A stretch of 64,000 nucleotides of DNA from Candidatus Micrarchaeota archaeon (GTDB taxonomy: Archaea > Micrarchaeota > Micrarchaeia > Anstonellales > Anstonellaceae). Both the position numbers and the translations under genes were made by a program. Location: positions 73,085 to 137,084 of the forward strand of contig JAOAKI010000001.1 of assembly GCA_026413765.1 (NCBI GenBank), written 5' to 3'. The notes beneath the pieces were generated by a model that saw only the letters and a program-made list of their open reading frames with translations, had not been told where the DNA came from and did not search any database. Below are positions 1 through 64,000 of this stretch, piece by piece. Positions within the stretch are counted from its first letter, which is position 1, and every line of letters begins with the position of its first letter.

Positions 1-99
1 CAAGAGAAGGCAACTCAAAGTCAGGCAGAATCCGCCTCGCCTTTCAACCCGGCATTTGCAAATTTGAACAAAGAGATAGACAAGAGATATAAAAAGTAG
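1..99 (+). CDS. 3' end of a gene truncated by the window edge (by context possibly the pilus assembly ATPase)
   Basis: Frame 1 is open from base 1 (QEKATQSQAESASPFNPAFANLNKEIDKRYKK) to TAG at 97-99, just upstream of two TadC-like genes. The product is inferred from context only. Confidence 0.4.
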   Translation, partial: QEKATQSQAESASPFNPAFANLNKEIDKRYKK

Positions 100-125
100 T
101 GTTTTACAATATTGTGAGGTAGTGC

Positions 126-1046
126 ATGGCGCAGCCAAAATATGACGCAAAGGCAAAAAAAGTACACCAGCCACTCATCTCGCAGCCGTTGCGTGAATCA
201 GAAGGGCCTCAAGACCCAGTGCAGTTCCGGAACCTTTTCATTTCAATTGCGTCGTATTTTCCTGACTTAAGAAAAGATCTGATTCGCGCAGATATGAACT
301 ATACTCCGGCAGGATTCGTTCGGACTGCTTTGCTGAATGCATTTGGGATTACTGCAGTTCTTTTGCTGATTGTGTATTTGCTACTTCGCAATAGCGACTT
401 TTTGCTTTTGGCGTTAATTTTGGCCTTTCCAATCTTATTTTTGTTGTCATTTTTTTATGTCATGTATTTTCCGAAAGCCAAAGCTTCTATCAGGGCAAAA
501 AAAATAGAGCAGGAGCTTGTTTTTGCAGGCAGGCACATGCTCATTGAGCTGAAAAGCGGTGTTCCTCTTTTCGATGCTATGCTGGGCATTTCTCAAGACT
601 ACGGCGAAGTTTCTGTCGAATTCAACAAAATCGTTGAGAAAGTCACGCTTGGAGTGCCCATGGGGGTAGCACTCCACGAAGTTGCTGAAAATAATCCTTC
701 CGCTTACTTTAAGCGAGTCGTCTTGCAAATAGCAAACTCGCTTTCTTCTGGAGCAGACGTGGCAGTTGCGCTTGAAGCAGTTTTGGACCAAATCTCAAAA
801 GAGCAGATTATCGAGCTTAAGGCATATGGGCAGAAACTCAACCCTCTTGTGATGTTTTACATGATTTTTGGAATCATTCTCCCTTCGCTTGGGATCGCAT
901 TTCTCATAATCCTGGTGTCGTTTTTGGGGTCAGCAATCTCTTTTGGCCCCTCTGCGCTGTTCAGCTTTCTTCTTGCTCTTGCGCTAATCCAGTTCATCTT
1001 CCTTACTATGGTGGAATCCTCAAGACCAAAATTTGATATGGGGTAG
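126..1046 (+). CDS. Type II secretion system F / TadC-like pilus platform membrane protein
   Basis: TM helices flank the T2SSF core (ELKSGVPLFDAM...YGEVSVEFNKIV...SLSSGADVAVAL). Paired with a second T2SSF gene and a pilin. Confidence 0.88.
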   Translation: MAQPKYDAKAKKVHQPLISQPLRESEGPQDPVQFRNLFISIASYFPDLRKDLIRADMNYTPAGFVRTALLNAFGITAVLLLIVYLLLRNSDFLLLALILAFPILFLLSFFYVMYFPKAKASIRAKKIEQELVFAGRHMLIELKSGVPLFDAMLGISQDYGEVSVEFNKIVEKVTLGVPMGVALHEVAENNPSAYFKRVVLQIANSLSSGADVAVALEAVLDQISKEQIIELKAYGQKLNPLVMFYMIFGIILPSLGIAFLIILVSFLGSAISFGPSALFSFLLALALIQFIFLTMVESSRPKFDMG

Positions 1047-1049
1047 TCT

Positions 1050-2117
1050 ATGTCCAGCATGCTTTACGAGATGATAGGAAGAATCTTTTCGAGGGCGCAG
1101 ATGAAAAGATTAGGCGCGCTACTTGAATCAGCAGGCTTAAACTTTATTCCTGAAGCCTTTGCAGGCTTTCTTGTGGTCCTTTCATTCATCCTTTCTTTGC
1201 TAAGCTACATCTTGCTCATCTCATTTCCCCCAACAAAAGGCTTCCTTTTCAAATTGTCGTTCTTTATCTCTTATGACCTTGCAGTGCAGTCGCAATTGTT
1301 CGTCAACATTGTGTCAGCGATTTTCTCAACCACTCTCTCAGTTGGTCTTTTGCTTTTGTTTGTCTATGTTTTTCTCTTGTTGCGCGCAGAAAAAAGGAAG
1401 AGGGAAGTGGAAAGCGTGTTGCCAGAGTTTCTTTCACTTGCCGCTTCTAACGTTCGTGCTGGGATGACAGTTGATCAAGCCCTATGGTATGCGGCAAAGC
1501 CAGAGTTCGGAATCCTCTCGCAGGAAGTTTCAATCCTTGCCAAAAAAACATTTGGCGGGATGCCATTCAACCAGTCGATTGACTATCTTTCGGAAAGGTT
1601 CAATTCAAAATCGATAAGGCGCGTTGTAGCTCTGATCAAGCAAGGCATAGCATCTGGCGGCCAGATGGCAGAGATTCTGGAAAGAACCGCGGAAGATTCC
1701 AGGCAAATGCAAGTCATTCAAAAAGAGATTGCCGCTTCATTGCTCATGTACACTATTTTCATACTTTTTGCCGGTGCGCTGGGTGCCCCATTTCTTTTTG
1801 CGGTGGCAGGAAAGCTGATAGGCATCTTGGAAGGGGTGTTTGCTGTCTTGCCTTCTTCCTCTTCAGTTACCAATCTGGTGCGCACTCCATTCTTTGTCGT
1901 TTCGCCCTCATCAATCTCTTCCTCTGACTTTTTTGTTTTTGCTATTCTTTCCTGCGCAATAACTTCGGTTTTTTCCTCACTTATAATTGGCGTAATCTCC
2001 AAAGGAAGCAAGAAGGAGGGAATCTCATATATTCCATTTATATTGTTTGTCTCGCTAACAGTCTTTTATATAGTCAGCGGGGCGCTTGATAGCGTCCTTT
2101 CAAACTTGTATCTATGA
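1050..2117 (+). CDS. Type II secretion system F / TadC-like pilus platform membrane protein
   Basis: LPEFLSLAASNVRAGMTVDQAL...FGILSQE...SGGQMAEILE T2SSF motif plus several TM helices. Confidence 0.9.
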   Translation: MSSMLYEMIGRIFSRAQMKRLGALLESAGLNFIPEAFAGFLVVLSFILSLLSYILLISFPPTKGFLFKLSFFISYDLAVQSQLFVNIVSAIFSTTLSVGLLLLFVYVFLLLRAEKRKREVESVLPEFLSLAASNVRAGMTVDQALWYAAKPEFGILSQEVSILAKKTFGGMPFNQSIDYLSERFNSKSIRRVVALIKQGIASGGQMAEILERTAEDSRQMQVIQKEIAASLLMYTIFILFAGALGAPFLFAVAGKLIGILEGVFAVLPSSSSVTNLVRTPFFVVSPSSISSSDFFVFAILSCAITSVFSSLIIGVISKGSKKEGISYIPFILFVSLTVFYIVSGALDSVLSNLYL

Positions 2118-2126
2118 GGTGGTGCA

Positions 2127-2660
2127 ATGAAAAAGAGCAAAGGCCAAGCGGCGATGGAATATTTGATGACTTATGGATGGGCGCTGTTAGTGATTGTAGT
2201 TGTTATCGCAATCCTGCTCATTATAAATCCTCTTCAGCCTCCAACAGGCTGCAGGTTTGATAGCCTTGGGTTTCTTTGCAGCGAACCGCTTGTCACTTCA
2301 AGCGGCAAGCTTTACCTGAAAATCACAAACGCAAACCAAAACAATATCTTGATTTATGGAATGAATTGCACCACTAACCGCGCGCCTTCTCCACCTTCAT
2401 TTTCTCCACCTTCCAGCCCGATCAGGACTCTCCAAAGGCAAGAGCAGTATGAGTTCAACATCACATGCGTGGATGCAAACGGTGTTGCAGTCACTCCTTC
2501 TGCGGGCTCGGATTTTGCAGCAAAACTGTGGATATTCTACAAAAACCAAGAGGACGGAGCGTCATACCCCGTGCGCTCAATCAGCGCAAACATAGTCTCA
2601 AAAGTTGTCTCAGCCCCTGGCAGCAGCACTTCCTCTCCCTCGCCAACGCAAACGTCCTGA
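2127..2660 (+). CDS. Archaeal type IV pilin-like protein (class III signal peptide)
   Basis: MKKSKG/QAAMEYLMTYGWALLVIVVVIAILLII prepilin cleavage motif with E at +5 and a hydrophobic helix. SD GAGGTG upstream. Confidence 0.85.
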   Translation: MKKSKGQAAMEYLMTYGWALLVIVVVIAILLIINPLQPPTGCRFDSLGFLCSEPLVTSSGKLYLKITNANQNNILIYGMNCTTNRAPSPPSFSPPSSPIRTLQRQEQYEFNITCVDANGVAVTPSAGSDFAAKLWIFYKNQEDGASYPVRSISANIVSKVVSAPGSSTSSPSPTQTS

Positions 2661-2693
2661 AAACAGTCCTGATCTGAATTTTTTGTGGTGCGC

Positions 2694-4103
2694 ATGCGGA
2701 TAGAAGAGGACTTCATAGGCAAAGTCGAGGTTCCAGAAGATGCCTATTTTGGGATTTTCACTGTCCGGGCAGCAGAGAATTTCAGGATTTCGCAATCAAA
2801 ACCGCATCCAGACTTTATCAGAATGCTTGCGCTGGTCAAAAAAAGCTGTGCGCAGGCAAATGTCAAATTGGGGCAGCTGGATGCCAAAATTGGAAATGCA
2901 ATCATCCAGGCTTCAGACGAAGTTGCGCAAGGAAAGCACGACAACCAGTTCATCCTTGACTCATATACGGCAGGGGCAGGCACTCCCTTCAACATGAATA
3001 TGAATGAGGTCATTGCAAATAGGGCAGAAGAGTTGCTTGGAGGCAAAAAGGGTCAATACAAATTAGTGCATCCGAACAACCACGTCAACATGTCGCAGTC
3101 TTCAAATGACGTCATCCCAACCGCTATCCGCCTTGTCCTTTTGCATCAGTCAGCCCAACTGCTTTCTGCGGCAACTCGCCTTGCGGATGCACTGGAATCA
3201 AAAGAAAAAGAATTCTCAAAAATCGTGAAAGTCGGAAGAACCCATCTTATGGATGCGGTGCCGCTTACAGTGGCAGATGAGCTTTCTGCCTTTTCCTCTT
3301 CAGTCAAAAAAGACATTTTGCATATCGGCCGCGCCCGGTCGCTGCTTTCAGAGCTTCCTATAGGCGCAACCGCGCTTGGCTCGGGCATCAATACCCACCC
3401 TGCCTACAAAAGGACAGTGGTTGCTCAGATAAGGAAGAATACCGGCTTGAAAGTCAAAGAAGGGAGGAATCTTTTCAGGCTAGTTTCTTCTGCGTCTGAT
3501 TTTTTTGCCTATTCTTGCGCTCTCTCAAGCCTTGCACTTTCCATCCACAAACTCTCATCCGACTTGAAACTTCTTTCTTCAGGCCCAAACACGATGGTAG
3601 GGGAGTATGTCTTGCCTGAAGTTGAGCCAGGCTCTTCAATCATGCCAGGCAAAATCAATCCTTCTATACCAGAATGCGCAGAAATGATTGCCAACAGGGT
3701 TTTTGGCTTGCACCATTCAGTCCAGCTTGCTTGCGCTGGAGGGCAGCTGCAGCTGAACGTCCAGACTCCGCTGATTCTGCATTGCCTTTCAGAGGCAACT
3801 CTTATTCTTAGCACAGGCTGCAGCATGCTTTCTGAGAAATGCATAATTGGCATGAAACTGAACACCGAAAGAATAAGGCAGCACCTTGATGCCTCGCTTA
3901 TCACGATAACTGCCCTCTCACCTTATTTTGGTTACTCTCTGCTCAGCAACTTGGTCAAAAAAGCGCAAAACGAAGGCAAGAGCTTAAAAGAGATCGTCAT
4001 TCAGGAAGGCTTGCTTTCTGAAGCAGAATTTGAGAAGCTTCTTGCGCCATCAAGGTTAGTGAGGCCTTCGCTTAAGCTCAGGCTCAAAAGAGACAAAAAA
4101 TGA
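2694..4103 (+). CDS. Class II fumarate hydratase / aspartate ammonia-lyase family
   Basis: HPNNHVNMSQSSNDVIPTA, KVGRTHLMDAVP and the GSSIMPGKINP signature. FumC versus AspA cannot be resolved by eye. Confidence 0.9.
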   Translation: MRIEEDFIGKVEVPEDAYFGIFTVRAAENFRISQSKPHPDFIRMLALVKKSCAQANVKLGQLDAKIGNAIIQASDEVAQGKHDNQFILDSYTAGAGTPFNMNMNEVIANRAEELLGGKKGQYKLVHPNNHVNMSQSSNDVIPTAIRLVLLHQSAQLLSAATRLADALESKEKEFSKIVKVGRTHLMDAVPLTVADELSAFSSSVKKDILHIGRARSLLSELPIGATALGSGINTHPAYKRTVVAQIRKNTGLKVKEGRNLFRLVSSASDFFAYSCALSSLALSIHKLSSDLKLLSSGPNTMVGEYVLPEVEPGSSIMPGKINPSIPECAEMIANRVFGLHHSVQLACAGGQLQLNVQTPLILHCLSEATLILSTGCSMLSEKCIIGMKLNTERIRQHLDASLITITALSPYFGYSLLSNLVKKAQNEGKSLKEIVIQEGLLSEAEFEKLLAPSRLVRPSLKLRLKRDKK

Positions 4104-4139
4104 GCTGCCCATTGCATCACCCACTATTCTTTTAAAATC

Positions 4140-4175
4140 TCTCCTTTTCAATAGGTGCGTAAATTGAAAAGGAGA
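4140..4175. promoter_or_regulatory. Perfect 13-bp inverted repeat between the fumarase-family gene and psmA (terminator or operator)
   Basis: TCTCCTTTTCAAT-N10-ATTGAAAAGGAGA, directly after a TTTTAAAA TATA-like box. Confidence 0.55.
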
Positions 4176-4205
4176 CTTCTTTGTCTTCTGATAAGAGGTG
4201 GATGA

Positions 4206-4913
4206 ATGTATCCTCCACAACAGCAGGCATATGACCGGGCAATTACAGTTTTTTCACCTGATGGGAGGCTCTTCCAGGTAGAATACGCAAAAGAAGCAGT
4301 CAAAAGGGGAGCTACTGCAATCGGCATGATTTTTGATGGCGGAGTTTTGCTTGTCGCATACAAGAACGCGCCCTCCAAGCTTTTAGTTCCAGAATCAATG
4401 AAAAAAATATTCGAGATTGACCGTCACATAGCAGCAACTGCCTCGGGCTTGATTGCGGACGCAAGGCGTCTGGTGGATATTGCCCGCCTTGAAGCGCAAA
4501 GGCATCGCCTGGCTTACTCTGAGCCCGCCTCAGTCGAAACAATCGCAAAAGAGCTTTGCGACCTCATGCAGGTATATACGCAGTATGGCGGAATTCGCCC
4601 ATTTGGCGTTTCGCTTCTGATAGCAGGAATTGACAGCGCGCCGCGGCTGTATGAAGCAGAGCCTTCAGGCGCGCTGACTGGGTATCTTGCAGACGCGGTC
4701 GGGGCAGGCAAGAAAGAAGTCGAGGAGTTTTTTGAGAAAGAATACAGGGAAAACCTCTCTCAGGATGAGGCAATCTCCCTTGCGATAAAAGCCCTCAAAA
4801 AGTCCGGAGACCTTTCGATAAAGCCTGAGACAGTCGAAATAGCGCTGGCTACAGTCAAAAAGAAAGATTTCGTTCTCCTGTCGCAAAAGGAAGTCGAGAA
4901 ATATCTCAAATGA
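4206..4913 (+). CDS. psmA: Proteasome alpha subunit
   Basis: YDRAITVFSPDGRLFQVEYA signature; RPFGVSLLIAG. Confidence 0.98.
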   Translation: MYPPQQQAYDRAITVFSPDGRLFQVEYAKEAVKRGATAIGMIFDGGVLLVAYKNAPSKLLVPESMKKIFEIDRHIAATASGLIADARRLVDIARLEAQRHRLAYSEPASVETIAKELCDLMQVYTQYGGIRPFGVSLLIAGIDSAPRLYEAEPSGALTGYLADAVGAGKKEVEEFFEKEYRENLSQDEAISLAIKALKKSGDLSIKPETVEIALATVKKKDFVLLSQKEVEKYLK

Positions 4914-4922
4914 GGAAGGAAG

Positions 4923-5615
4923 ATGTCCAGCCTGGATAAATCTGTTCTTGCCCATATCGATATAGGCGGCGAAAGGTACGAAATTGTCGTAGACCCTGAT
5001 TTGGCTTACCTTTACAAGGTCGGGCAAAAAAAAGAGCTAGCCAATGTCTTGACGGTCGAGGAGGTGTTCAAAAATTTCAGGAAAGGCGAGCGGCACACTT
5101 CTTCAGCTTTGCAGAAAGCTTTTGGCACCACCGACCTTTATCAGATTGCAGACAGGATACTAAAAAATGGCGAAATCCAGCTTACCGTGGAGCAGCGCCG
5201 CAAAATGCTTGAGGAAAAGAAAAAGCAAATCATAGCTATCATCGCCCGCCAAGCGATTGACCCGCGAACAGGCGCTCCGCATACTCAACTTCGCATCCAG
5301 CAGGCGTTGGAGGAGGCGAAAGTCCATATTGACGCTTTCAAAGACGCAACCGAGCAGATAGATGAGGTAATAAAGGCATTGAGGCCAATTATCCCGCTTA
5401 AGTTTGAGCAAGTCAAAATCGCAGTCAAAGTCCCGCCCCAATTTTCCCAAAAAATTTACGGAACACTTAAAAGCTATGGGATTCAAAAAGAAGAATGGGC
5501 AAATGATGGGAGCCTAATTGTCGTAATTGAGATGCCTGCAGGTATGCAAGGAGAGTTTTACGAACGCCTCAATAGACTGACTGCAGGCAGCGCGGAAACA
5601 AAACTGATAAAGTGA
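4923..5615 (+). CDS. sdo1: Ribosome maturation factor SBDS/Sdo1
   Basis: [26 protein letters not shown]. Conserved position after psmA. Confidence 0.96.
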
Positions 5616-6223
5616 AATTTATGGTAGAAGGGAAAATTGTCATGCCCGGTGAGCTCATTTCTGAACGAGAGGAGCACATAAGCTATGCTTATGTTGAAAA
5701 AGGCAAAACCTATTCAACGGTGGTCGGGCTCTATTCAAACGGAAAAATTGTCCCTCTTGAAGGGCCCTATGACCCTCTGGCCGAAGATACAGTCGTAGGG
5801 GTCATAACTGAAATCAAGTTCGCAGGCTACAGCGTGGATATCAATTATGCCTTCCCTGCTTTTCTTTCTAACCGAGAATCGAAAGAAAAGCTTGCGCTGG
5901 GCGATGCGATCATTGCGAAAGTGCTTTCGGTCAATGAAGTCAAGGATGTCGAGCTGTTTGAGGCAAAAAGGCTTCCAGCTGGCAGCCTAGTGCGCGTCTC
6001 CCCAGTCAAGGTACCTCGCATCATAGGAAAAAGGAATTCGATGATCGACATGCTCCAGTCATCAACTGGCTGCCAAATCTTCGTAGGTAGGAACGGCTAT
6101 GTTTGGATAAGCGGGAAAGGCAATGACATTCTTGCAGAGAAGGCTCTGCGCATAATTGAAGTGCAAGCACACACACAAGGGCTTACCGATAGGGTGGCTG
6201 CATTTTTGAGAGAACACAGGTGA
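5612..6223 (+). CDS. rrp4: Exosome RNA-binding subunit Rrp4
   Basis: S1 + KH architecture, [12 protein letters not shown] and GRNGYVWI; synteny. Confidence 0.93.
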
Positions 6224-6234
6224 GTGGTGGTATC

Positions 6235-6981
6235 ATGGCAGATTCTGCTCCGAAATTGCTTGTTGATGGAAAGCGTATTGACGGCAGGGCGTTGGACGAG
6301 CTGCGGCCTATTAAGATAGTTGCAAGAGTCTTAAATGATGCAGAAGGCTCTGCTTACATTGAATGGGGAAAGAACAAAATATTGGCAGGGGTTTATGGTC
6401 CTTCTGAGTGCATTCCAAAGCACGACCAATCGCTCTATCGCTCAATCATCAAATTCCGCTACAACATGGCGCCTTTCTCTGGGCTTGAAGAGCACGGCAA
6501 AAGCGGACCAAGCAGAAGAAGCAGGGAGCTTTCAAAAGTTCTCAAGGAAGCATTCGAAAACATCATCATCTCTGAAAGCTTCCCAAAGACGCAGATAGAA
6601 ATTTACGTTGAAGTCCTGCAGTCTGATGGAGGGACAAGATGCGCCGCATTGACTGCTGCGGCGGTGGCTCTTGCAGACGCAGGAATACCTATGAAAGATC
6701 TCCCTTGCGCGGTTGCAATATGCAAAATCGACGGCCATATGGCAATAGACCCGGGGAAAGAAGAGGACAATTATGGGGAATCAGACATGCCAGTTGCCTT
6801 CGCAATGAGGAATGGCGACATACTGCTTTTCCAGATGGACGGTATGCTCACTCACGAGGAGTTAGTACAAGGGCTGCAGATGGCCAAAAAGGCAGCTGAA
6901 AAAATACACAAAATCCAGATAGACGCAATCCGCAAAGTGTATGATGAGCCCAAAGAAGAAAGATTATTGCTAATCAAGTGA
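6235..6981 (+). CDS. rrp41: Exosome catalytic subunit Rrp41
   Basis: RIDGRALDELRPI, YNMAPFS and DGGTRCA RNase PH motifs. Confidence 0.97.
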   Translation: MADSAPKLLVDGKRIDGRALDELRPIKIVARVLNDAEGSAYIEWGKNKILAGVYGPSECIPKHDQSLYRSIIKFRYNMAPFSGLEEHGKSGPSRRSRELSKVLKEAFENIIISESFPKTQIEIYVEVLQSDGGTRCAALTAAAVALADAGIPMKDLPCAVAICKIDGHMAIDPGKEEDNYGESDMPVAFAMRNGDILLFQMDGMLTHEELVQGLQMAKKAAEKIHKIQIDAIRKVYDEPKEERLLLIK

Positions 6982-6985
6982 TTTT

Positions 6986-7762
6986 ATGGAAATAATAGAT
7001 GAAATAAAAAAAGACATGCTCTTTTCTTTCTTGAGCAAGGGCAGGAGAGCAGACGGCAGAGGAATGATGGACTTCCGCAAGATCGTTGTGCAGCCCTCTC
7101 CTTTGCAGAACGCAGAAGGGTCCTCGCTTGTTGCAATTGGCAAAACGCAAGTAATAGTCGGCATAAAATTTGACATTGCTGCGCCATTTCCAGACAAGCC
7201 AGATGAAGGGATACTTTCCACCTCTGCAGATCTTCTTCCGCTTGCATCTTCTATGTTTGAGGCAGGTCCGCCCTCTGACGAGTCCATAGAGCTTGCAAGG
7301 GTTGTGGACAGAGGAATCCGCAGCGCAAACACGATCGACCTGAAGTCATTCTTCATTGAGGAAGGAAAAGTGCTTGCGCTCTATATCGACATCTATGTTT
7401 TGGACCACGATGGGAACATGTTTGATGCCTCTGCCCTTGCTGCCATGCAGGCGCTTCTTTGCACTCGCCTACCAAAGATTGAGGACGGCAAAATCGTTCG
7501 AGGCGAGTATGCTGGCAAGCTGCCGACAAAGGACAAGGTCGTCAGCTGCACTTTCGGAAAGCTTGGCGATAAGGTTTTTATAGATCCTTCTTTAGATGAG
7601 GAGCGCGGAATGGACTGCAGAATAACTTTCGCAACCACTCCTACCCATATTTGCGCAGGGCAAAAAGGCGGGTGGGGGGCATTCTCTTATAAAGATATTG
7701 TTGAACTTTCAGAGCTTGCGATAAAAAAAGGAGACGAGCTTCGTTCGTTGCTTCGTGATTAG
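6986..7762 (+). CDS. rrp42: Exosome subunit Rrp42
   Basis: RADGRG, FEAGPPS..IELARVVDRGIR, DHDGNMFDA. Confidence 0.97.
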   Translation: MEIIDEIKKDMLFSFLSKGRRADGRGMMDFRKIVVQPSPLQNAEGSSLVAIGKTQVIVGIKFDIAAPFPDKPDEGILSTSADLLPLASSMFEAGPPSDESIELARVVDRGIRSANTIDLKSFFIEEGKVLALYIDIYVLDHDGNMFDASALAAMQALLCTRLPKIEDGKIVRGEYAGKLPTKDKVVSCTFGKLGDKVFIDPSLDEERGMDCRITFATTPTHICAGQKGGWGAFSYKDIVELSELAIKKGDELRSLLRD

Positions 7763-7773
7763 TTGGTGGTTGA

Positions 7774-8013
7774 ATGGCAGACAAAAACGTCCGCTATGGG
7801 GCTGAGATAAGGAAGCAAGCAGCCAAAATCGATGCACTAAAATCGTCCTCTTTCATCTGCCCCAAATGCGGCAAAAAAAAGGTAAAACGCAAAGGCAATT
7901 CCTTATGGGCTTGCCGCTCTTGCAACGCAGTTTTTGCAGGAGGGACCTATTCGCTTTCAACTCCTGCTGGAGAAGTCGCGATGCGTCTGATAGAAGAATA
8001 CAAAAAGAGGTAA
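7774..8013 (+). CDS. rpl37ae: 50S ribosomal protein L37Ae (eL43)
   Basis: RYGAEIRK, CPKC...WACRSC zinc ribbon, FAGGTY; synteny. Confidence 0.95.
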   Translation: MADKNVRYGAEIRKQAAKIDALKSSSFICPKCGKKKVKRKGNSLWACRSCNAVFAGGTYSLSTPAGEVAMRLIEEYKKR

Positions 8014-8018
8014 TTTGA

Positions 8019-8150
8019 ATGTACGTTTGTCCAAAATGCAACAAAAAAATAGCCTCTCTTGACACCAAATTCACGAGGTGCCCATATTGCGGGCATCGCG
8101 TGCTCTATAAAGACCGGCAGCCAGTTGCAAGGGAAGTGTCCACTGATTAG
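8019..8150 (+). CDS. rpoP: DNA-directed RNA polymerase subunit P (Rpo12); absent from the ORF track
   Basis: Hand translation MYVCPKCNKKIASLDTKFTRCPYCGHRVLYKDRQPVAREVSTD* gives a CxxC...CPYCG-R-LYK zinc ribbon in the canonical slot between L37Ae and Brix. Confidence 0.92.
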   Translation: MYVCPKCNKKIASLDTKFTRCPYCGHRVLYKDRQPVAREVSTD

Positions 8151-8157
8151 TGGTGGG

Positions 8158-8610
8158 ATGCTTTTTACGACCTCCAAGGCCAAGTCATTGCTTGCAAGGC
8201 AGATTGCATTGGCTTTTGCATGCGCAACTCCGAATGCAAAATTTTTTGGGAGAGGCAAAAGGTCGCTTGAGAGGCTTGCAAAGCATGCCTCCAAAAGAGG
8301 AATCGAAAGAATCTGTGTGGTTTCCCCAGCTGCGCTTATCTTCTTTGCGATAAAGGATAAATTGCCTGTTATGCTGCTTCCAAGAATCCTTATCAAAAAA
8401 ATAACTGTCCGTCCACCGCATTTTCGCAAGCTTGCGCAAGCCTCAAGGCTTTCTTTCTCAGGAAAGAATGCCGCAATTTTTCGAAGACTTTTTGGGAAGG
8501 TTCTGCCTTCCGAGAGCGGCTGGCGTTATATTCTTTGCGCAAGCAATCGCCTCTGCCTGAAATTGAATGGCAAAAAAGTCATGGAGCTGGTGGTTGGGTA
8601 TGAAAAGTAA
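8158..8610 (+). CDS. Brix/Imp4-like ribosome biogenesis protein (divergent)
   Basis: MLFTTSK...RGKRSLERL N-terminal Brix pattern and synteny. Start moved to ATG 8158, after rpoP. Confidence 0.7.
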   Translation: MLFTTSKAKSLLARQIALAFACATPNAKFFGRGKRSLERLAKHASKRGIERICVVSPAALIFFAIKDKLPVMLLPRILIKKITVRPPHFRKLAQASRLSFSGKNAAIFRRLFGKVLPSESGWRYILCASNRLCLKLNGKKVMELVVGYEK

Positions 8611-8851
8611 AAATTATAGCTGCACTGCCAGGCTTACATTCCTTTTCGGCACGCAGCGCTTGCTGAAGGCAGCATACGACAGCCTCAGCGCAGAAGCAAG
8701 CTATTCTCACCGTGGAAAGTCCAAAATTTCTGCCAAGGACGGAAAGCTTGTCATAACTATATTTGCTGAAGACCCAACAAGCCTAAAAGCCTCGCTAAAC
8801 TCTTATCTTCGCCTCATGCAAATGATTAAAACACTTCAGCAAGAAGTTTAG
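8600..8851 (+). CDS. pcc1: KEOPS complex subunit Pcc1
   Basis: AEDPTSLKASLNSYLRL matches the Pcc1 C-terminal motif; lies before prefoldin beta. Confidence 0.85.
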   Translation: MKSKNYSCTARLTFLFGTQRLLKAAYDSLSAEASYSHRGKSKISAKDGKLVITIFAEDPTSLKASLNSYLRLMQMIKTLQQEV

Positions 8852-8871
8852 TTGTTAGGAGGGAGAGGTAT

Positions 8872-9231
8872 ATGGCACAACCGCTTAGAAACCCTGAAGA
8901 ATTACAAAAAAACTTGGAAGAATTCCAAGAGCTTTCAAGGCAAGTCCAAGTGATGGCTGCCCAAAGGCAACAGCTTTCCTTCCAAGTCGAAGAGCTCAAA
9001 ATAGCAGAAGAGATCATCTCAAAATCAACAAAAGAGACAATCTACCGAGCCATTGGGCCTATTTTGATTGAGACCTCCAAGTCAGATGCGCTTGCGGATA
9101 TCAATGAGAGAAAAGAGCTCTATGACCTTCGCATAGGGATGCTGCTTAAGCAAGAAGAAAAGCTGCGCCCGCGCATCGAGGAGCTTCGCAGCGAGCTTGA
9201 GAAAGCCCTCAAGGAATCTCGCCAAAAGTGA
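8872..9231 (+). CDS. pfdB: Prefoldin beta subunit
   Basis: Coiled coil with YRAIGPILIE hairpin; synteny. Confidence 0.93.
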   Translation: MAQPLRNPEELQKNLEEFQELSRQVQVMAAQRQQLSFQVEELKIAEEIISKSTKETIYRAIGPILIETSKSDALADINERKELYDLRIGMLLKQEEKLRPRIEELRSELEKALKESRQK

Positions 9232-10208
9232 AAGCGATGCAGCCGCGCGCTTTTTCCAGACTGCTTGCACCATTCAAAAGAAGCAGAACGATCATTACTT
9301 TTCATTCTTTAGGCGATTTGGATGCGGTGGGGGCGGCAATCGCGCTTTCAAGGTTTCTGGGAAAAAGCTCGATAATTGCGCCGCCTGATGCTCCTTCTTC
9401 TTCAGCCCGTCGCCTTATTGACTATCTGCAGCTGCAATATGTCTTTTTCGACCAGCTTAGTCTGACCCCCAAAGACAAGATTATCGTGTTGGATAGTGCT
9501 TCTTTATCAATCGCCCCGCATCTTAAAGACAAAACAGTGGATCTGTCAATCGACCATCATTCCTCTTCTGGCATTCGTGCCAAAAAAAGAATTAGCGACC
9601 CCTCAGCCTCTTCAACATGCGAGCTTCTCTACTTTCTTTTGAAACCAACAGACAAAGTTTCAGCTCTCGCATTGCTTTTGGGAATAATATCTGACAGCGC
9701 AGGATTCCAGAATGCCAGCAGCAAAACATTCGAAGCAGTCTCCTGCCTAGTGGCAAGCTGTGGACTTTCTTATTCAGTAGTCCAGCAGCTTGCGCATGCC
9801 CCACAATCATTCTCTGAAAGAATCGAAGCCCTTCGCTCTTGCCAGACAGTTTCGGCAGACAAAATAGGCCAGCATATAATTGCCACTGCAGTGGCAAAAA
9901 GCCATGAGGCGCACTTTGCAGACCTTTTGGTGAGTATGGGTGCAGATTTGGCGTTTGTTGGATGTATTGGACATGATGGCAGAATATGCGCAAGAATGCG
10001 CGACTCGCTCAAAGGCAAAATTCACCTCGGCCAGCTCATGGCGGAAGCTGCAAAAGTCCTGGAAGGCTCAAGTGGCGGGCATGAGTTTGCGGCAGCAGCT
10101 TCAGGAAAAAGGGAGAATGTGAAAGATGCCCTCAGCGTCTGCTTGAAGCTGGCAGAACAGCAGCTGCTTTCTTTTGAGGATGCAAAAATAAAGAAAATCG
10201 AGTGGTAG
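9228..10208 (+). CDS. DHH/DHHA1 family phosphoesterase
   Basis: HSLGDLDAVGA, IDHH, GIISDS and GGH motifs. Confidence 0.9.
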   Translation: MKAMQPRAFSRLLAPFKRSRTIITFHSLGDLDAVGAAIALSRFLGKSSIIAPPDAPSSSARRLIDYLQLQYVFFDQLSLTPKDKIIVLDSASLSIAPHLKDKTVDLSIDHHSSSGIRAKKRISDPSASSTCELLYFLLKPTDKVSALALLLGIISDSAGFQNASSKTFEAVSCLVASCGLSYSVVQQLAHAPQSFSERIEALRSCQTVSADKIGQHIIATAVAKSHEAHFADLLVSMGADLAFVGCIGHDGRICARMRDSLKGKIHLGQLMAEAAKVLEGSSGGHEFAAAASGKRENVKDALSVCLKLAEQQLLSFEDAKIKKIEW

Positions 10209-10268
10209 GCTGCGGAATGCTGGAAAAGCAATTTTAAGCTTCGTTGGGATGAAGCTTGGGGGGTTTGA

Positions 10269-11579
<1,311 letters not shown>

Positions 11580-11586
11580 GTTATTT

Positions 11587-11658
11587 GCCCCTGTAGCTCA
11601 GTGGTAGAGCGCGTGCATGGTAAGCACGAGGTCGCGAGTTCAATCCTCGCCGGGGGCT
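11587..11658 (+). tRNA. tRNA-Thr(GGT), intronless
   Basis: Cloverleaf: GCCCCTG/CGGGGGC acceptor, CGTGC-AT-GGT-AA-GCACG anticodon arm, GTTCAATC T-loop. CCA not encoded. Confidence 0.95.
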
Positions 11659-11688
11659 TCATTCTTCCGAAAGACTTCTTTCATTGCC

Positions 11689-13125
11689 TTAAGCCCGTCT
11701 GCTTTCTGTGTAGTCAAGAATGTGCTCTATTGTTTGCGAATCGAAAAAATAAAGCGCAAAGCCGCCCTTTATCGGCGCAGCCATGAAACCGATGTGGTTC
11801 TTGAGCCGCGCATATTCAATATCCATATTCATGTGCACTCTTGCCTCTCTGAGGCTTCTTGGGGCAAGGGGATGCGTATGGATCAAAATAGAGCTTTGGT
11901 TTATCTTTTCTGCCAACGGCTGTAAGCATTCTGCTTCAGCCATCATAAAAGCCAAGTTCGTCAGCCTATAATCTTTTTGCACGGATGTTCCGCGTATCTT
12001 ATTGACTAACTCTACAATTGATCTGCTGAATACTCTCCTTCTGCTTTCTTCTAGAGGGACTCGCATTTTTTCTACCATCTCCTCCATTATCTTTTTTCTT
12101 TCTTTTGCAGTGGCTCTTTTGAGTCTCTCTTCTGTTTCGTTCAATAAATTTTCGATGTTTTCCATGTTCGTGATGCCCAGCGAAATTGAGATTTCACGCC
12201 ACATTTCTCTGATGGTATGCATTGCGCCAACAAAATTTTCTTTTTCTATCTGCTCAAGCAACAGCATTCGCATCTCGTCTAAAAACTCTGCTGCAACATT
12301 TCGCAGCGGTATGAATTCGCTTCCTTTTTGGCTAAAGAATATTACTGCCCCCTGCTCTGTGCCTTCTGTGCTCTGCTTTCTGATGAGGTCCATGATTTCT
12401 TGGGAATACATCTTGCCTATCTCTTTTAGGAATCTGCGCCTTTTTTGCGGCGTGCTTGAAAGCATCGTAGATCGGATTTCTGAGGAATAGCTTTTTATCT
12501 CTCCCAGCGCATTTTTGACTTCTTGTCTCATTTTTTCGTTTGCAGCTTCGGCTTCCTCTTCCTTCTTTCTTTCAAGGAAAGCGATTTTCCTCATCACTCT
12601 CCTGTGCATGAAATAGCGGTATCCTGCATATCCAATCGCTGCGACGCCTGCAGCTTGGATAGGCGGCACGAACAGCATCAGAGTGCATGCAGCAATCAAG
12701 GTAGCAGTCATTGCTTTGGTGTTGTTGCTGTTGCTGGCATTTTTCTGCTGGCTTATTTCCAAGTCAATTTCTTCCAGTCTCTTTTGCTCATTTTGGATTA
12801 TTTCTCTCAACTTTGCATGCAGTTTTGCAAGAGTAGAGGTGAGAAAGAGCCCAGCATAAATCTTTTGGCTTTTTTCCAATTTCTGGTAAAACGAGCGAAG
12901 ATGTATGCGCATTTTTTCTGCGCCGCGGTGCTCTACTTTTGTACTGCTGCTTGGCTGATGGTCTGCTGAGATTGCTTTGCTTACCGCGCTGATTATCAAC
13001 TGCTGTGCTATTTGATCGTTTTCAGCAAAAAACGGGCTGTTGCATGGCAATTCGTGTGGTGGAAGGATGGGGTCTTGAAAAGCCGGCATTTCGATGGCTA
13101 GTTGGCTTGCTTTCCACTCATCCAT
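11689..13125 (-). CDS. Hypothetical membrane-anchored coiled-coil protein with a possible JAB/MPN-like C-terminal domain
   Basis: 478-aa ORF with a hydrophobic hairpin (TLIAACTLMLFVPPIQAAGVAAIGYAGY) and EQGAVIFF ... IHTHP ... D residues. Confidence 0.6.
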   Translation of the reverse strand: MDEWKASQLAIEMPAFQDPILPPHELPCNSPFFAENDQIAQQLIISAVSKAISADHQPSSSTKVEHRGAEKMRIHLRSFYQKLEKSQKIYAGLFLTSTLAKLHAKLREIIQNEQKRLEEIDLEISQQKNASNSNNTKAMTATLIAACTLMLFVPPIQAAGVAAIGYAGYRYFMHRRVMRKIAFLERKKEEEAEAANEKMRQEVKNALGEIKSYSSEIRSTMLSSTPQKRRRFLKEIGKMYSQEIMDLIRKQSTEGTEQGAVIFFSQKGSEFIPLRNVAAEFLDEMRMLLLEQIEKENFVGAMHTIREMWREISISLGITNMENIENLLNETEERLKRATAKERKKIMEEMVEKMRVPLEESRRRVFSRSIVELVNKIRGTSVQKDYRLTNLAFMMAEAECLQPLAEKINQSSILIHTHPLAPRSLREARVHMNMDIEYARLKNHIGFMAAPIKGGFALYFFDSQTIEHILDYTESRRA

Positions 13126-13182
13126 TTTTCTATCACCGTATTGGCAGAGTGTTCCTTATTTTTTTAAGGGCTTTTGCGCCTC

Positions 13183-14424
13183 TCATTCCACCTCTACCGT
13201 CTCGCCCAAAACCGGTGCATATGCATCAAACCCCTCAAGCTTCAGCTCTTCCGCAAATTCCTGGCATTTGTCGCCATGGACACAGAATATCCTTTGCGGG
13301 CGGAGTTTTTCGCACATTTCAAAAAGCTCCCTTCTTCCGGCATGCGCAGAAAAATCAAGATAAGCGTATTGGGCTTTTGGCTTCAGCTTCACGCCATCAT
13401 ACTCAACAAAGCCAAAATTGAGCAGGTTGTGTCCGTTTGTCCCTTCGACGCAATATCCAGTAAATATTGCCATTGATTGCGGGCTGAGCTGCAAAAGATA
13501 AGAAAGCGCGGGCCCGCCCTGCAGCATTCCAGCAGTTGCGATGATTATGCAAGGCTTGCGAAGCACCTTCCTTCGCTCCCTTTTGTGCATAATTGGTATG
13601 CAAGTCTGCAGGTCTTCTCTAAATTTTTTGAAGTCTTTCACATAGGCAGAATACCGCGAAAGCTCCTGTGAGACTCTCCAACCCATGCCATCCACATATA
13701 CTTCGACATCTTTGTTTATGCTCCTTATTATCCTCACAAGCTCCTGCGTCCTTCCAATCGCAAACGCAGGGAATAGGATATTCCCGCCGTTTTCAAGGAC
13801 CGACTCTATATTTTCTGCAAGCTGCTTTTCGAGTTCTTTTCTTGGCGGATGATCTCGATCCGAATAGGTGCTTTCTATTATCAGCACATCTGGCTCTTTT
13901 GGCGGCAGCTCGCACGGATAGGTTGTCCTTGTTGCTTCCCCCTTGAAGTCGCCAGTATAAACAATCCTCTTTCCATCGATTTCCACATCGATAATCGCAG
14001 CCCCGGGGATATGGCCCGCATCGTAAAATATCACTGTAGCGTCATTGCAGCTGTATCTTTTTTTGTAGGAAAGCTTGGTGGCGTTTTGCTCCATCTTTTT
14101 CAGGTGGCTTGGCTTGAACGGGAATTCCCCTCTTTTTGCCATTATGTTGATTGAATCCTCAATTATTATCTTGCCCAGTGCAAGTGTCGGCGGGGTGCAG
14201 AGAAACTCTGGTGCCCCTCTTTTGTAGAGCGCAGGCAAAAAGCCAGTATGGTCAAGATGGGCATGCGAGGCGATGACAAAATCTGGCTCTTCTGCAGCGG
14301 CAAGAGGATAGGCTTCTTCTGAATGTATCTTCAAGCCGCAGTCAAGCATGATGTTTTGGCTGCCTCTAAGCAAGATGCTGCTCCTTCCTACTTCCTGAGC
14401 TGAACCAAGAAAATCAATTTGCAT
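13183..14424 (-). CDS. Beta-CASP metallo-beta-lactamase ribonuclease (archaeal CPSF-like, no KH domains)
   Basis: EVGRS, SHAHLDH, AGHIPG, YTGD, ESTY, FSAHAG, VHGD. Confidence 0.93.
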   Translation of the reverse strand: MQIDFLGSAQEVGRSSILLRGSQNIMLDCGLKIHSEEAYPLAAAEEPDFVIASHAHLDHTGFLPALYKRGAPEFLCTPPTLALGKIIIEDSINIMAKRGEFPFKPSHLKKMEQNATKLSYKKRYSCNDATVIFYDAGHIPGAAIIDVEIDGKRIVYTGDFKGEATRTTYPCELPPKEPDVLIIESTYSDRDHPPRKELEKQLAENIESVLENGGNILFPAFAIGRTQELVRIIRSINKDVEVYVDGMGWRVSQELSRYSAYVKDFKKFREDLQTCIPIMHKRERRKVLRKPCIIIATAGMLQGGPALSYLLQLSPQSMAIFTGYCVEGTNGHNLLNFGFVEYDGVKLKPKAQYAYLDFSAHAGRRELFEMCEKLRPQRIFCVHGDKCQEFAEELKLEGFDAYAPVLGETVEVE

Positions 14425-14516
14425 GCCAAAACCAATACAAGCAATCCTATAAAGATTGACTCTCTCTGATGGTTTATGAGTTAAGCTATTAAAATTTAGC
14501 GTATAATTTTGTTGTG

Positions 14517-15305
14517 ATGTCTGATTTGAATTTCTTGGATCTTGTTGTGCTGAAAAAAATCGATGCTGATTCGACAGTTGAGAAATTTGGAAGCCTTATT
14601 AACACTTCTTTCTTTGAAACCGCCAACCTCTTAGGGACAATCAAGCTCAAAGGCTATATCAATATCGAGTCTTCAATCGGCGGGGCGTCTGCCGTCTCTT
14701 TGACTGATGAAGGCAAGAAGGTTTTGGAGCTTGCTTCCCAGAAGTCAAAAGAGCCAATCGGCCCTCTTGATAATGCCATTTTGCTTACTCTTGCTTCTGG
14801 AGCAAGAGATTTGGATGCCATCCAGGACACTCTCAACATCAGAAGCAGCGACCTTGCCTACCATATCAACAAGCTCGTTGAGCAAGGCTTCATGGATTTT
14901 GAAGTCCGCTCCGCCAAAGTGCACTTTCTTCTTACCGAGGCGGGGTTCAATGCCACTGGCGGCATTAGAGCAGCAACACCTCATTTGGCGCAAAAGCAAG
15001 CATTGCAAAAAGAGGAACCAATAGCGCCACCATGGGTCAACCCAGAAGATGTCAAGGCAAAAGAAGAAAAGCCAAAGCAAGACGTTGCCCATATCCTTGG
15101 ACATGAGCCTGCCGCGCCAACCAATGAAACGCAGGAAAAGCCGCCTGCCAAGCAAGAAGACCAAATGAAAAACATCAAGATGCAAAGGATGCTTTCGAAG
15201 CTCCAATATTACTTAGTTGAGTATGCGCCCTATCTTCTGCTAATAGTTGCCCTGCTTTCGATTTTTGGAGGGGCAATCCTCCTTTCTCTTACAAAATTCT
15301 CATGA
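14517..15305 (+). CDS. Tandem winged-helix protein with a C-terminal transmembrane anchor
   Basis: Two wHTH-like repeats ending SLTDEGK and LLTEAG, a low-complexity linker and a C-terminal hydrophobic helix. Confidence 0.65.
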   Translation: MSDLNFLDLVVLKKIDADSTVEKFGSLINTSFFETANLLGTIKLKGYINIESSIGGASAVSLTDEGKKVLELASQKSKEPIGPLDNAILLTLASGARDLDAIQDTLNIRSSDLAYHINKLVEQGFMDFEVRSAKVHFLLTEAGFNATGGIRAATPHLAQKQALQKEEPIAPPWVNPEDVKAKEEKPKQDVAHILGHEPAAPTNETQEKPPAKQEDQMKNIKMQRMLSKLQYYLVEYAPYLLLIVALLSIFGGAILLSLTKFS

Positions 15306-15931
15306 GGGATAGTTTGGATTTCTCTTTGCTTTCTAAATATAAGATTCCGCACCCAAAATATGCAATCTGCAATTCTGCAGAGGATGCGGCAAAATCCGCG
15401 GCGAAGATAGGCTTTCCGGTCGTCTTAAAAGTCAATTCAAAAACAATAGTGCACAAATCTGACAAGGGAGGCGTGCTACTCAATATCGCAAATCAACAGC
15501 AGCTCAAGGCAGGCTACTCATTGCTACTGCAAAGGTTTCCAGAAATCCAGCAGGAAGGGGTGCTGGTTCAGAAAATGGTGAAAAGCCAAGATGCCGTCGA
15601 GCTGATTGTAGGAGGAAAAAAAGACAAGCAGTTTGGCCAGCTGATTATGGTCGGCCTTGGAGGAATATTTGTAGAGACCTTCCACGACGTGAGTTTCAGA
15701 ATCTGCCCAATTTCGCGCTCGGATGCTGAAGAGATGCTCAAGGAGCTGAAAGCTTATCCATTGCTTTTAGGTGCGCGCGGAAGAAAGCCTGCAAATATCT
15801 CAGCAGTGATCTCAACAATGCTGAGGGTATCAGATTTGCTTCTGGCAGAGGACCCCCTGGAGTTTGACCTCAATCCAGTGATTGCAGACGATAAAGGCTG
15901 TGTTGCAGTCGATGTAAGGCTGTTGAAGTGA
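15302..15931 (+). CDS. acdB: Acetate-CoA ligase (ADP-forming) beta subunit
   Basis: ATP-grasp motifs GFPVVLK, HKSDKGGV, FGQLIMVGLGGIFVE, DLNPV. Confidence 0.93.
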   Translation: MRDSLDFSLLSKYKIPHPKYAICNSAEDAAKSAAKIGFPVVLKVNSKTIVHKSDKGGVLLNIANQQQLKAGYSLLLQRFPEIQQEGVLVQKMVKSQDAVELIVGGKKDKQFGQLIMVGLGGIFVETFHDVSFRICPISRSDAEEMLKELKAYPLLLGARGRKPANISAVISTMLRVSDLLLAEDPLEFDLNPVIADDKGCVAVDVRLLK

Positions 15932-17361
15932 TTGAGATGGTTTCTGCAAAAGTAAAGAGGCTTGATGCTGTTTTCAACCCAAGCAGCATCGCAGTCATCG
16001 GAGCAAGCAGGGAGCCAAACAAGATAGGGCATGTGATATTGAAAAATTTTGTAGATGGCGGATTTGCAGGAAAGATATATCCAATCAACCCAAACGCAGA
16101 AGAAATCATCGGCCTGAAGACTTACCGCTCAGTTCTGGACGTAAAAGAGAATATAGATTCAGCAGTAATTGCCGTCCCAGCAGCGGCAGTCCCCCAAGTG
16201 CTTGAGGAATGCGGCAAGAAAGGAATCAAGGGAGTCGTGCTTATCACTGGCGGCTTTTCTGAAGTCGGGAATGTCGAGGGGGAAGCGCAGATTGTGCAGG
16301 TCGCAAACAAGTACGGAATTGCGCTCATAGGGCCAAATTGCATGGGCGTCATTACCCCCGCAAGCAGGGTAGATAGCGTTTTTCTCCCCATCTACAAGCT
16401 TGGCAGGCCTCGCGTAGGCGGCATTTCTTTCATCTCCCAGTCAGGCGCGGTTGGCGGCTGCATTGTCGATCTTGCCGCCCGAGCAGGAATAGGGATGAGC
16501 AAGTTCGTTTCATATGGAAATGCGGCAGTGATTGACGAATGCGACTTGCTTGAATATCTTGCGTCAGATAAGCAAACCGAAATCATTGTTGCATATCTTG
16601 AAGGAGTCAAAGACGGCCGCAAGTTCCTGAGGACTGCAAAGAAAATAACTTGCAAAAAGCCAATTGTCGTACTCAAGGCAGGAAAAAGCCGGGCAGGCGC
16701 AGAAGCAGCGCAATCGCATACTGGCTCGCTTGCAGGCTCGGCAGAGGCATACAAGGCGGCTTTCAAGCAGGCAGGCATCATCGAGGCAGACACACTAGAG
16801 CAGCTGTTTGACTTTGCCAAAATCTTCGACCAAGTTTTGCCATGCGGCAACCGAGTTGGGATAATCACAAACGGCGGAGGGATGGGTGTCCTTGCGACAG
16901 ATTCGCTTGAAGAAGAAGGCCTTGCTCTTGCAGAATTTTCGGAAGACACAAAAAAGCTTTTGCGCAACTCTCTTCCTCCTTACGCAAACGTGCGCAATCC
17001 GCTCGACTTGGTCGGTGACGCGGATTCGCACCGCTATGAGATAGCCTTGAACGCCTTGCTGAAAGATGAGAATGTGGACATTATCTTGCTAATCATTCTC
17101 TTCCAGACGGTAGGAATAGACAGCTCGGTGGTCAACATAGCGATTCGCGCTTCTGACCAAAAGAAAAAGCCGATAATCGCAGTATGCACCGGCGGAGAAT
17201 ACACTGAGATGCACAAGAGGATATTGGAAAGCTATGGGGTACCTACCTATTCTTCCCCCTCTTCTGCCATGAAAGCGATAGCGCGCTTTCTCTCCTATGC
17301 AAACCACTATTCAAAGTACAACGAGATGGTCTGCCCGCACTTGATCAAAAAATCAAAATGA
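15928..17361 (+). CDS. acdA: Acetate-CoA ligase (ADP-forming) alpha subunit
   Basis: CoA-binding SIAVIGAS, GPNCMG, SQSGA, phospho-His SHTGSLAG, NPLDL. Confidence 0.95.
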   Translation: MIEMVSAKVKRLDAVFNPSSIAVIGASREPNKIGHVILKNFVDGGFAGKIYPINPNAEEIIGLKTYRSVLDVKENIDSAVIAVPAAAVPQVLEECGKKGIKGVVLITGGFSEVGNVEGEAQIVQVANKYGIALIGPNCMGVITPASRVDSVFLPIYKLGRPRVGGISFISQSGAVGGCIVDLAARAGIGMSKFVSYGNAAVIDECDLLEYLASDKQTEIIVAYLEGVKDGRKFLRTAKKITCKKPIVVLKAGKSRAGAEAAQSHTGSLAGSAEAYKAAFKQAGIIEADTLEQLFDFAKIFDQVLPCGNRVGIITNGGGMGVLATDSLEEEGLALAEFSEDTKKLLRNSLPPYANVRNPLDLVGDADSHRYEIALNALLKDENVDIILLIILFQTVGIDSSVVNIAIRASDQKKKPIIAVCTGGEYTEMHKRILESYGVPTYSSPSSAMKAIARFLSYANHYSKYNEMVCPHLIKKSK

Positions 17362-18040
17362 CTTTCCTTTTTCTTCTTTTTTCGTATTGCCTTTTTGTTT
17401 TGAGATACTCATAAAGGGAATAGAGCCCTGCGATTATCGCGCTGACTATCGCAGGAATTATGAGCAGCCAAAGCCTCAAGTCTCCTTGCACAACCAACCC
17501 AACTAAGGCAAACACTCCGCATATCCAAAATAGCTTTGCTGCAAGCCGATTAGTCTTTTCCCATATTTTTTCATCAGCAAGCGTCCAAGGAGTCCTGACT
17601 CCTATAAAGTAGTTCCTTTTTGTGAAATTCAGCATGTAGCCGACATAAAAGAACAAAATCGCCACCGAGAAAATTATTATCAGGCTGGTGTCTACATGCC
17701 TCCAATAGCCAAGGTTGGGCAAAAGCATTGATATGTAAATGACGCACATTATGAATACAAACAAGATTTTGAATCCCAAAAACTGCTCATAGAAATTCTC
17801 CAGATTTTTCTGGTAGATCTCTATCTTAGGAATGATCGAAAATCCGACATAAAGAACAAGAGTCATGAAAGGCACAAGGTACAGTATCACGCTTTTGTGC
17901 GCAAATATCGTGTTTCGCCCATCAAATCCGAATGTTACTGTCACCTCCTCTTTCTCGTTTGTGTGGACAAGAGGGTCTGCATAAACCGCAATCGCAAACA
18001 TCAGCACTAGCATCAAAACAGGAAGAATCTCCTTGTGCAT
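17345..18040 (-). CDS. SdpI/DUF1648-family membrane protein
   Basis: KRNYFIGVRTPWTLADEKIWEKTNR SdpI motif and multiple TM helices. ATG 18040 follows GGAGG. Confidence 0.85.
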   Translation of the reverse strand: MHKEILPVLMLVLMFAIAVYADPLVHTNEKEEVTVTFGFDGRNTIFAHKSVILYLVPFMTLVLYVGFSIIPKIEIYQKNLENFYEQFLGFKILFVFIMCVIYISMLLPNLGYWRHVDTSLIIIFSVAILFFYVGYMLNFTKRNYFIGVRTPWTLADEKIWEKTNRLAAKLFWICGVFALVGLVVQGDLRLWLLIIPAIVSAIIAGLYSLYEYLKTKRQYEKRRKRKVILIF

Positions 18041-18103
18041 CCTCCCACCCGAAGCCTCTTTGGAAGAGAAAAAATATAAACAGAAAGTAGGCATTCCTAA
18101 GCT

Positions 18104-18631
18104 ATGCTGGTCAGGTTTGGCAAGAGCGAGATTGTTGCATTCCTAGCCGCGGTTGTGATTGCAGTTTCTGCAATGCTTGCTTTCCGCCATATTTCTTTTT
18201 TGAGGCAGCTGGGATATTTGGAGATATTGGCAGTCTCTTTTGTTTCTTCTGCTACAGTATTGCTGCCTTTGCCTGGATTTGCAGTTGTCTTTGCGGCAGC
18301 CCAGTACCTCAATCCGTTCTTGCTTGGGCTTTCGGCAGGCATCGGCTCAGGACTTGGAGAAATTTCTGGATATCTTGCAGGTACTGTCGGACACCGTACT
18401 CTCACAACCACTACTTTTTTTGAAAAGCACAAATTGCAGCTTCAAAAATACGGATGGCCTGTCGTTTTTCTCCTTGCTGTGATTCCAAATCCTGCTTTTG
18501 ATGTCGTCGGCCTTGCAGCAGGCGCAATAAAAATGGAATGGTGGAAATTCCTGTCTGCGGCCATCTTGGGCAAATCAACACGCTATATTGCTCTGGCATT
18601 GCTGGGCGAATTTTCTGCCGGCTGGATCTAA
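18104..18631 (+). CDS. DedA/VTT-domain membrane protein
   Basis: LPLPG, GSGLGEISGYLAG, IPNPAFDVVGLAAG..KM.WWKF...GK..RY. Confidence 0.85.
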   Translation: MLVRFGKSEIVAFLAAVVIAVSAMLAFRHISFLRQLGYLEILAVSFVSSATVLLPLPGFAVVFAAAQYLNPFLLGLSAGIGSGLGEISGYLAGTVGHRTLTTTTFFEKHKLQLQKYGWPVVFLLAVIPNPAFDVVGLAAGAIKMEWWKFLSAAILGKSTRYIALALLGEFSAGWI

Positions 18632-18639
18632 GCAGTCAG

Positions 18640-18730
18640 TGGGCCGGAAGAGATTTGAACTCTTGACCTTTCGATTTCAAAGCATATTGCATATCAGTCG
18701 AACGCTCCAACCAGGCTAAGCTACCGGCCC
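18640..18730 (-). tRNA. tRNA-Ile(GAT) with a 16-nt intron at 37/38 (intron 18676-18691)
   Basis: Reverse complement GGGCCGG...TTCGA-CT-GAT-A[TGCAATATGCTTTGAA]A-TCGAA...GTTCAAATC...CCGGCCC-A. Confidence 0.92.
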
Positions 18731-18795
18731 ACTTGCTAAGTTAATCGATGATAGATTTTAAAAAGAGCAGTTTGGTCAGCCCTGCTTGCAGCCTG

Positions 18796-19686
18796 TCATT
18801 GTGGTTTTTGCTTCGTGTAGACTTTTGCAGTCTTTTCAGCGTCAAAATCAGGCACAAGCTGGCTCCTTTTTTTCAGCGCTTCCAAATAGTCTTTCTGTAT
18901 CTTTTCGAAGTAGACGCTTTCCTCCTCACTTAATTCCCGCGCCTGCTTTTCTGCAGCCTTTGCCTGTATTTTTGCAAGAAGCTCTCCAATCAATTTTTCG
19001 TTCGCGTCAAATTCTCCTGCCTTTGATGCTTCAACCCACACTATCTTGCCGCCTATATTCCTTTGCACTTCATCTGTCGGCCTCAATTCTGCAAAATCAG
19101 CTTTTTTTTTATCCAAGCTGAAGCTGCCCGAGACGATCATGCAATTTCTGCCCAGCCTTGCCGCAAGATTGACAAGCTCCTGCTGCTTTTCTTTCGGCAG
19201 AAACGACACGTCTACATCCGGGCCTTCGTTTTCCTCTATTATCTGCCTGAGTGCCTCTGCTTCTTTGCGCGGGATTGTGTTCAAAAAAATTGTAAGCCTT
19301 GCTATCTCTTCTCTTTTTTCATAGTTTCTCTTGACTATCTCTGCCCTTTTTTTCATCAACTCGTAAAGCGAGCCGCTCTTTGTCCGCACTGCCTGCTCAA
19401 GCTCTGCCCTCGAATGGCTATTTATCTGCCTGGTATATTCTTCTATCTCCTTTCTATTTGGGACGAGTGTGACCATATCGGCAATCTCAAGTTTCTCTGC
19501 TATTGGAGCAAGCTTCTCTTCGACTGACTTGAGCTCTTCTTGGATTGTTTTGAGGTGCAAGTCCCCTTCCTTTGCACCCGAGCGCATAAGCAAATCTTTT
19601 TTGAAAAGCAGCTCGTTTTTTTTCCTACTCAACACTGTATAGTCTACCAATTCTCTGCTTGAGATTATTATTGTCCTTTCCTGCAT
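18796..19686 (-). CDS. Hypothetical coiled-coil protein
   Basis: 296-aa charged helical ORF with a TATA-like element upstream; no recognisable motif. Confidence 0.75.
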   Translation of the reverse strand: MQERTIIISSRELVDYTVLSRKKNELLFKKDLLMRSGAKEGDLHLKTIQEELKSVEEKLAPIAEKLEIADMVTLVPNRKEIEEYTRQINSHSRAELEQAVRTKSGSLYELMKKRAEIVKRNYEKREEIARLTIFLNTIPRKEAEALRQIIEENEGPDVDVSFLPKEKQQELVNLAARLGRNCMIVSGSFSLDKKKADFAELRPTDEVQRNIGGKIVWVEASKAGEFDANEKLIGELLAKIQAKAAEKQARELSEEESVYFEKIQKDYLEALKKRSQLVPDFDAEKTAKVYTKQKPQ

Positions 19687-19736
19687 ATGCTAAACTTTGG
19701 CGGCAACATTTATATTATTCTTTTTTTGCTGCCTGC

Positions 19737-19809
19737 TTTTTGGGGAGGGGGGCGCAACAAAAGTAGGGGTGTGGGAGGTGAATAACAGGCGCCCCCGTTT
19801 CCCCAAAAA
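19737..19809. ncRNA. Intergenic GC-rich stem-loop (candidate structured RNA or 3' UTR element)
   Basis: TTTTTGGGGA/TCCCCAAAAA and GGGGGCGC/GCGCCCCC stems enclose a 33-nt loop containing GGAGGTGA (TCACCTCC on the minus strand). Confidence 0.45.
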
Positions 19810-19842
19810 TATCTTGGTCGCCTTGCAATTTAGTTGCAAGCA

Positions 19843-20322
19843 TCATCTTGCGCTGTACAGCACCGCCCTCCCAACTTGCTTTTTTGAAAGCAAGCCCATC
19901 TCATACATGCGGTTGAGGCGTGAGCTGGCAGCGTTTTTCCCTTTGTATCCAAACCTCCTGCGGACATCTTCCGCAGATACATAACCTTTCTCTTTGACGA
20001 ACTTGAATATCTCCTCATCCACTTGCGGCAAAAGCACTTCTTCTGGCTCTTTTTTGATGGATGCTTCCAGTGCATCAAGCCTTGCTTCTATTTTTGCGAA
20101 TTTCTCTTCAATTTGCGCAACAAGCGTCTTGAGGATTCGATTGGTGTTCTCTTTTTCTGTTGCCGCGGTATGCATAATTGCGGCAATCACAAGCGGGTCT
20201 CTCAGCTTTTGTATCTCATTTTCCAATGGGGAAATAATTTCGTTTTTCAGCTCTTCGATTGCTTCTTTTCCTGAGCCTTCGCCAATAGGTTTATAATTTT
20301 CATTTTTCTTCATTCCTATCAC
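19843..20322 (-). CDS. Coiled-coil + C-terminal winged-helix DNA-binding protein
   Basis: DEEIFKFVKEKGYVSAEDVRRRFGYKGKNAASSRLNRMYEMGLLSKKQVGRAVLY wHTH pattern. Confidence 0.78.
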   Translation of the reverse strand: MIGMKKNENYKPIGEGSGKEAIEELKNEIISPLENEIQKLRDPLVIAAIMHTAATEKENTNRILKTLVAQIEEKFAKIEARLDALEASIKKEPEEVLLPQVDEEIFKFVKEKGYVSAEDVRRRFGYKGKNAASSRLNRMYEMGLLSKKQVGRAVLYSAR

Positions 20323-20564
20323 GCTGGCAGCTTGTTGGCGTCATGTGGTGATTGTGATTTTGTCACGATTTAGTCATGACAATATATATAAATATTTAGG
20401 TTTGTCATTCGTAAAAAGCATAAAAAATTTTTACATTTCTTGCCTTTTTTAATAACAAAAATGTAGGCCCTCTTGCAATGCCGGCTGACCTTCTTGTTCC
20501 AAAAATCTTGCGCAGGCACAGCAAAACCAATTTATTTTCTTCTTCCTTTTAAAATCGTGGAAAA

Positions 20565-21212
20565 ATGGTAAATGAAGCCCCAAAGATTCTTGTTGACAGC
20601 CGCGAACCAGCTGAAATATCTGACTGGCTTGAGGCAGCTGGGGCAGAAATAGAGATCACTAATCTGCCAATAGGCGACTATCAGCTTTCTTCACGCCTGA
20701 TTGTCGAAAGAAAGACGAGGCAAGATTTCGAGTCCTCAATAATTGATGGCAGGCTATTTTCGCAGGCAGAATTGCTTGCTAGCGCAATCCCAAGGACAGT
20801 CATAATCGTGGAAGGGCAAGCCGAGCAGCAGAGAGTCTCAAGAAATGCGCTTTTGGGGGCATACGCTTCGCTTATTTCAGATTTCGGATTTTCTCTGTTT
20901 TTTACGTCTTCACTCTCCTCAACCGCCGAGCTGATCTTTGCATTAGCCTGCCATGAGCAACTGTCGAAAAATCATCCGCGCCCAATTCTTCCAAAAAGAA
21001 AAGCCCGCACGCTTGCTGAGCAGCAGCTTGCAGTTGTCGAGTCTCTGCCCGGAGTCGGTCCAAAGCTTGCCAGGCAGCTTCTTTTGTACTTTGACAATAT
21101 TGAAAACATTGTGACTGCTCCAGAGGCAGAACTTGTTCAGGCAGGAAAAATTGGGCAAAAAAAGGCAAAAAGGTTGCGCCAGCTTTTTTCCTTGAGATTC
21201 AAAGAAGAGTAA
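20565..21212 (+). CDS. ERCC4/XPF structure-specific endonuclease (short form with HhH)
   Basis: VDSRE, GDY, ERK..DF..SIIDGRL..Q and the LPGVGPK HhH motif. Confidence 0.93.
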   Translation: MVNEAPKILVDSREPAEISDWLEAAGAEIEITNLPIGDYQLSSRLIVERKTRQDFESSIIDGRLFSQAELLASAIPRTVIIVEGQAEQQRVSRNALLGAYASLISDFGFSLFFTSSLSSTAELIFALACHEQLSKNHPRPILPKRKARTLAEQQLAVVESLPGVGPKLARQLLLYFDNIENIVTAPEAELVQAGKIGQKKAKRLRQLFSLRFKEE

Positions 21213-21360
21213 AAACCAGCCAACTCTGCCTTACATCTCTTGTCGAATATACATTCGTCATGCATTTAATTTGGGCATGAGATTGTTGAACTGCTTAGTG
21301 CAATTTTATAACTATTTATGCTTACATATATAGGCTTTGCATTCGCATCAAGGTGGTCCT

Positions 21361-21843
21361 ATGGATGAAAAAATACTCAAAATTGTTGCAAGAAAGCTCA
21401 AACAATACGAAGGACAGCCGATTACGCAAGAAAAGCTGACAGAGATTCGGCAAGCAGTCTATTCTGCGACCAAGACAAACAAATTTGCTTCTTTTGCGAA
21501 TGTGAAAAAGTGGGTCAAGGCGGCACGGTCTATGCTAAAATCGCAGCAAAAGAAAGAGGCAAGTCCTCCTCAAAAGGCAAAAGAGCCCGAAAAATCAGGC
21601 AGCAGCGAGTTTGCAGATTTTGAGGTTCCGCGCAAAGTCGAAGAGACCGTCAATATGATAAAAGACGAGCTTGCGTCGCCTCCTAAAGAAGTTGCGCTTC
21701 CAAAGCCGCAAATCGTTTTTGACAAAGTCTATCTGCAAAGCATCAAGTTTGAGATAGCCAGCATCCGCCAGACAATGGAGCGCGTAAGCAGGCAGCTTGA
21801 CAAGCTTGAAAAAGAGCTCTCTAGCCACGCAAGCGAAGAATAA
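21361..21843 (+). CDS. Hypothetical protein with C-terminal coiled coil
   Basis: ATG after GGTGG SD with an upstream TTTATAA box; no recognisable motif. Confidence 0.65.
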   Translation: MDEKILKIVARKLKQYEGQPITQEKLTEIRQAVYSATKTNKFASFANVKKWVKAARSMLKSQQKKEASPPQKAKEPEKSGSSEFADFEVPRKVEETVNMIKDELASPPKEVALPKPQIVFDKVYLQSIKFEIASIRQTMERVSRQLDKLEKELSSHASEE

Positions 21844-21879
21844 TCGCGCTTTTATTTTTTTCACTCGTTTTTTAGTTTG

Positions 21880-22839
21880 ATGGGCGTCCTGGACAGCTTC
21901 GGATTGCAGATAGCTCTTGATGACTATGACGCAGAAGTCTGTTTTGTTTCGCATGCACACACCGATCATACGAAAGCATTCTCCAAAAACCGCAAAATCA
22001 TTGCTTCGGATGAGACGTTCTTGCTTTTGGGCAAGTCCCCCTCTTGCCATCCTCTTCCTCAAGGGACATCACTGCACCAAGCAGGGCACATGCTTGGCGC
22101 AGTCCAGCTGAGGGCAGAGCTTGATGGGCAAGTTTTCGTCTACACTGGCGACTTTTCATTGCACCAGGGGTACACCACCTTGCCTGCCAAGATTTTGGAA
22201 TGCGACACTTTGATGATAGATTCTACCTATGCCCTTCCTCACTTGCGGCTGCCAAGCCGCGCAGATACAATCCGCAAAATAGCAAAGTTTGTCAGGCAAA
22301 ATGAAAATAAGATCGTCTTGCTTGGCGCATACCTTCGCGGCAAGACCCAAGAGCTCATTCGCCTCCTCAATGAGGAATGCGGCATTGCACCGATCGTATC
22401 CAGCAAAGCGGACTATTTTTGCAAAGTCTACAGACAATCAGGTATAAAGCTTGACTGGATTGCCGCTGGCACTCCTGAAGCGCAAGAAGCGATGAAGTCT
22501 GCATTTGTTGCAATCGTTCCGCTTAGCCAGGCCAATTTTTCTTTCGGCGCCAAGCTTTCAGAGGCTTTTGGGCTTGAGGTCAAGACTGCGGTCGTCACCG
22601 GCTGGGCAGCCTTTCATCGTTTTCCAGCAGACGAAGGTTTCCCGCTTTCCGACCATGCAGATTTTCGAGACACAATGCGCTATATCCACGAATCAAACGC
22701 AAAGAAAGTCATATGCGCAAATGCGTCCGACAGAGAGGCGGCAGCTCATCTGCGAAGAATCGGGATAGATGCCGTCGCAAAATCATCGCTTTCTGGCAGC
22801 CACCAATGCAGCCTTCTGGAATGCATGCACAACAAATAA
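21880..22839 (+). CDS. Metallo-beta-lactamase/beta-CASP nuclease, SNM1/Artemis-like short form
   Basis: SHAHTDH, AGHMLG, YTGD, DSTY, LSDHADF. Confidence 0.85.
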   Translation: MGVLDSFGLQIALDDYDAEVCFVSHAHTDHTKAFSKNRKIIASDETFLLLGKSPSCHPLPQGTSLHQAGHMLGAVQLRAELDGQVFVYTGDFSLHQGYTTLPAKILECDTLMIDSTYALPHLRLPSRADTIRKIAKFVRQNENKIVLLGAYLRGKTQELIRLLNEECGIAPIVSSKADYFCKVYRQSGIKLDWIAAGTPEAQEAMKSAFVAIVPLSQANFSFGAKLSEAFGLEVKTAVVTGWAAFHRFPADEGFPLSDHADFRDTMRYIHESNAKKVICANASDREAAAHLRRIGIDAVAKSSLSGSHQCSLLECMHNK

Positions 22840-22885
22840 GCAGCCATTTAAATCTTATTTCAAAAATTTCAAATGGGCTGGTTTT

Positions 22886-23191
22886 ATGCCATCTGCAAAA
22901 AAAGACGATATGCTTGGCGAAATCAAAGGAAGAATACCTCTCTACTCCAATGGGATAGACAATGCTGGCCAAATTATCCTGTGCGAAAGCGGCATCATAC
23001 TGGAAGCGGAAGGCAACACTCTGAAGGTGCCGTTCCGATATATTACTATGCTTGAAAAAAGCGGGGAGCTGCCACTTGGCAAAGTCAGCGTAGAAATCGA
23101 GGTTTTCGATCCTGCTGGCAACAAATACTATTACCAGTTTGGAATGGCTGACACACATTTCCTCATGCTCAAGCGTGCATGCTCCAAATAA
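22886..23191 (+). CDS. Small hypothetical protein, possibly PH-like fold
   Basis: About 101-aa beta-rich ORF (GQIILCESGIILE...KVPFRYI). The fold is a guess. Confidence 0.55.
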   Translation: MPSAKKDDMLGEIKGRIPLYSNGIDNAGQIILCESGIILEAEGNTLKVPFRYITMLEKSGELPLGKVSVEIEVFDPAGNKYYYQFGMADTHFLMLKRACSK

Positions 23192-23230
23192 AGCTTTTAA
23201 GCACTGCAGCCTAAAGGCCTGTTGGTTTAT

Positions 23231-23740
23231 ATGGGCTCGCAAAAAGGCCAAGCCATGATGGAATATCTGGTTAGTTATGGCTGGGCGCTTCTTGCGCTTT
23301 TGCTTGTTCTGGCGGTTCTTGTTTCTTCCGGCATTTTTTCTCCCTCCAGCTTTACTTCCCAAGAATGCGTCTTCCAGCCGGGCTTGCCTTGCAACTCATT
23401 CATTCTCTACAAGGACAGCTCTTCAGGCCAGACTTACTTGAAATTCAGTCTCTCTAACGGCCTTGGCTTCCCCATCAATATAACCGAGGTCAACTACACT
23501 GTGATAGATATTGGAGTCCAAGGCAGAAGAGAAGTTGTTGGCAACATTCCTGTCCCAAGCGCAATCCAGCCAGGCGCATCTACGAATTTTTCCCAGAACT
23601 TTTCTGGGCCTTTTCAGCCTCAGCCAAAATCGTTCCGCACTGTTTTTGTCCACCTGTCTTATTTGAATTGCAAAAATGCGGCTTGCAGCGGCCCATATGA
23701 AGTGTCAGGAAAGATAAGCTCGCTTGTGGAAGGCGGCTGA
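23231..23740 (+). CDS. Archaeal type IV pilin-like protein (class III signal peptide)
   Basis: QKG/QAMMEYLVSYGWALLALLLVLAVL, near-identical N-terminus to the pilin at 2127. Confidence 0.85.
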   Translation: MGSQKGQAMMEYLVSYGWALLALLLVLAVLVSSGIFSPSSFTSQECVFQPGLPCNSFILYKDSSSGQTYLKFSLSNGLGFPINITEVNYTVIDIGVQGRREVVGNIPVPSAIQPGASTNFSQNFSGPFQPQPKSFRTVFVHLSYLNCKNAACSGPYEVSGKISSLVEGG

Positions 23741-23827
23741 TCAGCATACTTTTAAATCCTAATGCTGTATTTTTTTTACGGCATAAACCTCAAAGGCGAC
23801 CAAATTTGCCGCCGGAAAGGCAAGTCT

Positions 23828-26800
23828 ATGGTTTACATAAAGGCTTTGAAGTTCAGAGGGTTCAAGTCTTTCCGCCGCGCCGAGGCTTCTTTTCCAAAAG
23901 GGTTTGTCTGCCTTGCAGGTCCGAACGGAAGCGGCAAGAGCAACATTACTGATGGCATAAGGTTTGCGTTGGGGGAAAGCAGCCTGAAAGCCTTGAGGGC
24001 AAAGAGAGTTTCCGACTTGATCAATTCCTCTTGCAGTTTTGGAGAGGTTGTTCTCTATATAGATGGCGAAAAACAGTATGAAGTCAAAAGAGCAATCAAA
24101 GTGGACGGGAAAGACGTCAAGACGCTATACAAAATAAATGGTCGGCGCTCCACAAGGACGCTTGTGCTGGAAGAGCTTCGCCAATACGGTCTTGAAAGCG
24201 GCTCTCACAATATCATTGCGCAAGGGCAAGTTGAGCGCATAGTTGAGATGTCCTCTAAGGAGAGGAGGCAAATCATTGACAACATCGCAGGCATTTCTGA
24301 ATACGATGCAAAAAAAGAAGAAGCGCTTTCAGAGCTTGCGCGCGTTGACGCAAAAATAAATGAGGCGAACCTGGTCTTGGGTGAGCGGCAGATTGCGCTT
24401 TCTGAGCTGGAGCGCCAAAAAGCAGAAGCGCTTGCTTTCCTTGAGGCTCAGGAAAATTTCAAGAAAGCCAAAGCATCTCTCATTTCTTCAGAATATTCCA
24501 AGCTTAATCGCCAGCATTCCGAGATAGTCCAAAGATATTCCGAGCTTTCAAGCCAAGCAAGCGAGCTTGGGCACCAGGTTTCAGTCCTCTCCTCCAGGCT
24601 AGAAGAGCTGAATGGTCAAAAAAAGGCAATCGCAGAAAAGATTGCTGCCTCCGCCTCGCGCGAAGCAACTATTCAAGACATCTCCCTTCTGAAAGAAAAA
24701 ATAGGCTCACTTTCCGCAACTCATTCTGCACAGCAAAAAGACCTCCAACGGCTGCAAGCTGAGCTGAAAGAAATCTCTGCTGAGATTAGCCAGGCAAGAA
24801 AGACGCAAGATGAAATAGCTGCTTCGATAAAAAAGCTGAACGAAAGCTTATTGGGCATCAAGTCTATGCTAAGCCAAGCTGAATCGAAAGATTCCGGCAG
24901 CGAAAACAATGCCAAAAGAATCGCACAGCAAATTGAATCCTTGTCTTTGCAAATCATATCGCTTAAGGAGCAAAAAGCGGCTGCAGAGGCGGCAAAAGCA
25001 AGCGCAGAAAAAATATTGCGCATAAAGAGGCAGGAAAAAGAACGCATATCTGCCGCGCTAGGCTCATTTTCGGAGCACAAGCTCTCCGGAGAAGCTGAGC
25101 TTTACAAAAAAGAGATTTTGGCACTGCAGCAGAAGTTGGACAGCCTTTTTGAGTCTGAAAGAGAGATCAACAGAAAGCTCCCCGAAGTTGAAAAGCAGCT
25201 TTTTGCGGCAAAAGACAAGGCTGCAAATTTGCGCGCTTCGATTTCGCCTGCGCAAAGCGGGCTTGCCCTCAAAACGGTTGAGGAGCTGAAGCCGAAAATC
25301 AAAGGTATTTTTGGCCAAGTCTCCTCTCTCATTTCATGCGACCAGAAGTTCATGCTTGCGCTTGAAGCAGCTGCTGGGCAGAGGTTGTCCTATGTAGTTG
25401 TGGACAATTCTTCCACTGCAATAAAGGTGATCGAAAAGCTCAAAGAGACTAAGGCAGGCAGGTGCACATTCATTCCTCTTGACATTCCGGTGCGCCAGCA
25501 GGATGATGCACCAAAAATGGCAGGCTTCCTTGGCAGACTCATTGATTTTGTGAAGTACGACAGGCTATTTGAGCCTGCGATGAACTATGTTTTTGGGGAC
25601 ACGCTGCTTTTTGACAATGCGGAGAACGCAAAAAAAGGCGGCTATGGGAAATACAGAATGGTCACTTTGGATGGAGAGCTGTTTGAGAAGTCTGGGGCTA
25701 TTACTGGCGGATTCTTGCGGACTTCGCTTCTCTCCAAAGCGGCGCTTGATAAGGCAGAAGCAGAAGCAGAGGAGCTCAAAAAGCAAAAGGATGACCTTTT
25801 TGCGCAGCTTTACAGCATAAGAGAAGAGATGAGCCTGCTAAGAAAGCAAAAGGCAGAGGCGGAAGTCAAGCTGAAAGGAATAGAACTCGAGCTTAAATCT
25901 GCGCAAGAAAAGCAAGCAAGCAAAAAAGCTCTGTCTGATGCGCTTGCGCAAATCGATGCCGAAATTCAGTCTGCAGAAAAAGAGATAGCTAATGCATCCT
26001 CTTTAGTGCAGTCGTTAGAACAAAAGCTTACGCAAGCAATCAGCCAGTTTGAGCTGCTCAAAAGGCAGCTGGACGAAGAAAACGAGAAGATCAAGAAATC
26101 AAATCTGGACGCAAACGTGCGGCTCCAGCAGCTGCATGCAGAGCGGTCAAGGCTCGAGGCGCAGCTCCAAGCCAAAAACGAAGAGCTGGAAAAGACGACA
26201 TCTTCGCTTTCTCTTCTTGTTTCCAAGAAAGAAACAATCCAAGCCCAGCTTTCCGAATGCAAAAAGACCATCTCAGATCTGCAGGCCCAAATTGACGAAA
26301 ACAGCAAACTCCTGAAAGAAAAAGAAGCAAAACTTTCTGAGCTGAGCGCAACCAACAGCAAGCTCATGTCAAAGCTTAAAGAAATTGAAGACCAAGCAGC
26401 GGAAGTTGCTCAGCAGGCAGGCAAGCTGAAGGCGGAGCTTGACCGGTGCTCAAAAGAAATGATGGAGACGGAAATCCGCAGGCAAACAATAGAGACTCGC
26501 CTTGCTGACCTAAAAGCTTCGCTTGAAGAATTTTCTGGAATTCAGATAATCGATGCGTCGAAGCAAGAGCTTGAGGAGCTGATGAAAAAAAGCGAGGCAA
26601 TAATGAATTCTCTTTCTTCAGTGAACCTCAAAGCGCCACAGCAGTATGAGCAAAAGAAAGCAGAGATAGACGAGATCAAGTCGAGAGTCGAGTCGTTAGA
26701 CGCAGAAAAAAAGGCTGTCTTTCATATGATCGACGAGATAGAGGCAAAGAAGCGGTCGATATTTCTCTCTACTTTTTCTTCAATCAACAGCAACTTCAAA

Positions 26801-27229
26801 AAACTGTTTTCCTACATTTTCAAAGGCGAAGGGACTCTTCTTCTGGAAAACACCTCAAACCCATTCGAGTCAGGCCTATTCATCAAGGTCAAGGAAGGCG
26901 GGCACGAAAAATACCTCGATTCAATGTCTGGAGGTGAAAAATCGCTGCTTGCGCTTCTTTTCATATTCTCCATCCAGATGTATAAGGCGGCCCCATTCTA
27001 CATTCTTGATGAGGCGGATGCTGCTTTGGATAAAGAAAATTCAAGGAAACTTGCCGAATTGTTGCGCCAGCTTTCCTCAACTACCCAATTTATCGTTGTT
27101 ACGCACAATGACACGCTCCTTTCCTATGCCGATGTGGTGCTCGGAGTTACGCGAACCGATGAGGGCTCAAAAATCGTTGGCGTTCAGCTCACCTCTTCTG
27201 CATCAGTTGCTCACGCCAAAAAAGCCTAA
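23828..27229 (+). CDS. smc: Chromosome segregation protein SMC
   Basis: GFKSF, Walker A GPNGSGKS, hinge GRCTFIPL/VFGDT/VTLDGE, MSGGEKS, ILDEADAALD, VTH. Confidence 0.97.
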   Translation: MVYIKALKFRGFKSFRRAEASFPKGFVCLAGPNGSGKSNITDGIRFALGESSLKALRAKRVSDLINSSCSFGEVVLYIDGEKQYEVKRAIKVDGKDVKTLYKINGRRSTRTLVLEELRQYGLESGSHNIIAQGQVERIVEMSSKERRQIIDNIAGISEYDAKKEEALSELARVDAKINEANLVLGERQIALSELERQKAEALAFLEAQENFKKAKASLISSEYSKLNRQHSEIVQRYSELSSQASELGHQVSVLSSRLEELNGQKKAIAEKIAASASREATIQDISLLKEKIGSLSATHSAQQKDLQRLQAELKEISAEISQARKTQDEIAASIKKLNESLLGIKSMLSQAESKDSGSENNAKRIAQQIESLSLQIISLKEQKAAAEAAKASAEKILRIKRQEKERISAALGSFSEHKLSGEAELYKKEILALQQKLDSLFESEREINRKLPEVEKQLFAAKDKAANLRASISPAQSGLALKTVEELKPKIKGIFGQVSSLISCDQKFMLALEAAAGQRLSYVVVDNSSTAIKVIEKLKETKAGRCTFIPLDIPVRQQDDAPKMAGFLGRLIDFVKYDRLFEPAMNYVFGDTLLFDNAENAKKGGYGKYRMVTLDGELFEKSGAITGGFLRTSLLSKAALDKAEAEAEELKKQKDDLFAQLYSIREEMSLLRKQKAEAEVKLKGIELELKSAQEKQASKKALSDALAQIDAEIQSAEKEIANASSLVQSLEQKLTQAISQFELLKRQLDEENEKIKKSNLDANVRLQQLHAERSRLEAQLQAKNEELEKTTSSLSLLVSKKETIQAQLSECKKTISDLQAQIDENSKLLKEKEAKLSELSATNSKLMSKLKEIEDQAAEVAQQAGKLKAELDRCSKEMMETEIRRQTIETRLADLKASLEEFSGIQIIDASKQELEELMKKSEAIMNSLSSVNLKAPQQYEQKKAEIDEIKSRVESLDAEKKAVFHMIDEIEAKKRSIFLSTFSSINSNFKKLFSYIFKGEGTLLLENTSNPFESGLFIKVKEGGHEKYLDSMSGGEKSLLALLFIFSIQMYKAAPFYILDEADAALDKENSRKLAELLRQLSSTTQFIVVTHNDTLLSYADVVLGVTRTDEGSKIVGVQLTSSASVAHAKKA

Positions 27230-28320
27230 TTTGAAGTGCGATTTCCGAATTGCATTATTTCATACGGCATGTAGCCGTCGCTGTAAATCCTGATCGTCCC
27301 ATCAACATCGGTCCGCCACACCTTTATTTTTTTCATCAAAAGCCTTTCTATGGTGGTTGGGGAGGGCAATCCGCTCATTTCTTTCCCAACCGAAATTATC
27401 GCATGCTCAGGCGGATACCTCTCAACCAGCAGCGAAGGCAACGGCCGCCCTTCGCCATGCTTGAAATATGTGATGACAGGGCACCCAAGCTCACTGTCTG
27501 CTCCCATCAGGATGCTTTCGATATCCTGCACAGTTGGGTGCAACAAAAGCATGCAGAAGTTGTTGAATGACAGCTTGAGCACGATCGCATCAACATCTGG
27601 GTTGCCTTTGAATCTTGTTGCTTGTGGATTGAGGACTTTGATCTCCATGCCACTAACCACGATGCTGTCCCCTGCCTGCGGGCGCTTGATTGCAATGCCC
27701 ATGTCCTTTGCTTTCTCAATAATTTCTGCATATCTGTCTTCTTCTGCTGTCAATGAGACCAAGTTTCTGCCTGGAGTAGCGTTATTTTCCCAAATCTCAC
27801 CTACTTCTATTCTTTCCAATACTTCTGCAGCACCATTTATCGCTTCTGGCGCATTCCTCGTTATGACCAAGACATTCAGGTTCTTAATTTGCATTTTCTC
27901 AAGAAAGCTCAATATTTTTTCAGCATTTCCCGCATCCACAAGCATGTAGAAGTTGCCTTTTATGACCAAAACAGCATCGCCTTCACCTGCGTCTATCACA
28001 TAGATATTCAAAGGCGCGCCAGGCATGTCATAGATTCGGAATTGGCCATCTGCTATTCTGTCTGAGATATTTCTTGGGATAAACGAAGCAAAAGGATCTG
28101 GCGGCAATTCGACAGGTCTGCTAGCAGCGGAAGTCTTATTCTTTTTCACAACTGTTTCGGCAACCGTCTGGTTTTCCTGTGAAGCATTTTCCTGCCTTGG
28201 TGGGGCTTGCTTTTCTACTTCTGCAGCAGGAGCCTCCTGGACCGCTTTTTTTTGTTCCCAGGGCATGCTACATCCTAAAAGGATAATTAAGATTGCCAAA
28301 AGCACTAAAGCTGAGCGCAT
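27226..28320 (-). CDS. ComEC/Rec2-like metallo-beta-lactamase-fold lipoprotein with a degenerate metal site
   Basis: LLGC lipobox and ComEC C-terminal features IDAGEGDAVL, LVDAG, VWRTDVDGTI. HxHxDH is replaced by ITRNAPEAING. Confidence 0.75.
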   Translation of the reverse strand: MRSALVLLAILIILLGCSMPWEQKKAVQEAPAAEVEKQAPPRQENASQENQTVAETVVKKNKTSAASRPVELPPDPFASFIPRNISDRIADGQFRIYDMPGAPLNIYVIDAGEGDAVLVIKGNFYMLVDAGNAEKILSFLEKMQIKNLNVLVITRNAPEAINGAAEVLERIEVGEIWENNATPGRNLVSLTAEEDRYAEIIEKAKDMGIAIKRPQAGDSIVVSGMEIKVLNPQATRFKGNPDVDAIVLKLSFNNFCMLLLHPTVQDIESILMGADSELGCPVITYFKHGEGRPLPSLLVERYPPEHAIISVGKEMSGLPSPTTIERLLMKKIKVWRTDVDGTIRIYSDGYMPYEIMQFGNRTSN

Positions 28321-28355
28321 GTATAACTTTCTTCATGTTTCTTTTAATAACTTTT

Positions 28356-29708
28356 TCACAGAACCCCGAAATACCTTTTCTTTTCCCATTCGGTCACTTG
28401 CGCCTTATATTCATCCCAGTCTTTCTTTTGTATTTTCATCAAGTATTGCGTCACGTGCGGCCCCATTGCATCAACTAGAACGCTGTCGGCTGCGAACTCC
28501 TCGCTTGCCTGCGCAAGCGAGCCTGGCAAGGTGCCTATCCCAAGACTTTTCCTTTTTTCATCCTCGTAGCCGTATACTTTTTCTTCGACCGGAGCGGGCG
28601 GCTGCAATCTGCGTTTGATTCCGTCAAGCCCAGCCGCAAGCATTGCTGCAAATGCAAGATATGGGTTGCATGAAGGGTCTGGGAATCTGCATTCAATCCT
28701 TGCCCCCTTCTCCTTTCCTTTCAAATTCCTTGGTATTCGGATAAGAGCAGATCGGTTTATCCTGCCCCAACAGATATAGACTGGCGCTTCATAGCCAGGG
28801 ACAAGTCTTTTGTAAGAATTAATCGTTGGGTTGGTTATCGCAGTCAGTGCCCTTGCATGCTCGATTATTCCGCCTATGAAGTTCATTGCTATTTTTGAAA
28901 GGCCATATTCGTTTGTCCCATCGAAGAATGCGTTTTCACCGCCCTTCCATAAAGACTGATGCACATGCATGCCCGAGCCATTTATCCCATAGACAGGCTT
29001 TGGCATGAATGATGCAAAGAGGCCATATTTTTTTGCCAAACTCTTTACTGCGGTTTTGTATGTCATCACCGAGTCGGCAATTTCAAGTGCGCCGCCGTAT
29101 TTGAATCCTATTTCATGCTGGCCCTGCGCTACTTCATGGTGGGACCTTTCAATTATCATCCCCATTTTTTCCAACGCAGGCACAATCTCTTGCTTCAATG
29201 CGAATGCCTCGTCTCTTGTGGCCAAATCAAAATAGCCCGCATTGTCATGCACTTGCATCATTTGAGGGTCATTCTGTCCGTTTGAGCTTTTGAAAAGGAA
29301 GAATTCCAGCTCTGGCCCAACTTTGTATTCAAACCCCATCTGGGCAGCAATGCCAAGCTGCCTTTTGAGGACTCTCCTTGGATCCCCTTCGAAAGGGGTT
29401 TTTTCGTCAAGATAAACATCGCAGATCATCCGCGCAGTTTTGTTTGGGCCCCAAGGGATTATTGCCCATGTTTTAGCGTCTGGGACAAGAAACATGTCGG
29501 ATTCAGCAATCCTTGCGAACCCTTCGATTGACGAGCCATCGAACCATATCCCCTCTTTAAGCACATCTTCAAGCCGATTTACAGTTATCTCGCACATCTT
29601 TGGTGTCCCCAAGATGTCCACAAACTCCAAATCCACGAATTTGACCTCATTTTTTTTCGCATCAGAAAGGATTCGGTCTATCTCTTCTTTTTTTATGTCT
29701 GATAACAT
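28356..29708 (-). CDS. glnA: Glutamine synthetase type I
   Basis: FDGSSIEGF, GPELEFFLF, HHEVAQGQHEI, FMPKP..GINGSGMH, RLVPGYEAP, RFPDPSCNPY. Confidence 0.98.
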   Translation of the reverse strand: MLSDIKKEEIDRILSDAKKNEVKFVDLEFVDILGTPKMCEITVNRLEDVLKEGIWFDGSSIEGFARIAESDMFLVPDAKTWAIIPWGPNKTARMICDVYLDEKTPFEGDPRRVLKRQLGIAAQMGFEYKVGPELEFFLFKSSNGQNDPQMMQVHDNAGYFDLATRDEAFALKQEIVPALEKMGMIIERSHHEVAQGQHEIGFKYGGALEIADSVMTYKTAVKSLAKKYGLFASFMPKPVYGINGSGMHVHQSLWKGGENAFFDGTNEYGLSKIAMNFIGGIIEHARALTAITNPTINSYKRLVPGYEAPVYICWGRINRSALIRIPRNLKGKEKGARIECRFPDPSCNPYLAFAAMLAAGLDGIKRRLQPPAPVEEKVYGYEDEKRKSLGIGTLPGSLAQASEEFAADSVLVDAMGPHVTQYLMKIQKKDWDEYKAQVTEWEKKRYFGVL

Positions 29709-29849
29709 GTTTTCACCCTTGGCGCAAATAGCAGTATATGTCATATATATATTTTTTCAGAATTTTAATAGACAAAAATATGATATATTTTTTAAACTAT
29801 TTATTCAAATATCTATTAATTTGTTCTCTCATATATAAAAGGTGTACAA
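29709..29849. promoter_or_regulatory. AT-rich divergent promoter region for glnA and the Lrp gene
   Basis: TATA-like elements on both strands; inverted pair TTAATAGA (~29765) / TCTATTAA (~29812). Confidence 0.6.
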
Positions 29850-30296
29850 ATGTTGGACAAAATCGACATGGAAATCCTTTCCATCCTCAAGAAAAACTCT
29901 CGGCTTTCTTACCGCCAAATAGCAAAGCAATTGCACCTTCATCCGACAACAGTCATAATGCGGGTGTCCAAACTGGAGCGCTTGGGCATCATCAGAGGAT
30001 ATGGGGCATATCTTGACCTATCCAAGCTTGGCTATGAGTTTATGGGGGTGGTCCAGGTCAAAATTGCAAAAGGCAAGCTTGTGGAAACCCAGGAGAAAAT
30101 AGCCAAGATGCAAGGGGTTGTCGCAGTCTACGACGTGACAGGCGAATACGACAGCGTAGTTTTAATTGCTGCAAAGACGAGGGAGTCGTTCTCGCGTCTG
30201 ATCAAGTCATTCTTGCACCTGCCTTTTGTTGAGCATACAAATACGCAGGTAATCCTTACAGTGGTAAAGCCAAGCTGGGCTTTTGAGCCAGTCTAA
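29850..30296 (+). CDS. Lrp/AsnC family transcriptional regulator
   Basis: LDKIDMEILSIL..NSRLSYRQIA...RVSKLERLGII HTH; VYDVTGEYD RAM domain. Confidence 0.95.
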   Translation: MLDKIDMEILSILKKNSRLSYRQIAKQLHLHPTTVIMRVSKLERLGIIRGYGAYLDLSKLGYEFMGVVQVKIAKGKLVETQEKIAKMQGVVAVYDVTGEYDSVVLIAAKTRESFSRLIKSFLHLPFVEHTNTQVILTVVKPSWAFEPV

Positions 30297-30898
30297 TCAG
30301 GTGAGCTTCTTTTTCTCAGCTGCATTTTAGCCATAACAAGCTCGCTTCTTGCCTGCTCTGTCTGCAGCCGCACGACGTCCTGCTTCTTTTTGAAATTTGG
30401 CAAAAGCGAATTGGAGAAGCGGACAGTCTGCAGCTGCTCGTGTATCTCGCTCATCAGAGAAAAATAGCGTTCAGCTTCTGGCAGATTTCCTGCTTTGAGC
30501 ATCTCAAGCATTTGCCGCCGCAGCTCCCCCACTAAGTCGCAAAGGCCAAGCAGATAAGGCTCAAACGGCATGTCAAGCTCGCGCCAGCCAGGCAAAGGGT
30601 TGTTTTCCACTGCGGCAAGCAATAGTTTTGCCTCGGCTATCTCCTGGTAAGGCTGCAAAAGCAGGTATTCGAATTTTTTTGTGTGGGAGAATTTTTTTAC
30701 CATCTCCTCTGCCTTCTTTATCTCTGCCTTGGCCTTTTTTGCATCCAAAGCATGGAGAAGCCTTATTGCATTTGCGCAATGCCTGACAATCTGCCTCACA
30801 GATGCCAATATTTTGTCTTGCTCTTTTTCTTGCTTGCTTAGCTCCTCTACAATCAGGCGTATGCTTTCTGAAGGTTCCTTTCTTGCCACTATTTTCAC
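30293..30898 (-). CDS. Translin family protein
   Basis: YQEIAEA, YLLGLCDLVGELRR and FKKKQD translin motifs. Confidence 0.88.
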   Translation of the reverse strand: MKIVARKEPSESIRLIVEELSKQEKEQDKILASVRQIVRHCANAIRLLHALDAKKAKAEIKKAEEMVKKFSHTKKFEYLLLQPYQEIAEAKLLLAAVENNPLPGWRELDMPFEPYLLGLCDLVGELRRQMLEMLKAGNLPEAERYFSLMSEIHEQLQTVRFSNSLLPNFKKKQDVVRLQTEQARSELVMAKMQLRKRSSPD

Positions 30899-30953
30899 CT
30901 CTAATATTGCAGATGAATAGAGGCTTTAAAAATATGGGCGCCGAACCAAATCT

Positions 30954-31637
30954 ATGGCCCAGACAGTTGTCCTTTCGCTTGGCGGCTCCCTTGTCAATCC
31001 AGGAAAGCCCGACAGAAAATATGTTCGCCGGCTTGTAGAGCTTTTGAAAGCCACCGATTACAAATTCGGAATCGTTGTTGGCGGTGGGAAACTTGCAAGG
31101 ACGCTGGCAGAAGCAGTTCGCAAAAAGGGCGCAGGAGAGTTTGAGGCAGATGAGGCAGCAATATGGGCAACCAAAAAGAATGCAAAATTCGTAATCAGCG
31201 CGCTTGGACGCAGCCAGACGCACGCATCGCCCTGCGAGAGTTTCGCGCAAGCAAGGCAATATGCAAAAAAATACCGCTTTGTGGTGATGGGCGGAACAAT
31301 CCCAGGAATTACCACCGATTCTGATGCTGCTCTTCTTGCAGAATGCCTGCATGCAAAAAGGCTGGTCAATCTTTCAAATGTTGATGGCATTTATTCTTCC
31401 AATCCTTATTTGGAGCCAAATGCAAAAAAATTCAAAAGAATCTCTTACCAGAAGCTCATCAATCTTGCAGGCAGATATGATTTAAGAAAAGCAGGAACAC
31501 ATTTCATTTTCGACTTTCTTGCATGCAAGCTTATCGCAAGAAGCAAAATAGAAACGCACTTTGTGCATGGCAAAAACTTTTCAGACGTGCGGAATGCGAT
31601 TGAAGGAAAGCCGCATGGCGGCACTGTTGTAAAGTAG
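30954..31637 (+). CDS. pyrH: Uridylate kinase
   Basis: SLGGS, VVGGG, MGGTIPGITTD, NVDGIY; archaeal UMP kinase pattern. Confidence 0.93.
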   Translation: MAQTVVLSLGGSLVNPGKPDRKYVRRLVELLKATDYKFGIVVGGGKLARTLAEAVRKKGAGEFEADEAAIWATKKNAKFVISALGRSQTHASPCESFAQARQYAKKYRFVVMGGTIPGITTDSDAALLAECLHAKRLVNLSNVDGIYSSNPYLEPNAKKFKRISYQKLINLAGRYDLRKAGTHFIFDFLACKLIARSKIETHFVHGKNFSDVRNAIEGKPHGGTVVK

Positions 31638-31657
31638 AAAATCCGCAATCCAATCTC

Positions 31658-32674
31658 TTATTTTTCGAGGCTGATTTTCCTTACTGTTATCCCTGCCTCT
31701 TTGAGGAGCTTAAGTGGGGCTTCGCCGAGAGGATAGTCTGCATTATATATTACTTCGCTGATGCCAGCGTTTATTATCATCTTTGTGCAAATCAGGCACG
31801 GCGAGAATGTGCTGTAGAGGGTTGCGCCTTTTATTGAAATCCCGTGATAGGCTGCCTGCACAATTGCATTCTCTTCTGCATGGGAGCAGACGCATTCCTC
31901 AAGCTTTGTTCCTGAGTCAGCAAATGAGCTGCACCTTGGGCAGCCTCCTTCGTTGCAATTCCTAATCCCTCTTGGCGTGCCATTATACCCTGTTGAAATT
32001 ATTCGTTTGTCCTTCACAATCACCGCCGCAACGTGCCGCTTTAGGCAGTTGCTCCTGCTTGCCACAACTTTTGCTATATTCATGAAATAGACATCCCAGC
32101 TTGGCCTTTCAATCTTGAATTCGGCAGAAATTTCGCTCAGCATCGCGTCTATCGCATCATAAAGCTCCCGAAAACCAGAATCATTCGTTATTTTTTTTGT
32201 CGCAAGAGCAAATACTTCCGAGAGCCTTTGCCCAAACTCATCTGAAGAATTCAGCTCAAGCTGGTCAATTATTTTGAAAGCCTCAAAGCTTTTTGGATCC
32301 CCTTCGCGCTTTCTTGCCTTCATTCTTTCGAAGCGATTTTCTGGCGAGGCAGTGACATAGACAAGCGTCATTCTACCTGTGGCAAGCAATGTTTTTGCTT
32401 CAGCAGGATTCCTTATCGAATCGATGACATAATTCCTGTCTGGCTGAAGCTTTGCAACAATCCTCTTGGCAAGCACATCTGCGCCAAACATCCTGCGCAG
32501 CTCGGTTCCTTTTGCGATCAGCGCCTCCCGAGTTATCTCTTTTCCTTCTTTTGCAAGTTCTTCCCTTATCACATCCGAAAGCGAATAATAGTAAAATCCT
32601 TTTTTCACAAGGTATTCTGCCACTGTGCCTTTGCCTGCGCAATTCTCACCAGTCAGTCCGATGATTATTGCCAT
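31658..32674 (-). CDS. Fusion of P-loop nucleoside-monophosphate/dephospho-CoA-kinase-like domain and dCMP deaminase
   Basis: N-terminal GLTGENCAGKGT and DSIRN. C-terminal RPSWDVYFM, GYNGTP, HAEENAI, PCLIC zinc deaminase motifs. Confidence 0.9.
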   Translation of the reverse strand: MAIIIGLTGENCAGKGTVAEYLVKKGFYYYSLSDVIREELAKEGKEITREALIAKGTELRRMFGADVLAKRIVAKLQPDRNYVIDSIRNPAEAKTLLATGRMTLVYVTASPENRFERMKARKREGDPKSFEAFKIIDQLELNSSDEFGQRLSEVFALATKKITNDSGFRELYDAIDAMLSEISAEFKIERPSWDVYFMNIAKVVASRSNCLKRHVAAVIVKDKRIISTGYNGTPRGIRNCNEGGCPRCSSFADSGTKLEECVCSHAEENAIVQAAYHGISIKGATLYSTFSPCLICTKMIINAGISEVIYNADYPLGEAPLKLLKEAGITVRKISLEK

Positions 32675-32736
32675 CTTGCACCCCCACTTTGAAGTGAAAA
32701 GGAACCAATAAAATACCAACGGGCTAACGCTTTGGC

Positions 32737-33645
32737 CTATGACATCAATTCAAGCAGCTTTTTTAGGTCTGACACGTTCACAATCGGCTTGCCATAAGCT
32801 TCAGTGTCTTCATCTATCCTTGGGCATGCAGTGTTGATGTAAGCTTCGAAACTCATGAAATTGGCAAGCGATATCGGTGAAAATTCGTTTGCCACCAAAA
32901 GGACAGCGGTCCTGCCTTTTTTCTCAAGCATTCTTTTTGCCAGCACTGCTGCGGCCAAGTTCATCTGCCCGCTTTTTGTCGATATCAATACTCCAAATGT
33001 TTTTGCTTGCGAGGCTGCAATCAGAGCCGCCTTCTTCTTCCTCTCCAGCCTCTCTATTTCGCCTGTTATATCATATGCGTCATTCAGATGAGGATCTAGG
33101 CAAATCACTCTTTTGCCGACTATTCCGGTTGGGTGAAATTTTCCACCACCAAAATATATTACTGTGTCAACGCCTTCCACCATAGCCGCTTGTGTGTCGC
33201 ATCCAAGAATTTGACCTGGCTGCTTTACATGCGGGCCACCTTTTTTCATGACCACCTGGATGCCCTCTACCTCTAGCTTCTTTTTGAGCACTTTTGCGTT
33301 GTTTAAGTGCTGTATAGGAAACACAAGTGCAACTTTCTTTGCGCCAACTTTTGCCAGCAACTCTAAAGCCTTTGCGATTGCCTTCTGAAACTTCACCCAA
33401 TCAATGTCCAAAAAATAAGGGCGGTATTCGATTTGGATGCTTGTCTTGACTTTAGAAAATTCAGCATGCCCAAAATGGATTATTTTGTCTGCTTTTATGT
33501 GCCTGGCTTCATCTACGCAAACATCGCATCCTCCAAAACAGGCAGATGCAGAAACGAAAACCTCGTGCCCTTCCATCGAAAGCTTTTTTGCCTCCTCAAT
33601 TGCTTTTGCCTTTAATCCTTCTGGAAATTGGAGGATGATTCGCAT
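32737..33645 (-). CDS. dph2: Diphthamide biosynthesis enzyme Dph2
   Basis: LQFPEGL, CFGGCD, HFGH, GQILGC, GGGKFH, TACPRI. Confidence 0.95.
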   Translation of the reverse strand: MRIILQFPEGLKAKAIEEAKKLSMEGHEVFVSASACFGGCDVCVDEARHIKADKIIHFGHAEFSKVKTSIQIEYRPYFLDIDWVKFQKAIAKALELLAKVGAKKVALVFPIQHLNNAKVLKKKLEVEGIQVVMKKGGPHVKQPGQILGCDTQAAMVEGVDTVIYFGGGKFHPTGIVGKRVICLDPHLNDAYDITGEIERLERKKKAALIAASQAKTFGVLISTKSGQMNLAAAVLAKRMLEKKGRTAVLLVANEFSPISLANFMSFEAYINTACPRIDEDTEAYGKPIVNVSDLKKLLELMS

Positions 33646-33651
33646 AGCATT

Positions 33652-34209
33652 TCATCTCTTGTCAACCCTCACGAGCTTTATCGTGTAGACAAGTGTCTTG
33701 CCTGCAAGCTCGTGGTTGAAGTCTACTGTGACTTTCCCATCCTGGATAGCTGTTACGATGCCGGGCGCCCCACTGGCGGAATAGACGAAGCCGCCAACTT
33801 TTATGTCTTCTGCGTTTTCAAAGTTGTCTATCGGCAGTGTGGCAACAAGGCGCGGGTCCCACTCCCCATAGGCATCCTTTGGCTCTATTTTTACTGTCTT
33901 CACCTCTCCCTCTCTCATCCCAACCACTGCGTCTTCAAACCCCTTTATTATCTGTCCGTCGCCTATCCGGAAAACAAGCTGCTCATATCTTTTTTGGGGA
34001 AGGCCAGCCTTTTGCGCTTCTGATGCGATGCTTGTGTCAAATACTGTCCCATTTTCGAACATGCCTATGTAATCGACATGCACAATGTCCCCTCTGAGGG
34101 CTGTTTGGGCACCACTCAACACATCGCTTCTCATTACCTCGGTAGTAACTGGCAAATTTTGGCTCGAAGGGAGGCTAATGCATCCAAAGCCAAGCAGCAA
34201 AGTTGCCAT
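33652..34209 (-). CDS. slyD: FKBP-type peptidyl-prolyl isomerase (SlyD-like) with lipoprotein signal
   Basis: VDYIG..ENGTVFDTS, IKGFEDA, AYG, VDFNHELAGKTL; N-terminal LLGFGC. Confidence 0.9.
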   Translation of the reverse strand: MATLLLGFGCISLPSSQNLPVTTEVMRSDVLSGAQTALRGDIVHVDYIGMFENGTVFDTSIASEAQKAGLPQKRYEQLVFRIGDGQIIKGFEDAVVGMREGEVKTVKIEPKDAYGEWDPRLVATLPIDNFENAEDIKVGGFVYSASGAPGIVTAIQDGKVTVDFNHELAGKTLVYTIKLVRVDKR

Positions 34210-34220
34210 CAGCCAAAGGC

Positions 34221-36566
34221 TTATCCTCGCTCTTTCATTTCGGCCAATCTGCGCAGCATGACTTTCATTTCTGCGGATGCAACCACCCTCCTCGTCCTCT
34301 CAACAGCATCTGGATTGACAGAAATGGATGTTATTCCATATTCTACCAATTTTTCCGCGAATTCTGGATAAACCGACGGCGCTTGGCCGCACAAAGAAAC
34401 AGTGACATTCTTCTGATTGCACACCTTTATGACCCTCTCAATCGCTCTCAATACAGCATCGTTGCGCTCGTCAAATCCTTCTGCAAGGGTAGCGTTGTCT
34501 CTGTCTATTCCCAATATCAGCTGCGTCAAATCGTTTGTGCCGATTGACACGCCGTCTATACCTTCGTCGCAGAATTTATCTATCAAAAACACAGTAGAAG
34601 GAACTTCAACCATTATCCAAAGCTTAAAGTCTCTTGTGTGATGTATGCCATGCGCTTTCAGCATCTCTTTTATCGCACGCAGCTCCCCTATCCTCCTTAC
34701 GAAAGGAAGCATCAGCCAAAGATTCTTCATTCCGAATTCATCCCTGACTTTCTTTATCGCCTTCAGCTCAAGCGAAAAAACCTCGGGCTCTGCGATATAT
34801 CTTGCGCAGCCTCTATATCCCATCATCGGATTAGCCTCAATCGGCTCGAAATCCTCTCCCCCTTTCAAGTTCCGGTATTCATTCGTCTTGAAATCAGTGG
34901 CGCGATAGACAACCGGGCGCGGATAAAAGGCGGCAGCAAAAATTCTCAGGCTTTCTGCAAGCTTATCGATGAATTCCTGCTCTCTTTTTTCTTTTATCAT
35001 TTTCTTTGGATGCTCTCCTATCTGACTTATCATGAATTCTGCCCGCAGCAGTCCCACCCCATCGCAAGGCAGCTTTGAGACCTTTTCAGCCAGCTCAACT
35101 TCGGCTAGATTCACATAAATCTTTGTGCCAGTCACAGGGACTGACAGGCTTGGTGGCGAAGCCTCAAATCTTTCTGGCGCCTCTTCAGCCCCTATCTTCC
35201 TTTCAATTTCAACTTCGCCCTCATAAATTATCCCTCTTGTCGCGTCCACTGTCACCAGCTGGCCTTCCTTCAGCACTGTCGTTGCGTTTTTTGTGCCCAC
35301 AATGCAGGGTATCCCCATCTCGCGCGATACAATTGCCGCATGGCACGTCATTCCGCCAGAGTTCGTCACAATCGCCGCAGCCTTTTTCATGGCAGGCACA
35401 AAATCAGGAGTAGTCATTTCGGTGACCAGCACATCTCCCTTTTGCACGCGGCCAATTTCTTTAGGGCTTGCAAGAATCACTACTCTTCCCTTGCCTACAC
35501 CGGGAGAGGCGCCAAGCCCTTTTGCCAAAATTTTTTTCTCAGCAACGCTTCCTTCTTCTGCTTTTCTCTGCGCTGGCTTTTCTTCAGCCAAAGCTGGGGA
35601 CTTCACTTTCAGAGTAGTGATCGGCCGAGACTGCACTATATATGTCTTCCCTTCTGCAATTGCCCATTCTATGTCCTGTGGCTTTCCATAGTGCTGCTCA
35701 ATCTTTTTTGCAAGCGAGGCAAGCTCAATTATCTGCATGTCCGTTATCTTTTGTTTTTCCTGCATCTCTTCGCGGACATCCACTTTCGTGTTTTGGTCAT
35801 TTACTTTCGCAATCATCCATGTCTGCTTTGCAATTTCTTTTCTTTTTATCTCCAAATTCCTCTTATCGACAATGTACCTGTCGGGCGTGACCGAGCCGGA
35901 AACTACTATTTCTCCTAGGCCGTATGCCGCCTCAATCGCAATCTCGTTCCAATCCTGGCTTACAGGGTCAACGCTGAACATCACTCCTGCCTTTTCAGAT
36001 TGCACCATCAGCTGCACGACAGCAGCAAGCCCAACTTTCAAATGGTCGAATTTGTTTGTAGTTCTGTAATAGATTGAGCGTGGCTCAAACAAGCTTGCCC
36101 AGCATTCTTTTACCATTTGCACGCAATCTTCCGCTCCCTTTACGTTCAAGAATGAAGACTGCTGCCCTGCAAAAGACGCCTCTGGCAGATCCTCTGCTGT
36201 TGCAGAGCTTCTGACTGCCACAAAAGGCTCTTTGCCTGGCTGGAGGCTTCGGTATGCATTTATTATCTCGTTCCTTATGTTCTGCGGGATTTCTCCTCCC
36301 AATATGCTGCTTTTGATCATCTGTGAAGCCTTTGCAAGCTGCTCACTGTTTTCCACATCCAAATCGGTGGTAACCTCCTTTATCACCTGGTCAATCTTGT
36401 TGTGCCTAATGAATGAGAAGTATGCAGCCGAAGTCACTACAAAGCCGTTTGGCACAGGGAACCCAGCAAAAGTCATCTCTCCGAGGTTTGCTCCCTTCCC
36501 TCCGACTTCTGCCAGATTCTCCTTCCTTATTTCCGAAAACCACATTATGTTTTTCATTTTGCCCAC
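34221..36566 (-). CDS. ppsA: Phosphoenolpyruvate synthase
   Basis: VGGKGANLGE, VAVRSSATAEDL..ASFAGQ, TCHAAIVSRE, GLLRAEF, SIGTNDLTQ. Confidence 0.97.
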   Translation of the reverse strand: MGKMKNIMWFSEIRKENLAEVGGKGANLGEMTFAGFPVPNGFVVTSAAYFSFIRHNKIDQVIKEVTTDLDVENSEQLAKASQMIKSSILGGEIPQNIRNEIINAYRSLQPGKEPFVAVRSSATAEDLPEASFAGQQSSFLNVKGAEDCVQMVKECWASLFEPRSIYYRTTNKFDHLKVGLAAVVQLMVQSEKAGVMFSVDPVSQDWNEIAIEAAYGLGEIVVSGSVTPDRYIVDKRNLEIKRKEIAKQTWMIAKVNDQNTKVDVREEMQEKQKITDMQIIELASLAKKIEQHYGKPQDIEWAIAEGKTYIVQSRPITTLKVKSPALAEEKPAQRKAEEGSVAEKKILAKGLGASPGVGKGRVVILASPKEIGRVQKGDVLVTEMTTPDFVPAMKKAAAIVTNSGGMTCHAAIVSREMGIPCIVGTKNATTVLKEGQLVTVDATRGIIYEGEVEIERKIGAEEAPERFEASPPSLSVPVTGTKIYVNLAEVELAEKVSKLPCDGVGLLRAEFMISQIGEHPKKMIKEKREQEFIDKLAESLRIFAAAFYPRPVVYRATDFKTNEYRNLKGGEDFEPIEANPMMGYRGCARYIAEPEVFSLELKAIKKVRDEFGMKNLWLMLPFVRRIGELRAIKEMLKAHGIHHTRDFKLWIMVEVPSTVFLIDKFCDEGIDGVSIGTNDLTQLILGIDRDNATLAEGFDERNDAVLRAIERVIKVCNQKNVTVSLCGQAPSVYPEFAEKLVEYGITSISVNPDAVERTRRVVASAEMKVMLRRLAEMKERG

Positions 36567-36640
36567 CCCAATGCTTGGCAGCTACGCATTTACCACTCGC
36601 TATAAGTATTAAAAGGTTATGAAGTTGAAAATAAAGTGAA

Positions 36641-36772
36641 GGGCCCGTAACTCAGCTTGGCCTAGAGTGTCTGGCTTTTATGCCAAATCTTTCCAGGCGC
36701 AAAGGCACCAGAAAGTCGTGGGTTCTGAAAAATCAGTTTAAGGTTTTTCGCCCAAAAATCCCACCGGGCCCG
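36641..36772 (+). tRNA. tRNA-Lys(TTT) with two introns (36681-36706 at 37/38; 36726-36755 in the T-loop at 56/57)
   Basis: Removing both inserts gives GGGCCCG...TCTGG-CT-TTT-AA-CCAGA-AAGTC-GTGGG-TTCAAAT-CCCAC-CGGGCCC-G. BHB-like helices CTTT/AAAG and GGGT/GCCC lie at the junctions. Confidence 0.9.
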
Positions 36773-36786
36773 TTTTTTGAAAGAGG

Positions 36787-37575
36787 GTGGCAATGGTATC
36801 TCGGTTGGCGCAGCTTTTTGTTGAGGCAGTGAAAAACAACTGTCAAGGCGAAATTGCTATCTTGTTTTCTGGCGGCCTTGACAGCACTTCAATCGCAACT
36901 GTTGCAAAGCAATTCACTACTCCGCTTTTGGTGACTGCTGGCCTGGAAGGCAGCCAAGATCTGGAGGCAGCCAAGGCTATCGCCAATGAGCTGGGCCTTC
37001 CGCACAAAGCGGTTGTGCTCTCTGAAGAAGAAATAATCAAGGTGTATAAAAAGTGCTACAAAATAAGGAAAGGGAACCTTCTGGAAGTGGAGCTGATGGT
37101 TCCTGTTTACTCTTGCTGTCGCGAGGCGGCTCGCGCCGGAAAATGGAAGATATTGTCAGGGTCTGGCGCAGAAGAGCTCTTTATAGGATACAACAGGTAT
37201 TTCAAATATCGTCCATCAGAGTTGCAAAAAATTTTGGAAGAAGAGCTCAAAAACCTGCCTCTCAAAGATTGTGAATCACAAAATTTGATAGCCAAGCATT
37301 TTGGCATGTCTGCAGCTTTTCCTTTTCTTTATCCTCCATTTGTGGATGAGGTGCTCAAAACTCCAATATCTGAGAGGCTTGGGACGCTTGCCAACAAAAA
37401 GCCCCTTCTTCGCAAAATTGCAGCCGAGCTTGGTGTGCCGCAAGCGGCAATCGATCGCAAGAAGAAAGCAATGCAATATGGATCTGGAGTGCACAAAATC
37501 CTTCTCAAAAATATCGAAAAGATAGAAGAAGAGCTTAAGATAGACGAAGAACTGAAAAAAAGGAGAAAAAGGTAA
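36787..37575 (+). CDS. Asparagine synthase C-terminal (PP-loop) domain protein lacking the glutaminase domain
   Basis: FSGGLDS, SGSGAEELFIGY, PFL, K.LLR.IA..LG.P, RKKKAMQYGSG. Confidence 0.85.
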   Translation: MAMVSRLAQLFVEAVKNNCQGEIAILFSGGLDSTSIATVAKQFTTPLLVTAGLEGSQDLEAAKAIANELGLPHKAVVLSEEEIIKVYKKCYKIRKGNLLEVELMVPVYSCCREAARAGKWKILSGSGAEELFIGYNRYFKYRPSELQKILEEELKNLPLKDCESQNLIAKHFGMSAAFPFLYPPFVDEVLKTPISERLGTLANKKPLLRKIAAELGVPQAAIDRKKKAMQYGSGVHKILLKNIEKIEEELKIDEELKKRRKR

Positions 37576-37633
37576 GGCTGCCGCCTTTTTCAGCTCTCCA
37601 CACAGCGCCTGCGGCTTTTCCGGATTTTTTTCT

Positions 37634-38438
37634 TCACAAAACTACCTCTTTGCAGAACTCATTTATGAAAGGAAGGCAGCCCAAAAAGCCTCTTGAAGCA
37701 TCCACCATTATGGTCCTGATACCTGCTTTATCTCCTGCCATGCGGTCGGATTCTTTGTCGCCCACGAAGACCGCTTGATCGGGAAGGCACCTGCAGCTTT
37801 TGGATGGCAAACAGAAGCATCTGCGGAGAAGGCTTGGGCTCAGCGTCATCCAAGCTCATTATCACTGAGATGTGCTGCAAAGCGCCAATCGCCTCCAAGA
37901 TGGCCATGGCTGCGGATTTTACGCGGCTGGTCGCCACTCCCAATCTGAACCTTTTCGCTAGAATTGGAATTGCCCCGGATATTACGGTTGGCTCCACTTG
38001 ATGAAGGGTGGCATTTGTGGCACTTATAAAGCTGCTGTAAAGATCCAAAAGCAAGTCTGGCTTGTGGCTCAAATCTGGGCAAGCAGCAAGCAGGATGCTT
38101 CTTAGATCGTGCCCATTCAAAACTGCTATTCTTGCTTGGATATCTGTTATCGCAATTCTCTTGCTCTCGAGCGTTTTTTTCAAGGCATTTGCAGTAAGCG
38201 CGCTAGTATTCACAAGCACTCCGTCAATGTCAAATATTATCGCCTCGATGTTATTTTTTTGTGAGATGACGTTTATGCCATGGCTGTTTTGTAGGGTCAC
38301 CTCTATGTTATGGCTGTTTTGTGGGGAGCGAAGCAGTACTATCCCTTCTACCATTGGTGGAAGAGTGTGTCTCCAAGCTTTTTTGAGATGTCTGTGGGGA
38401 GCTGCCTGGCGGATGAGGGCTGCATCAGCCATTTGCAT
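37634..38438 (-). pseudogene. HAD-family phosphatase split by a 1-nt frameshift near 37781-37800
   Basis: Motif I FDIDGVL, motif II ATS and KPSP are in one frame. Motif IV VFVGDKESD..AG..AG is in the adjacent frame (ORF 37634..37849). Confidence 0.75.
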
Positions 38439-38625
38439 CTCCTCCCCTAATCTGCCTGCAAAGGGCTCGCCACACAGTCATATGGGAAACGCCGATTAAG
38501 CGGGCAACTTCCCTTATTGGAATTCCTTCTGTCAGATGCAGCCGGACTACTTCATCCAGCTGATTTTGAGAAAGCTTTAGCGGTCTTCCGCGCAAAGCCT
38601 TGCGTACACAACCTGATTTATCCAT
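38425..38625 (-). CDS. Stand-alone Hin/resolvase-type helix-turn-helix protein
   Basis: RGRPLKLS...GIPIREVARLIGVSHMTVWRAL. ATG 38625 follows a GAGGTGA SD. Confidence 0.75.
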   Translation of the reverse strand: MDKSGCVRKALRGRPLKLSQNQLDEVVRLHLTEGIPIREVARLIGVSHMTVWRALCRQIRGGDANG

Positions 38626-38900
38626 ATTCTCACCTCTATGTTTGTTCACCCAAGCATTGCGGAAAAAAAGAGGCAAGCTAAGGGTATTGTCAGGGAGCAT
38701 GCGCAACTTGCCAAATCACGCAGGCTCGGGCTTTAGCGCCAATAAAAAGCAAAAGAAGAAGCTAGGCTAGCATGCAGAAGACACTGTCTATTTTTGTTGC
38801 CAGCCAATATGCCAACACCTTTGATTGCGCAAATATGCCCAAAGCTGTATTTATTTGTATGTAACAATTTTCCAATTAAGCTGACTGCTGACGCTTTGCT

Positions 38901-39152
38901 TTACCCCCATCCCCGCAGGTAGTATTTATCCTCTGCAGTAAGCTCCCAGTCTTCCTTTTCCTTGGGGCTTTTCTTGGCATGCTTTTCATCCTGCTGGCTT
39001 TTCTTTTCCGCAAGCACCAAGCTGTCAAGCATCGGGGCTTTGGAAAGCAAGCCATTATTTTTGCATCCGGGCTGCTGGTTTTCATGCTGCCCGTTTTGCA
39101 CAACATTCTTTTCCTGTACTCCGCATCTGACAACATTTTTTTGGACGCTCAT
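38901..39152 (-). CDS. Small hypothetical protein
   Basis: ATG preceded by GAGGTG SD; low-complexity 83-aa product with no motif. Confidence 0.4.
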   Translation of the reverse strand: MSVQKNVVRCGVQEKNVVQNGQHENQQPGCKNNGLLSKAPMLDSLVLAEKKSQQDEKHAKKSPKEKEDWELTAEDKYYLRGWG

Positions 39153-39407
39153 AAAACACCTCTTTTATCTCTTTTCATTTTGATTTCTCAAAGCGCAAAA
39201 AACAAAGGAAACTTCTGCTCCTTTGATTTTCAGGCCCCTCAAGCCACTTGCCAGGCAACCCAAGGGGGAAAATCAGCTAAAAGCAAAAAAGTCAAAAAAG
39301 TAGCCAAAATCGAAGGAAGAAAGCAACTGCAGATTTATCGAAGGTCTGTGCATATCAATTACTGTTTATTCATGAAATAGTTTTTAAACTCATAGCTTAT
39401 TTTCGTT

Positions 39408-40070
39408 TCACTTTCTTTTTGCGCAGACAAACAAGTGCTCAAGATCATAGGGCGCCAAATCAATTTTCTCCTCGACCTCAAGCTCTTGTGATATCTTGCC
39501 TACAAATTCGTCAAAAATTCTTTTCGGGTCCTTGGAAATATCTATGCTTTGGGACTTTATTGCAACCATCACCCAGCCTTCTTTTCTCAGAAATCGCCTG
39601 ACATTTTTCAAAAGTATCTCGTCTTGGTCGGGTTGTGCGACATCCTGATAAATCACATCTACTTGCTGCGCAATCTGCATCGCATACTCCCCTGGCTGCC
39701 TTGCATCACCCATGATTGGGAGCATATTTTCGCGCTGTTCGCAAACACCTATCAATTGGCGCATTGGGCGCTGGGCAAATTCAACGCAATACACTGTCCC
39801 TTCTTTTCCTACTATATCCGAGACATGCGACGCGGTCGTCCCAGTTGATGCTCCCAAATAAAGGACAGAAACGCCTGGCTTTATGGGCATGAACCTCAAC
39901 CCCTTGTGTATAGCTGCCCCAAGCTTGCTCCTATAAATGTCCCACAGCCTATATTCCTGCCCCCCAAAGCTGACAAGCTTTTCATCATAGACCTTTGCGC
40001 CTGGCACGAGATTCTTAGTTGCAAGCCTGCCGTCTATTTTGTATACTCCAGGGAATTTTTCCTCTATCAT
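39408..40070 (-). CDS. flpA: Fibrillarin-like rRNA/tRNA 2'-O-methyltransferase
   Basis: YRLWDIYRSKL, VLYLGASTGTTASHVSD, YQDVAQPDQ. Confidence 0.97.
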   Translation of the reverse strand: MIEEKFPGVYKIDGRLATKNLVPGAKVYDEKLVSFGGQEYRLWDIYRSKLGAAIHKGLRFMPIKPGVSVLYLGASTGTTASHVSDIVGKEGTVYCVEFAQRPMRQLIGVCEQRENMLPIMGDARQPGEYAMQIAQQVDVIYQDVAQPDQDEILLKNVRRFLRKEGWVMVAIKSQSIDISKDPKRIFDEFVGKISQELEVEEKIDLAPYDLEHLFVCAKRK

Positions 40071-40088
40071 TTGTGACTCCTCTAAAAG

Positions 40089-40176
40089 CGGGACCGGTGA
40101 GATTTGAACTCACGACCTTCACCTTCCCCCTTTTCATTAGGAGAGTGCCGCTCTATCCAAACTGAGCTACGGTCCC
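40089..40176 (-). tRNA. tRNA-Arg(CCT) with a 13-nt intron at 37/38 (intron 40125-40137)
   Basis: Reverse complement GGGACCG...GCACT-CT-CCT-A[ATGAAAAGGGGGA]A-GGTGA...GTTCAAATC...CGGTCCC-G; central helix CTCC/GGGG. Confidence 0.88.
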
Positions 40177-40231
40177 CTCATTTCACCTTTTCATCCAAAC
40201 CATCTTTAAATGTATTGCAAGATAGCTATTT

Positions 40232-40819
40232 ATGATGCCAAAGCTGCCATATTTTCTTTTGCTTTTTGCTCTGATAGGGCTTAATGCCCTGATTTTTCTT
40301 ACTGCTTTTCTTGCAGCGCAAGGCAATGACCTTGCGCACCATCTCTATTTTCTCTTTTCTCCCAGTTGCCATCAGCTTACAAGCCGCTCGCTTTGCCTTT
40401 TCAAGTACGATGCAAGCGAAAGATGGGAGCTTGCAGACTGCCTACCAGTCAGCAGATTCTCCCCATCAAAGGCAAATGTTGTTTTTTACCCAGAAAAAAC
40501 CGGCTTCAAGCTTCCAGTTTGCAGCAGGGATGCCGCAATATACCTTTTCATGCTTGTTGGGGCGCTGCTGCTTCCTTTTTTCCGAAGCATTGAAAGCAAA
40601 GCCTGGCCAAACAAATTGATATTGCTTGCCGCCGCCATCCCAATAGGAATAGATGGCACAGGCCAGTTTCTTGGGCTGTGGGAAAGCACAAATGCGGTCC
40701 GTATTGCCACAGGAGCGCTTATAGGATTCGTCTTGCCATTTTTTATACTGCCGATACTGAACGCTTTATTTTCGGACTTTCTTTTTTCTAGGAAAAAACA
40801 CGAAAAGAAAAGGCACTAA
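40232..40819 (+). CDS. DUF2085-family membrane protein
   Basis: CHQ...RS, PVCSRD..IY, IDGTGQ..G..ESTN..R..TG. Confidence 0.85.
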   Translation: MMPKLPYFLLLFALIGLNALIFLTAFLAAQGNDLAHHLYFLFSPSCHQLTSRSLCLFKYDASERWELADCLPVSRFSPSKANVVFYPEKTGFKLPVCSRDAAIYLFMLVGALLLPFFRSIESKAWPNKLILLAAAIPIGIDGTGQFLGLWESTNAVRIATGALIGFVLPFFILPILNALFSDFLFSRKKHEKKRH

Positions 40820-40821
40820 CC

Positions 40822-42525
40822 TTATTCGAATATATGCTCTATGATTGCTCCGTATGCTGGCCTTGATATGAACAGGCCAAGCAGCGGGCCAAGCACAGTC
40901 GCAGTAGCAAAGCCGATTATCTCAACCAACCCCGAAAACAGCAACAGAGGCAGCATCGCAACCACTGCAACAAGAACCGAAGTGCTGATAATTCCAAATG
41001 CTTTTTCAAGCTTCTTCCTTGCAATTTCTTCCTTTTTGAGCAACTCGTCAGTGACGATAATCTGCGCATCAACCGACACCCCTATTGCCGCAAGCATGCC
41101 TGCCATTGTCGATAGGTCTATGGTAAATGAACCCAATATTGCCATCATGATGATTATCTCTGCGCAGCTGATTGTTATCATTGGCGCTATGATTCTCAAA
41201 TGGCGATATCTGAATGCGACCATCAAGGACACAACAAATAGGGCAACAACAACTCCAATTAAGCTCAGCCTCAGGAATTCCTCTCCGAGTGCAGCAGGAA
41301 CCACTGTTTTGCTCCCCAGAGTTATTTGGACTGGCAACGCGCCACCTTTTAAGAGAGACTCCAGCTCCTTTTCCTTTTTGAGAGCGTCTTGCGCTCTTTC
41401 TTGCGGGCTATTTCCCTCCGCAAATCCTGTGATGCTGTAGGCAAAACTTGGTATGCCCTCAGTGACTCCCGGAACCAGCCTTGGCGCAGAAATAAGCCCT
41501 ACCGCTTTCCAGCTGACCACCGCATCCGAGACAGAGCTTTCAGCTCCATAAGAAAATTGTGGCGTCATTTCCTCTCTTGTCTTTTGCAACAAAATAAAGC
41601 CGCTCTCCCTGAGTCTGTTTTCCAGTGCGCTTCCATTCTCGATTATTATTTTTGTTATGTTGTGCTTTGCCAGGATGCTCAGATTGCCTTCCACTTCGCT
41701 TTCAAGGTATAGCGGAATATCCTGACCTTCAAGTTTCAAGGCGTTTCTTGCAATCTGTAGTGCTCTCTCTTTTTTAAGCGGGAACTGCTTTCCTGTCGCT
41801 TCAAGAAGCCTGCTGTCATTGATTATTACTATCACGTCGCTTGGCCTGTCCAAAAACATGTAAAGGGGGTAGTTTGCCTTCCCTTTTGCTGCAGCCGCAA
41901 ACCTCTGGGCGCCGCTTTGCGTAACGGTGAAACTTATCCCCCAATCTGCATTATGCAAATAAGCAGGCGGAATCCGGACAATATTGTCTGTATAAATGTC
42001 ATCTCCGCTTATGGCAAGCTTTCCATCCACGATTCCCTGATATACTCCTTGCTGCGAAAGCAGATTTTCTATCTGGCTCACCAATTGCGGGCTGCTTTGC
42101 GGCACTTCAACATAAATTTCAGAGTCGCCAATTGGCCTTACTCTCACTTCAGTAAGCCCAAACGCCGCAGACCTCTTCTTTATCGTGGTTACCATCTCGT
42201 CCATTGTTGCGCTGTCCACCGCTTTTTCAAGAAGTATTGGGATGCGCACGCCCCCAGAAAAGTCGATTCCAAATTTTATGCCATTGAATGCGATCGAGCA
42301 TATCGACAGGATTACGATTGCAAAAAGGCCTGCCACCCTCACATTGTCTTTTTTTAGGAAGGTTATGATTGCGCCTATCAGAACAATAGAAAATATGTAG
42401 ATCGGCACGCCGTGCTGCCTGTCTATCGCTATTCCAATGCACGCAAGAATGGCGAACGCTAATACCAGCAGCACTTCCCGTGCTTGCGCACCTTTTACTA
42501 TCTGCTCTCTTGAAATCATACTCAT
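40822..42525 (-). CDS. secD: Protein translocase subunit SecD
   Basis: KFGIDFSGG, LKGGALPV, ALGEEF, IGVSVDAQIIVTDE, IGFA. Confidence 0.9.
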   Translation of the reverse strand: MSMISREQIVKGAQAREVLLVLAFAILACIGIAIDRQHGVPIYIFSIVLIGAIITFLKKDNVRVAGLFAIVILSICSIAFNGIKFGIDFSGGVRIPILLEKAVDSATMDEMVTTIKKRSAAFGLTEVRVRPIGDSEIYVEVPQSSPQLVSQIENLLSQQGVYQGIVDGKLAISGDDIYTDNIVRIPPAYLHNADWGISFTVTQSGAQRFAAAAKGKANYPLYMFLDRPSDVIVIINDSRLLEATGKQFPLKKERALQIARNALKLEGQDIPLYLESEVEGNLSILAKHNITKIIIENGSALENRLRESGFILLQKTREEMTPQFSYGAESSVSDAVVSWKAVGLISAPRLVPGVTEGIPSFAYSITGFAEGNSPQERAQDALKKEKELESLLKGGALPVQITLGSKTVVPAALGEEFLRLSLIGVVVALFVVSLMVAFRYRHLRIIAPMITISCAEIIIMMAILGSFTIDLSTMAGMLAAIGVSVDAQIIVTDELLKKEEIARKKLEKAFGIISTSVLVAVVAMLPLLLFSGLVEIIGFATATVLGPLLGLFISRPAYGAIIEHIFE

Positions 42526-43676
42526 CCCTGGTCCGAAAACAAAAGCGCGCTTAAAGGCTTCTTTTCTTCTCCTCTGCTTCCTCCGCCTTCCAAATAGGCT
42601 ATCACAATCACCGCATTGAGCATCCAGGTGGCTATCAAATCCCCAACCAAGCCTGCAAGCGCGACAGCAGAAATCTCAAAATAAGTGTTGATATGTGTGA
42701 TTGATGCAAGAGCAAAAAGGCAAAGGAACGAAAGCATCAAAGCAGCACTCATGGTCGTGCCTGTTTTCATCGCCTCATATGCCCTCTCTCTTGGTGTGCC
42801 TTCGTGCCTCTTGATGACACGCATTGTCAGCAAAACGTCGGTGTCCAATGAGAAGCCAATCAGCATCAAAAGTGCGGCAAATGAAGCAAGAGTAAGCGGT
42901 ATGCCGAAAAAGCCCATTGCGCCCATCGCAATAAGCACGTCGCACAATGCTCCGATCAACACAGCTGCCGACGGAATGGCAGTCCTAAAGATGAGGAAGA
43001 CCACAATGCTTACAAAAATTGTAGAGTAAATCACTACATTTACTGCCTTTTCAAGAAATTTTGCAGAAAGCGATGCTGAAACTTCGTTAAATTGTGCGCT
43101 TTCGTATGCCACTAACTGCGACAGCGTTGCCGCCAATTTACTGGAATAGCTGTCTAAAATCATCCTGTACGCCGCACTAACAGCTTTCTTCAATTCGTTT
43201 GCATTCGCATAGCCAGAGGCATTTTTCTCCAGCCCCGCTATCTCAAAAAGCGCATCTGCTTTCTTGTCCAACTCTTTCCTTTCTTGCATGTATTTTTCCA
43301 ACGCTTCTGCGCTTTGGTTGGTTATGCCAACATCTGCTTCAAGCTGCGCCACCCTTTCAATTTTTTCAAAAAAAGCGGATTTCAGCTCTTCTGCTTGAGT
43401 CAATTTTTCGTCCCTTTCAACTTCAACTTCGACTTTGTATCCAGCCGGATTCTTAAGCGACTTTGCAGAAGAAATGGCATAGCCTTTCTGCTCCAGTGCC
43501 TCTTTGAGTTTTTCAATATCGACTCCTTCTTTTGTTTGCATCGTCACCAATGTTCCGCCTTTGAAATCGACTCCCTTTTTTATTTGCGGGATATAAAAAA
43601 GCGAAATCAGAACCAGCACTATCGGCACTAGCGCAAGCAGCTTGTAATTCCCCCTGTAAATGTTTGGCAATTGCAT
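42522..43676 (-). CDS. secF: Protein translocase subunit SecF
   Basis: GVDFKGGT, FLIFR, AALLMLIGFSLDTDVLLT, GLVGDL..TW.LN. Confidence 0.92.
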   Translation of the reverse strand: MQLPNIYRGNYKLLALVPIVLVLISLFYIPQIKKGVDFKGGTLVTMQTKEGVDIEKLKEALEQKGYAISSAKSLKNPAGYKVEVEVERDEKLTQAEELKSAFFEKIERVAQLEADVGITNQSAEALEKYMQERKELDKKADALFEIAGLEKNASGYANANELKKAVSAAYRMILDSYSSKLAATLSQLVAYESAQFNEVSASLSAKFLEKAVNVVIYSTIFVSIVVFLIFRTAIPSAAVLIGALCDVLIAMGAMGFFGIPLTLASFAALLMLIGFSLDTDVLLTMRVIKRHEGTPRERAYEAMKTGTTMSAALMLSFLCLFALASITHINTYFEISAVALAGLVGDLIATWMLNAVIVIAYLEGGGSRGEEKKPLSALLFSDQG

Positions 43677-43731
43677 AAAAATAACCTCTCTACTCTTTAA
43701 ATGAATGGTTTTTAAATTGTGCCACTGCCGC

Positions 43732-44763
43732 TTAAATTATCTTAATCAACCCTCTGCCTATCTCTGCCAAATCTGCGCCAAGCAGAGAGCTTGTCTGCCT
43801 TATGAATGTGAAAGTGATTATAAGAGACACAAGCGGGTAAAACATTGCCTGAAGAAATATTATCCCCACCGAGGCAATAATATAGTCGATCTGATCCGAA
43901 ATCCACGTCACCAACCCTGCGCCTTCTGCGCTGCTTTGTGTGGCTTTGCTGTTCAATTTATAGTATATCTCAAATTGATTGCCAGCATCGGTAAAGCAGG
44001 GCTCCTCTGAGCTTAGTTGCTGGATTGTCTGGGATGCTTGTATGTTCTCAATCTCTCTGCACATGTCAGATGAGGAAGGCATTATTGAGATTATCATCAC
44101 ATAGCTTAGCGGAAAGACAAACGCAAATCCAAGCGCAAAAGCCGTTACGAATCCCCCAATTCCGCGTGTAAGTGGGAAAGAGCGAAGTACCAATCCGATT
44201 GGCAAGAATGGGTAAAGCATGGTGTAGTGGGCAAAATGCAAAAGGTAATATTGGATATAGTGAAATAAGATCAAATATATCATGTTATTTGCAATATAGT
44301 GAAATACTGCGACATATCCTGTCAGTGCGAATCCTCCTGATATTGGCTCGAGCCCACGGATATCATAAGTAAGAGTGCTCCACGGTTCAACCCACGCATT
44401 TAGTGTGTATGCAAGAGTATACACATTGATTTGGCATCTAATGACCACAAGAATATATGCTTTTCCTATCTCGCTTGGCGGAAGAAGCGTGTTTGGCGGG
44501 ACAGTTGAAGCCAGATGAAGGTTCCCTGAAGCTGCCGCAATACTTGTTGCAAGAGGCGCAAAAAGGTTAGTGTTCAGTAGCTGAATCGTGGCTGCAACCA
44601 TGATTATAAGGAAAGTAACAAACACTTGGACATACTCTCCTTTAACCCACATTCTCAGGTTCTGCAGATTAAAGGCGTTCGCAACCATGTGCAAAATAAT
44701 TGCTATGAAAAGGGAAATGAACCCAACAATCAAAGAAATTTCCACCCACATGTCCATCTTCAA
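43732..44763 (-). CDS. Multi-pass membrane protein, paralog 6 of 6 (CedA/VirB6-like)
   Basis: Shared motifs WVKGEYVQ, GLVLRSFPLTRGIGG..FPL and C-terminal FIRQTSSLLG. Confidence 0.6.
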   Translation of the reverse strand: MKMDMWVEISLIVGFISLFIAIILHMVANAFNLQNLRMWVKGEYVQVFVTFLIIMVAATIQLLNTNLFAPLATSIAAASGNLHLASTVPPNTLLPPSEIGKAYILVVIRCQINVYTLAYTLNAWVEPWSTLTYDIRGLEPISGGFALTGYVAVFHYIANNMIYLILFHYIQYYLLHFAHYTMLYPFLPIGLVLRSFPLTRGIGGFVTAFALGFAFVFPLSYVMIISIMPSSSDMCREIENIQASQTIQQLSSEEPCFTDAGNQFEIYYKLNSKATQSSAEGAGLVTWISDQIDYIIASVGIIFLQAMFYPLVSLIITFTFIRQTSSLLGADLAEIGRGLIKII

Positions 44764-45833
44764 ATCAGCCTCGTAAGGTTTGTCACATCTATTTCTTCTC
44801 CTAAGAAATGCGTAATGCCTCTTGTCAATTCTACCAACACTATGAAATTAATCACAGGCAGAGCCACTGCTGCAATCATATACACCAAAACTGGCTGCAG
44901 TAAAATAAATACCCCGCTGGTTGCATTCTCCACAAGTTTATTGCGAGTCTGTAAAGTTGCCGGATCTGAAGGGTCCAGCTCCTTTATATTCCGCTGAAAA
45001 TCGTTTGGAGTCGGAAGCTGGTAGTTGTTCGGATCGGCTTTGCTGTTCGCAGCGCCAACTTGCTGCGTTATTTCTTGCTCAGCTGCCTCAACTCTGTGCC
45101 ATACTATATAGTCATTAAATACTATCATTAACGGATAAAAGAAAAACAAAGCAATAGTAAGTCCGATCAATGTTCCGCCAAGCGGCCTTGTCGGCTCAAA
45201 TGCCCTAAGAAATATTCCGAAAGGATAAAGGAAAAACAGCCCAGCAATCGCCATGTATTCCACTATCCTCATTTGCAGCTGCAGCATAAGAAATGAGGTG
45301 ACATAGCCGCCAAGCATCAAAAACATCAAACCTGTTATTTGGCTAAATGTCTGCAATGGAGTGCTAGTTGAGCCAACCGCAAGTGGATTGGATGCCCAAG
45401 TGGAATTTGCTATTAAATTGACGATTTTTACCACAAAATTCATATAATAGAATATCAAATAACCCAACTCCTCAATCTGCTTGAAATACCTGTCAACTAT
45501 GGCCTCCATTTTCATTCCCTGCGGATATCTTGCAGAGTCAAGAAAACTCATGTCGAAATTGCAAAAGCCATAAATCCAGATTATGCTGAAGCCAATAATT
45601 ATCGTCGTTCCAAAAATCTGAAAAAGTTCGAATTTTGTCCATGCTTCAAGCATCTGGTTGCGCAACGCTTGGGAAACCATATACAAAAACACAAGAATAA
45701 ACAAAGATGCAAACAATGCTGCGAAAGTAAGCTCTAGCCATCCACTCCCAAGAATCCCAAACGAGACTGGTACAACGGGTGCGCTTCCACCCATGCCTAG
45801 TGCATTGCACACAGCTTCTCCAAATGTCATCAA
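44760..45833 (-). CDS. Multi-pass membrane protein, paralog 5 of 6 (CedA/VirB6-like)
   Basis: AWTKFELFQ, GIFLRAFEPTRPLGGTLI..YPL, FLGEEIDVTNLTRLI. Confidence 0.6.
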   Translation of the reverse strand: MMTFGEAVCNALGMGGSAPVVPVSFGILGSGWLELTFAALFASLFILVFLYMVSQALRNQMLEAWTKFELFQIFGTTIIIGFSIIWIYGFCNFDMSFLDSARYPQGMKMEAIVDRYFKQIEELGYLIFYYMNFVVKIVNLIANSTWASNPLAVGSTSTPLQTFSQITGLMFLMLGGYVTSFLMLQLQMRIVEYMAIAGLFFLYPFGIFLRAFEPTRPLGGTLIGLTIALFFFYPLMIVFNDYIVWHRVEAAEQEITQQVGAANSKADPNNYQLPTPNDFQRNIKELDPSDPATLQTRNKLVENATSGVFILLQPVLVYMIAAVALPVINFIVLVELTRGITHFLGEEIDVTNLTRLI

Positions 45834-47170
45834 ATCAACTTCTCAAGCGAGCTTAAGTCTATTTCTGTTCCAAGCACTTTGGCAATCTCTTTCGCAAAAG
45901 TGATCGTTATGAAGACATTGAATATCGGAAGCAGAATGCTTACTATAAATACAAAATATATCGTCTGATATAAAGCGTGCATTGCAAACGAAGTGGCAGG
46001 GATTATGAATACGACTGCCAACAGGTTGAGGTTGAGGAACTTGAGGATAAAGTATGTTGCAACAGTTATCCCGATTGTTTTTGCAACCGACCAAAACTCC
46101 CCAGTCGCAGGCCCTGTCAATGCATTGACAAATTGGGCATATACTTTTCCTAGCACAGTGTTGAATATGCAGCTTGCGCCAGTACTTATAGTGGGGTTTG
46201 AAAATATCCTGACAACCAGTGGCCCCTTGTTTATTTCCTCAACCAAAAGCCTCCCTTCTATTGTCGATGTATCGCCATTTGGAATGTATGGCCGAGGATC
46301 ATCCAAACTTGCAGGGTATGCGTTTCCAAGGCAGCAAATCGGCCGGTCTAAGCAGTTGATCCAAAGCCCGGAAGAGCTTGTTCCGCTGACAGTCTTGATT
46401 TCTCCCTCTATATAGCGGGAAATGATTTCACCACCTTGCACGATCAAAAACGGGTAGACAAAATAAAGAGAAAGCGAAACGCCTATCAGGGCGTTGCCTC
46501 CACCTTTTATCCCTAGCGCTCTAAGAAAGAGGCCAGCGTTGAGCAATATCGGCAAAGCACTATCTGCAATAAAGCAAAGCATATACTCATGGGCAAACCA
46601 GCTTATTATCGCAGTCGTAATCAATTGCATCAAGAGCCCCAAAGTGTCATATATCGGCTTGAATGCTGGCGCAACTTGGAAAGTGACATAGATTCCCAGT
46701 TGTTTTCCAAATAGCCTTGCATAGGGGGTTACGCTTGTGTGCAGAGAAAGCAAAGTTGTTGCCCCAAGCATCATTCCAAAATCAGCAATCATTGTGTTCC
46801 TGATTATCACCGCATATGCTCTTGCGGTTTCCAAGTTCGTCTGAGCAAATGGCTGGAAAATGGCAACAATTAAAACAAAGATCCCAACAAGAAGCGCGTT
46901 TTCGGCAAGCTCCCAAACTCCTGCCTTTGCAAAATCGCGTACTTTCTGCCCTAAAAGGCCACCCAAAATATGCGTCAAGCTATTTATTGACACGCCAAGC
47001 GCGATTGCTGCAACCGAAAGCGCCGCCCATCCAAGGTCTTGCGCTGGACGTCTATTGCACATTACTACTTTCAGGTCAGAATCTACAAACAGTGGATTTT
47101 GCCATATCCAGGCAAATCCTTTTTCCATCAAAAACAACAATATTAACGCAGCGATTATTTTTTTCATCAT
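45830..47170 (-). CDS. Multi-pass membrane protein, paralog 4 of 6 (CedA/VirB6-like)
   Basis: Signal peptide, DFAKAGVWE, GLFLRALG..GGNALI..YPF, VLGTEIDLSSLEKLI. Confidence 0.6.
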   Translation of the reverse strand: MMKKIIAALILLFLMEKGFAWIWQNPLFVDSDLKVVMCNRRPAQDLGWAALSVAAIALGVSINSLTHILGGLLGQKVRDFAKAGVWELAENALLVGIFVLIVAIFQPFAQTNLETARAYAVIIRNTMIADFGMMLGATTLLSLHTSVTPYARLFGKQLGIYVTFQVAPAFKPIYDTLGLLMQLITTAIISWFAHEYMLCFIADSALPILLNAGLFLRALGIKGGGNALIGVSLSLYFVYPFLIVQGGEIISRYIEGEIKTVSGTSSSGLWINCLDRPICCLGNAYPASLDDPRPYIPNGDTSTIEGRLLVEEINKGPLVVRIFSNPTISTGASCIFNTVLGKVYAQFVNALTGPATGEFWSVAKTIGITVATYFILKFLNLNLLAVVFIIPATSFAMHALYQTIYFVFIVSILLPIFNVFITITFAKEIAKVLGTEIDLSSLEKLI

Positions 47171-48459
47171 ATCAACCTTGACAGAACAGAAATTTCAACA
47201 TCTCCTCCTATTAGCGGAGAAAAATACTTCACACTTGCAAGCATCGTCATAAGACCCAAAAACGGAACCACAAGAGAAAATATTAGCAACGAAGCAAGCA
47301 TACCTATTGGCCCTTTTGGTCCAAATCCGCTTGATGGTGCCCCACTGCTAATATAGCCCAAAAAGTCTTTGTACCATGAAGTCCCTTCATACTTTTTCCA
47401 TATCGCAATGAATGCGCTTCCTAAATTCTCCATCTCATTAATCTGGCTTTGAGAGCGCGTATCATTGCACACATCTATCTGAAGCTTTTTTGCAGGATTA
47501 AACACCTCTTTTGCATCGCTTGATGAGCCGTAGTCCACGCTTCCGCCGCTGAAAGGCAAGGTCGCACCCTTGCTTTCGTCATATTTGAACCCAAAGACTC
47601 TTCCTCCGGTGTTCCAATTTGCGCCATCCATAAACCCAAAAAGTATTGCATTGGCAGCGACATAAAACATTGGCATTACTATATAAGCCGAAAGCGCAAG
47701 GGCAATAAGCAGGCCGCCAAGTTTTCTCGTGAAATACAATATCCTTAATATCAATCCCATCGAAATCATAACCGGAAATAGCGCGTACCATAAGTAATCC
47801 AAAAATATTTGCTGAGCCCTCGCCAACATCATCAATTTCACCGAAAGCTCAAAGACAATCGAGAAGAAATCAGCAGCCAGCGCCAAGAAGGCAAAAGGCG
47901 ACAAATTCAGGTTCCCTTGCCTTTCATCAAACAGTGATGTCCCGCTAAAAGAAAGATTTGACAAAAATCCATAAAGCCAATAATGCTTCAGGGCAGTTAT
48001 TGCATTCATTCTTGCTGTCTCGTATAAAGTTTGGAGATAGTCGGTTGCAAGCTCGATATGGCATGCTCTTCTTTTTGCAAACGGGCAGTTGGCGCCAGTG
48101 CAGCAAACAGTGTTTACATAAGTGTTCCACTGACCCGTCCTGTCATCGCTTAAGTAACTGAGGCTCATAAGCCAAGAGTCTAAAACCTCCACAAGCGCGA
48201 CAGCAAAGATAAGTATCAGCACAGAAAGGAAAGCCTGCCCCACTTCCTTCTTTGTCCAGGCTTTCAGCTTCTCGTCGTTTGTCAGAGTAGCCACCATATA
48301 AGATATCGACAGCAGAAACACAACTGCCAAAAGCGCCACTCCAGCAAGCATTTCCCAACCCCATACCCACACGCTTCTTGAGGACGAGGTGCTAGTTGCT
48401 CCGCTGCAGCCAAATGCAAGAAAAAGCACGGTTAACAAAATCGCACTAGCCGTTTTCAT
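47167..48459 (-). CDS. Multi-pass membrane protein with lipobox, paralog 3 of 6 (CedA/VirB6-like)
   Basis: LAFGC lipobox, AWTKKEVGQ, GLILRILYFTRKLGGLLIA..MPM, LIGGDVEISVLSRLI. Confidence 0.6.
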   Translation of the reverse strand: MKTASAILLTVLFLAFGCSGATSTSSSRSVWVWGWEMLAGVALLAVVFLLSISYMVATLTNDEKLKAWTKKEVGQAFLSVLILIFAVALVEVLDSWLMSLSYLSDDRTGQWNTYVNTVCCTGANCPFAKRRACHIELATDYLQTLYETARMNAITALKHYWLYGFLSNLSFSGTSLFDERQGNLNLSPFAFLALAADFFSIVFELSVKLMMLARAQQIFLDYLWYALFPVMISMGLILRILYFTRKLGGLLIALALSAYIVMPMFYVAANAILFGFMDGANWNTGGRVFGFKYDESKGATLPFSGGSVDYGSSSDAKEVFNPAKKLQIDVCNDTRSQSQINEMENLGSAFIAIWKKYEGTSWYKDFLGYISSGAPSSGFGPKGPIGMLASLLIFSLVVPFLGLMTMLASVKYFSPLIGGDVEISVLSRLI

Positions 48460-48461
48460 AC

Positions 48462-49379
48462 TTACCCCAGCTTTTGTCCAATGAACTTTGTAAAGCTTCT
48501 AATGAATGCTATTGTGAGTGTCATTGATAGCGCAGGCAAAAACAGAGCCTGCAATAGAAGGTAAGATAAAGTAAGCAGCGGGTCAAACAGGATGCTTTCT
48601 AGGCTGAAAAATTTCGAGTAGCTAACTTCTGCCATAAAGTTCGGATATTGTTGTGCGAGTCTTTCTTCGAACTGTTGACTGCTGGCTTGCTTGAATGTTT
48701 TTTCCATCATTTTTGGCACGATATAAGCATGCATTGCATAACTGTACGGAAAAAGTATTCCAAATCCAATAGCAACTGATATCAGAAATGCGCTTGCATC
48801 TCGCAATGGCGGGAATATCCTTGTCAATACCGCAGCAGGCAGCAGAAACGGAATCAATACTGCCTGAATCGCCTCCAAAATTAGCTGCTGAACCATCAAG
48901 CTTGCAGTAAACGGGACAATTATTATCGATAAAAAGTCAAATATTCTCTCAAACAATACAGCAGAAGGGAATGTTAGATTTATTGTCCCCCACGCTGCTG
49001 GCCCCCATCTCATTGACCAAGCCGCATGGTACTGAAAACGCAATACTGCTGCTTTCATCGATGCAGCAGTTATCAACATTTTCTGGTTGATAAATGTCAG
49101 GTACTCTTTGCCTATTTCGTATGGATCTCTTCCGGTCAATAATTCGGTCATTTCAGCTGCAAAACACGTTGCGCCAAATATGCTGATAAACAGGAAAGCA
49201 GAAACCGCAAGCTGATAAAGTTCAATCGAGCTGAATGCCTCATACTCAGGTCTTCTAAAAAAGTTTGCAGCCATGTAAGATATTATCACTACACTTATCA
49301 TTGTAGCAAGCGCCATGCCCGCGGTAGAATAAATCACATTGTATAAAAACGCATCATTTGCGCATAATGCCATCTTCAC
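48462..49379 (-). CDS. Multi-pass membrane protein, paralog 2 of 6 (CedA/VirB6-like)
   Basis: AFSSIELYQ, LTRIFPPLRDASAFLI..FPY, FIRSFTKFIG. Confidence 0.58.
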   Translation of the reverse strand: MKMALCANDAFLYNVIYSTAGMALATMISVVIISYMAANFFRRPEYEAFSSIELYQLAVSAFLFISIFGATCFAAEMTELLTGRDPYEIGKEYLTFINQKMLITAASMKAAVLRFQYHAAWSMRWGPAAWGTINLTFPSAVLFERIFDFLSIIIVPFTASLMVQQLILEAIQAVLIPFLLPAAVLTRIFPPLRDASAFLISVAIGFGILFPYSYAMHAYIVPKMMEKTFKQASSQQFEERLAQQYPNFMAEVSYSKFFSLESILFDPLLTLSYLLLQALFLPALSMTLTIAFIRSFTKFIGQKLG

Positions 49380-50773
49380 ACCAGCTTGCTTATTCCAAAT
49401 ACCCTTGGTTCGCCTCCTATCAAAATCGCAAAATCTTTCAGGAGCGTCATTGTAATGATAATCTCGATTACTAAAAACAACATCGACATAATTGTAAATT
49501 GCATTGCATCCATAATTAATATCTCTATCTCCTTGAACATTGCCACAGATGCTGCAGGTGGCAGCGGAAATGCAAAAAGCAAGATATTCCTTCCTATACT
49601 CTGCATCCTCCTTGCAAGCTCATTTTTTGCATCTTCCATCATTTTCTCGGTTTTTGTCCATTTCTCATTGCTGGCGCTTCCACCGCCATAGACCTCCAAG
49701 AATACTCTATCATGGGTTTGGGCAGCCTGTTTTAGCGCTTCGTTGATTTCATCAGCACTCTTTCCATAGCACAAAGAGAAAATAGAAGAGTATTCTCTAA
49801 AGTCAGTCAGTGGCGTAGTGCAAACTTTGCTGCCTCCTTGCTCATACCTGCAATTTCTTGAACAGCACTCATCATCACTTGTGCAAGGCTGGCCATTTGT
49901 AAGACAGGCTGGGCCCCCAGGCTGCGGCATCGGATTAGCAATCATTTCCCATATTTGTTGATTTATGAGTATGCTGATCGGGTAAATGAAATATCCTGCA
50001 AACGCCACCGCAAGTATTGTAGAGCCTGTTTTTCTTGTAAATGGGAATGCTCGCAAAATAAGCCCGATCGGCATAAACACAGTAAGAGCGTTCTCCTCAA
50101 TAAAGGTAAGCAATATTTTTTGTGCCATTATGCTGCCTAGTGCTGCGCCAACAACATCAACAAGCAGGGTGTGAATGTCGGATATTGGCACCATCGCAAT
50201 CCAAGGGGCAATACCAAAAGACACATCAATAAAGGGATAAATGATAGGCATTCTCAATCCGGTAGAAAGGCCAGAAAGAAGACCAATTACAACCTCAGTC
50301 ATCATTAGTGACATATAGCCAAATGTCAATTTTCGCATTATGACGCCATCAGCCCCAATAATCATGAATGGAGGGGTAGAGGAGGTTATGATGCCTGGTC
50401 TGCAGCCAAGAAAATAATCAGCATGGCCATATGCGATGTTTCCGTTTCTCCATCTTCCATTCTCAAATGGCCCATGCTTTATCTTCCACTCTTCGCAAAC
50501 TTGAGTTGGCGGAACTCCGCTTAGCATGAAGCCTTCGGCAACCTTGTCAAATACGCTTCCAGGAGTGGCCAAGACATAAACTATCAGCAATATGATTGCG
50601 CTTACAGCAAGCTCGCCAGTCTCTGCTTTTGCGAACGCCTTTATTGATGAATTAGACAATGCCTCCCCAACAATAAAAGATAAAGACACAATTGCCACGC
50701 CAATAGCAAACGCAATCCCTATCATCTGCCAAGGCCAGCCAGCAACTACTACTTGAAGCAAATATTCTATCAT
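49376..50773 (-). CDS. Multi-pass membrane protein with Cys-knot loop, paralog 1 of 6 (CedA/VirB6-like)
   Basis: AFAKAETGE, GLILRAFPFTRKTGSTIL..YPI, LIGGEPRVFGISKLV; loop CLTNGQPCTSDDECCSRNC...C. Confidence 0.6.
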   Translation of the reverse strand: MIEYLLQVVVAGWPWQMIGIAFAIGVAIVSLSFIVGEALSNSSIKAFAKAETGELAVSAIILLIVYVLATPGSVFDKVAEGFMLSGVPPTQVCEEWKIKHGPFENGRWRNGNIAYGHADYFLGCRPGIITSSTPPFMIIGADGVIMRKLTFGYMSLMMTEVVIGLLSGLSTGLRMPIIYPFIDVSFGIAPWIAMVPISDIHTLLVDVVGAALGSIMAQKILLTFIEENALTVFMPIGLILRAFPFTRKTGSTILAVAFAGYFIYPISILINQQIWEMIANPMPQPGGPACLTNGQPCTSDDECCSRNCRYEQGGSKVCTTPLTDFREYSSIFSLCYGKSADEINEALKQAAQTHDRVFLEVYGGGSASNEKWTKTEKMMEDAKNELARRMQSIGRNILLFAFPLPPAASVAMFKEIEILIMDAMQFTIMSMLFLVIEIIITMTLLKDFAILIGGEPRVFGISKLV

Positions 50774-50853
50774 TTTGCCTTCACCGTTTAAAGGCGCCCT
50801 ATTTGTATTTTTATAGCATAATTTTATATATACATTAAACCCAAAATTAAATC
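50774..50853. promoter_or_regulatory. 80-bp divergent promoter shared by the membrane-protein operon and the giant-protein operon
   Basis: AT-rich gap with TTTTATA and TTTATATATA boxes between head-to-head starts. Confidence 0.55.
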
Positions 50854-53800
50854 ATGGCGACAAAGAGCACTCATGCATTTCTAATTATAATTTTTATATT
50901 GTCTGCCTTTGTTCAATGCTCTTTTTCGTTCGAAGTCGTCAGCGAAGGCAAAGACAAGACTTTCATTGAGCTTTCAGTTGAAAATAAAACAGTCATCGCA
51001 AAGATTTCTTACTACAATCTCAGCTATTACAGCAAGCAAATGCCGCAAAACTACCCGAATATAGACCAACGACTTGGGACACTGCCACCCGAATTCTTCC
51101 AGCCCCCCTCTCGCCCTTATTCAGAAGAGTTTTTCAGGGTCAAGAGGGAAAACCTTTCTAATGCTTCCATTTATTTTGTTGTGCTCTACAATGGTCAGCA
51201 ACTGAATATAACAGACGAAAATGGCAACGAAAAATGCTCCCCTGCTCCAAAAACAGACGAAGCAGGGAAGACAAACTGCACTGTCACTCACTTCCTTTTT
51301 GGTGGTCAGGTTAAGGAGGTTGATTCTGAAAAAAGCTGCATACTAGTAAAAGCGTCATTCCTTGGCGAGCAGATAGACAAGAAAACCTATAAGCCAAGCT
51401 CTCAGACAGTAATTCTCTGCCCAAAGCCATCTGCCTCTGCTCTTTCACGATTTGGCAGCAGCTTGGCTCTAATACTTTCATCAAACAATCTCTTCATCAA
51501 CAGCTTATGCTTCCCATTAGCCTTGCTTTTATCTTTACTGATTGCTGCAATGTATTATGCTGGAAGAAACCCGCTTTCTCTTTTCGACTTGACTACTCCA
51601 AAACTCCCGCACTTGCGCTCATTCAAGATGAAGTCAAAGGCTTCTCCTCAGATGATGAGGTCAGTAGCAAGAAAATATGCCCAACTACAAGTGAGGGCAG
51701 CAAAAAGCGCATCTAAAGCCTTAGCCGAAGTCATAAGAGTGAGAGGAAAATATGAAGGCAAAAGAAAAGAAGAGATACTGCTTGAAGTCTTAAAAGCAAA
51801 AGCCAAAGTTCACCACCTCTTTCATGACTTGAAGCATTCAATAGAGGCTTCAAAGGGCAAAGGCCTTACGGATGCCCAAATTCGCAACTTTGAGAGGCGA
51901 CTTGCCGCTCTTTTTGGCACAGCTCCAGAAGGAAGAAGGGCATTCAAAATCTGGAAAAAAAATGTGGAGATGACACTGCCATTCATCCAGCTTTACAACG
52001 CTGCATACCAGACCTATTCGATGACTGCAAGCGGTCGTGGGCTTTCAAATTCACTGGTATCAAGGGCAATTGTTACACCACTTTTCAATAAGTTGACAAA
52101 GGTCAGCGTTTACTTGGAGGAATTGAAAGGAATAAGGGCAATAGGTAAAATCCCAATAGTCAAGAACGTAATCAACACGCCAACGCGTATATTTGATGCA
52201 ATTGCCCAGCACCGCTCCTCTCGTTTGGGCGCGCTTAATTTGAGGAGGGAATTAATAGGTGGCGCGGTTTACACCATCCTCAATAGGCTCAACATGGTGG
52301 ACAAAGCAAAAAACTTCATGCAAAAGTCAGGAATAGAAGCGTTCTTCAAATGGACACATAAGTGGAGTTTTGACAGCTTTGTTGCCAAGCACGATTTGTA
52401 TAACCGAAAATTCAGGGAACTTTACGACCCTGTGGAAAATGTCCGAAAGCTCTCAATTGACGCATACAATATTGCATACCACGACCTTCTAAGAAAGCTC
52501 ACCTTTTCGCTTCCGACTAAAATGACGATGGGCGAGATTCTTGTTTCCATGCAAAATTCTATAAAAGACAAAAAAAGAAACGATCAACTCAAAGATGATT
52601 TTAGAAAATTGATCGATGCTTTGGAGAACAATCGGAATATCAACCTTGATACTGTTTTGAAGATCGCGCGTGAGCTTAAACTTTCAGAAAAAGACGTCTC
52701 TTTTATAAGGAGAGTAGTTGAGCTGCAAGATCAGTGGGGCAAGATCCAGCAGGCGCTTGAGGCGATAATGAATAAGCCATACGAAAGCCACTATTACAGA
52801 TTGAAAGCACTCTATGATTTAGCAGTCAAGTACGGTATTGATTTAAAATTGGGTGAGGATCTCAATAAATGGAAGGACTACGAGGAAAATGTGATTAGGA
52901 AAATAATGCTTGCCCGGATGGAAAACGGCACCTATAAGCCAATCACATGGGCTGATGTCCGAAATGAGTTTAGAAGTGGCGCATCGACTCGTGACATTCA
53001 AACCAAATTCGGTGGTATTGTCTCAAAAGCAGAATACGAAAGGAGGATGCTTGAGCTGCGCAACAGGGTTCTCTCCTCCACAGATGCAAAAACCTTAAAG
53101 GACAATACAATCGGCACAATCCTCACTATCAGAGACAGCATCAATGCCAAAATAAATTCCACAGGTCCAACCACCCTTTTTTCCCATATCTATGCAGATG
53201 CGCTAGGCTCAAATCCCACGGCATTCTACTTGAACAGGCGCCTTGCTGAGTTAGGGCTTGGTGACATCAAAGTCAAGAACTTGGACGAATTTGAGATCTT
53301 TTTCTTCCGAGGGACGATGTCAGAGTCATTGCGCAGGCGCCTTGAGAGGATCGCTGCGGATAATAAGCGAACGGTGGATGACCTGCTTAAGGATATCATG
53401 GTTGAGGCCTTAAGGTTCCAAGTCTCTGCAAATATTGCAAATATCAGGATTGCTGAGCTGATTTTTGGAGACACAGCTTCCCGCAAGAGCGTCTTTTCGG
53501 ACATCTTCGGTAGCCGAGCAGAGAAACAGATGAAAGGGATGATTAAACTTCACGAGCAACTCGAATATTCATTTCAGAGGATATCGTTCAATTATTCACC
53601 TTATGATTTGCAGAAAGAGGCACTGTTCAACCAATTGAGGGTTTCTGAGCGGTCGGCAGGTTTCTTCATCTGGGGCACCAAACGCGGCGGCAGCAATGCA
53701 GACAGCGTGATGTGGCTTTTGGATTCGACCTTCAAGCACAATGCTGATGCAGTCGGCATGTTGAGAGCCTTCTACAACAATCTCATCAACCGCGAAAGCA

Positions 53801-56457
53801 GATTCTATGACGAAAAATTTGCGCAAAAGATAAAAGAAGGCGATTTTGTTTCAAACTATGATGCACTTCGCGCAAGGGGATATAACTTTTTGGATGTCCG
53901 GAACGGCCTTGGCATCCTGCTGAGAGGCGACAAGAAAGGTAATCTGCCTTTGTTGGAATATGACCCGACCATACTTTCTCAATATCGTTACAATTCCGAA
54001 ATCGTAAAGAAAGGCGAAGTGCGAGACCTTGGGGCACTGTTTGCAAGGATAGCAGACTCTCCTTACGTTTATTTGCCTTCAGGTGTGGTGGTGCTTTCAA
54101 AATTCACAGATTCATCTGGCAGGATCAGCTGGTTATACGGTGCGCCTCTGAAATCCAAAGAAGTGGAAAGAGTGTACAGAGAGGCGCTGCAAGACCCCAC
54201 TTTCAGCCGAACTTCTGAACTATCCAACAAGCTTGTAGGTTTTGATAAAGACGGCAACTACCGTCCGTCTACCCAACTTATCAAAGTGATCTACGCAAAA
54301 GACTTGCAGGAGATCAAAAACAATCCAGACAATTTCTTTGGATATGTTTCACCCTTTGAAAAATTCAGGAGCAGGATACGTACTGGGCTTCACAAACTTG
54401 GGGAGCTGTTTGGCGAGATGTATTATTCTGCGACCGACTACCGTGCATCACAGCTTGAAAAATGGTATGCTGCCCAATATCAGATGCGCATGATTCTTGA
54501 TTCTTATGAGCGCTCTTTTGCCCGTTACATGACGCCTGGCACCAAAAGATATGATCCGTCATCTTATATTGAGGATTTGAAATCAGAGGGCCTCAAAACA
54601 AATGACCAGCTGCGCATTCGCGTAGCAAACACAATGGAGAAATTGAAAAGAGGGGAAGGGGGCTGGCTTGACACATTGCGCGCCACTTTTGATGGCTTTA
54701 GAAGAAATCTTGCTGCCAAAATAGTCAACGAAGTTGCCGAGGCGGAATCTGCCTGGTATGCCGCAAAGCTTGAGCTGAGGGCAATCGAGAAGCTGAAAAA
54801 TGAAGGGGCAATTACAAAAGATGAATATAAGACTCTAAGAGAAGAAGCACTCTCTAAGATCAGCGGCCTTAAAGAGTCGTACAAAGAGCTAAAAGAAGAG
54901 TACAAGCAATACAACGAACTGGCGCGCTATTGGGCAAGCAGCCACGACAACACTTACGGAACCGCAAGAAACATTTTCAAGGTTCTGCCCGTCTTTACCT
55001 CAATTTTTGACAGCAAATTTGTTCAAGGTGCAAAAATAGATTATTATTTCATTACCGAATCAAGCGCAATGAGGGATCCGCGCACAGCGACAGGCGCAGG
55101 CGTTGGACTTGACTATTCGTTTTATGTCGGTTACCAAACCGGTCAGACGGTCTATGAAAGGCCAAGATTCTGGACGACAAACGCATTGTGGGAAGAGCAG
55201 CTTCGCCTTCCACTTATGTTGTCTTATGCTGTCCACAAATGGTTCTATCCTGCAGTAAGCCAGGCGACACGCGACAGAAGCCACTATCCTTCCTATCTTG
55301 AGATGGATGCTTTGTATCCAGGCAGGCCGCATAATGAAAGCCGACTCGGAAAGCATGATCTGTTCATGCCGATGGTCTTGGCTCCTCTAAGAAGGCATTA
55401 CAGCTCAGATTATTGGAGAACGCGCTTCCAAGCTCTGCTTGATTTTTCAGGCGCATCCTCACTAATAGGGGCGTATTTTTCAACCTCTCCTTCTCAGACC
55501 GAGGCTTCTTTCTTTAGAAGAACAATGGAAAAAATGTTCTTGCCAAGTCCGCACTATTCAACTGAAGCGCGATTCTTGCTTTCTCAGAGGACATTAGACC
55601 AGTTCAAGATGCTTGATGAAGCAAGAGAAAAATATTCAGAAGTAAAAGAGGCAATCGATACATACATCAACTCAATTGATGGCTCTGAAGCACAAAGGAA
55701 AGCTTTAGAAACCATATCTAAATATGTAGAGATTTCGGACCGAAGGCCAATTGGCGTCCAGCGTGGAGTTTCAGGTTCGGATATGGAGGAAGATGGCTCG
55801 CGGAATCGTTTCATGAACCTTTATGTTGGCTTCCACCAAAACATCTGGAAGCCAACCGTTCCAGGGTTGATGGATACTGATCCGATCAGCGGCAAATGGA
55901 GGGCATTCCCGCAGACCGCTATGGAAGTCTACCGGGCTCCAGAAGAAAGCAAGCTTGACAATCTAAGGCAATTCAACCTGCCAACTTATGATGAAAAGAC
56001 TGGCCGGTTTGTCTTGACTGAGCAGCTTCACAATTATGATGACGCAATGCGGGAGGTATACAAGCGCGAAAGTACTCTTTTGATTCATTTGCTGAAGTAC
56101 CAGCACGAGCTGCAAAGCTATACAATCCTCAACAGCCCAGCTGTTCTTGTCGCATCGCCTGGCATTGGTTCAGCTCTTGCATTCAACATTAGCAGATTTT
56201 TCCTAAGCAAGACTCGGCTCGGCTCTTCGATTACTGAAGAGGAAGCTTCATTCTCCGAGCGATTTTTCACCCAGAGTTGGTACAGTTCTATTGCAAAAAG
56301 ATGGGCATTAGCTAAAAACTCTTGGAATGAATTATTAGAAAGCACGTTAATCTCTCGTTTATCTGGCGCTTCAAGGAAAAGCAGGCTAGAGGAAGATGCC
56401 TTAAAACTTGCTATTTACAGCTATAGCAATCTGTCTTCGAGAGGGTATCTATTATGA
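50854..56457 (+). CDS. Giant (1867 aa) single-pass membrane protein of unknown function
   Basis: Signal peptide, ~170-aa Cys-containing beta-rich exodomain, TM helix CFPLALLLSLLIAAMYY, then ~1600 aa of charged, mostly helical sequence with no recognised motif. Confidence 0.8.
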   Translation: MATKSTHAFLIIIFILSAFVQCSFSFEVVSEGKDKTFIELSVENKTVIAKISYYNLSYYSKQMPQNYPNIDQRLGTLPPEFFQPPSRPYSEEFFRVKRENLSNASIYFVVLYNGQQLNITDENGNEKCSPAPKTDEAGKTNCTVTHFLFGGQVKEVDSEKSCILVKASFLGEQIDKKTYKPSSQTVILCPKPSASALSRFGSSLALILSSNNLFINSLCFPLALLLSLLIAAMYYAGRNPLSLFDLTTPKLPHLRSFKMKSKASPQMMRSVARKYAQLQVRAAKSASKALAEVIRVRGKYEGKRKEEILLEVLKAKAKVHHLFHDLKHSIEASKGKGLTDAQIRNFERRLAALFGTAPEGRRAFKIWKKNVEMTLPFIQLYNAAYQTYSMTASGRGLSNSLVSRAIVTPLFNKLTKVSVYLEELKGIRAIGKIPIVKNVINTPTRIFDAIAQHRSSRLGALNLRRELIGGAVYTILNRLNMVDKAKNFMQKSGIEAFFKWTHKWSFDSFVAKHDLYNRKFRELYDPVENVRKLSIDAYNIAYHDLLRKLTFSLPTKMTMGEILVSMQNSIKDKKRNDQLKDDFRKLIDALENNRNINLDTVLKIARELKLSEKDVSFIRRVVELQDQWGKIQQALEAIMNKPYESHYYRLKALYDLAVKYGIDLKLGEDLNKWKDYEENVIRKIMLARMENGTYKPITWADVRNEFRSGASTRDIQTKFGGIVSKAEYERRMLELRNRVLSSTDAKTLKDNTIGTILTIRDSINAKINSTGPTTLFSHIYADALGSNPTAFYLNRRLAELGLGDIKVKNLDEFEIFFFRGTMSESLRRRLERIAADNKRTVDDLLKDIMVEALRFQVSANIANIRIAELIFGDTASRKSVFSDIFGSRAEKQMKGMIKLHEQLEYSFQRISFNYSPYDLQKEALFNQLRVSERSAGFFIWGTKRGGSNADSVMWLLDSTFKHNADAVGMLRAFYNNLINRESRFYDEKFAQKIKEGDFVSNYDALRARGYNFLDVRNGLGILLRGDKKGNLPLLEYDPTILSQYRYNSEIVKKGEVRDLGALFARIADSPYVYLPSGVVVLSKFTDSSGRISWLYGAPLKSKEVERVYREALQDPTFSRTSELSNKLVGFDKDGNYRPSTQLIKVIYAKDLQEIKNNPDNFFGYVSPFEKFRSRIRTGLHKLGELFGEMYYSATDYRASQLEKWYAAQYQMRMILDSYERSFARYMTPGTKRYDPSSYIEDLKSEGLKTNDQLRIRVANTMEKLKRGEGGWLDTLRATFDGFRRNLAAKIVNEVAEAESAWYAAKLELRAIEKLKNEGAITKDEYKTLREEALSKISGLKESYKELKEEYKQYNELARYWASSHDNTYGTARNIFKVLPVFTSIFDSKFVQGAKIDYYFITESSAMRDPRTATGAGVGLDYSFYVGYQTGQTVYERPRFWTTNALWEEQLRLPLMLSYAVHKWFYPAVSQATRDRSHYPSYLEMDALYPGRPHNESRLGKHDLFMPMVLAPLRRHYSSDYWRTRFQALLDFSGASSLIGAYFSTSPSQTEASFFRRTMEKMFLPSPHYSTEARFLLSQRTLDQFKMLDEAREKYSEVKEAIDTYINSIDGSEAQRKALETISKYVEISDRRPIGVQRGVSGSDMEEDGSRNRFMNLYVGFHQNIWKPTVPGLMDTDPISGKWRAFPQTAMEVYRAPEESKLDNLRQFNLPTYDEKTGRFVLTEQLHNYDDAMREVYKRESTLLIHLLKYQHELQSYTILNSPAVLVASPGIGSALAFNISRFFLSKTRLGSSITEEEASFSERFFTQSWYSSIAKRWALAKNSWNELLESTLISRLSGASRKSRLEEDALKLAIYSYSNLSSRGYLL

Positions 56458-58661
56458 GGCTACTGCTTGCGATTGCTGTGCTTTTTTTCTTTTTTGGCTG
56501 CACTCTCAACGTTCCTGCTTCCGAAAAATTTGCAGCCTCCACTCTTGCAGTCGGCAGGTTTTCGCCTGCAGATGAGATGGTCTGTCAGCCACTCAATGAC
56601 TCAAGGCCTTGCTACTGCATGGTCTGCGAAAACAAGACAACTTGGTCATCCATCTTCCCTGAAAAGATGCGCAAGCTTATGGCTTTTTTCGATTCGACTT
56701 TGCACAAGGGTAATTGCACCTTTATGCACTGCAATATGACTGATTTTGTCAACATCATAAGCGAAAAAGAGCGCTATCAGATGCGCTCATTCATGCTCGG
56801 AATCGGTCCCTCCGCAAGCGCGGTTGATAACGCAAATCTTTTCTGCAATTATTCTCTCCAGCTTTCTTTCAAATGGCTGAAAGGCTCTGTGTTTAATAGC
56901 CCAGAGATCCCAAGCCCGCGATCAGCAAAATGCTGGCTCGAGCGAAATATCCTCCCAGTCTACCTATATTACACCGAAGGCAAAAACATCGACGTATGGA
57001 GGACTGCCCAGATTGCGCAAGCATTCAATGATGTTGGGCCGGTGCTTCTTTCCACCGAAGTCTGGTTCGATCCAAATGATCCTCAAGCAATCGAAGGCAT
57101 CAAAGGACAAATTGACGCAATAAAAGCAAATTGCAACAGCTGTCTCGTCGTTCTCATGCTGAACGGATCAATCCAAGATCGAAAGCTTGTCTTAGAGAAA
57201 ATATTCGGTAGAGGGGACATAAAGACTGGAGCAGGATTCAGCCCATATTACCAGAAAGTAGATGTTGTCGGATTTGGTTTTCTTGCAAACGATTATCCAA
57301 CCTGCAATCCAGTTGACGTCATTGGGGAGAACTTTCTTTTTTCAAGATTTGTTTTGAAAAAATACTCGAAGCCGACTCTTTGGGCGTATGTAGGAGTAAG
57401 TAAAGGAAATAATAGTTTTGGCACATGCAGCTGGGATGAAGAGGCAGTGCATAACTTTTATCAGCAGCTTTTTGCAAGCATCCAAGCAATGTCAAGCTCA
57501 GGGATTATTGGCGTCGGCTTCTATGAGTTTTCAGACTATGCAGGCCCACTTCCTTGCGACAACAAAATTCAGGGATGCGAGTTTGGCCTTTTGGATTCTT
57601 TTGGAAACCAAAAGCACCCAGCAATCAACACATGGTCTTCCCTTTGCCAGTATTTTGGCACTGTGCAGTTCAGAAGCCCGCTTATCTTTTCAAGAAATGG
57701 CTACGGCTCGGTTTGCGACCCTATGCAACTGCAGAATAACAAGATGTTTACAGCGATTTCTTTTGAACTAAATAGCGGAAAGCCTCTGCCAAATTCTATT
57801 GTTCCTACAGCCCCAAAAGAAAAATATCTTCGCTGTAGCGACATTTGTGTTTCCGACGTGCCGCTGAATGATTGGCAGATTTTCGACAACACTGGAGACA
57901 CATTCGATTCTGCCCATTGCGATCTCTACCCATTCATAGAGGAATTAGCAGAAGAAAAAGAAATCAGCGCCTTGTTTTTCAGAGCAATAGTTGAGCAGGA
58001 AAGCAACTTCAACCCATACGCAGTTTCTTGCATAGACCAAAATTCGCCAAATTGCAATCCTGCAAACCTTTCTATTGCAGAGATTTGCCGGCTGGCAAAC
58101 CTTTCTGATGACTGCGGCCAAGTGGTAGGCGGAGGCAGCTCCTGTCCGGCAGGCATGAAGCCGTGTGCATTTGGCATTGCGCAATGCATTGCTTACCCCG
58201 GCAAATATTATGTCCAGCGCGGGATTGACCTTCCGCTTGAAATCCGAAATTGCGGAAAAAGCAAGAAAGGCATAGATTACAATCCATTTGATCCGCAGGA
58301 TAGTGTTTGCTGCGGAACTTCTGTTTTGAAATATTATCTGGACATTTCACCATCAGCAGGCAGAAACTTTGTCCAAAACAACTGGAACACGCTTACTTCC
58401 TGCCCGCAAGGCATCAAAGATGACAAGGAGTGGGTAGCTTATTTCTTGGCTGCTAACACCTATTATGGCTATCCTAATGATTTTTCAGGCTTCCTATCTC
58501 AGCTTAACAATTGTCAAGGCCAACAAAATTACATTTCCTATCTGAGAAGCAAGGGATACTCCTATGCAGCACGTGTACTTTCCCGCTACCTTGACGCTAT
58601 AGACAAGTGCGGCTCGGATTGCCCTGGAAAAGCCGTACAGATAGCCTCCAATCCTCCTTAA
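56454..58661 (+). CDS. Cys-rich lipoprotein with glycoside-hydrolase-like barrel and C-terminal lytic transglycosylase (SLT)-like domain
   Basis: FFFGC lipobox. KPTLW...GIIGVGFYEF...FGLLDSFGNQKHPA is a clan GH-A-like end. RAIVEQESNFNPYAVS, AFGIAQ and NPFDP..SVCCGT..L are SLT motifs. Confidence 0.7.
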   Translation: MRLLLAIAVLFFFFGCTLNVPASEKFAASTLAVGRFSPADEMVCQPLNDSRPCYCMVCENKTTWSSIFPEKMRKLMAFFDSTLHKGNCTFMHCNMTDFVNIISEKERYQMRSFMLGIGPSASAVDNANLFCNYSLQLSFKWLKGSVFNSPEIPSPRSAKCWLERNILPVYLYYTEGKNIDVWRTAQIAQAFNDVGPVLLSTEVWFDPNDPQAIEGIKGQIDAIKANCNSCLVVLMLNGSIQDRKLVLEKIFGRGDIKTGAGFSPYYQKVDVVGFGFLANDYPTCNPVDVIGENFLFSRFVLKKYSKPTLWAYVGVSKGNNSFGTCSWDEEAVHNFYQQLFASIQAMSSSGIIGVGFYEFSDYAGPLPCDNKIQGCEFGLLDSFGNQKHPAINTWSSLCQYFGTVQFRSPLIFSRNGYGSVCDPMQLQNNKMFTAISFELNSGKPLPNSIVPTAPKEKYLRCSDICVSDVPLNDWQIFDNTGDTFDSAHCDLYPFIEELAEEKEISALFFRAIVEQESNFNPYAVSCIDQNSPNCNPANLSIAEICRLANLSDDCGQVVGGGSSCPAGMKPCAFGIAQCIAYPGKYYVQRGIDLPLEIRNCGKSKKGIDYNPFDPQDSVCCGTSVLKYYLDISPSAGRNFVQNNWNTLTSCPQGIKDDKEWVAYFLAANTYYGYPNDFSGFLSQLNNCQGQQNYISYLRSKGYSYAARVLSRYLDAIDKCGSDCPGKAVQIASNPP

Positions 58662-58666
58662 AAAAA

Positions 58667-59098
58667 TCAGTGCTTTATTTTTGTGTTTTCTCTTGCCCTT
58701 TCAAGCTCAAGCGTCTGCCTTGTTCTCAGTATGTCTTTCGGGAAGTGCCTGCCACGCATCATGAAGTTGCGTTCATACGTTTTGGCTTCAAACTTAGAGG
58801 CGATTATTTCTGCCCCTGACTCTACATCGAATTCCTTGCAAGAAAAGATGTCCACGCTTGCAAAGTTTTTTTCAGGAAAAGTATGGATGCTGATGTGCGA
58901 TTCTGCTATCAAGACTATGCCAGACACCCCCCAATCTTCTGGCTTGAGGCCGCTGTATGTGAATGTATACGGCGGCATTATTTTGGTCATCCCGATCATT
59001 TCGGGCAGCTCGTTCAAAAAATTGTATATAAAATTTACATCTTTCAGCTTTTTTTTGTTGCATCCATACATGTCCAAAGTCAGATGCGGTCCAAACAT
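58667..59098 (-). CDS. speD: S-adenosylmethionine decarboxylase proenzyme
   Basis: GPHLTLDMYGC, GVSGIVLIAE/SHISIHTFPE, VDIFSC. Confidence 0.93.
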   Translation of the reverse strand: MFGPHLTLDMYGCNKKKLKDVNFIYNFLNELPEMIGMTKIMPPYTFTYSGLKPEDWGVSGIVLIAESHISIHTFPEKNFASVDIFSCKEFDVESGAEIIASKFEAKTYERNFMMRGRHFPKDILRTRQTLELERARENTKIKH

Positions 59099-59464
59099 TT
59101 GCCTTGTCCTCCCTTCCCCCCGTCAGAAGGTTAAACCTTCAATAGAGGAAATGCGTTTTTTATCTAATTAGATAGTATATATAAATCTTTCTATTTTTCA
59201 TAAAAAAAGGAACTCTTTAATCTTATTTTGCTAAAAAATAAGCTCTTATAGCACTCTTTTTAAAAAAAATAAATCTAATAACGCTTTTAATTTATTTAAA
59301 TTTGCTAATAACATTTTTAATTAATTTAAACATATTTTTCCTCGTTTTTTTCAAAAACAGCAGTCTATTGTCTATTTTAAAAGGATTCTGCCATCTTATA
59401 TCTTTGTTTCGCTTTGCTTCGTCGTATTTTGATTTTGTTCCATTTGAAACATTCTGGCTATTGT

Positions 59465-59803
59465 TCAACTTTTGCCCCGCTCCTCCTCTGCCTTCTGCCC
59501 GGCTTTAAAGATCGTGCCTGAAGAAACAATCGGTTCCATTCTTGCTTTTTTGCTGCTCCATTCGGTCAAGCAGGCCATGCAAAAAATCGCTTCAGCATGT
59601 CTGTCTTTATGGCAGCGGATGATGCCTCTACCATTTTGGTAATTTATAATTTTGAAACCCAACCCAGAAAATCCAAGCTCTCCAAAAAAAGAAAGGAAAT
59701 GCCGATATATCAAATTTTTTGCCGCCTCTTCGGTAGGCGGCTGACCGTCCACTGACAGCCTGAAAGCAATATACCTTTTCTTGAACGCACCAATCACCTT
59801 CAT
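59465..59803 (-). CDS. rnp2: Ribonuclease P protein component 2 (Pop5)
   Basis: KKRYIAF, FFGELG, GIIRC, SGTI.KA; follows Rpp30 and eL15. Confidence 0.88.
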   Translation of the reverse strand: MKVIGAFKKRYIAFRLSVDGQPPTEEAAKNLIYRHFLSFFGELGFSGLGFKIINYQNGRGIIRCHKDRHAEAIFCMACLTEWSSKKARMEPIVSSGTIFKAGQKAEEERGKS

Positions 59804-60255
59804 TTTCTTGCACCGCAAAGCTCCTCTATCGATTTTTTTGAGGCTTCGATTTCGTTGGGTCTCAACCCAACCACCTTCATGAAAGACTCGATCTCTTTTG
59901 CATTTCTGAGCATGTTGGGCTCTTGTGCAAGAGTAGCAAACACCATCCTGCAGCCAGTCCTTCTGCACATCTCAACCAAAATCTTCATTTTTGAAAGGAC
60001 AATCCCGCGCCTTATTCCTTTCTGATATGCTACGTCTGAAAACGAAAGCAACACCGCACTGCCTAAACTTGCAAGCTTTTTGAGCTCGCCTTCCTTAAAT
60101 TCGTAGCTCTCCCTATAAAAAATCGCCTTTCTTTTTTTTTCGATCGCTTGGTTTTTGTCGCAGAAGTTTTTCAAGCGGCTTGATGATATTAGCTGTTTTA
60201 TGCCTAAAGGCGGCTCTAGCCCATCTGCACAAACAATGTCAAGCATCCAGTTCAC
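59800..60255 (-). CDS. rnp3: Ribonuclease P protein component 3 (Rpp30), short and divergent
   Basis: Lies between eL15 and Pop5; C-terminal FATLA....LRNAKEI......GL matches the Rpp30 pattern. Confidence 0.72.
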   Translation of the reverse strand: MNWMLDIVCADGLEPPLGIKQLISSSRLKNFCDKNQAIEKKRKAIFYRESYEFKEGELKKLASLGSAVLLSFSDVAYQKGIRRGIVLSKMKILVEMCRRTGCRMVFATLAQEPNMLRNAKEIESFMKVVGLRPNEIEASKKSIEELCGARK

Positions 60256-60752
60256 TTCTGCCTCAGTTTCATTCTGCCTTTCTTGCCTGCAGAGGTCAGT
60301 CCTCTGAATGCTCTGCCTTTTTGAGAATTTTGCAAAAGCTTCCTGTCAACCAAAATCACTTCAAAGTATTTTTTGGTGCCGTCCTGCCCTACCCAATAGG
60401 AGTTCAGTACCTCTAAGTTGGAAAATGCTCGCGCAGCTTTTTCTTCTGCTATTCTCTGGAGCGATTTGCCTGGCGAAAGATAGGCTATATTTTTGGCAGG
60501 TTTTCTGCCTCCTCTTGGGTGCCTTCTCTTTCTTGACCCCCTCCCTACTGCAACACGCGCCATCACATAGCCTTCTTTTGCTTTATAGCCTAGCGTCCTT
60601 GCTCTCGCAAGATTTGTAGGCTTGTCGATTCTTACAACTGTCCCAAGCTTTCTCCATTCTTGGAGCCTCTTTCGGTATATCAAAGACCGATTCTTGTACT
60701 CCTCCTGAAACGCCTTTTGTATGTATTTGTATATGCCCACACGAACCACCAT
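60252..60752 (-). CDS. rpl15e: 50S ribosomal protein L15e (eL15)
   Basis: PTNLARARTLGYKAK, IAEEKAAR..NLEVLNSYWVGQDG, GRAFRGLTSAG. Confidence 0.97.
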   Translation of the reverse strand: MVVRVGIYKYIQKAFQEEYKNRSLIYRKRLQEWRKLGTVVRIDKPTNLARARTLGYKAKEGYVMARVAVGRGSRKRRHPRGGRKPAKNIAYLSPGKSLQRIAEEKAARAFSNLEVLNSYWVGQDGTKKYFEVILVDRKLLQNSQKGRAFRGLTSAGKKGRMKLRQK

Positions 60753-60812
60753 CTCTCTTGATCTGCTTTTAGGCGCTTTAATGTAGGCTTAAAGCAAGCC
60801 AAGCGCAAGAAG
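60753..60812 (-). promoter_or_regulatory. Candidate structured 5' leader of rpl15e
   Basis: Nested stems TCTTG/CAAGA, CGCTT/AAGCG and GGCTT/AAGCC between a TTAATATAA box and the ATG. Confidence 0.45.
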
Positions 60813-60837
60813 GGTTGTGCCACAAAACTTATATTAA

Positions 60838-61764
60838 TCATTGCCCTGGTGGCAACACAAACTGCTGCTGACGATAGACTATCGCATCGCCAGCTGCTGT
60901 TCGCTCGCCTAACATTAGTATTATCCTGTTTGAAGCGCCGTCCGCCCTGTATCTTCCAATTATGATTGCCTCTCCTTTTGCGGCTTTCTCCACAAGCTTT
61001 TCTATCCCAGGCGCAAGCTCGCAGAATGCAAATGCGGCGGCGTCAGTCAGAGGTAAACGCAGGTTGGTACCATCTGCAGTTATTGTCAAATTCTTGAAAT
61101 CAAGAACTACTTTTCCACCCTTCGTCTGCAACATCGTCTCCATGATTTTCTGGTGCATATATGCTATTTGCTTTGAAAGCCTCTTTTTTGCGATTTGCCG
61201 CACTATCTTGCCGATGTTGGATTTGAGGCTATAAAGCCGATTCCTTGCCTTCCTTACTTTTACCAGTGCCTTGGTTTTTTTATGAGAACTCAACGCCTTT
61301 TTCAAGTCTTTGTGTATTTCTCTGCATTTTTTTGCGTCTTGCCTAAATTTTGCAATAAGCAGGGCAACCTCCAATGCTTCGCCCTCAGCGCTCTCAGCTT
61401 CTGCTTTTTTGAGGTGCATTCGCATTTTTTCGAGCATCTGCTTGCTTTGCTCAAATTTTTCTGACCATTCTTCTGCTTTTTCAGAAAGCGCAGCATGCAA
61501 AGCAAGGTTTTGCGCCTCTAAAATCTCTTCTTCTGCTCTTTCCGCAAGTACTATTGATTCATTTAGCTGCAAGTCGCTTTCTGATGCTTGTAGCTTTTCA
61601 ATAAGCGCGATCATCTCCTCAATCTTCTCTATCTTTGAGTGGAATTTTGGAGCTTTTGCCACTGCCTGCACAAATTCGTCAATTACCTCGCCGGACTCTG
61701 CCTCCAGCTTTTCTAATTCTTGGTAGCACTGCTGTATCTGGCCGCCAACAACTGCCTTTGGCAT
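60838..61764 (-). CDS. Hypothetical coiled-coil protein
   Basis: About 308-aa E/K-rich helical ORF with a small C-terminal beta domain. Confidence 0.7.
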   Translation of the reverse strand: MPKAVVGGQIQQCYQELEKLEAESGEVIDEFVQAVAKAPKFHSKIEKIEEMIALIEKLQASESDLQLNESIVLAERAEEEILEAQNLALHAALSEKAEEWSEKFEQSKQMLEKMRMHLKKAEAESAEGEALEVALLIAKFRQDAKKCREIHKDLKKALSSHKKTKALVKVRKARNRLYSLKSNIGKIVRQIAKKRLSKQIAYMHQKIMETMLQTKGGKVVLDFKNLTITADGTNLRLPLTDAAAFAFCELAPGIEKLVEKAAKGEAIIIGRYRADGASNRIILMLGERTAAGDAIVYRQQQFVLPPGQ

Positions 61765-61804
61765 AAAATCCTTTTGTAGCAACTGAAATTTATTAACTTT
61801 CCTT

Positions 61805-63232
61805 TCAGCCCTTTACTACTCCGATCGGCACAAGCCTTGCTACAATCTCGCTTAAATTTGCATCCTTTACTGCTTCTACGACTTCATCCACGTTCTTGTA
61901 TGCATCAGGCGCTTCTTCAGCAAGAAGGTCAAATTCAGTGGCTTTGACCATTATCCCTTTTTGCAAAAGGGTGTTTTGGATTTCCTTGCCGCTCCATGTT
62001 TTTACCGCCTTGCTTCTGCTCATTGCCCTCCCTGCACCATGGCAAGAGGATCCCCACGAATTTTTCATAGCGCCTTCTTTTCCAACCAAGACATAGGAAG
62101 CTGTTCCCATGCTGCCTGGAATAAGCACAGGCTGTCCAATCTCTCTATAGTAGCTTGGGAGCTCTCTTCTTCCTGCAGCAAACGCGCGCGTCGCCCCCTT
62201 CCGGTGGACACACAGCTTCACCCTCTTGCCATCTAATTGGTGCTCCTCAAATTTTGCTATATTGTGGCATACATCATAGACAAGTGGCATTTCCTCGCCA
62301 GTTCCCTTGCCGAAAACTTCATCAAATGTTTCTCTGACCCAATGCATCATCACATGCCTGTTGCAAAACGCGTAATTGACTGCGCAGCACATTGCCTTTA
62401 TGTATCTTTCTGCTTCGCTTGAATTTATCGGGGCACAGCAAAGCTCAGGATCAGGCAAATCTATGTTGTATTTTTTTGCGGCTGCCAGCATCACTCTAAT
62501 ATAGTCGTCGCAAACTTGGTGCCCAAATCCTCTTGAGCCGCAGTGGATCATAACAACTATCTTCCCTTCTTCCAAGCCGAATTTCTTTGCAACTTCGGGC
62601 AAGAATATTTTTTGTACCTCTTGAATCTCCACGAAATGGTTCCCTGCCCCTACTGTTCCAAATTGAGGCAATCCTCTTTCCTTTGCCTTCTGCGAGACAG
62701 CCGAAGGGTCTGCGCCTTCCATCCTGCCATTTTCTTCTGTTCTTTCTTTATCCTCTTTTCTTCCGAATCCATTTCTTATCGCCCAGTCTACTCCTTCAAC
62801 AACCGCTTCCTCAAGCTGCTGCATTGTGAGGCGCAGCTTCCCCTTTGCGCCAACGCCAGATGGGACATTCTTGAACAGAAGGTCTATGAGCTGCTTCTTT
62901 TTTAGTTCAACTTCTTTCCTTGTCAGAGGAGTGGCTATCACTCTCACGCCGCAATTTATGTCATAGCCGACGCCGCCTGGAGAAATGATGCCGTTTTCAA
63001 GCTCAAATGCAGCAACTCCTCCTATTGGAAAGCCATATCCTTCGTGCCCGTCAGGCATGAGAAGAGCATGACGGACTATTCCAGGCAAACAAGACACATT
63101 TTTCAGCTGCTCGAAGGTCCGGTCTTTTCCCATTGTTTGTATCAACTTTTGCGTAGCAAAAACCCGCGCAGGGACATTCATCTTCCCCTCTTTTTCAATC
63201 TCCCAGATGGCCTTGTCAATTTCTTTTATCAT
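61805..63232 (-). CDS. rtcB: tRNA-splicing ligase RtcB
   Basis: MPDGHEGYGFPIGG, GYDINCG, GNHFVE, HCGSRG, HRKGATR, SCHGAGR, EEAPDAYK. Confidence 0.98.
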   Translation of the reverse strand: MIKEIDKAIWEIEKEGKMNVPARVFATQKLIQTMGKDRTFEQLKNVSCLPGIVRHALLMPDGHEGYGFPIGGVAAFELENGIISPGGVGYDINCGVRVIATPLTRKEVELKKKQLIDLLFKNVPSGVGAKGKLRLTMQQLEEAVVEGVDWAIRNGFGRKEDKERTEENGRMEGADPSAVSQKAKERGLPQFGTVGAGNHFVEIQEVQKIFLPEVAKKFGLEEGKIVVMIHCGSRGFGHQVCDDYIRVMLAAAKKYNIDLPDPELCCAPINSSEAERYIKAMCCAVNYAFCNRHVMMHWVRETFDEVFGKGTGEEMPLVYDVCHNIAKFEEHQLDGKRVKLCVHRKGATRAFAAGRRELPSYYREIGQPVLIPGSMGTASYVLVGKEGAMKNSWGSSCHGAGRAMSRSKAVKTWSGKEIQNTLLQKGIMVKATEFDLLAEEAPDAYKNVDEVVEAVKDANLSEIVARLVPIGVVKG

Positions 63233-63236
63233 TACA

Positions 63237-64000
63237 TCACATTGCAAGCTTTGAGAGGTGCTCTAGCCTTTTTGCCGTAAGTGGGTGTGTCATGAAGATT
63301 TCAAAAAATCCACTTTTCTTTTCCTTTTCGATCGCTTCCAGAAGCGCTTGCCGGTTTCCAGAATCAATCAATGAAAGTACCTTGGAAAGCTGCATGTCGG
63401 TCTGCTGGCTTTCTGCAAAGTAAAGCGCCCGGACCATAGAGGAGCTTTCTGCGTGTGGTTTAACACCATAGCTTATTTTTGCAAGCGCCCTCATCAGCAT
63501 GGCTGGGTTGCCAGTAAGCCTTGCGGAGAATTCGTCTGCGAAATATTCGCGCTGGCGCGAAAGCCACATGACCATCAGCTGCCCTAAAAATTGTGCCACG
63601 AACGCCCCGATAATTGTCAAAACGCTGTTTCTCCCTTCACGGTCGCTTCCAAAAATGAGCACGCCGTAGTATAGGGCAACTGGCAAGACAGAAGCAACTG
63701 TCATCACCGCCACATCCCTGTTGTTTATATGGCCAAGCTCGTGCGCAATGACACCTTCTATTTCTTCCTTGTCCAGCACTGAAAGCAGCCCCCTGTGGAT
63801 TGCAACGCCAGAATCCTTCTGCGTCCTTCCGAATGCAAAAGCATTAGGGGTTGGGTCATCAACAAGGTAAATTTTTGGGATAGGCAGCTCTGCCTTTCTG
63901 CAAAGCCTTTCAACCATCTGGAAAATCTCTGGCGCATCTTCGTATTTTAGCTCCTTTGCCCCAGTTGCAATCTTGATTATAGTCGGTCCAAAATACCATT
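63237..64000 (-). CDS. htpX: HtpX-like M48 zinc metalloprotease (5' end beyond the window)
   Basis: PNAFA, AHELGH, SRQREYFAD, THP. The frame stays open to the window edge. Confidence 0.93.
   Translation of the reverse strand, partial: WYFGPTIIKIATGAKELKYEDAPEIFQMVERLCRKAELPIPKIYLVDDPTPNAFAFGRTQKDSGVAIHRGLLSVLDKEEIEGVIAHELGHINNRDVAVMTVASVLPVALYYGVLIFGSDREGRNSVLTIIGAFVAQFLGQLMVMWLSRQREYFADEFSARLTGNPAMLMRALAKISYGVKPHAESSSMVRALYFAESQQTDMQLSKVLSLIDSGNRQALLEAIEKEKKSGFFEIFMTHPLTAKRLEHLSKLAM

Follow-up and report, generated by a model that had tools for sequence, protein, structure and literature searches.

Two divergent operons in the window

What apparatus is built by six tandem membrane-protein genes that stand head-to-head with the genes of a giant protein and a surface lipoprotein? 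The locus lies in a 64,000-nucleotide stretch of DNA (C1:73085-137084, hereafter the window) from the 840-kb genome of a member of the Micrarchaeota (DPANN), a cell that is probably host-dependent. Our analysis supports, chiefly through gene context, a T4SS/Ced reading: the window probably encodes the core membrane components of a T4SS/Ced-like machine that is chromosomal and domesticated, plus two accessory proteins specific to the lineage. We found no published description of such a Micrarchaeota system in the literature.

The eight ORFs lie where an earlier note on this DNA had placed them, and their coordinates confirm its two operons facing each other across 80 bp.

secD, 40822-42525, minus strand: Pfam SecD_SecF_C
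secF, 42522-43676, minus strand: Pfam SecD_SecF_C
p1, 43732-44763, minus strand: 343 aa; last gene of the array; tail ...GADLAEIGRGLIKII
p2, 44760-45833, minus strand: 357 aa; paralog chosen for folding; five long membrane helices in the model
p3, 45830-47170, minus strand: 446 aa; signal peptide at the N terminus
p4, 47167-48459, minus strand: 430 aa; N-terminal lipobox LAFGCSG; orthogroup of 56 proteins
p5, 48462-49379, minus strand: 305 aa; ends in ...FIGQKLG; the sole paralog without the LGxExD..L.KLI tail
p6, 49376-50773, minus strand: 465 aa; first gene of the array; polytopic, VirB6-like; Cys-rich knot in the outer loop
Divergent spacer, 50774-50853, no strand: 80 bp, AT-rich; presumed home of two promoters
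Giant protein, 50854-56457, plus strand: 1867 aa; signal peptide, ectodomain and one TM helix; no known family
Surface lipoprotein, 56454-58661, plus strand: 735 aa; 34 Cys; GH-like TIM barrel and SLT domain

The co-directional array (43732-50773) is joined by four 4-bp overlaps and one 2-bp gap, and the giant and lipoprotein ORFs overlap by 4 bp. TATA-like runs can be read in both directions in the spacer, as judged by eye without an archaeal promoter model. Continuing on the minus strand, secF and secD follow p1 after a gap of 55 bp; they are still its neighbors in 12 of 27 related loci but no longer in the five most distant loci with sequence after p1. We regard secDF as a conserved neighbor and, at most, a possible member of the system. 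The array is syntenic with secDF, an AdoMet decarboxylase gene, and ribosomal genes, and the system is chromosomal, among housekeeping genes.

The six paralogs and their resemblance to VirB6

Pairwise identity among p1-p6 is 19-24%, and the proteins have a loop motif (LRAFPxTRxxGG) and a C-terminal tail in common; a profile built from the six reached 2938 cluster representatives at E ≤ 1e-3. By these comparisons, the six multi-pass membrane-protein genes are true paralogs, far from chance, as had been claimed. Each forms its own orthogroup. All six occur in identical order in 15 of 27 loci, with no other order found, and p6 (orthogroup of 29 proteins; conserved Cys in alignment A3) stands first in 25 of the 25 loci where the ORF and BLAST pass recognised it. 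In 18 of 27 loci, the array and the giant/lipoprotein side remain divergently arranged, even where identity has fallen to 22-30%. The outer loops are Cys-rich, with up to 86 Cys in one copy on C14. In five paralogs, identity rises from 39-45% over the whole protein to 75-91% in the final 14 residues, the values for p1 being 45% and 91% across 17 orthologs.

The AlphaFold2 model of p2 (pLDDT 81.7, pTM 0.75) was compared with 48,161 chains in an exhaustive VIA-align wide search. R388 TrwI/VirB6 (7o3v_F) ranked first, with 234 residues aligned at an rmsd of 6.1 and a Z-score of 9.6, which is lower than the value of about 13 from which the tool's own note calls helical bundles convincing. TrwI/VirB6 was the sole chain with Z of at least 8, and DotA followed at rank 2 (Z = 7.9). 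In a second look, 8rt9_F aligned over 251 of 272 residues (Z = 8.5), and three TrwI entries held ranks 1, 2, and 4 of 754 chains. Foldseek returned no match for the paralog fold at E ≤ 1e-3, none of the six paralogs matched Pfam TrbL/VirB6 (PF04610) at E ≤ 1, and the family profile gave a probability of 0.3% against an Agrobacterium-type VirB6 profile, equal to that of the SecF control. The VirB6 likeness that the earlier note had suggested was found in the fold but not in the sequence profile; the proposed link to VirB6 is drawn from a moderate fold match and from gene context, with no match at the level of sequence. One language-model neighbor shared by p2 (0.90) and p4 (0.86) is a cluster of Micrarchaeota proteins, 23% of them with Pfam CedA1; it serves as a lead only.

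A putative motor and pilin-like genes elsewhere in the genome

The absence of a VirB4/HerA-type ATPase from the window holds for PF03135, PF01935, and PF12846, whose genomic matches all fall outside it. A VirB4/CedB-like ATPase (A533) is encoded at C5:38414-40015 in an operon with partners, and six pilin-like genes are located on C13, C7, and C10, so that both the ATPase presumed to be encoded elsewhere and the VirB2-like pilins sought across the genome have counterparts. Every ATPase and pilin family match scores below its curated cut-off: the best NCBIfam matches of A533 are CedD (4.5e-22), CedB (5.9e-22), and VirB4-like families, with HerA behind at 1e-13; A485 matches VirB4-like CD1110 (5.9e-28) and CedB (3.1e-25); and the small proteins match T4SS_pilin at E < 1 in 9 of 9 cases and TrbC/VirB2 in 4 of 9 (best 5e-5), near the full profile length. 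Neither an ATPase nor a pilin gene adjoins the array here or in 27 related loci (Pfam on 10 unknown neighbors).

The sister family f11 carries the same type of ATPase operon. In all five of its loci, the array is co-directional and forms one operon with the VirB4/CedB-like ATPase operon that follows it. All six paralogs were resolved in three of these loci, where pilin-like (VirB2-type) genes lie just upstream of the array, and four paralogs were resolved in the other two. The operon neighbors are two C5_289-like genes, an A533 ortholog (59-63% identity), a C5_253-like gene, and a C5_861-like gene, the second C5_289-like and the C5_861-like genes being recognised in four of the five loci. With the TrwI fold at rank 1, this operon of array, ATPase, and pilins supports the T4SS/Ced-related apparatus with an ATPase encoded elsewhere that the earlier note had proposed. 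Among 151 sampled genomes, 135 carry the paralog family and 137 the ATPase, the two being distributed over the same set of families within the phylum. These counts come from related genomes and represent few independent events; within family f13, genus g85 alone carries the paralog family or the ATPase.

The lipoprotein and the giant protein

The lipoprotein (lipobox FFGC) combines an N-terminal GH-like TIM barrel at about residues 130-415 with a C-terminal SLT lytic-transglycosylase domain at residues 495-662. The Pfam SLT score of 24.5 bits passes the cut-off of 21.3, and SLT was matched in 10 of 18 orthologs. Across the 18 orthologs, Glu516 (94%) and Ser517 both reach at least 90% conservation, and Gln577 and Tyr670 are invariant; the catalytic SLT domain read from the sequence is upheld by this score and these motifs. 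The AlphaFold2 model (pLDDT 80.2) gave 271 Foldseek matches at E ≤ 1e-3, the best being GH2, GH53, and PslG barrels.

The giant is, as described before, a single-pass protein whose gene overlaps that of the SLT lipoprotein. An ectodomain of ~190 aa with 4 Cys precedes the TM helix (residues 213-235). Because a K/R-rich stretch follows this helix and Cys is absent from residues 220-1867, ~1630 residues are predicted to lie in the cytoplasm. The view that all eight proteins are envelope-targeted is therefore retained for the signal peptide, ectodomain, and TM helix of the giant but not for most of its length. A PDB sequence search with the giant gave no match, and the ~1630-residue part resembles nothing known. 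Conserved blocks were seen at residues 201-280, 1401-1480, and 1641-1680, and a paralog is encoded on C14 (E = 9e-11). This paralog belongs to a second eight-gene module, in which the lipoprotein and giant genes follow six paralogs on the same strand in one co-directional run with touching coordinates; C14 thus provides a second, independent linkage of the three gene kinds.

The lipoprotein was found in 54 of 151 genomes and in none of the 77 genomes of f9, f10, and f11, and both accessory proteins were absent from all five f11 genomes. With neither of them turning up in f9, f10, or f11, the giant and lipoprotein are not core parts; they are an addition confined to part of the phylum.

Alternative explanations

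The missing VirB6 sequence signal, the empty Foldseek search and middling Z-scores, and the ATPase and pilin matches below cut-off would all fit an ATPase-driven envelope machine non-homologous to T4SS, whose VirB6 likeness is a common helical arrangement and whose two-helix small proteins and FtsK/HerA-type ATPase are alike by convergence or deep superfamily kinship. A533 also matches HerA structures, with 4d2i at 1.4e-10 versus VirB4 4ag5 at 1.8e-5. We nevertheless consider this explanation unlikely: of the 48,161 chains compared, the two that match the fold best are inner-membrane channel proteins of T4SS, the paralog topology that we infer is that of VirB6 as described in PMC7648143, and pilin, polytopic channel protein, and VirB4/CedB-like ATPase agree with one another and share one operon in relatives.

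It is rather improbable that a T4SS-like array merely shares a spacer with an independent glycan-remodelling pair formed by the giant and lipoprotein. The narrower distribution of the lipoprotein and the arrays that lack it (loci L046 and L047 and the f11 operons) favor two units, but the conserved divergent pairing and the C14 module, where both genes directly follow the six paralogs, tie them together. Parts of T4SS type are characteristic of mobile elements, and a TrwB/VirD4-like ATPase is encoded 7.6 kb before the window (C1:63140-65479). However, this ATPase is patchy (28 of 151 genomes) and does not track the array, no relaxase or integrase was found among the annotated neighbors, and the G+C content of the cluster (0.42-0.46) is near that of the rest of the window. 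Given also the wide distribution and housekeeping synteny of the array, the transfer region of a non-cellular integrated conjugative element or plasmid is a very improbable source.

Comparison with known systems

Ced (Sulfolobales) and Ted (Thermoproteales) are DNA-import systems, in which CedA/TedA are VirB6-like, CedA1/TedC are VirB2-like pilins, and CedB/TedB are VirB4-like ATPases (PMC9905601). As described there, they resemble the Micrarchaeota system as archaeal, chromosomal, relaxase-free T4SS derivatives with a pilin, a channel, and a VirB4-like ATPase. The Micrarchaeota ATPases score best with the CedD and CedB models, and the pilins carry a signal peptide, like TedC (PMC9905601). However, the Micrarchaeota have six ancient channel paralogs in fixed order, whereas Ced/Ted have one by the same account (PMC9905601); the parts are spread over at least four loci of this genome, a giant protein predicted to be largely cytoplasmic and a lipoprotein with TIM barrel and SLT domain are added, all family scores are far below equivalog cut-offs, and the host is a DPANN archaeon.

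VirB6/TrbL, represented by R388 TrwI (PDB 7o3v, 8rt9, and 8rtd), is the best structural match, nearly full length. According to PMC7648143, VirB6 has its N terminus outside, 4-5 TM helices, and its C terminus inside, with conservation centred on a TM3-TM4 loop with an invariant Trp. The paralogs agree in predicted topology and in this conserved loop but lack the Trp as well as a PF04610 match. Rickettsiales, with reduced host-dependent genomes, likewise carry tandem VirB6 paralogs, 4-5 rather than six, certain of which bear lipoboxes and very large hydrophilic extensions (PMC7648143), in place of which the Micrarchaeota paralogs have Cys-rich outer loops. What sets the Micrarchaeota paralogs apart from both is a C-terminal tail that is nearly invariant and particular to each of them.

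A chromosomal MPF-FATA-like T4SS of Patescibacteria has been reported as indispensable to the epibiotic growth of one strain (PMC12102498). It too is relaxase-poor and belongs to an ultrasmall host-dependent lineage, with VirB6, VirB4, VirB2-like, and VirB1-like parts and a coupling protein untied to the system; as described in that source, it is bacterial, has parts of other lineage, and includes only one VirB6 and neither a giant nor a TIM-barrel/SLT protein. Large SLT-domain surface proteins (fam00969) of Woesearchaeota and Pacearchaeota share the murein-type lytic transglycosylase domain of a DPANN surface protein (PMC8204110), whereas the 735-aa Micrarchaeota protein is, against that description, a lipoprotein with a GH-like TIM barrel linked to a VirB6-like array.

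Proposed apparatus

In the T4SS/Ced-like apparatus that we favor, each VirB6/CedA-like paralog would place its N terminus outside, cross the membrane with five helices, and end in a cytoplasmic tail; helices 3 and 4 would be joined by a conserved loop on the cytoplasmic side, and the outer loop would be variable and Cys-rich. One copy of each of p1-p6 would most likely form a single hetero-oligomeric channel or platform, and the near-invariant tails may be docking peptides for cytoplasmic partners. The VirB4/CedB-like ATPase of C5 and its operon partners would serve as the motor, and the VirB2-like pilins of C13, C7, and C10 as filament or conduit subunits. At the cell surface, the lipoprotein may cut or grip glycan of its own envelope or that of a partner cell in a VirB1-like role, while the giant would be anchored beside the channel as a large cytoplasmic scaffold. 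Such an apparatus could mediate host contact and envelope breaching, and might pass DNA, protein, or nutrients from cell to cell. If this is true, the system would be a stripped-down relative of conjugation machines through which tiny, probably host-dependent archaea may link up with other cells or draw material from them.

Gene organization of the locus

The open reading frame (ORF) map agrees with the arrangement described in an earlier note on this DNA, in which a minus-strand run of six genes for paralogous membrane proteins (p1-p6, hereafter the array) faces a divergent pair of genes encoding a very large protein (the giant) and a lipoprotein.

Genes of the locus (window coordinates)
43732-50773, minus strand: p6 to p1, six genes, p6 transcribed first, with a 4-bp overlap at four junctions and a 2-bp gap at one
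50774-50853: divergent spacer, 80 bp, AT-rich
50854-56457, strand opposite to p1-p6: giant ORF, 1867 aa
56454-58661: lipoprotein ORF, 735 aa, with a 4-bp overlap with the giant ORF

The eight genes are surrounded by archaeal housekeeping genes (fibrillarin, L15e, Rpp14, RtcB, and AdoMet decarboxylase) in a genome of 840,152 bases, assembled in 17 contigs and given a completeness rating of 100%. On the strand of p1, secF and then secD begin 55 bp after it; we dropped them as a functional part of the system because the adjacency is gone in distant relatives. Between the L15e and RtcB genes lies a 314-aa ORF without a Pfam family (window 60838-61782, minus strand).

The six paralogs are an old family with a fixed gene order

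The six membrane proteins had been read as paralogs, and the comparison bears this out: at a pairwise identity of 19-24%, they have in common the loop motif PxGLxLRAFPxTRxxGG and the C-terminal tail LGxExDxxxLxKLI, whereas each belongs to an orthogroup of its own, whose members are typically 35-53% identical to the corresponding window paralog. Neither p1-p6 nor the giant matched any family in Pfam or NCBIfam. At E≤1e-3, p2 has 89 close homologs, all of them unnamed and from Micrarchaeota/Anstonellaceae metagenome-assembled genomes, and a profile of the six paralogs retrieved 2938 cluster representatives at E≤1e-3, 2006 of them at E≤1e-10. Among 151 sampled genomes of the phylum (including one unpublished genome, G028, on which no claim rests), this profile matches 135, mostly many times per genome, and misses families f12, f16, and f18-f20 as well as most of f13.

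In 15 of 27 related loci retrieved around p6, all six genes were recognized, in the order p6 to p1, and no other order was seen; the remaining 12 loci meet contig ends or have a gene that escaped our rough ORF and BLAST survey. In five paralogs, conservation is highest over the last 14 residues, with 75-91% identity compared with 39-45% for the whole protein (56% compared with 43% in p5), and the version of the tail is specific to each paralog. Residues 288-311 of p6, in its outer loop, make up a small knot with four nearly invariant cysteines. Weak Pfam matches of p6 to spider and cone-snail toxin families (E about 2e-3 for the spider toxins; all below cut-offs) were set aside as a toxin likeness, as they arise from the disulfide pattern only. 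Two contigs recorded as Woesearchaeota and Patescibacteria (L024 and L033) carry a Micrarchaeota-type array with 42-48% identity to p6 and are probably mis-binned.

VirB4/CedB-like ATPases and candidate VirB2-like pilins

As the window holds no ATPase of the VirB4/HerA type, the earlier note proposed that one, and VirB2-like pilins, be sought in the rest of the genome. Candidates for both are present there.

ATPase and pilin loci of the genome (contig coordinates, with those of the fetched loci in brackets)
C5:37542-44112 (L054:4543-11113): operon of the ATPase A533, the same ATPase operon as adjoins the array in the sister family f11
C1:63140-65479 (L015:694-3033): A779, a TrwB/VirD4-like ATPase of 779 aa without a TM helix, 7.6 kb before the window
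C13:9688-10708, C7:61502-62138, and C10:76365-76694 (L056, L057, and L058): six candidate VirB2-like pilin genes, two of them cut by contig ends

The genome encodes four FtsK/HerA-type ATPases, one of which is the canonical HerA. Two others, A533 (C5:38414-40015) and A485 (C10:16365-17822), form a paralogous pair that scores best against CedD, CedB, and VirB4-like models, ahead of HerA, and thus they appear to be kin of the VirB4/CedB ATPases rather than members, with all membership scores below the curated cut-offs (CedB, 78 bits, cut-off 700; CedD, 78, cut-off 600; VirB4_CagE, 38.9, cut-off 643). A search of this genome with PF03135 gave 0 matches. A533 occurs in 137 of the 151 genomes and in the same families as the paralogs, including all 135 array-bearing genomes (134 at E≤1e-100), with no match in 14 of the 16 genomes without the array and weak matches only in the other 2, although these counts represent few independent events because the sampled genomes are related. 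In family f13, the array and A533 are both confined to genus g85.

The fourth ATPase, A779, lies near the window. Its distribution is patchy (28 of 151 genomes, with 31-68% identity where present and more than 40% in all but three genomes), for which reason we dropped it as the motor and count it as an accessory gene that does not partner the array; it is probably borne on a mobile element. It had no match among PDB sequences.

The A533 operon, flanked by two GT4 glycosyltransferase genes, encodes a membrane protein of 289 aa (C5_289), A533 itself, a protein of 98 aa that resembles the C terminus of this ATPase, a protein of 141 aa in which a zinc ribbon is combined with two TM helices, a coiled-coil protein of 253 aa whose end resembles a winged helix (C5_253), and a protein of 861 aa, also with two TM helices (C5_861). 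C5_289 and C5_861 matched no family in Pfam or NCBIfam. In this genome, the array, the ATPase operon, and the pilin genes occupy separate loci.

The decisive evidence for the VirB6-type company of the array is the gene order in f11. In all five f11 loci, the array directly adjoins, on the same strand and as one apparent operon, two genes for C5_289-like membrane proteins (only one recognized in L050), an A533 ortholog (59-63% identity), two small ORFs, and a C5_253-like gene; a C5_861-like gene is present in four of the five. Six paralogs were resolved in three of these loci and four in the other two. Moreover, in three loci, one or two genes for proteins of 116-139 aa, in which two hydrophobic helices come after a signal peptide, lie directly upstream. 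In distant loci among the 27 retrieved around p6, no ATPase was found beside the array, whose neighbors there are housekeeping genes (aminoacyl-tRNA synthetase, M17 peptidase, geranylgeranyl reductase, carbamoyl-phosphate synthase, and glycogen synthase).

The six candidate pilin genes on C13, C7, and C10 are homologs of these small f11 genes. Nine such small proteins were compared with pilin families, and all nine matched T4SS_pilin (PF18895) at E<1 and four matched TrbC/VirB2 (PF04956), over nearly the full profile length; the scores are all below cut-offs (best, 23.9 versus 27.9 bits), and the architecture of signal peptide and two helices is present. In one copy, the C terminus is extended by a Cys-rich stretch. 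On C13 and C7, the tandem copies continue up to the contig ends, implying that the assembly was probably interrupted by the pilin repeats and that these two ends may belong together. When the ATPases, pilins, giant, and lipoprotein were compared by BLASTP with VirB1-VirB6 of pTiC58 and with TraG, nothing significant emerged.

Comparison of the paralogs with VirB6

The AlphaFold2 model of p2, built with 56 homologs (pLDDT 81.7, pTM 0.75), has five long helices. Compared exhaustively with 48,161 chains by VIA-align, it ranked R388 TrwI/VirB6 first (7o3v_F, Z 9.6, rmsd 6.1, 234 of 261 residues aligned); in the wide VIA-align search, this was the sole chain at Z≥8, with Legionella DotA second at Z 7.9. 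A further structural comparison placed three TrwI entries at ranks 1, 2, and 4 of 754 chains, and p2 aligned with 8rt9_F at Z 8.5 over 251 of 272 residues. The p2 model thus suggests a likeness to solved VirB6 of moderate strength, since chance alone often gives helical folds Z-scores of this size and the tool itself notes that they are not decisive for helical proteins. A Foldseek search of the PDB with the p2 model returned nothing at E≤1e-3.

The proposal that the paralogs are VirB6-like therefore stands at the level of fold, where p2 is closest to R388 TrwI, but the sequence-level tests of VirB6 membership failed. PF04610 (VirB6/TrbL) matched none of the six window paralogs at E≤1 and none of six further paralogs on contig C14 at E≤0.01. 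By hhalign, a 158-sequence alignment of the family against a 26-sequence Agrobacterium-type VirB6 alignment gave a probability of 0.3%, equal to that of a SecF control, a weak test because the VirB6 profile is narrow (Neff about 3). The p2 orthologs against the single VirB6 sequence of pTiC58 gave 0.2%. Sequence-profile searches of the PDB with alignments of the p2 orthologs, the lipoprotein, and the C-terminal part of the giant yielded nothing usable.

Several paralogs have signal peptides, p4 has a lipobox, and Cys-rich N-terminal and loop domains are found in the C14 copies, which have as many as 86 cysteines. From these features and the five long helices of the model, we infer a topology with the N terminus outside, five membrane helices, the loop between helices 3 and 4 inside, a variable Cys-rich loop outside, and the tail inside. 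VirB6 is described, in the sections of PMC7648143 on its topology, as having its N terminus outside, 4-5 TM helices, and a cytoplasmic C terminus, with conservation centered on the TM3-TM4 loop. The topology of the paralogs would agree with this, and the loop they conserve, which would link helices 3 and 4, is placed as in VirB6; however, the Trp that the same sections report as invariant in the central cytoplasmic loop is missing from PxGLxLRAFPxTRxxGG (PMC7648143). In the ESM Atlas, p2 and p4 both neighbor one Micrarchaeota cluster in which 23% of members have CedA1 (PF27251), which provides a lead toward CedA.

The lipoprotein, the giant, and a second module

The SLT motif noticed in the lipoprotein was recovered by PF01464 at residues 495-662 (24.5 bits, gathering cut-off 21.3), with a match at E≤0.01 in 10 of 18 orthologs. 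SLT lytic transglycosylases have a catalytic Glu-Ser and GLMQ-like and AYNxG-like motifs. Across the 18 orthologs, E516 is 94% and S517 at least 90% conserved, G574 to Q577 within AFGIAQ are invariant, and so is Y670 in AANTYYG. The lipoprotein model (pLDDT 80.2, pTM 0.82) adds an N-terminal (beta/alpha)8 barrel. Foldseek matches to this barrel in the PDB number 271 at E≤1e-3, the best being GH2 beta-glucuronidases (1e-6), GH53 galactanase, and PslG. Glycoside hydrolases of clan GH-A, which are TIM barrels, have two catalytic Glu residues, one after strand 4 and the other after strand 7. No such canonical pair is evident in the lipoprotein barrel: conservation is complete at E202 and D270 but below 80% at E358, which follows strand 7, and there is no Glu after strand 4, the strand numbering being taken from the predicted model only.

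The relatives of the giant, nine proteins, are all within Micrarchaeota, with none detected outside, and a comparison with PDB sequences gave no match. Blocks of conservation cover the TM region and residues 1401-1480 and 1641-1680.

That the eight genes stay together in relatives holds in part. The giant/lipoprotein pair lies beside the array in 18 of 27 loci, but the lipoprotein, present in 54 of 151 genomes (the window's order and families f14, f15, and f17), was not found in f9, f10, or f11. Profiles of the giant and the lipoprotein likewise found nothing in five f11 genomes, an empty answer that shows little by the tool's own warning. The paralogs, lipoprotein, and giant are linked a second time, because a module on contig C14 unites all three kinds.

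Second module (contig coordinates, with those of the fetched locus in brackets)
C14:14504-33688 (L010:105-19289), genes on a single strand for six paralogs, a lipoprotein of 1366 aa (66 Cys), and a giant of 1612 aa

The C14 paralogs are 421, 307, 1143, 733, 442, and 367 aa long, with 21-86 Cys in three of them; none of the eight proteins matched a Pfam or NCBIfam family, and the TM region of the C14 giant matches the window giant at E 9e-11. A lone thirteenth family member of 339 aa, without the tail motif, lies beside the aspartate carbamoyltransferase gene (C10:58359-59378; L011:8360-9379).

Discussion

On the most likely reading, the window carries the genes for the membrane core of a T4SS/Ced-like machine that has been domesticated, along with surface and cytoplasmic accessories specific to the order. 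The f11 gene order, the VirB4/CedB-like ATPase, the VirB2-like pilins, and the moderate fold match to TrwI/VirB6 all favor the T4SS/Ced-related apparatus that the earlier note proposed, and we consider this relationship probable. An integrative conjugative element or plasmid appears very unlikely as the source of these genes, as the array is present in 135 of 151 genomes and no relaxase or integrase is found among the Pfam-annotated neighbors. The nature of the transferred substrate (DNA, protein, or nutrients), which way it moves, and a role in host contact we can only infer.

A more elaborate reading, to which we would give rather long odds, is a symbiont-side portal for the exchange of DNA, nucleotides, or protein with hosts, composed of a CedB-like motor, the giant, the glycan-cutting lipoprotein, pilins, and a ring built from six distinct VirB6-like proteins. 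The six distinct cytoplasmic tails would then position the giant and the motor. The R388 stalk has five VirB6 copies; a ring in which six subunits all differ would be a stoichiometry not known in T4SS. Cryo-tomography of the Microcaldus variisymbioticus ARM-1 envelope, in the part of PMC11329633 that deals with it, shows an unidentified barrel-shaped 21-nm 'docking platform', and the portal could be, for example, this barrel (PMC11329633).

For the T4SS/Ced-like machine itself, the literature on T4SS, VirB4, Ced, and lytic transglycosylases in Micrarchaeota and DPANN yielded no description of such a Micrarchaeota system. Its elements have parallels in passages of earlier reports, which describe Ced and Ted as T4SS derivatives (PMC9905601), VirB6 paralogs in Rickettsiales (PMC7648143), and SLT proteins in DPANN archaea (PMC8204110). 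In Patescibacteria, a chromosomal T4SS is reported, in the relevant part of PMC12102498, to be essential for epibiotic growth; the Micrarchaeota system is likewise chromosomal and T4SS-like, and this parallel suggests that conjugation-derived machines have been put to use convergently by ultrasmall symbionts of both domains.

How DPANN archaea attach to and draw on their hosts is an open question, and cryo-tomography reports on cultivated DPANN state, where they treat contact structures, that the proteins forming them are unknown (PMC11329633, PMC11420986). The system supplies named candidate genes, open to proteomics, antibody labeling, and subtomogram fitting. These candidates are chromosomal and present in most families of the phylum, comprising a channel protein that has diversified sixfold along with a motor and pilins, all of T4SS/Ced-like character, to which the window's order adds a predicted two-domain glycanase lipoprotein and the 1867-aa, putatively cytoplasmic partner. 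The known range of archaeal T4SS derivatives would thereby be extended past Ced and Ted.

Follow-up and report, generated by a model that had tools for sequence, protein, structure and literature searches.

In the 64,000-nt stretch of archaeal DNA analysed here (the window), we identified a gene whose product is probably a lytic transglycosylase that is tethered to the cell surface and attacks murein of foreign, bacterial origin. The uninterrupted open reading frame (56454..58661, + strand, as for all features below unless stated otherwise), supported by its homologues, encodes a Cys-rich lipoprotein of 735 aa, in which a barrel resembling clan GH-A is followed by an SLT/GH23 domain. In a Micrarchaeota (DPANN) archaeon with a genome of 840 kb, the product would, as we propose, be a disulfide-rich enzyme that is tethered to the membrane outside the cytoplasm and cleaves glycans. 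The C-terminal domain would be the catalytic part, with Glu516 of its ES motif as the single general acid/base; by extension from the family-1 lytic transglycosylases, it would cut the beta-1,4 MurNAc-GlcNAc bond in peptidoglycan strands without water, leaving 1,6-anhydro-MurNAc. The substrate would be the wall of a contacted bacterium, as prey, host or food source.

The assignment to an archaeon, made in an earlier sequence-only reading, agrees with the neighbouring archaeal genes in the window (fibrillarin, ribosomal protein L15e, RNase P Rpp14/p30) and with the closest named homologues, which come from Candidatus Anstonellaceae and Micrarchaeota. The strings quoted in that reading, RAIVEQESNFNPYAVS, AFGIAQ, NPFDP and FGLLDSFGNQKHPA, are all found in the 735-aa protein. 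A recent mobile-element origin was rejected, because the neighbours are housekeeping genes and the GC content of the cluster (0.42–0.46) is unremarkable compared with 0.42–0.48 elsewhere. The archaeon may be an inhabitant of hot springs; one DNA run labelled as a hot springs metagenome is possibly its source.

The SLT/GH23 lysozyme-like domain (residues ~461–728, 57834..58637) is indicated by Pfam, by the predicted model and by fold matches. The profile search with PF01464 proposed in the sequence-only reading yielded a match above threshold for residues 495–662 (24.5 bits versus a gathering cut-off of 21.3, E 2.2e-5). The ES motif (Glu516-Ser517, codons GAA AGC, 57999..58004) lies within RAIVEQESNFNPYAVS (residues 510–525, nt 57981–58028), at the end of a helix predicted for residues 506–517. 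Glu516 is kept in 127 and Ser517 in 115 of 141 cluster representatives, each of at least 600 aa, which are the basis of all residue counts given here. The motif is followed by a Cys-rich insert (residues 526–571, 58029..58166) with Cys at positions 526, 534, 545, 554, 564 and 571 (C534, C554 and C571 conserved in at least 113/141), by AFGIAQ (residues 572–577, 58167..58184; family consensus C-A-x-G-L-M-Q; G574 137/141, Q577 119/141), by NPFDP (residues 610–614; N610 120/141, P611 132/141, F612 123/141) and by the late positions Y670 (123/141), G672 (119/141) and Y712 (131/141). The consensus of the family can be written as ES...CAxGLMQ...NPF...YxG; motifs typical of SLT domains include, besides ES, G-L-M-Q, a later motif resembling A-Y-N-x-G and a C-terminal Tyr. 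Since the Pfam score is above the cut-off and the motif residues are conserved in the 141 representatives, we regard the match as more than chance. Pfam SLT was also detected in 14 of 17 close homologues at E<=10, and at E<=0.001 in 7 of the 50 longest members of the family (best 7.7e-9). Against our interpretation stands the fact that the score exceeds the threshold by only 3 bits and that no individual PDB sequence match is significant (best E 0.1–0.3). PDB sequence searches with the single sequence or with the profile of alignment A1 found nothing, and those with the A2 and A4 profiles gave no more than non-significant matches to transglycosylases (E 0.1–0.5); the best A2 hit was DslA (E 0.32). 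In HMMER alignments E516-S517 falls on the ES motifs of MltC, EtgA and DslA, with E-values that alone are not significant; the invariance of E516 in alignment A4 is a product of row choice and is not counted as evidence.

In the full-length model the SLT domain has a pLDDT of ~85–95. A domain-only model (residues 455–735, 8 sequences) was worse than the same region of the full model (pLDDT 54.9), and we took its fold matches with caution for this reason. They were led by MltC in the VIA search (Z 8.1, a level that according to the tool a common arrangement can produce; rmsd 4.4, 151 residues aligned), followed by MltE (7.6), Slt (7.5) and MltF (7.4), with all of the best 12 rows from the GH23/lysozyme superfamily. 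The first 15 Foldseek rows are MltE or MltC (probability 0.97 to 0.51, E 0.028 or weaker). The profile match, the conserved motifs and these predicted folds agree with the earlier proposals of an SLT domain with an intact catalytic Glu and of a lysozyme-like fold. Like the bacterial family-1 lytic transglycosylases (E. coli MltC, MltE and Slt70; P. aeruginosa MltF and Slt; PF01464, GH23), the protein would have this fold, one catalytic Glu in an ES motif, a motif of GLMQ type and, further on, Tyr/Gly motifs; a lipid anchor is also present in MltC and MltE. It differs from them in its archaeal host without murein of its own, in the insert of ~45 residues between ES and GxxQ, in the ~18 Cys of its SLT domain, in the fusion to a GH-A-like barrel, and in a sequence likeness too low for any significant PDB chain.

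With respect to the type of reaction, no acidic column (>=55%) was found between positions 516 and 546 among the 141 representatives, and D528 varies in alignment A1. The lack of a conserved second carboxylate after the ES motif would, as far as sequence conservation goes, fit a lytic transglycosylase better than a hydrolytic lysozyme. The contrast case is DslA (Bd0314, PDB 6TA9), the GH23-like lysozyme of the bacterial predator Bdellovibrio bacteriovorus, a cell that attacks the walls of other cells, for which a catalytic pair E143/E154 is described (PMC7511926). As presented there, DslA is likewise a diverged, disulfide-stabilised GH23-like domain with an ES motif (VIA Z 4.5 to our domain-only model), but it has a second catalytic Glu (E154) and is a hydrolase, whereas the lipoprotein family has no conserved second acid at this place.

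The region preceding the SLT domain (residues ~111–413, 56784..57692) was predicted to form a (beta/alpha)8 barrel of clan GH-A type, with alternating strands and helices in the full-length model. The best 50 VIA matches of this model are clan GH-A barrels without exception (50/50, Z 13.3–15.5), the top one being GH53 6gp5_A (Z 15.5, rmsd 3.4, 235 residues aligned), and Foldseek matched GH2, GH53, GH5 and GH26 (E ~1e-5). Sequence identity to the matched GH-A chains is 6–14%, and for residues 1–490 neither a Pfam or NCBIfam family nor a PDB sequence was matched. As the GH-A criterion we used a conserved catalytic Glu pair, with the acid/base following strand 4 and the nucleophile following strand 7. 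With the clan GH-A endo-glycanases (GH53 galactanase, GH5, GH10, GH26, GH2) the lipoprotein barrel shares the overall fold and a Glu after a central strand, Glu202 (codon 57057–57059), which is kept in 130/141 representatives and is the sole conserved acid of the barrel. Unlike them, it has no conserved nucleophile Glu and no sequence family, and it carries extra Cys-rich elements. The candidates for a second Glu are E358 (32/141) and position 317 (Glu in 33/141), with strands numbered according to their DSSP order; column 240 is Asp in 95/141. Because the canonical Glu pair is not conserved, the term "glycoside hydrolase" applies to the fold only, so that the glycoside-hydrolase-like barrel announced in the sequence-only reading is supported as a fold, and any catalysis by it would be putative. 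The string FGLLDSFGNQKHPA (residues 377–390), regarded there as typical of GH-A, falls into a segment modelled with pLDDT <50 (residues 358–406) and is not what identifies the barrel. A barrel with Glu202 as its one conserved acid most likely binds the glycan or adds a second, non-canonical activity; if active, this GH-A-like fold without a sequence family would be a candidate new CAZy family. The linker to the SLT domain (residues 414–460, 57693..57833) is poorly modelled (pLDDT <50 at 423–459).

At the N-terminus, MRLLLAIAVLFFFFGC, a hydrophobic segment (residues 3–21) belongs to a signal peptide (56454..56501) that ends in a lipobox-like FFGC, with a small residue followed by Cys at the cleavage site (Cys16, codon 56499–56501). 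G15 and C16 are kept in 123 and 127 of the 141 representatives, a conservation that speaks for the lipoprotein nature suggested earlier. By the lipobox Cys at the end of the Sec-type signal peptide, the mature protein would probably be anchored in the cell membrane, on its outer side; we know of no archaeal lipidation machinery. Further along lies a Cys-rich N-terminal segment (residues 44–110, 56583..56783) with conserved N-x-T sequons at N60 and N94, in which C58, N60, C88 and N94 are invariant in alignment A1. The abundance of cysteines pointed out in the sequence-only reading was confirmed by counting: Cys accounts for 34 of the 735 residues (4.6%), and ~25 of these 34 do not vary in alignment A1, whereas the adjacent giant protein has 6 in 1,867 residues. 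There are also 9 N-x-S/T sequons; the 34 Cys and the conserved N-x-T sequons are consistent with an extracellular location.

The ATG of the lipoprotein gene overlaps the TGA of the upstream open reading frame for this giant protein (50854..56457) as ATGA. Its topology comprises a signal peptide, a Cys-containing ectodomain of ~190 aa, one TM segment (213–231), after which MYYxGxxPLSLFDxTxPxLP is invariant, and a Cys-free C-terminal part of ~1,630 aa. The giant gene was found in 39 of 41 relatives. Of the 35 genomes with a lipoprotein gene, 29 have the giant gene next to it, as read from coordinates; 14 loci of named genomes likewise show a giant open frame immediately upstream, and in one further locus this frame is split in two. 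We propose that the lipoprotein is co-produced with, and probably acts beside, this single-pass membrane protein. On the other side of the giant gene lies a divergent array (43732..50773, - strand) of six polytopic membrane proteins (4–7 TM in a TM scan), which are paralogous (pairwise blastp E 1e-11 to 1e-5) and possibly belong to the same system as the lipoprotein and the giant gene; in the relatives, too, the nearest polytopic copy adjoins the giant gene. Neither the giant protein nor the six polytopic proteins matched any Pfam, NCBIfam or PDB entry, and the Atlas gave no usable match for the giant protein. The same genome contains a second cluster, with a paralogue of the giant gene and a Cys-rich lipoprotein of 1,366 aa that is weakly similar to the barrel (blastp E 0.008).

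As to the substrate, the archaeon's own genome, which is rated 100% complete, yielded no FtsW/RodA, PBP transpeptidase, GT51 or MurG, in agreement with the earlier statement that archaea lack bacterial peptidoglycan. Because the organism is without murein polymerisation genes, the substrate would be foreign. Among the 50 longest of the 141 family representatives, to which the domain survey extended, six have a Peptidase_M23 domain (best E 4.9e-24), and the genome also encodes an MltB-like SLT_2 protein (110 bits) and an Amidase_3 (69 bits); the M23 fusions and these two genes point to murein as the target. Against this target speaks that, for the use of anhydro-muropeptides, the genome gave neither an Amidase_2 nor an AnmK match above threshold. 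It also counts against a bacterial target that, to our knowledge, all cultivated DPANN archaea live on other archaea and none of them on a bacterial host.

The family comprises 218 cluster representatives at E<=1e-3 among 1.84 billion. Homologues are present in 35 of the 41 related genomes and in 100 of 251 across the phylum, with counts of 46/46 in family f8, 19/21 in f1, 0/65 in f13 and 0/47 in f14. This near-universal occurrence of an apparently single-copy gene, syntenic in the order and placed in the core chromosome among housekeeping genes, is also what one would see if the enzyme remodelled a non-murein glycan, namely a surface polysaccharide or N-glycan coat belonging either to the archaeon itself or to an archaeal host, in a housekeeping role rather than as an anti-bacterial weapon. 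We consider this unlikely. SLT_2 (10/41) and Amidase_3 (6/41) are patchy in the relatives, where the lipoprotein is near-universal, a pattern equally compatible with housekeeping work on a glycan of the cell itself. The adjoining polytopic family is phylum-wide (216/251 genomes, ~14 matches per genome), the second cluster repeats the pairing of a giant protein with a Cys-rich lipoprotein, a GH23 chitinase and a g-type lysozyme appear among the VIA fold matches, and the barrel has no known family. The M23 fusions and the SLT_2 and Amidase_3 genes argue against such a role, as do the 112 genomes of f13 and f14, in which the lipoprotein was not found but the polytopic family is kept (60/65 and 44/47), so that the lipoprotein is not integral to the polytopic system. 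Moreover, we know of no self polymer with beta-1,4-linked N-acetyl-hexosamines in Micrarchaeota. Pseudomurein, whose backbone is beta-1,3-linked and lysozyme-resistant, was set aside as a target on grounds of this chemistry.

The missing nucleophile of the barrel, the marginal SLT score and the loss of Glu516 in 14 of the 141 representatives (replaced by D in seven, N in three, and S, R, H and T in one each) would suit a non-catalytic adhesin, in which two degenerate enzyme folds served as lectin-like modules that bind a partner glycan without cutting it. This is very improbable in our view, as the retention of Glu516, Ser517 and the other active-site motifs in most members is unexpected for a pure binding module, and the protein of the window itself has the full set. 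Least probable of all is a "space-making" transglycosylase, comparable to VirB1 or EtgA, of a Ced-like or type-IV-secretion-like machine made of the polytopic paralogues and the giant protein: specialised transglycosylases do accompany bacterial envelope machines, EtgA turned up among the weak matches by sequence and by fold, and the polytopic protein adjoining the giant gene gave an Atlas match at rank 17 (0.85) to a cluster in which 23% of the members carry CedA1, to be taken as a lead only, but a Walker A motif is absent from the giant protein and an ATPase from the locus, HerA/AAA_10-type matches being elsewhere in the genome. As in VirB1 and EtgA loci, a small SLT domain is encoded beside genes for membrane proteins; in contrast to them, no secretion ATPase, pilin or other machine component was recognised here, the neighbours being unnamed membrane proteins or housekeeping genes.

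The preferred reading, a transglycosylase directed at bacterial murein, hints that bacteria serve this archaeon and its relatives as targets of attack or as food. More speculatively, and in our opinion doubtful, the lipoprotein could be the wall-breaching tip of a hitherto undescribed Micrarchaeota contact apparatus, in which the giant protein, with its ~1,630-aa cytoplasmic part, would hold the lipoprotein at the surface and the polytopic arrays would form the membrane part, so that gain of the lipoprotein let Anstonellales-type lineages pierce murein. If true, this would be the first DPANN clade with bacteria, not archaea, as obligate partners or prey. Earlier claims that DPANN target bacteria rest on scattered SLT annotations; to these we add a defined SLT family that is order-wide in Micrarchaeota, predicted to be surface-anchored, sometimes fused to M23, and locked to the gene for a giant membrane protein. 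The lipoprotein is a clonable candidate for probing whether these archaea breach bacterial walls, and its gene could serve as a marker for selecting enrichment cultures and imaging partners.

SLT-domain proteins of DPANN, including Micrarchaeota, are already published: large extracellular ones in Woesearchaeota and Pacearchaeota (fam00969; Castelle et al. 2021, PMC8204110) and, for three Micrarchaeota genomes, what is called a "lytic murein transglycosylase" (Chen et al. 2018, PMC5864196). Both accounts interpret murein-type transglycosylase domains as a sign of interaction with bacteria. We found no published account of the architecture of the present lipoprotein, of its order-wide conservation or of its gene partner. 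Going by the descriptions, the Woesearchaeota and Pacearchaeota proteins are lineage-specific and reach up to 3,000 aa (PMC8204110), and the Micrarchaeota lipoprotein is set apart from them by its ~750 aa, its barrel domain, its fixed giant gene partner and its order-wide distribution. The three genes of Chen et al., as described, may belong either to the family of the lipoprotein or to the MltB-like SLT_2 type (PMC5864196).

The open reading frame at 56454..58661 (+) encodes a 735-residue protein composed of an N-terminal barrel and a C-terminal SLT (GH23) domain. A sequence-only reading had described it as an archaeal lipoprotein in which a lytic transglycosylase domain is fused to a glycoside-hydrolase-like barrel. 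Our analysis confirmed the observation and supports the interpretation: all strings quoted in that reading are present in the protein (RAIVEQESNFNPYAVS, residues 510–525; AFGIAQ, 572–577; NPFDP, 610–614; FGLLDSFGNQKHPA, 377–390), and the protein is a well-delimited archaeal SLT protein of a new variant form, with a function predicted from sequence. The archaeal origin is borne out by the window, since it holds genes for fibrillarin, ribosomal protein L15e, the RNase P subunits Rpp14 and p30, SecD/SecF and AdoMet decarboxylase (SMC, PEP synthase, glutamine synthetase, diphthamide synthase and RtcB are also encoded), and by the nearest named homologues of the lipoprotein, which come from "Candidatus Anstonellaceae archaeon" (66% identity) and other Micrarchaeota. 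The assembly comprises 840,152 bases and is rated 100% complete; the single public sequencing run that contains this stretch is labelled as a hot springs metagenome. The two RNase P frames as listed (59465..60255, minus strand; Rpp14/Pop5 59465..59968, p30 59800..60255) overlap by 169 bases; the Pfam match of Rpp14 does not start before residue 65, so that its true start codon probably lies downstream of the listed one.

The HMM search proposed in the sequence-only reading matched Pfam SLT (PF01464) to residues 495–662 above the gathering cut-off, albeit by a small margin (24.5 vs 21.3 bits, E 2.2e-5), and we therefore tested the domain against the whole lipoprotein family. HMMER, run in full against 1.84 billion cluster representatives, identified 218 relatives at E<=1e-3, the top 150 of which were listed; the alignment comprised 141 proteins with a length of 600 aa or more and left out 22 shorter ones. 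The expected SLT pattern and its catalytic Glu are intact in the window protein, in which the latter is E516 (Glu in 127 of the 141 representatives; otherwise D in 7, N in 3, and S, R, H and T in one each). Conservation extends to S517 (115/141), G574 (137/141), Q577 (119/141), N610 (120/141), P611 (132/141), F612 (123/141), Y670 (123/141), G672 (119/141) and Y712 (131/141). The family consensus reads ES.F...CAxGLMQ...NPF, and hence AFGIAQ in the window protein is the classical GLMQ motif in variant form. The ES and GxxQ motifs are set apart by a Cys-rich insert, about 45 residues long (526–571).

In the full-length AlphaFold model (17-sequence alignment, mean pLDDT 72.9, pTM 0.70) the SLT domain reaches a pLDDT of about 85–95, and E516 lies at the end of helix 506–517. 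Because matches to the N-terminal barrel crowded the fold searches done with the complete model, residues 455–735 were folded separately; this model, from 8 sequences, is poor (pLDDT 54.9). With it, the first 15 Foldseek rows were MltE or MltC (best E 0.028, probability up to 0.97; no match at 1e-3), and the first 12 VIA rows all belonged to the GH23/lysozyme superfamily: MltC (Z score 8.1, rmsd 4.4, 151 aligned), MltE (7.6), Slt (7.5), MltF (7.4) and Slt70 (6.2), with g-type lysozyme, GH23 chitinase, Tse3 and phiKZ gp144 in lower rows. Lytic transglycosylases are thus the best fold matches of this poor model, in line with the sequence-only reading. Sequence profile searches of the PDB matched transglycosylases alone, on the ES motif (DslA, MltC, EtgA), at non-significant E-values of 0.1–0.5. 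In the lysozyme superfamily, a second carboxylate is described as separating hydrolytic lysozymes such as DslA from lytic transglycosylases with a single Glu (PMC7511926). DslA has E143 and E154, whereas in the alignments of the 17 close homologues and of the 141 representatives of the lipoprotein family no second acid is conserved after the ES motif.

The N-terminal barrel proposed in the sequence-only reading proved to be GH-A-like in fold, although it belongs to no described sequence family in Pfam or NCBIfam and the canonical glutamate pair is not evident. Strands and helices alternate from about residue 111 to 413 of the AlphaFold model; Foldseek matched GH2 beta-glucuronidases, GH53 galactanases, GH5 and GH26 (E ~1e-5), and all 50 matches listed by the VIA all-against-all comparison were clan GH-A barrels (Z 13.3–15.5; top match GH53 6gp5_A, rmsd 3.4, 235 residues aligned). 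It is this evidence that identifies the fold, and not FGLLDSFGNQKHPA, which had been taken as diagnostic of GH-A but falls in a segment (358–406) modelled at pLDDT <50. Among candidate acidic residues, E202, directly after strand 198–200, is Glu in 130 of the 141 representatives; E358 is invariant in the 17 close homologues but Glu in only 32/141, and position 317 has Glu in 33/141. Only two further acidic columns lie close to a strand end: D270 (124/141), at a strand's N-terminal end, and column 240, which is Asp in 95/141 but Ile in the window protein (D242 is close by). With strands numbered from the model, no canonical GH-A glutamate pair emerges across the 141 representatives, and the barrel may serve in glycan binding or possess an unusual catalytic arrangement.

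The protein starts with a signal peptide, MRLLLAIAVLFFFFGC, with a terminal lipobox-like G-C, conserved across the representatives (G15 in 123/141, C16 in 127/141), as expected of a predicted lipoprotein. The Cys richness noted earlier is substantiated by 34 cysteines (4.6%), vs 6 in the 1,867 residues of the giant protein encoded upstream. About 25 cysteines are invariant in the 17 close homologues, as are N60 and N94, each part of an N-x-T sequon (nine sequons in total). The signal, the cysteines and the sequons fit a lipid-anchored, disulfide-bonded and glycosylated surface protein.

The start codon of the lipoprotein gene overlaps the stop codon of the upstream gene (50854..56457, +) as ATGA. 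The latter encodes a giant protein of 1,867 aa with a signal peptide, an ectodomain of about 190 residues that holds four invariant Cys, a single TM segment (213–231), followed by an invariant MYYxGxxPLSLFDxTxPxLP motif, and a C-terminal part of about 1,630 residues that lacks Cys, all six cysteines being within the first 219 residues. A Walker A motif is absent from it, and Pfam, NCBIfam, PDB and Atlas gave no match. The juxtamembrane motif is common to at least one giant paralogue per genome. Among 41 genomes from the genus, family and order to which the window belongs, the giant protein is present in 39 and the lipoprotein in 35 (19 of the 21 high-quality ones), and the two genes adjoin, as read from coordinates, in 29 of these 35. 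Twenty-two loci come from named species genomes, all with Micrarchaeota, Micrarchaeia or Anstonellaceae titles bar "Woesearchaeota UBA10216" and "uncultured archaeon LFW-35"; in 14 of them a giant open frame (1,670–2,230 codons) runs up to the lipoprotein gene, in one more it is in two pieces, and in the remaining 7 the upstream sequence is too short to judge.

Divergently transcribed from the giant gene are six tandem paralogous polytopic membrane proteins (43732..50773, minus strand; 305–465 aa, 4–7 predicted TM segments), without a Pfam or NCBIfam family. Their family, with about 14 matches per genome of ~1 Mb, stays beside the giant gene in relatives. A phylum-wide profile search of 251 genomes (completeness >=80%) found the lipoprotein in 100: almost every genome of the window's order has it (e.g. 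family f8 46/46, f1 19/21, f9 9/10), several other families contain it as well, and the two largest of the families covered, f13 (0/65) and f14 (0/47), gave no match. The polytopic family is phylum-wide (216/251, a tally that takes in two unpublished genomes, G061 and G219), including f13 (60/65) and f14 (44/47), so that the lipoprotein represents an addition, restricted to certain lineages, to a more widespread membrane system. The SecD and SecF genes (40822..43676, minus strand) follow the array immediately downstream, in the same orientation, and a weak Atlas lead (0.85) connects a polytopic protein with CedA1-containing clusters.

As to the substrate, self murein is ruled out within the limits of these searches, since neither FtsW/RodA, PBP transpeptidase, GT51 transglycosylase nor MurG turned up in the own genome (G000, rated complete), which has a single Mur-ligase-type gene. 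Three observations point to bacterial murein. A Peptidase_M23 domain occurs at the C-terminus of 6 among the 50 longest representatives of the family (best E 4.9e-24; 55.7 bits at residues 837–944 of family member P0062); the window's own genome encodes a canonical MltB-like SLT_2 protein (312 aa, Pfam SLT_2 E 1.6e-31; L010:817-1755, G000:C3, just downstream of a DnaK gene); and it encodes an Amidase_3 (N-acetylmuramoyl-L-alanine amidase) domain (G000:C3:135590-136384, 69 bits). Against a murein target count the patchy occurrence of these accessory enzymes in relatives (SLT_2 10/41, Amidase_3 6/41), the absence of any AnmK hit above threshold and of any Amidase_2 hit, and the fact that GH23 includes chitinases as well. 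In members from other genomes, P0062, P0086, P0106 and P0162, M23 is fused to barrel and SLT domain, and Glu516 is replaced in two of the four (by N and D); P0006 shows a sub-threshold GDSL/SGNH match in place of M23.

The idea of a DPANN transglycosylase is already in print and is not new. Large SLT-domain proteins (fam00969, up to 3,000 aa) are presented by Castelle et al. 2021 (PMC8204110) as specific to Woese-/Pacearchaeota, with reference to prior notes from Rinke 2013 and Castelle 2015; Chen et al. 2018 (PMC5864196) mention three Micrarchaeota genomes with a lytic murein transglycosylase, which they interpret as a means of attacking bacteria; Vigneron et al. 2022 reported GH23 in Woesearchaeota, and a 2024 oxygen-deficient-zone study reported it in three DPANN MAGs. 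In the papers on Anstonellales and Micrarchaeota evolution (PMC8561730, PMC12892359), term searches turned up no passage on transglycosylase, peptidoglycan or lysozyme; the former mentions GH23 once, for another order, and "glycoside hydrolase" was not found in the latter. Full-text searches on Micrarchaeota and transglycosylase yielded no account of the architecture, the family's conservation or the partner gene, which supplementary tables might list.

A second cluster of the same kind is present in the same genome (locus L034, G000:C14:18000-34117), with no Pfam family for any member. It encodes a giant paralogue of 1,612 aa, a Cys-rich lipoprotein of 1,366 aa (FGC lipobox, 66 Cys) weakly similar to the barrel (blastp E 0.008), a 700-aa protein with 73 Cys, and polytopic paralogues, two of which have Cys-rich ectodomains (21–57 Cys).
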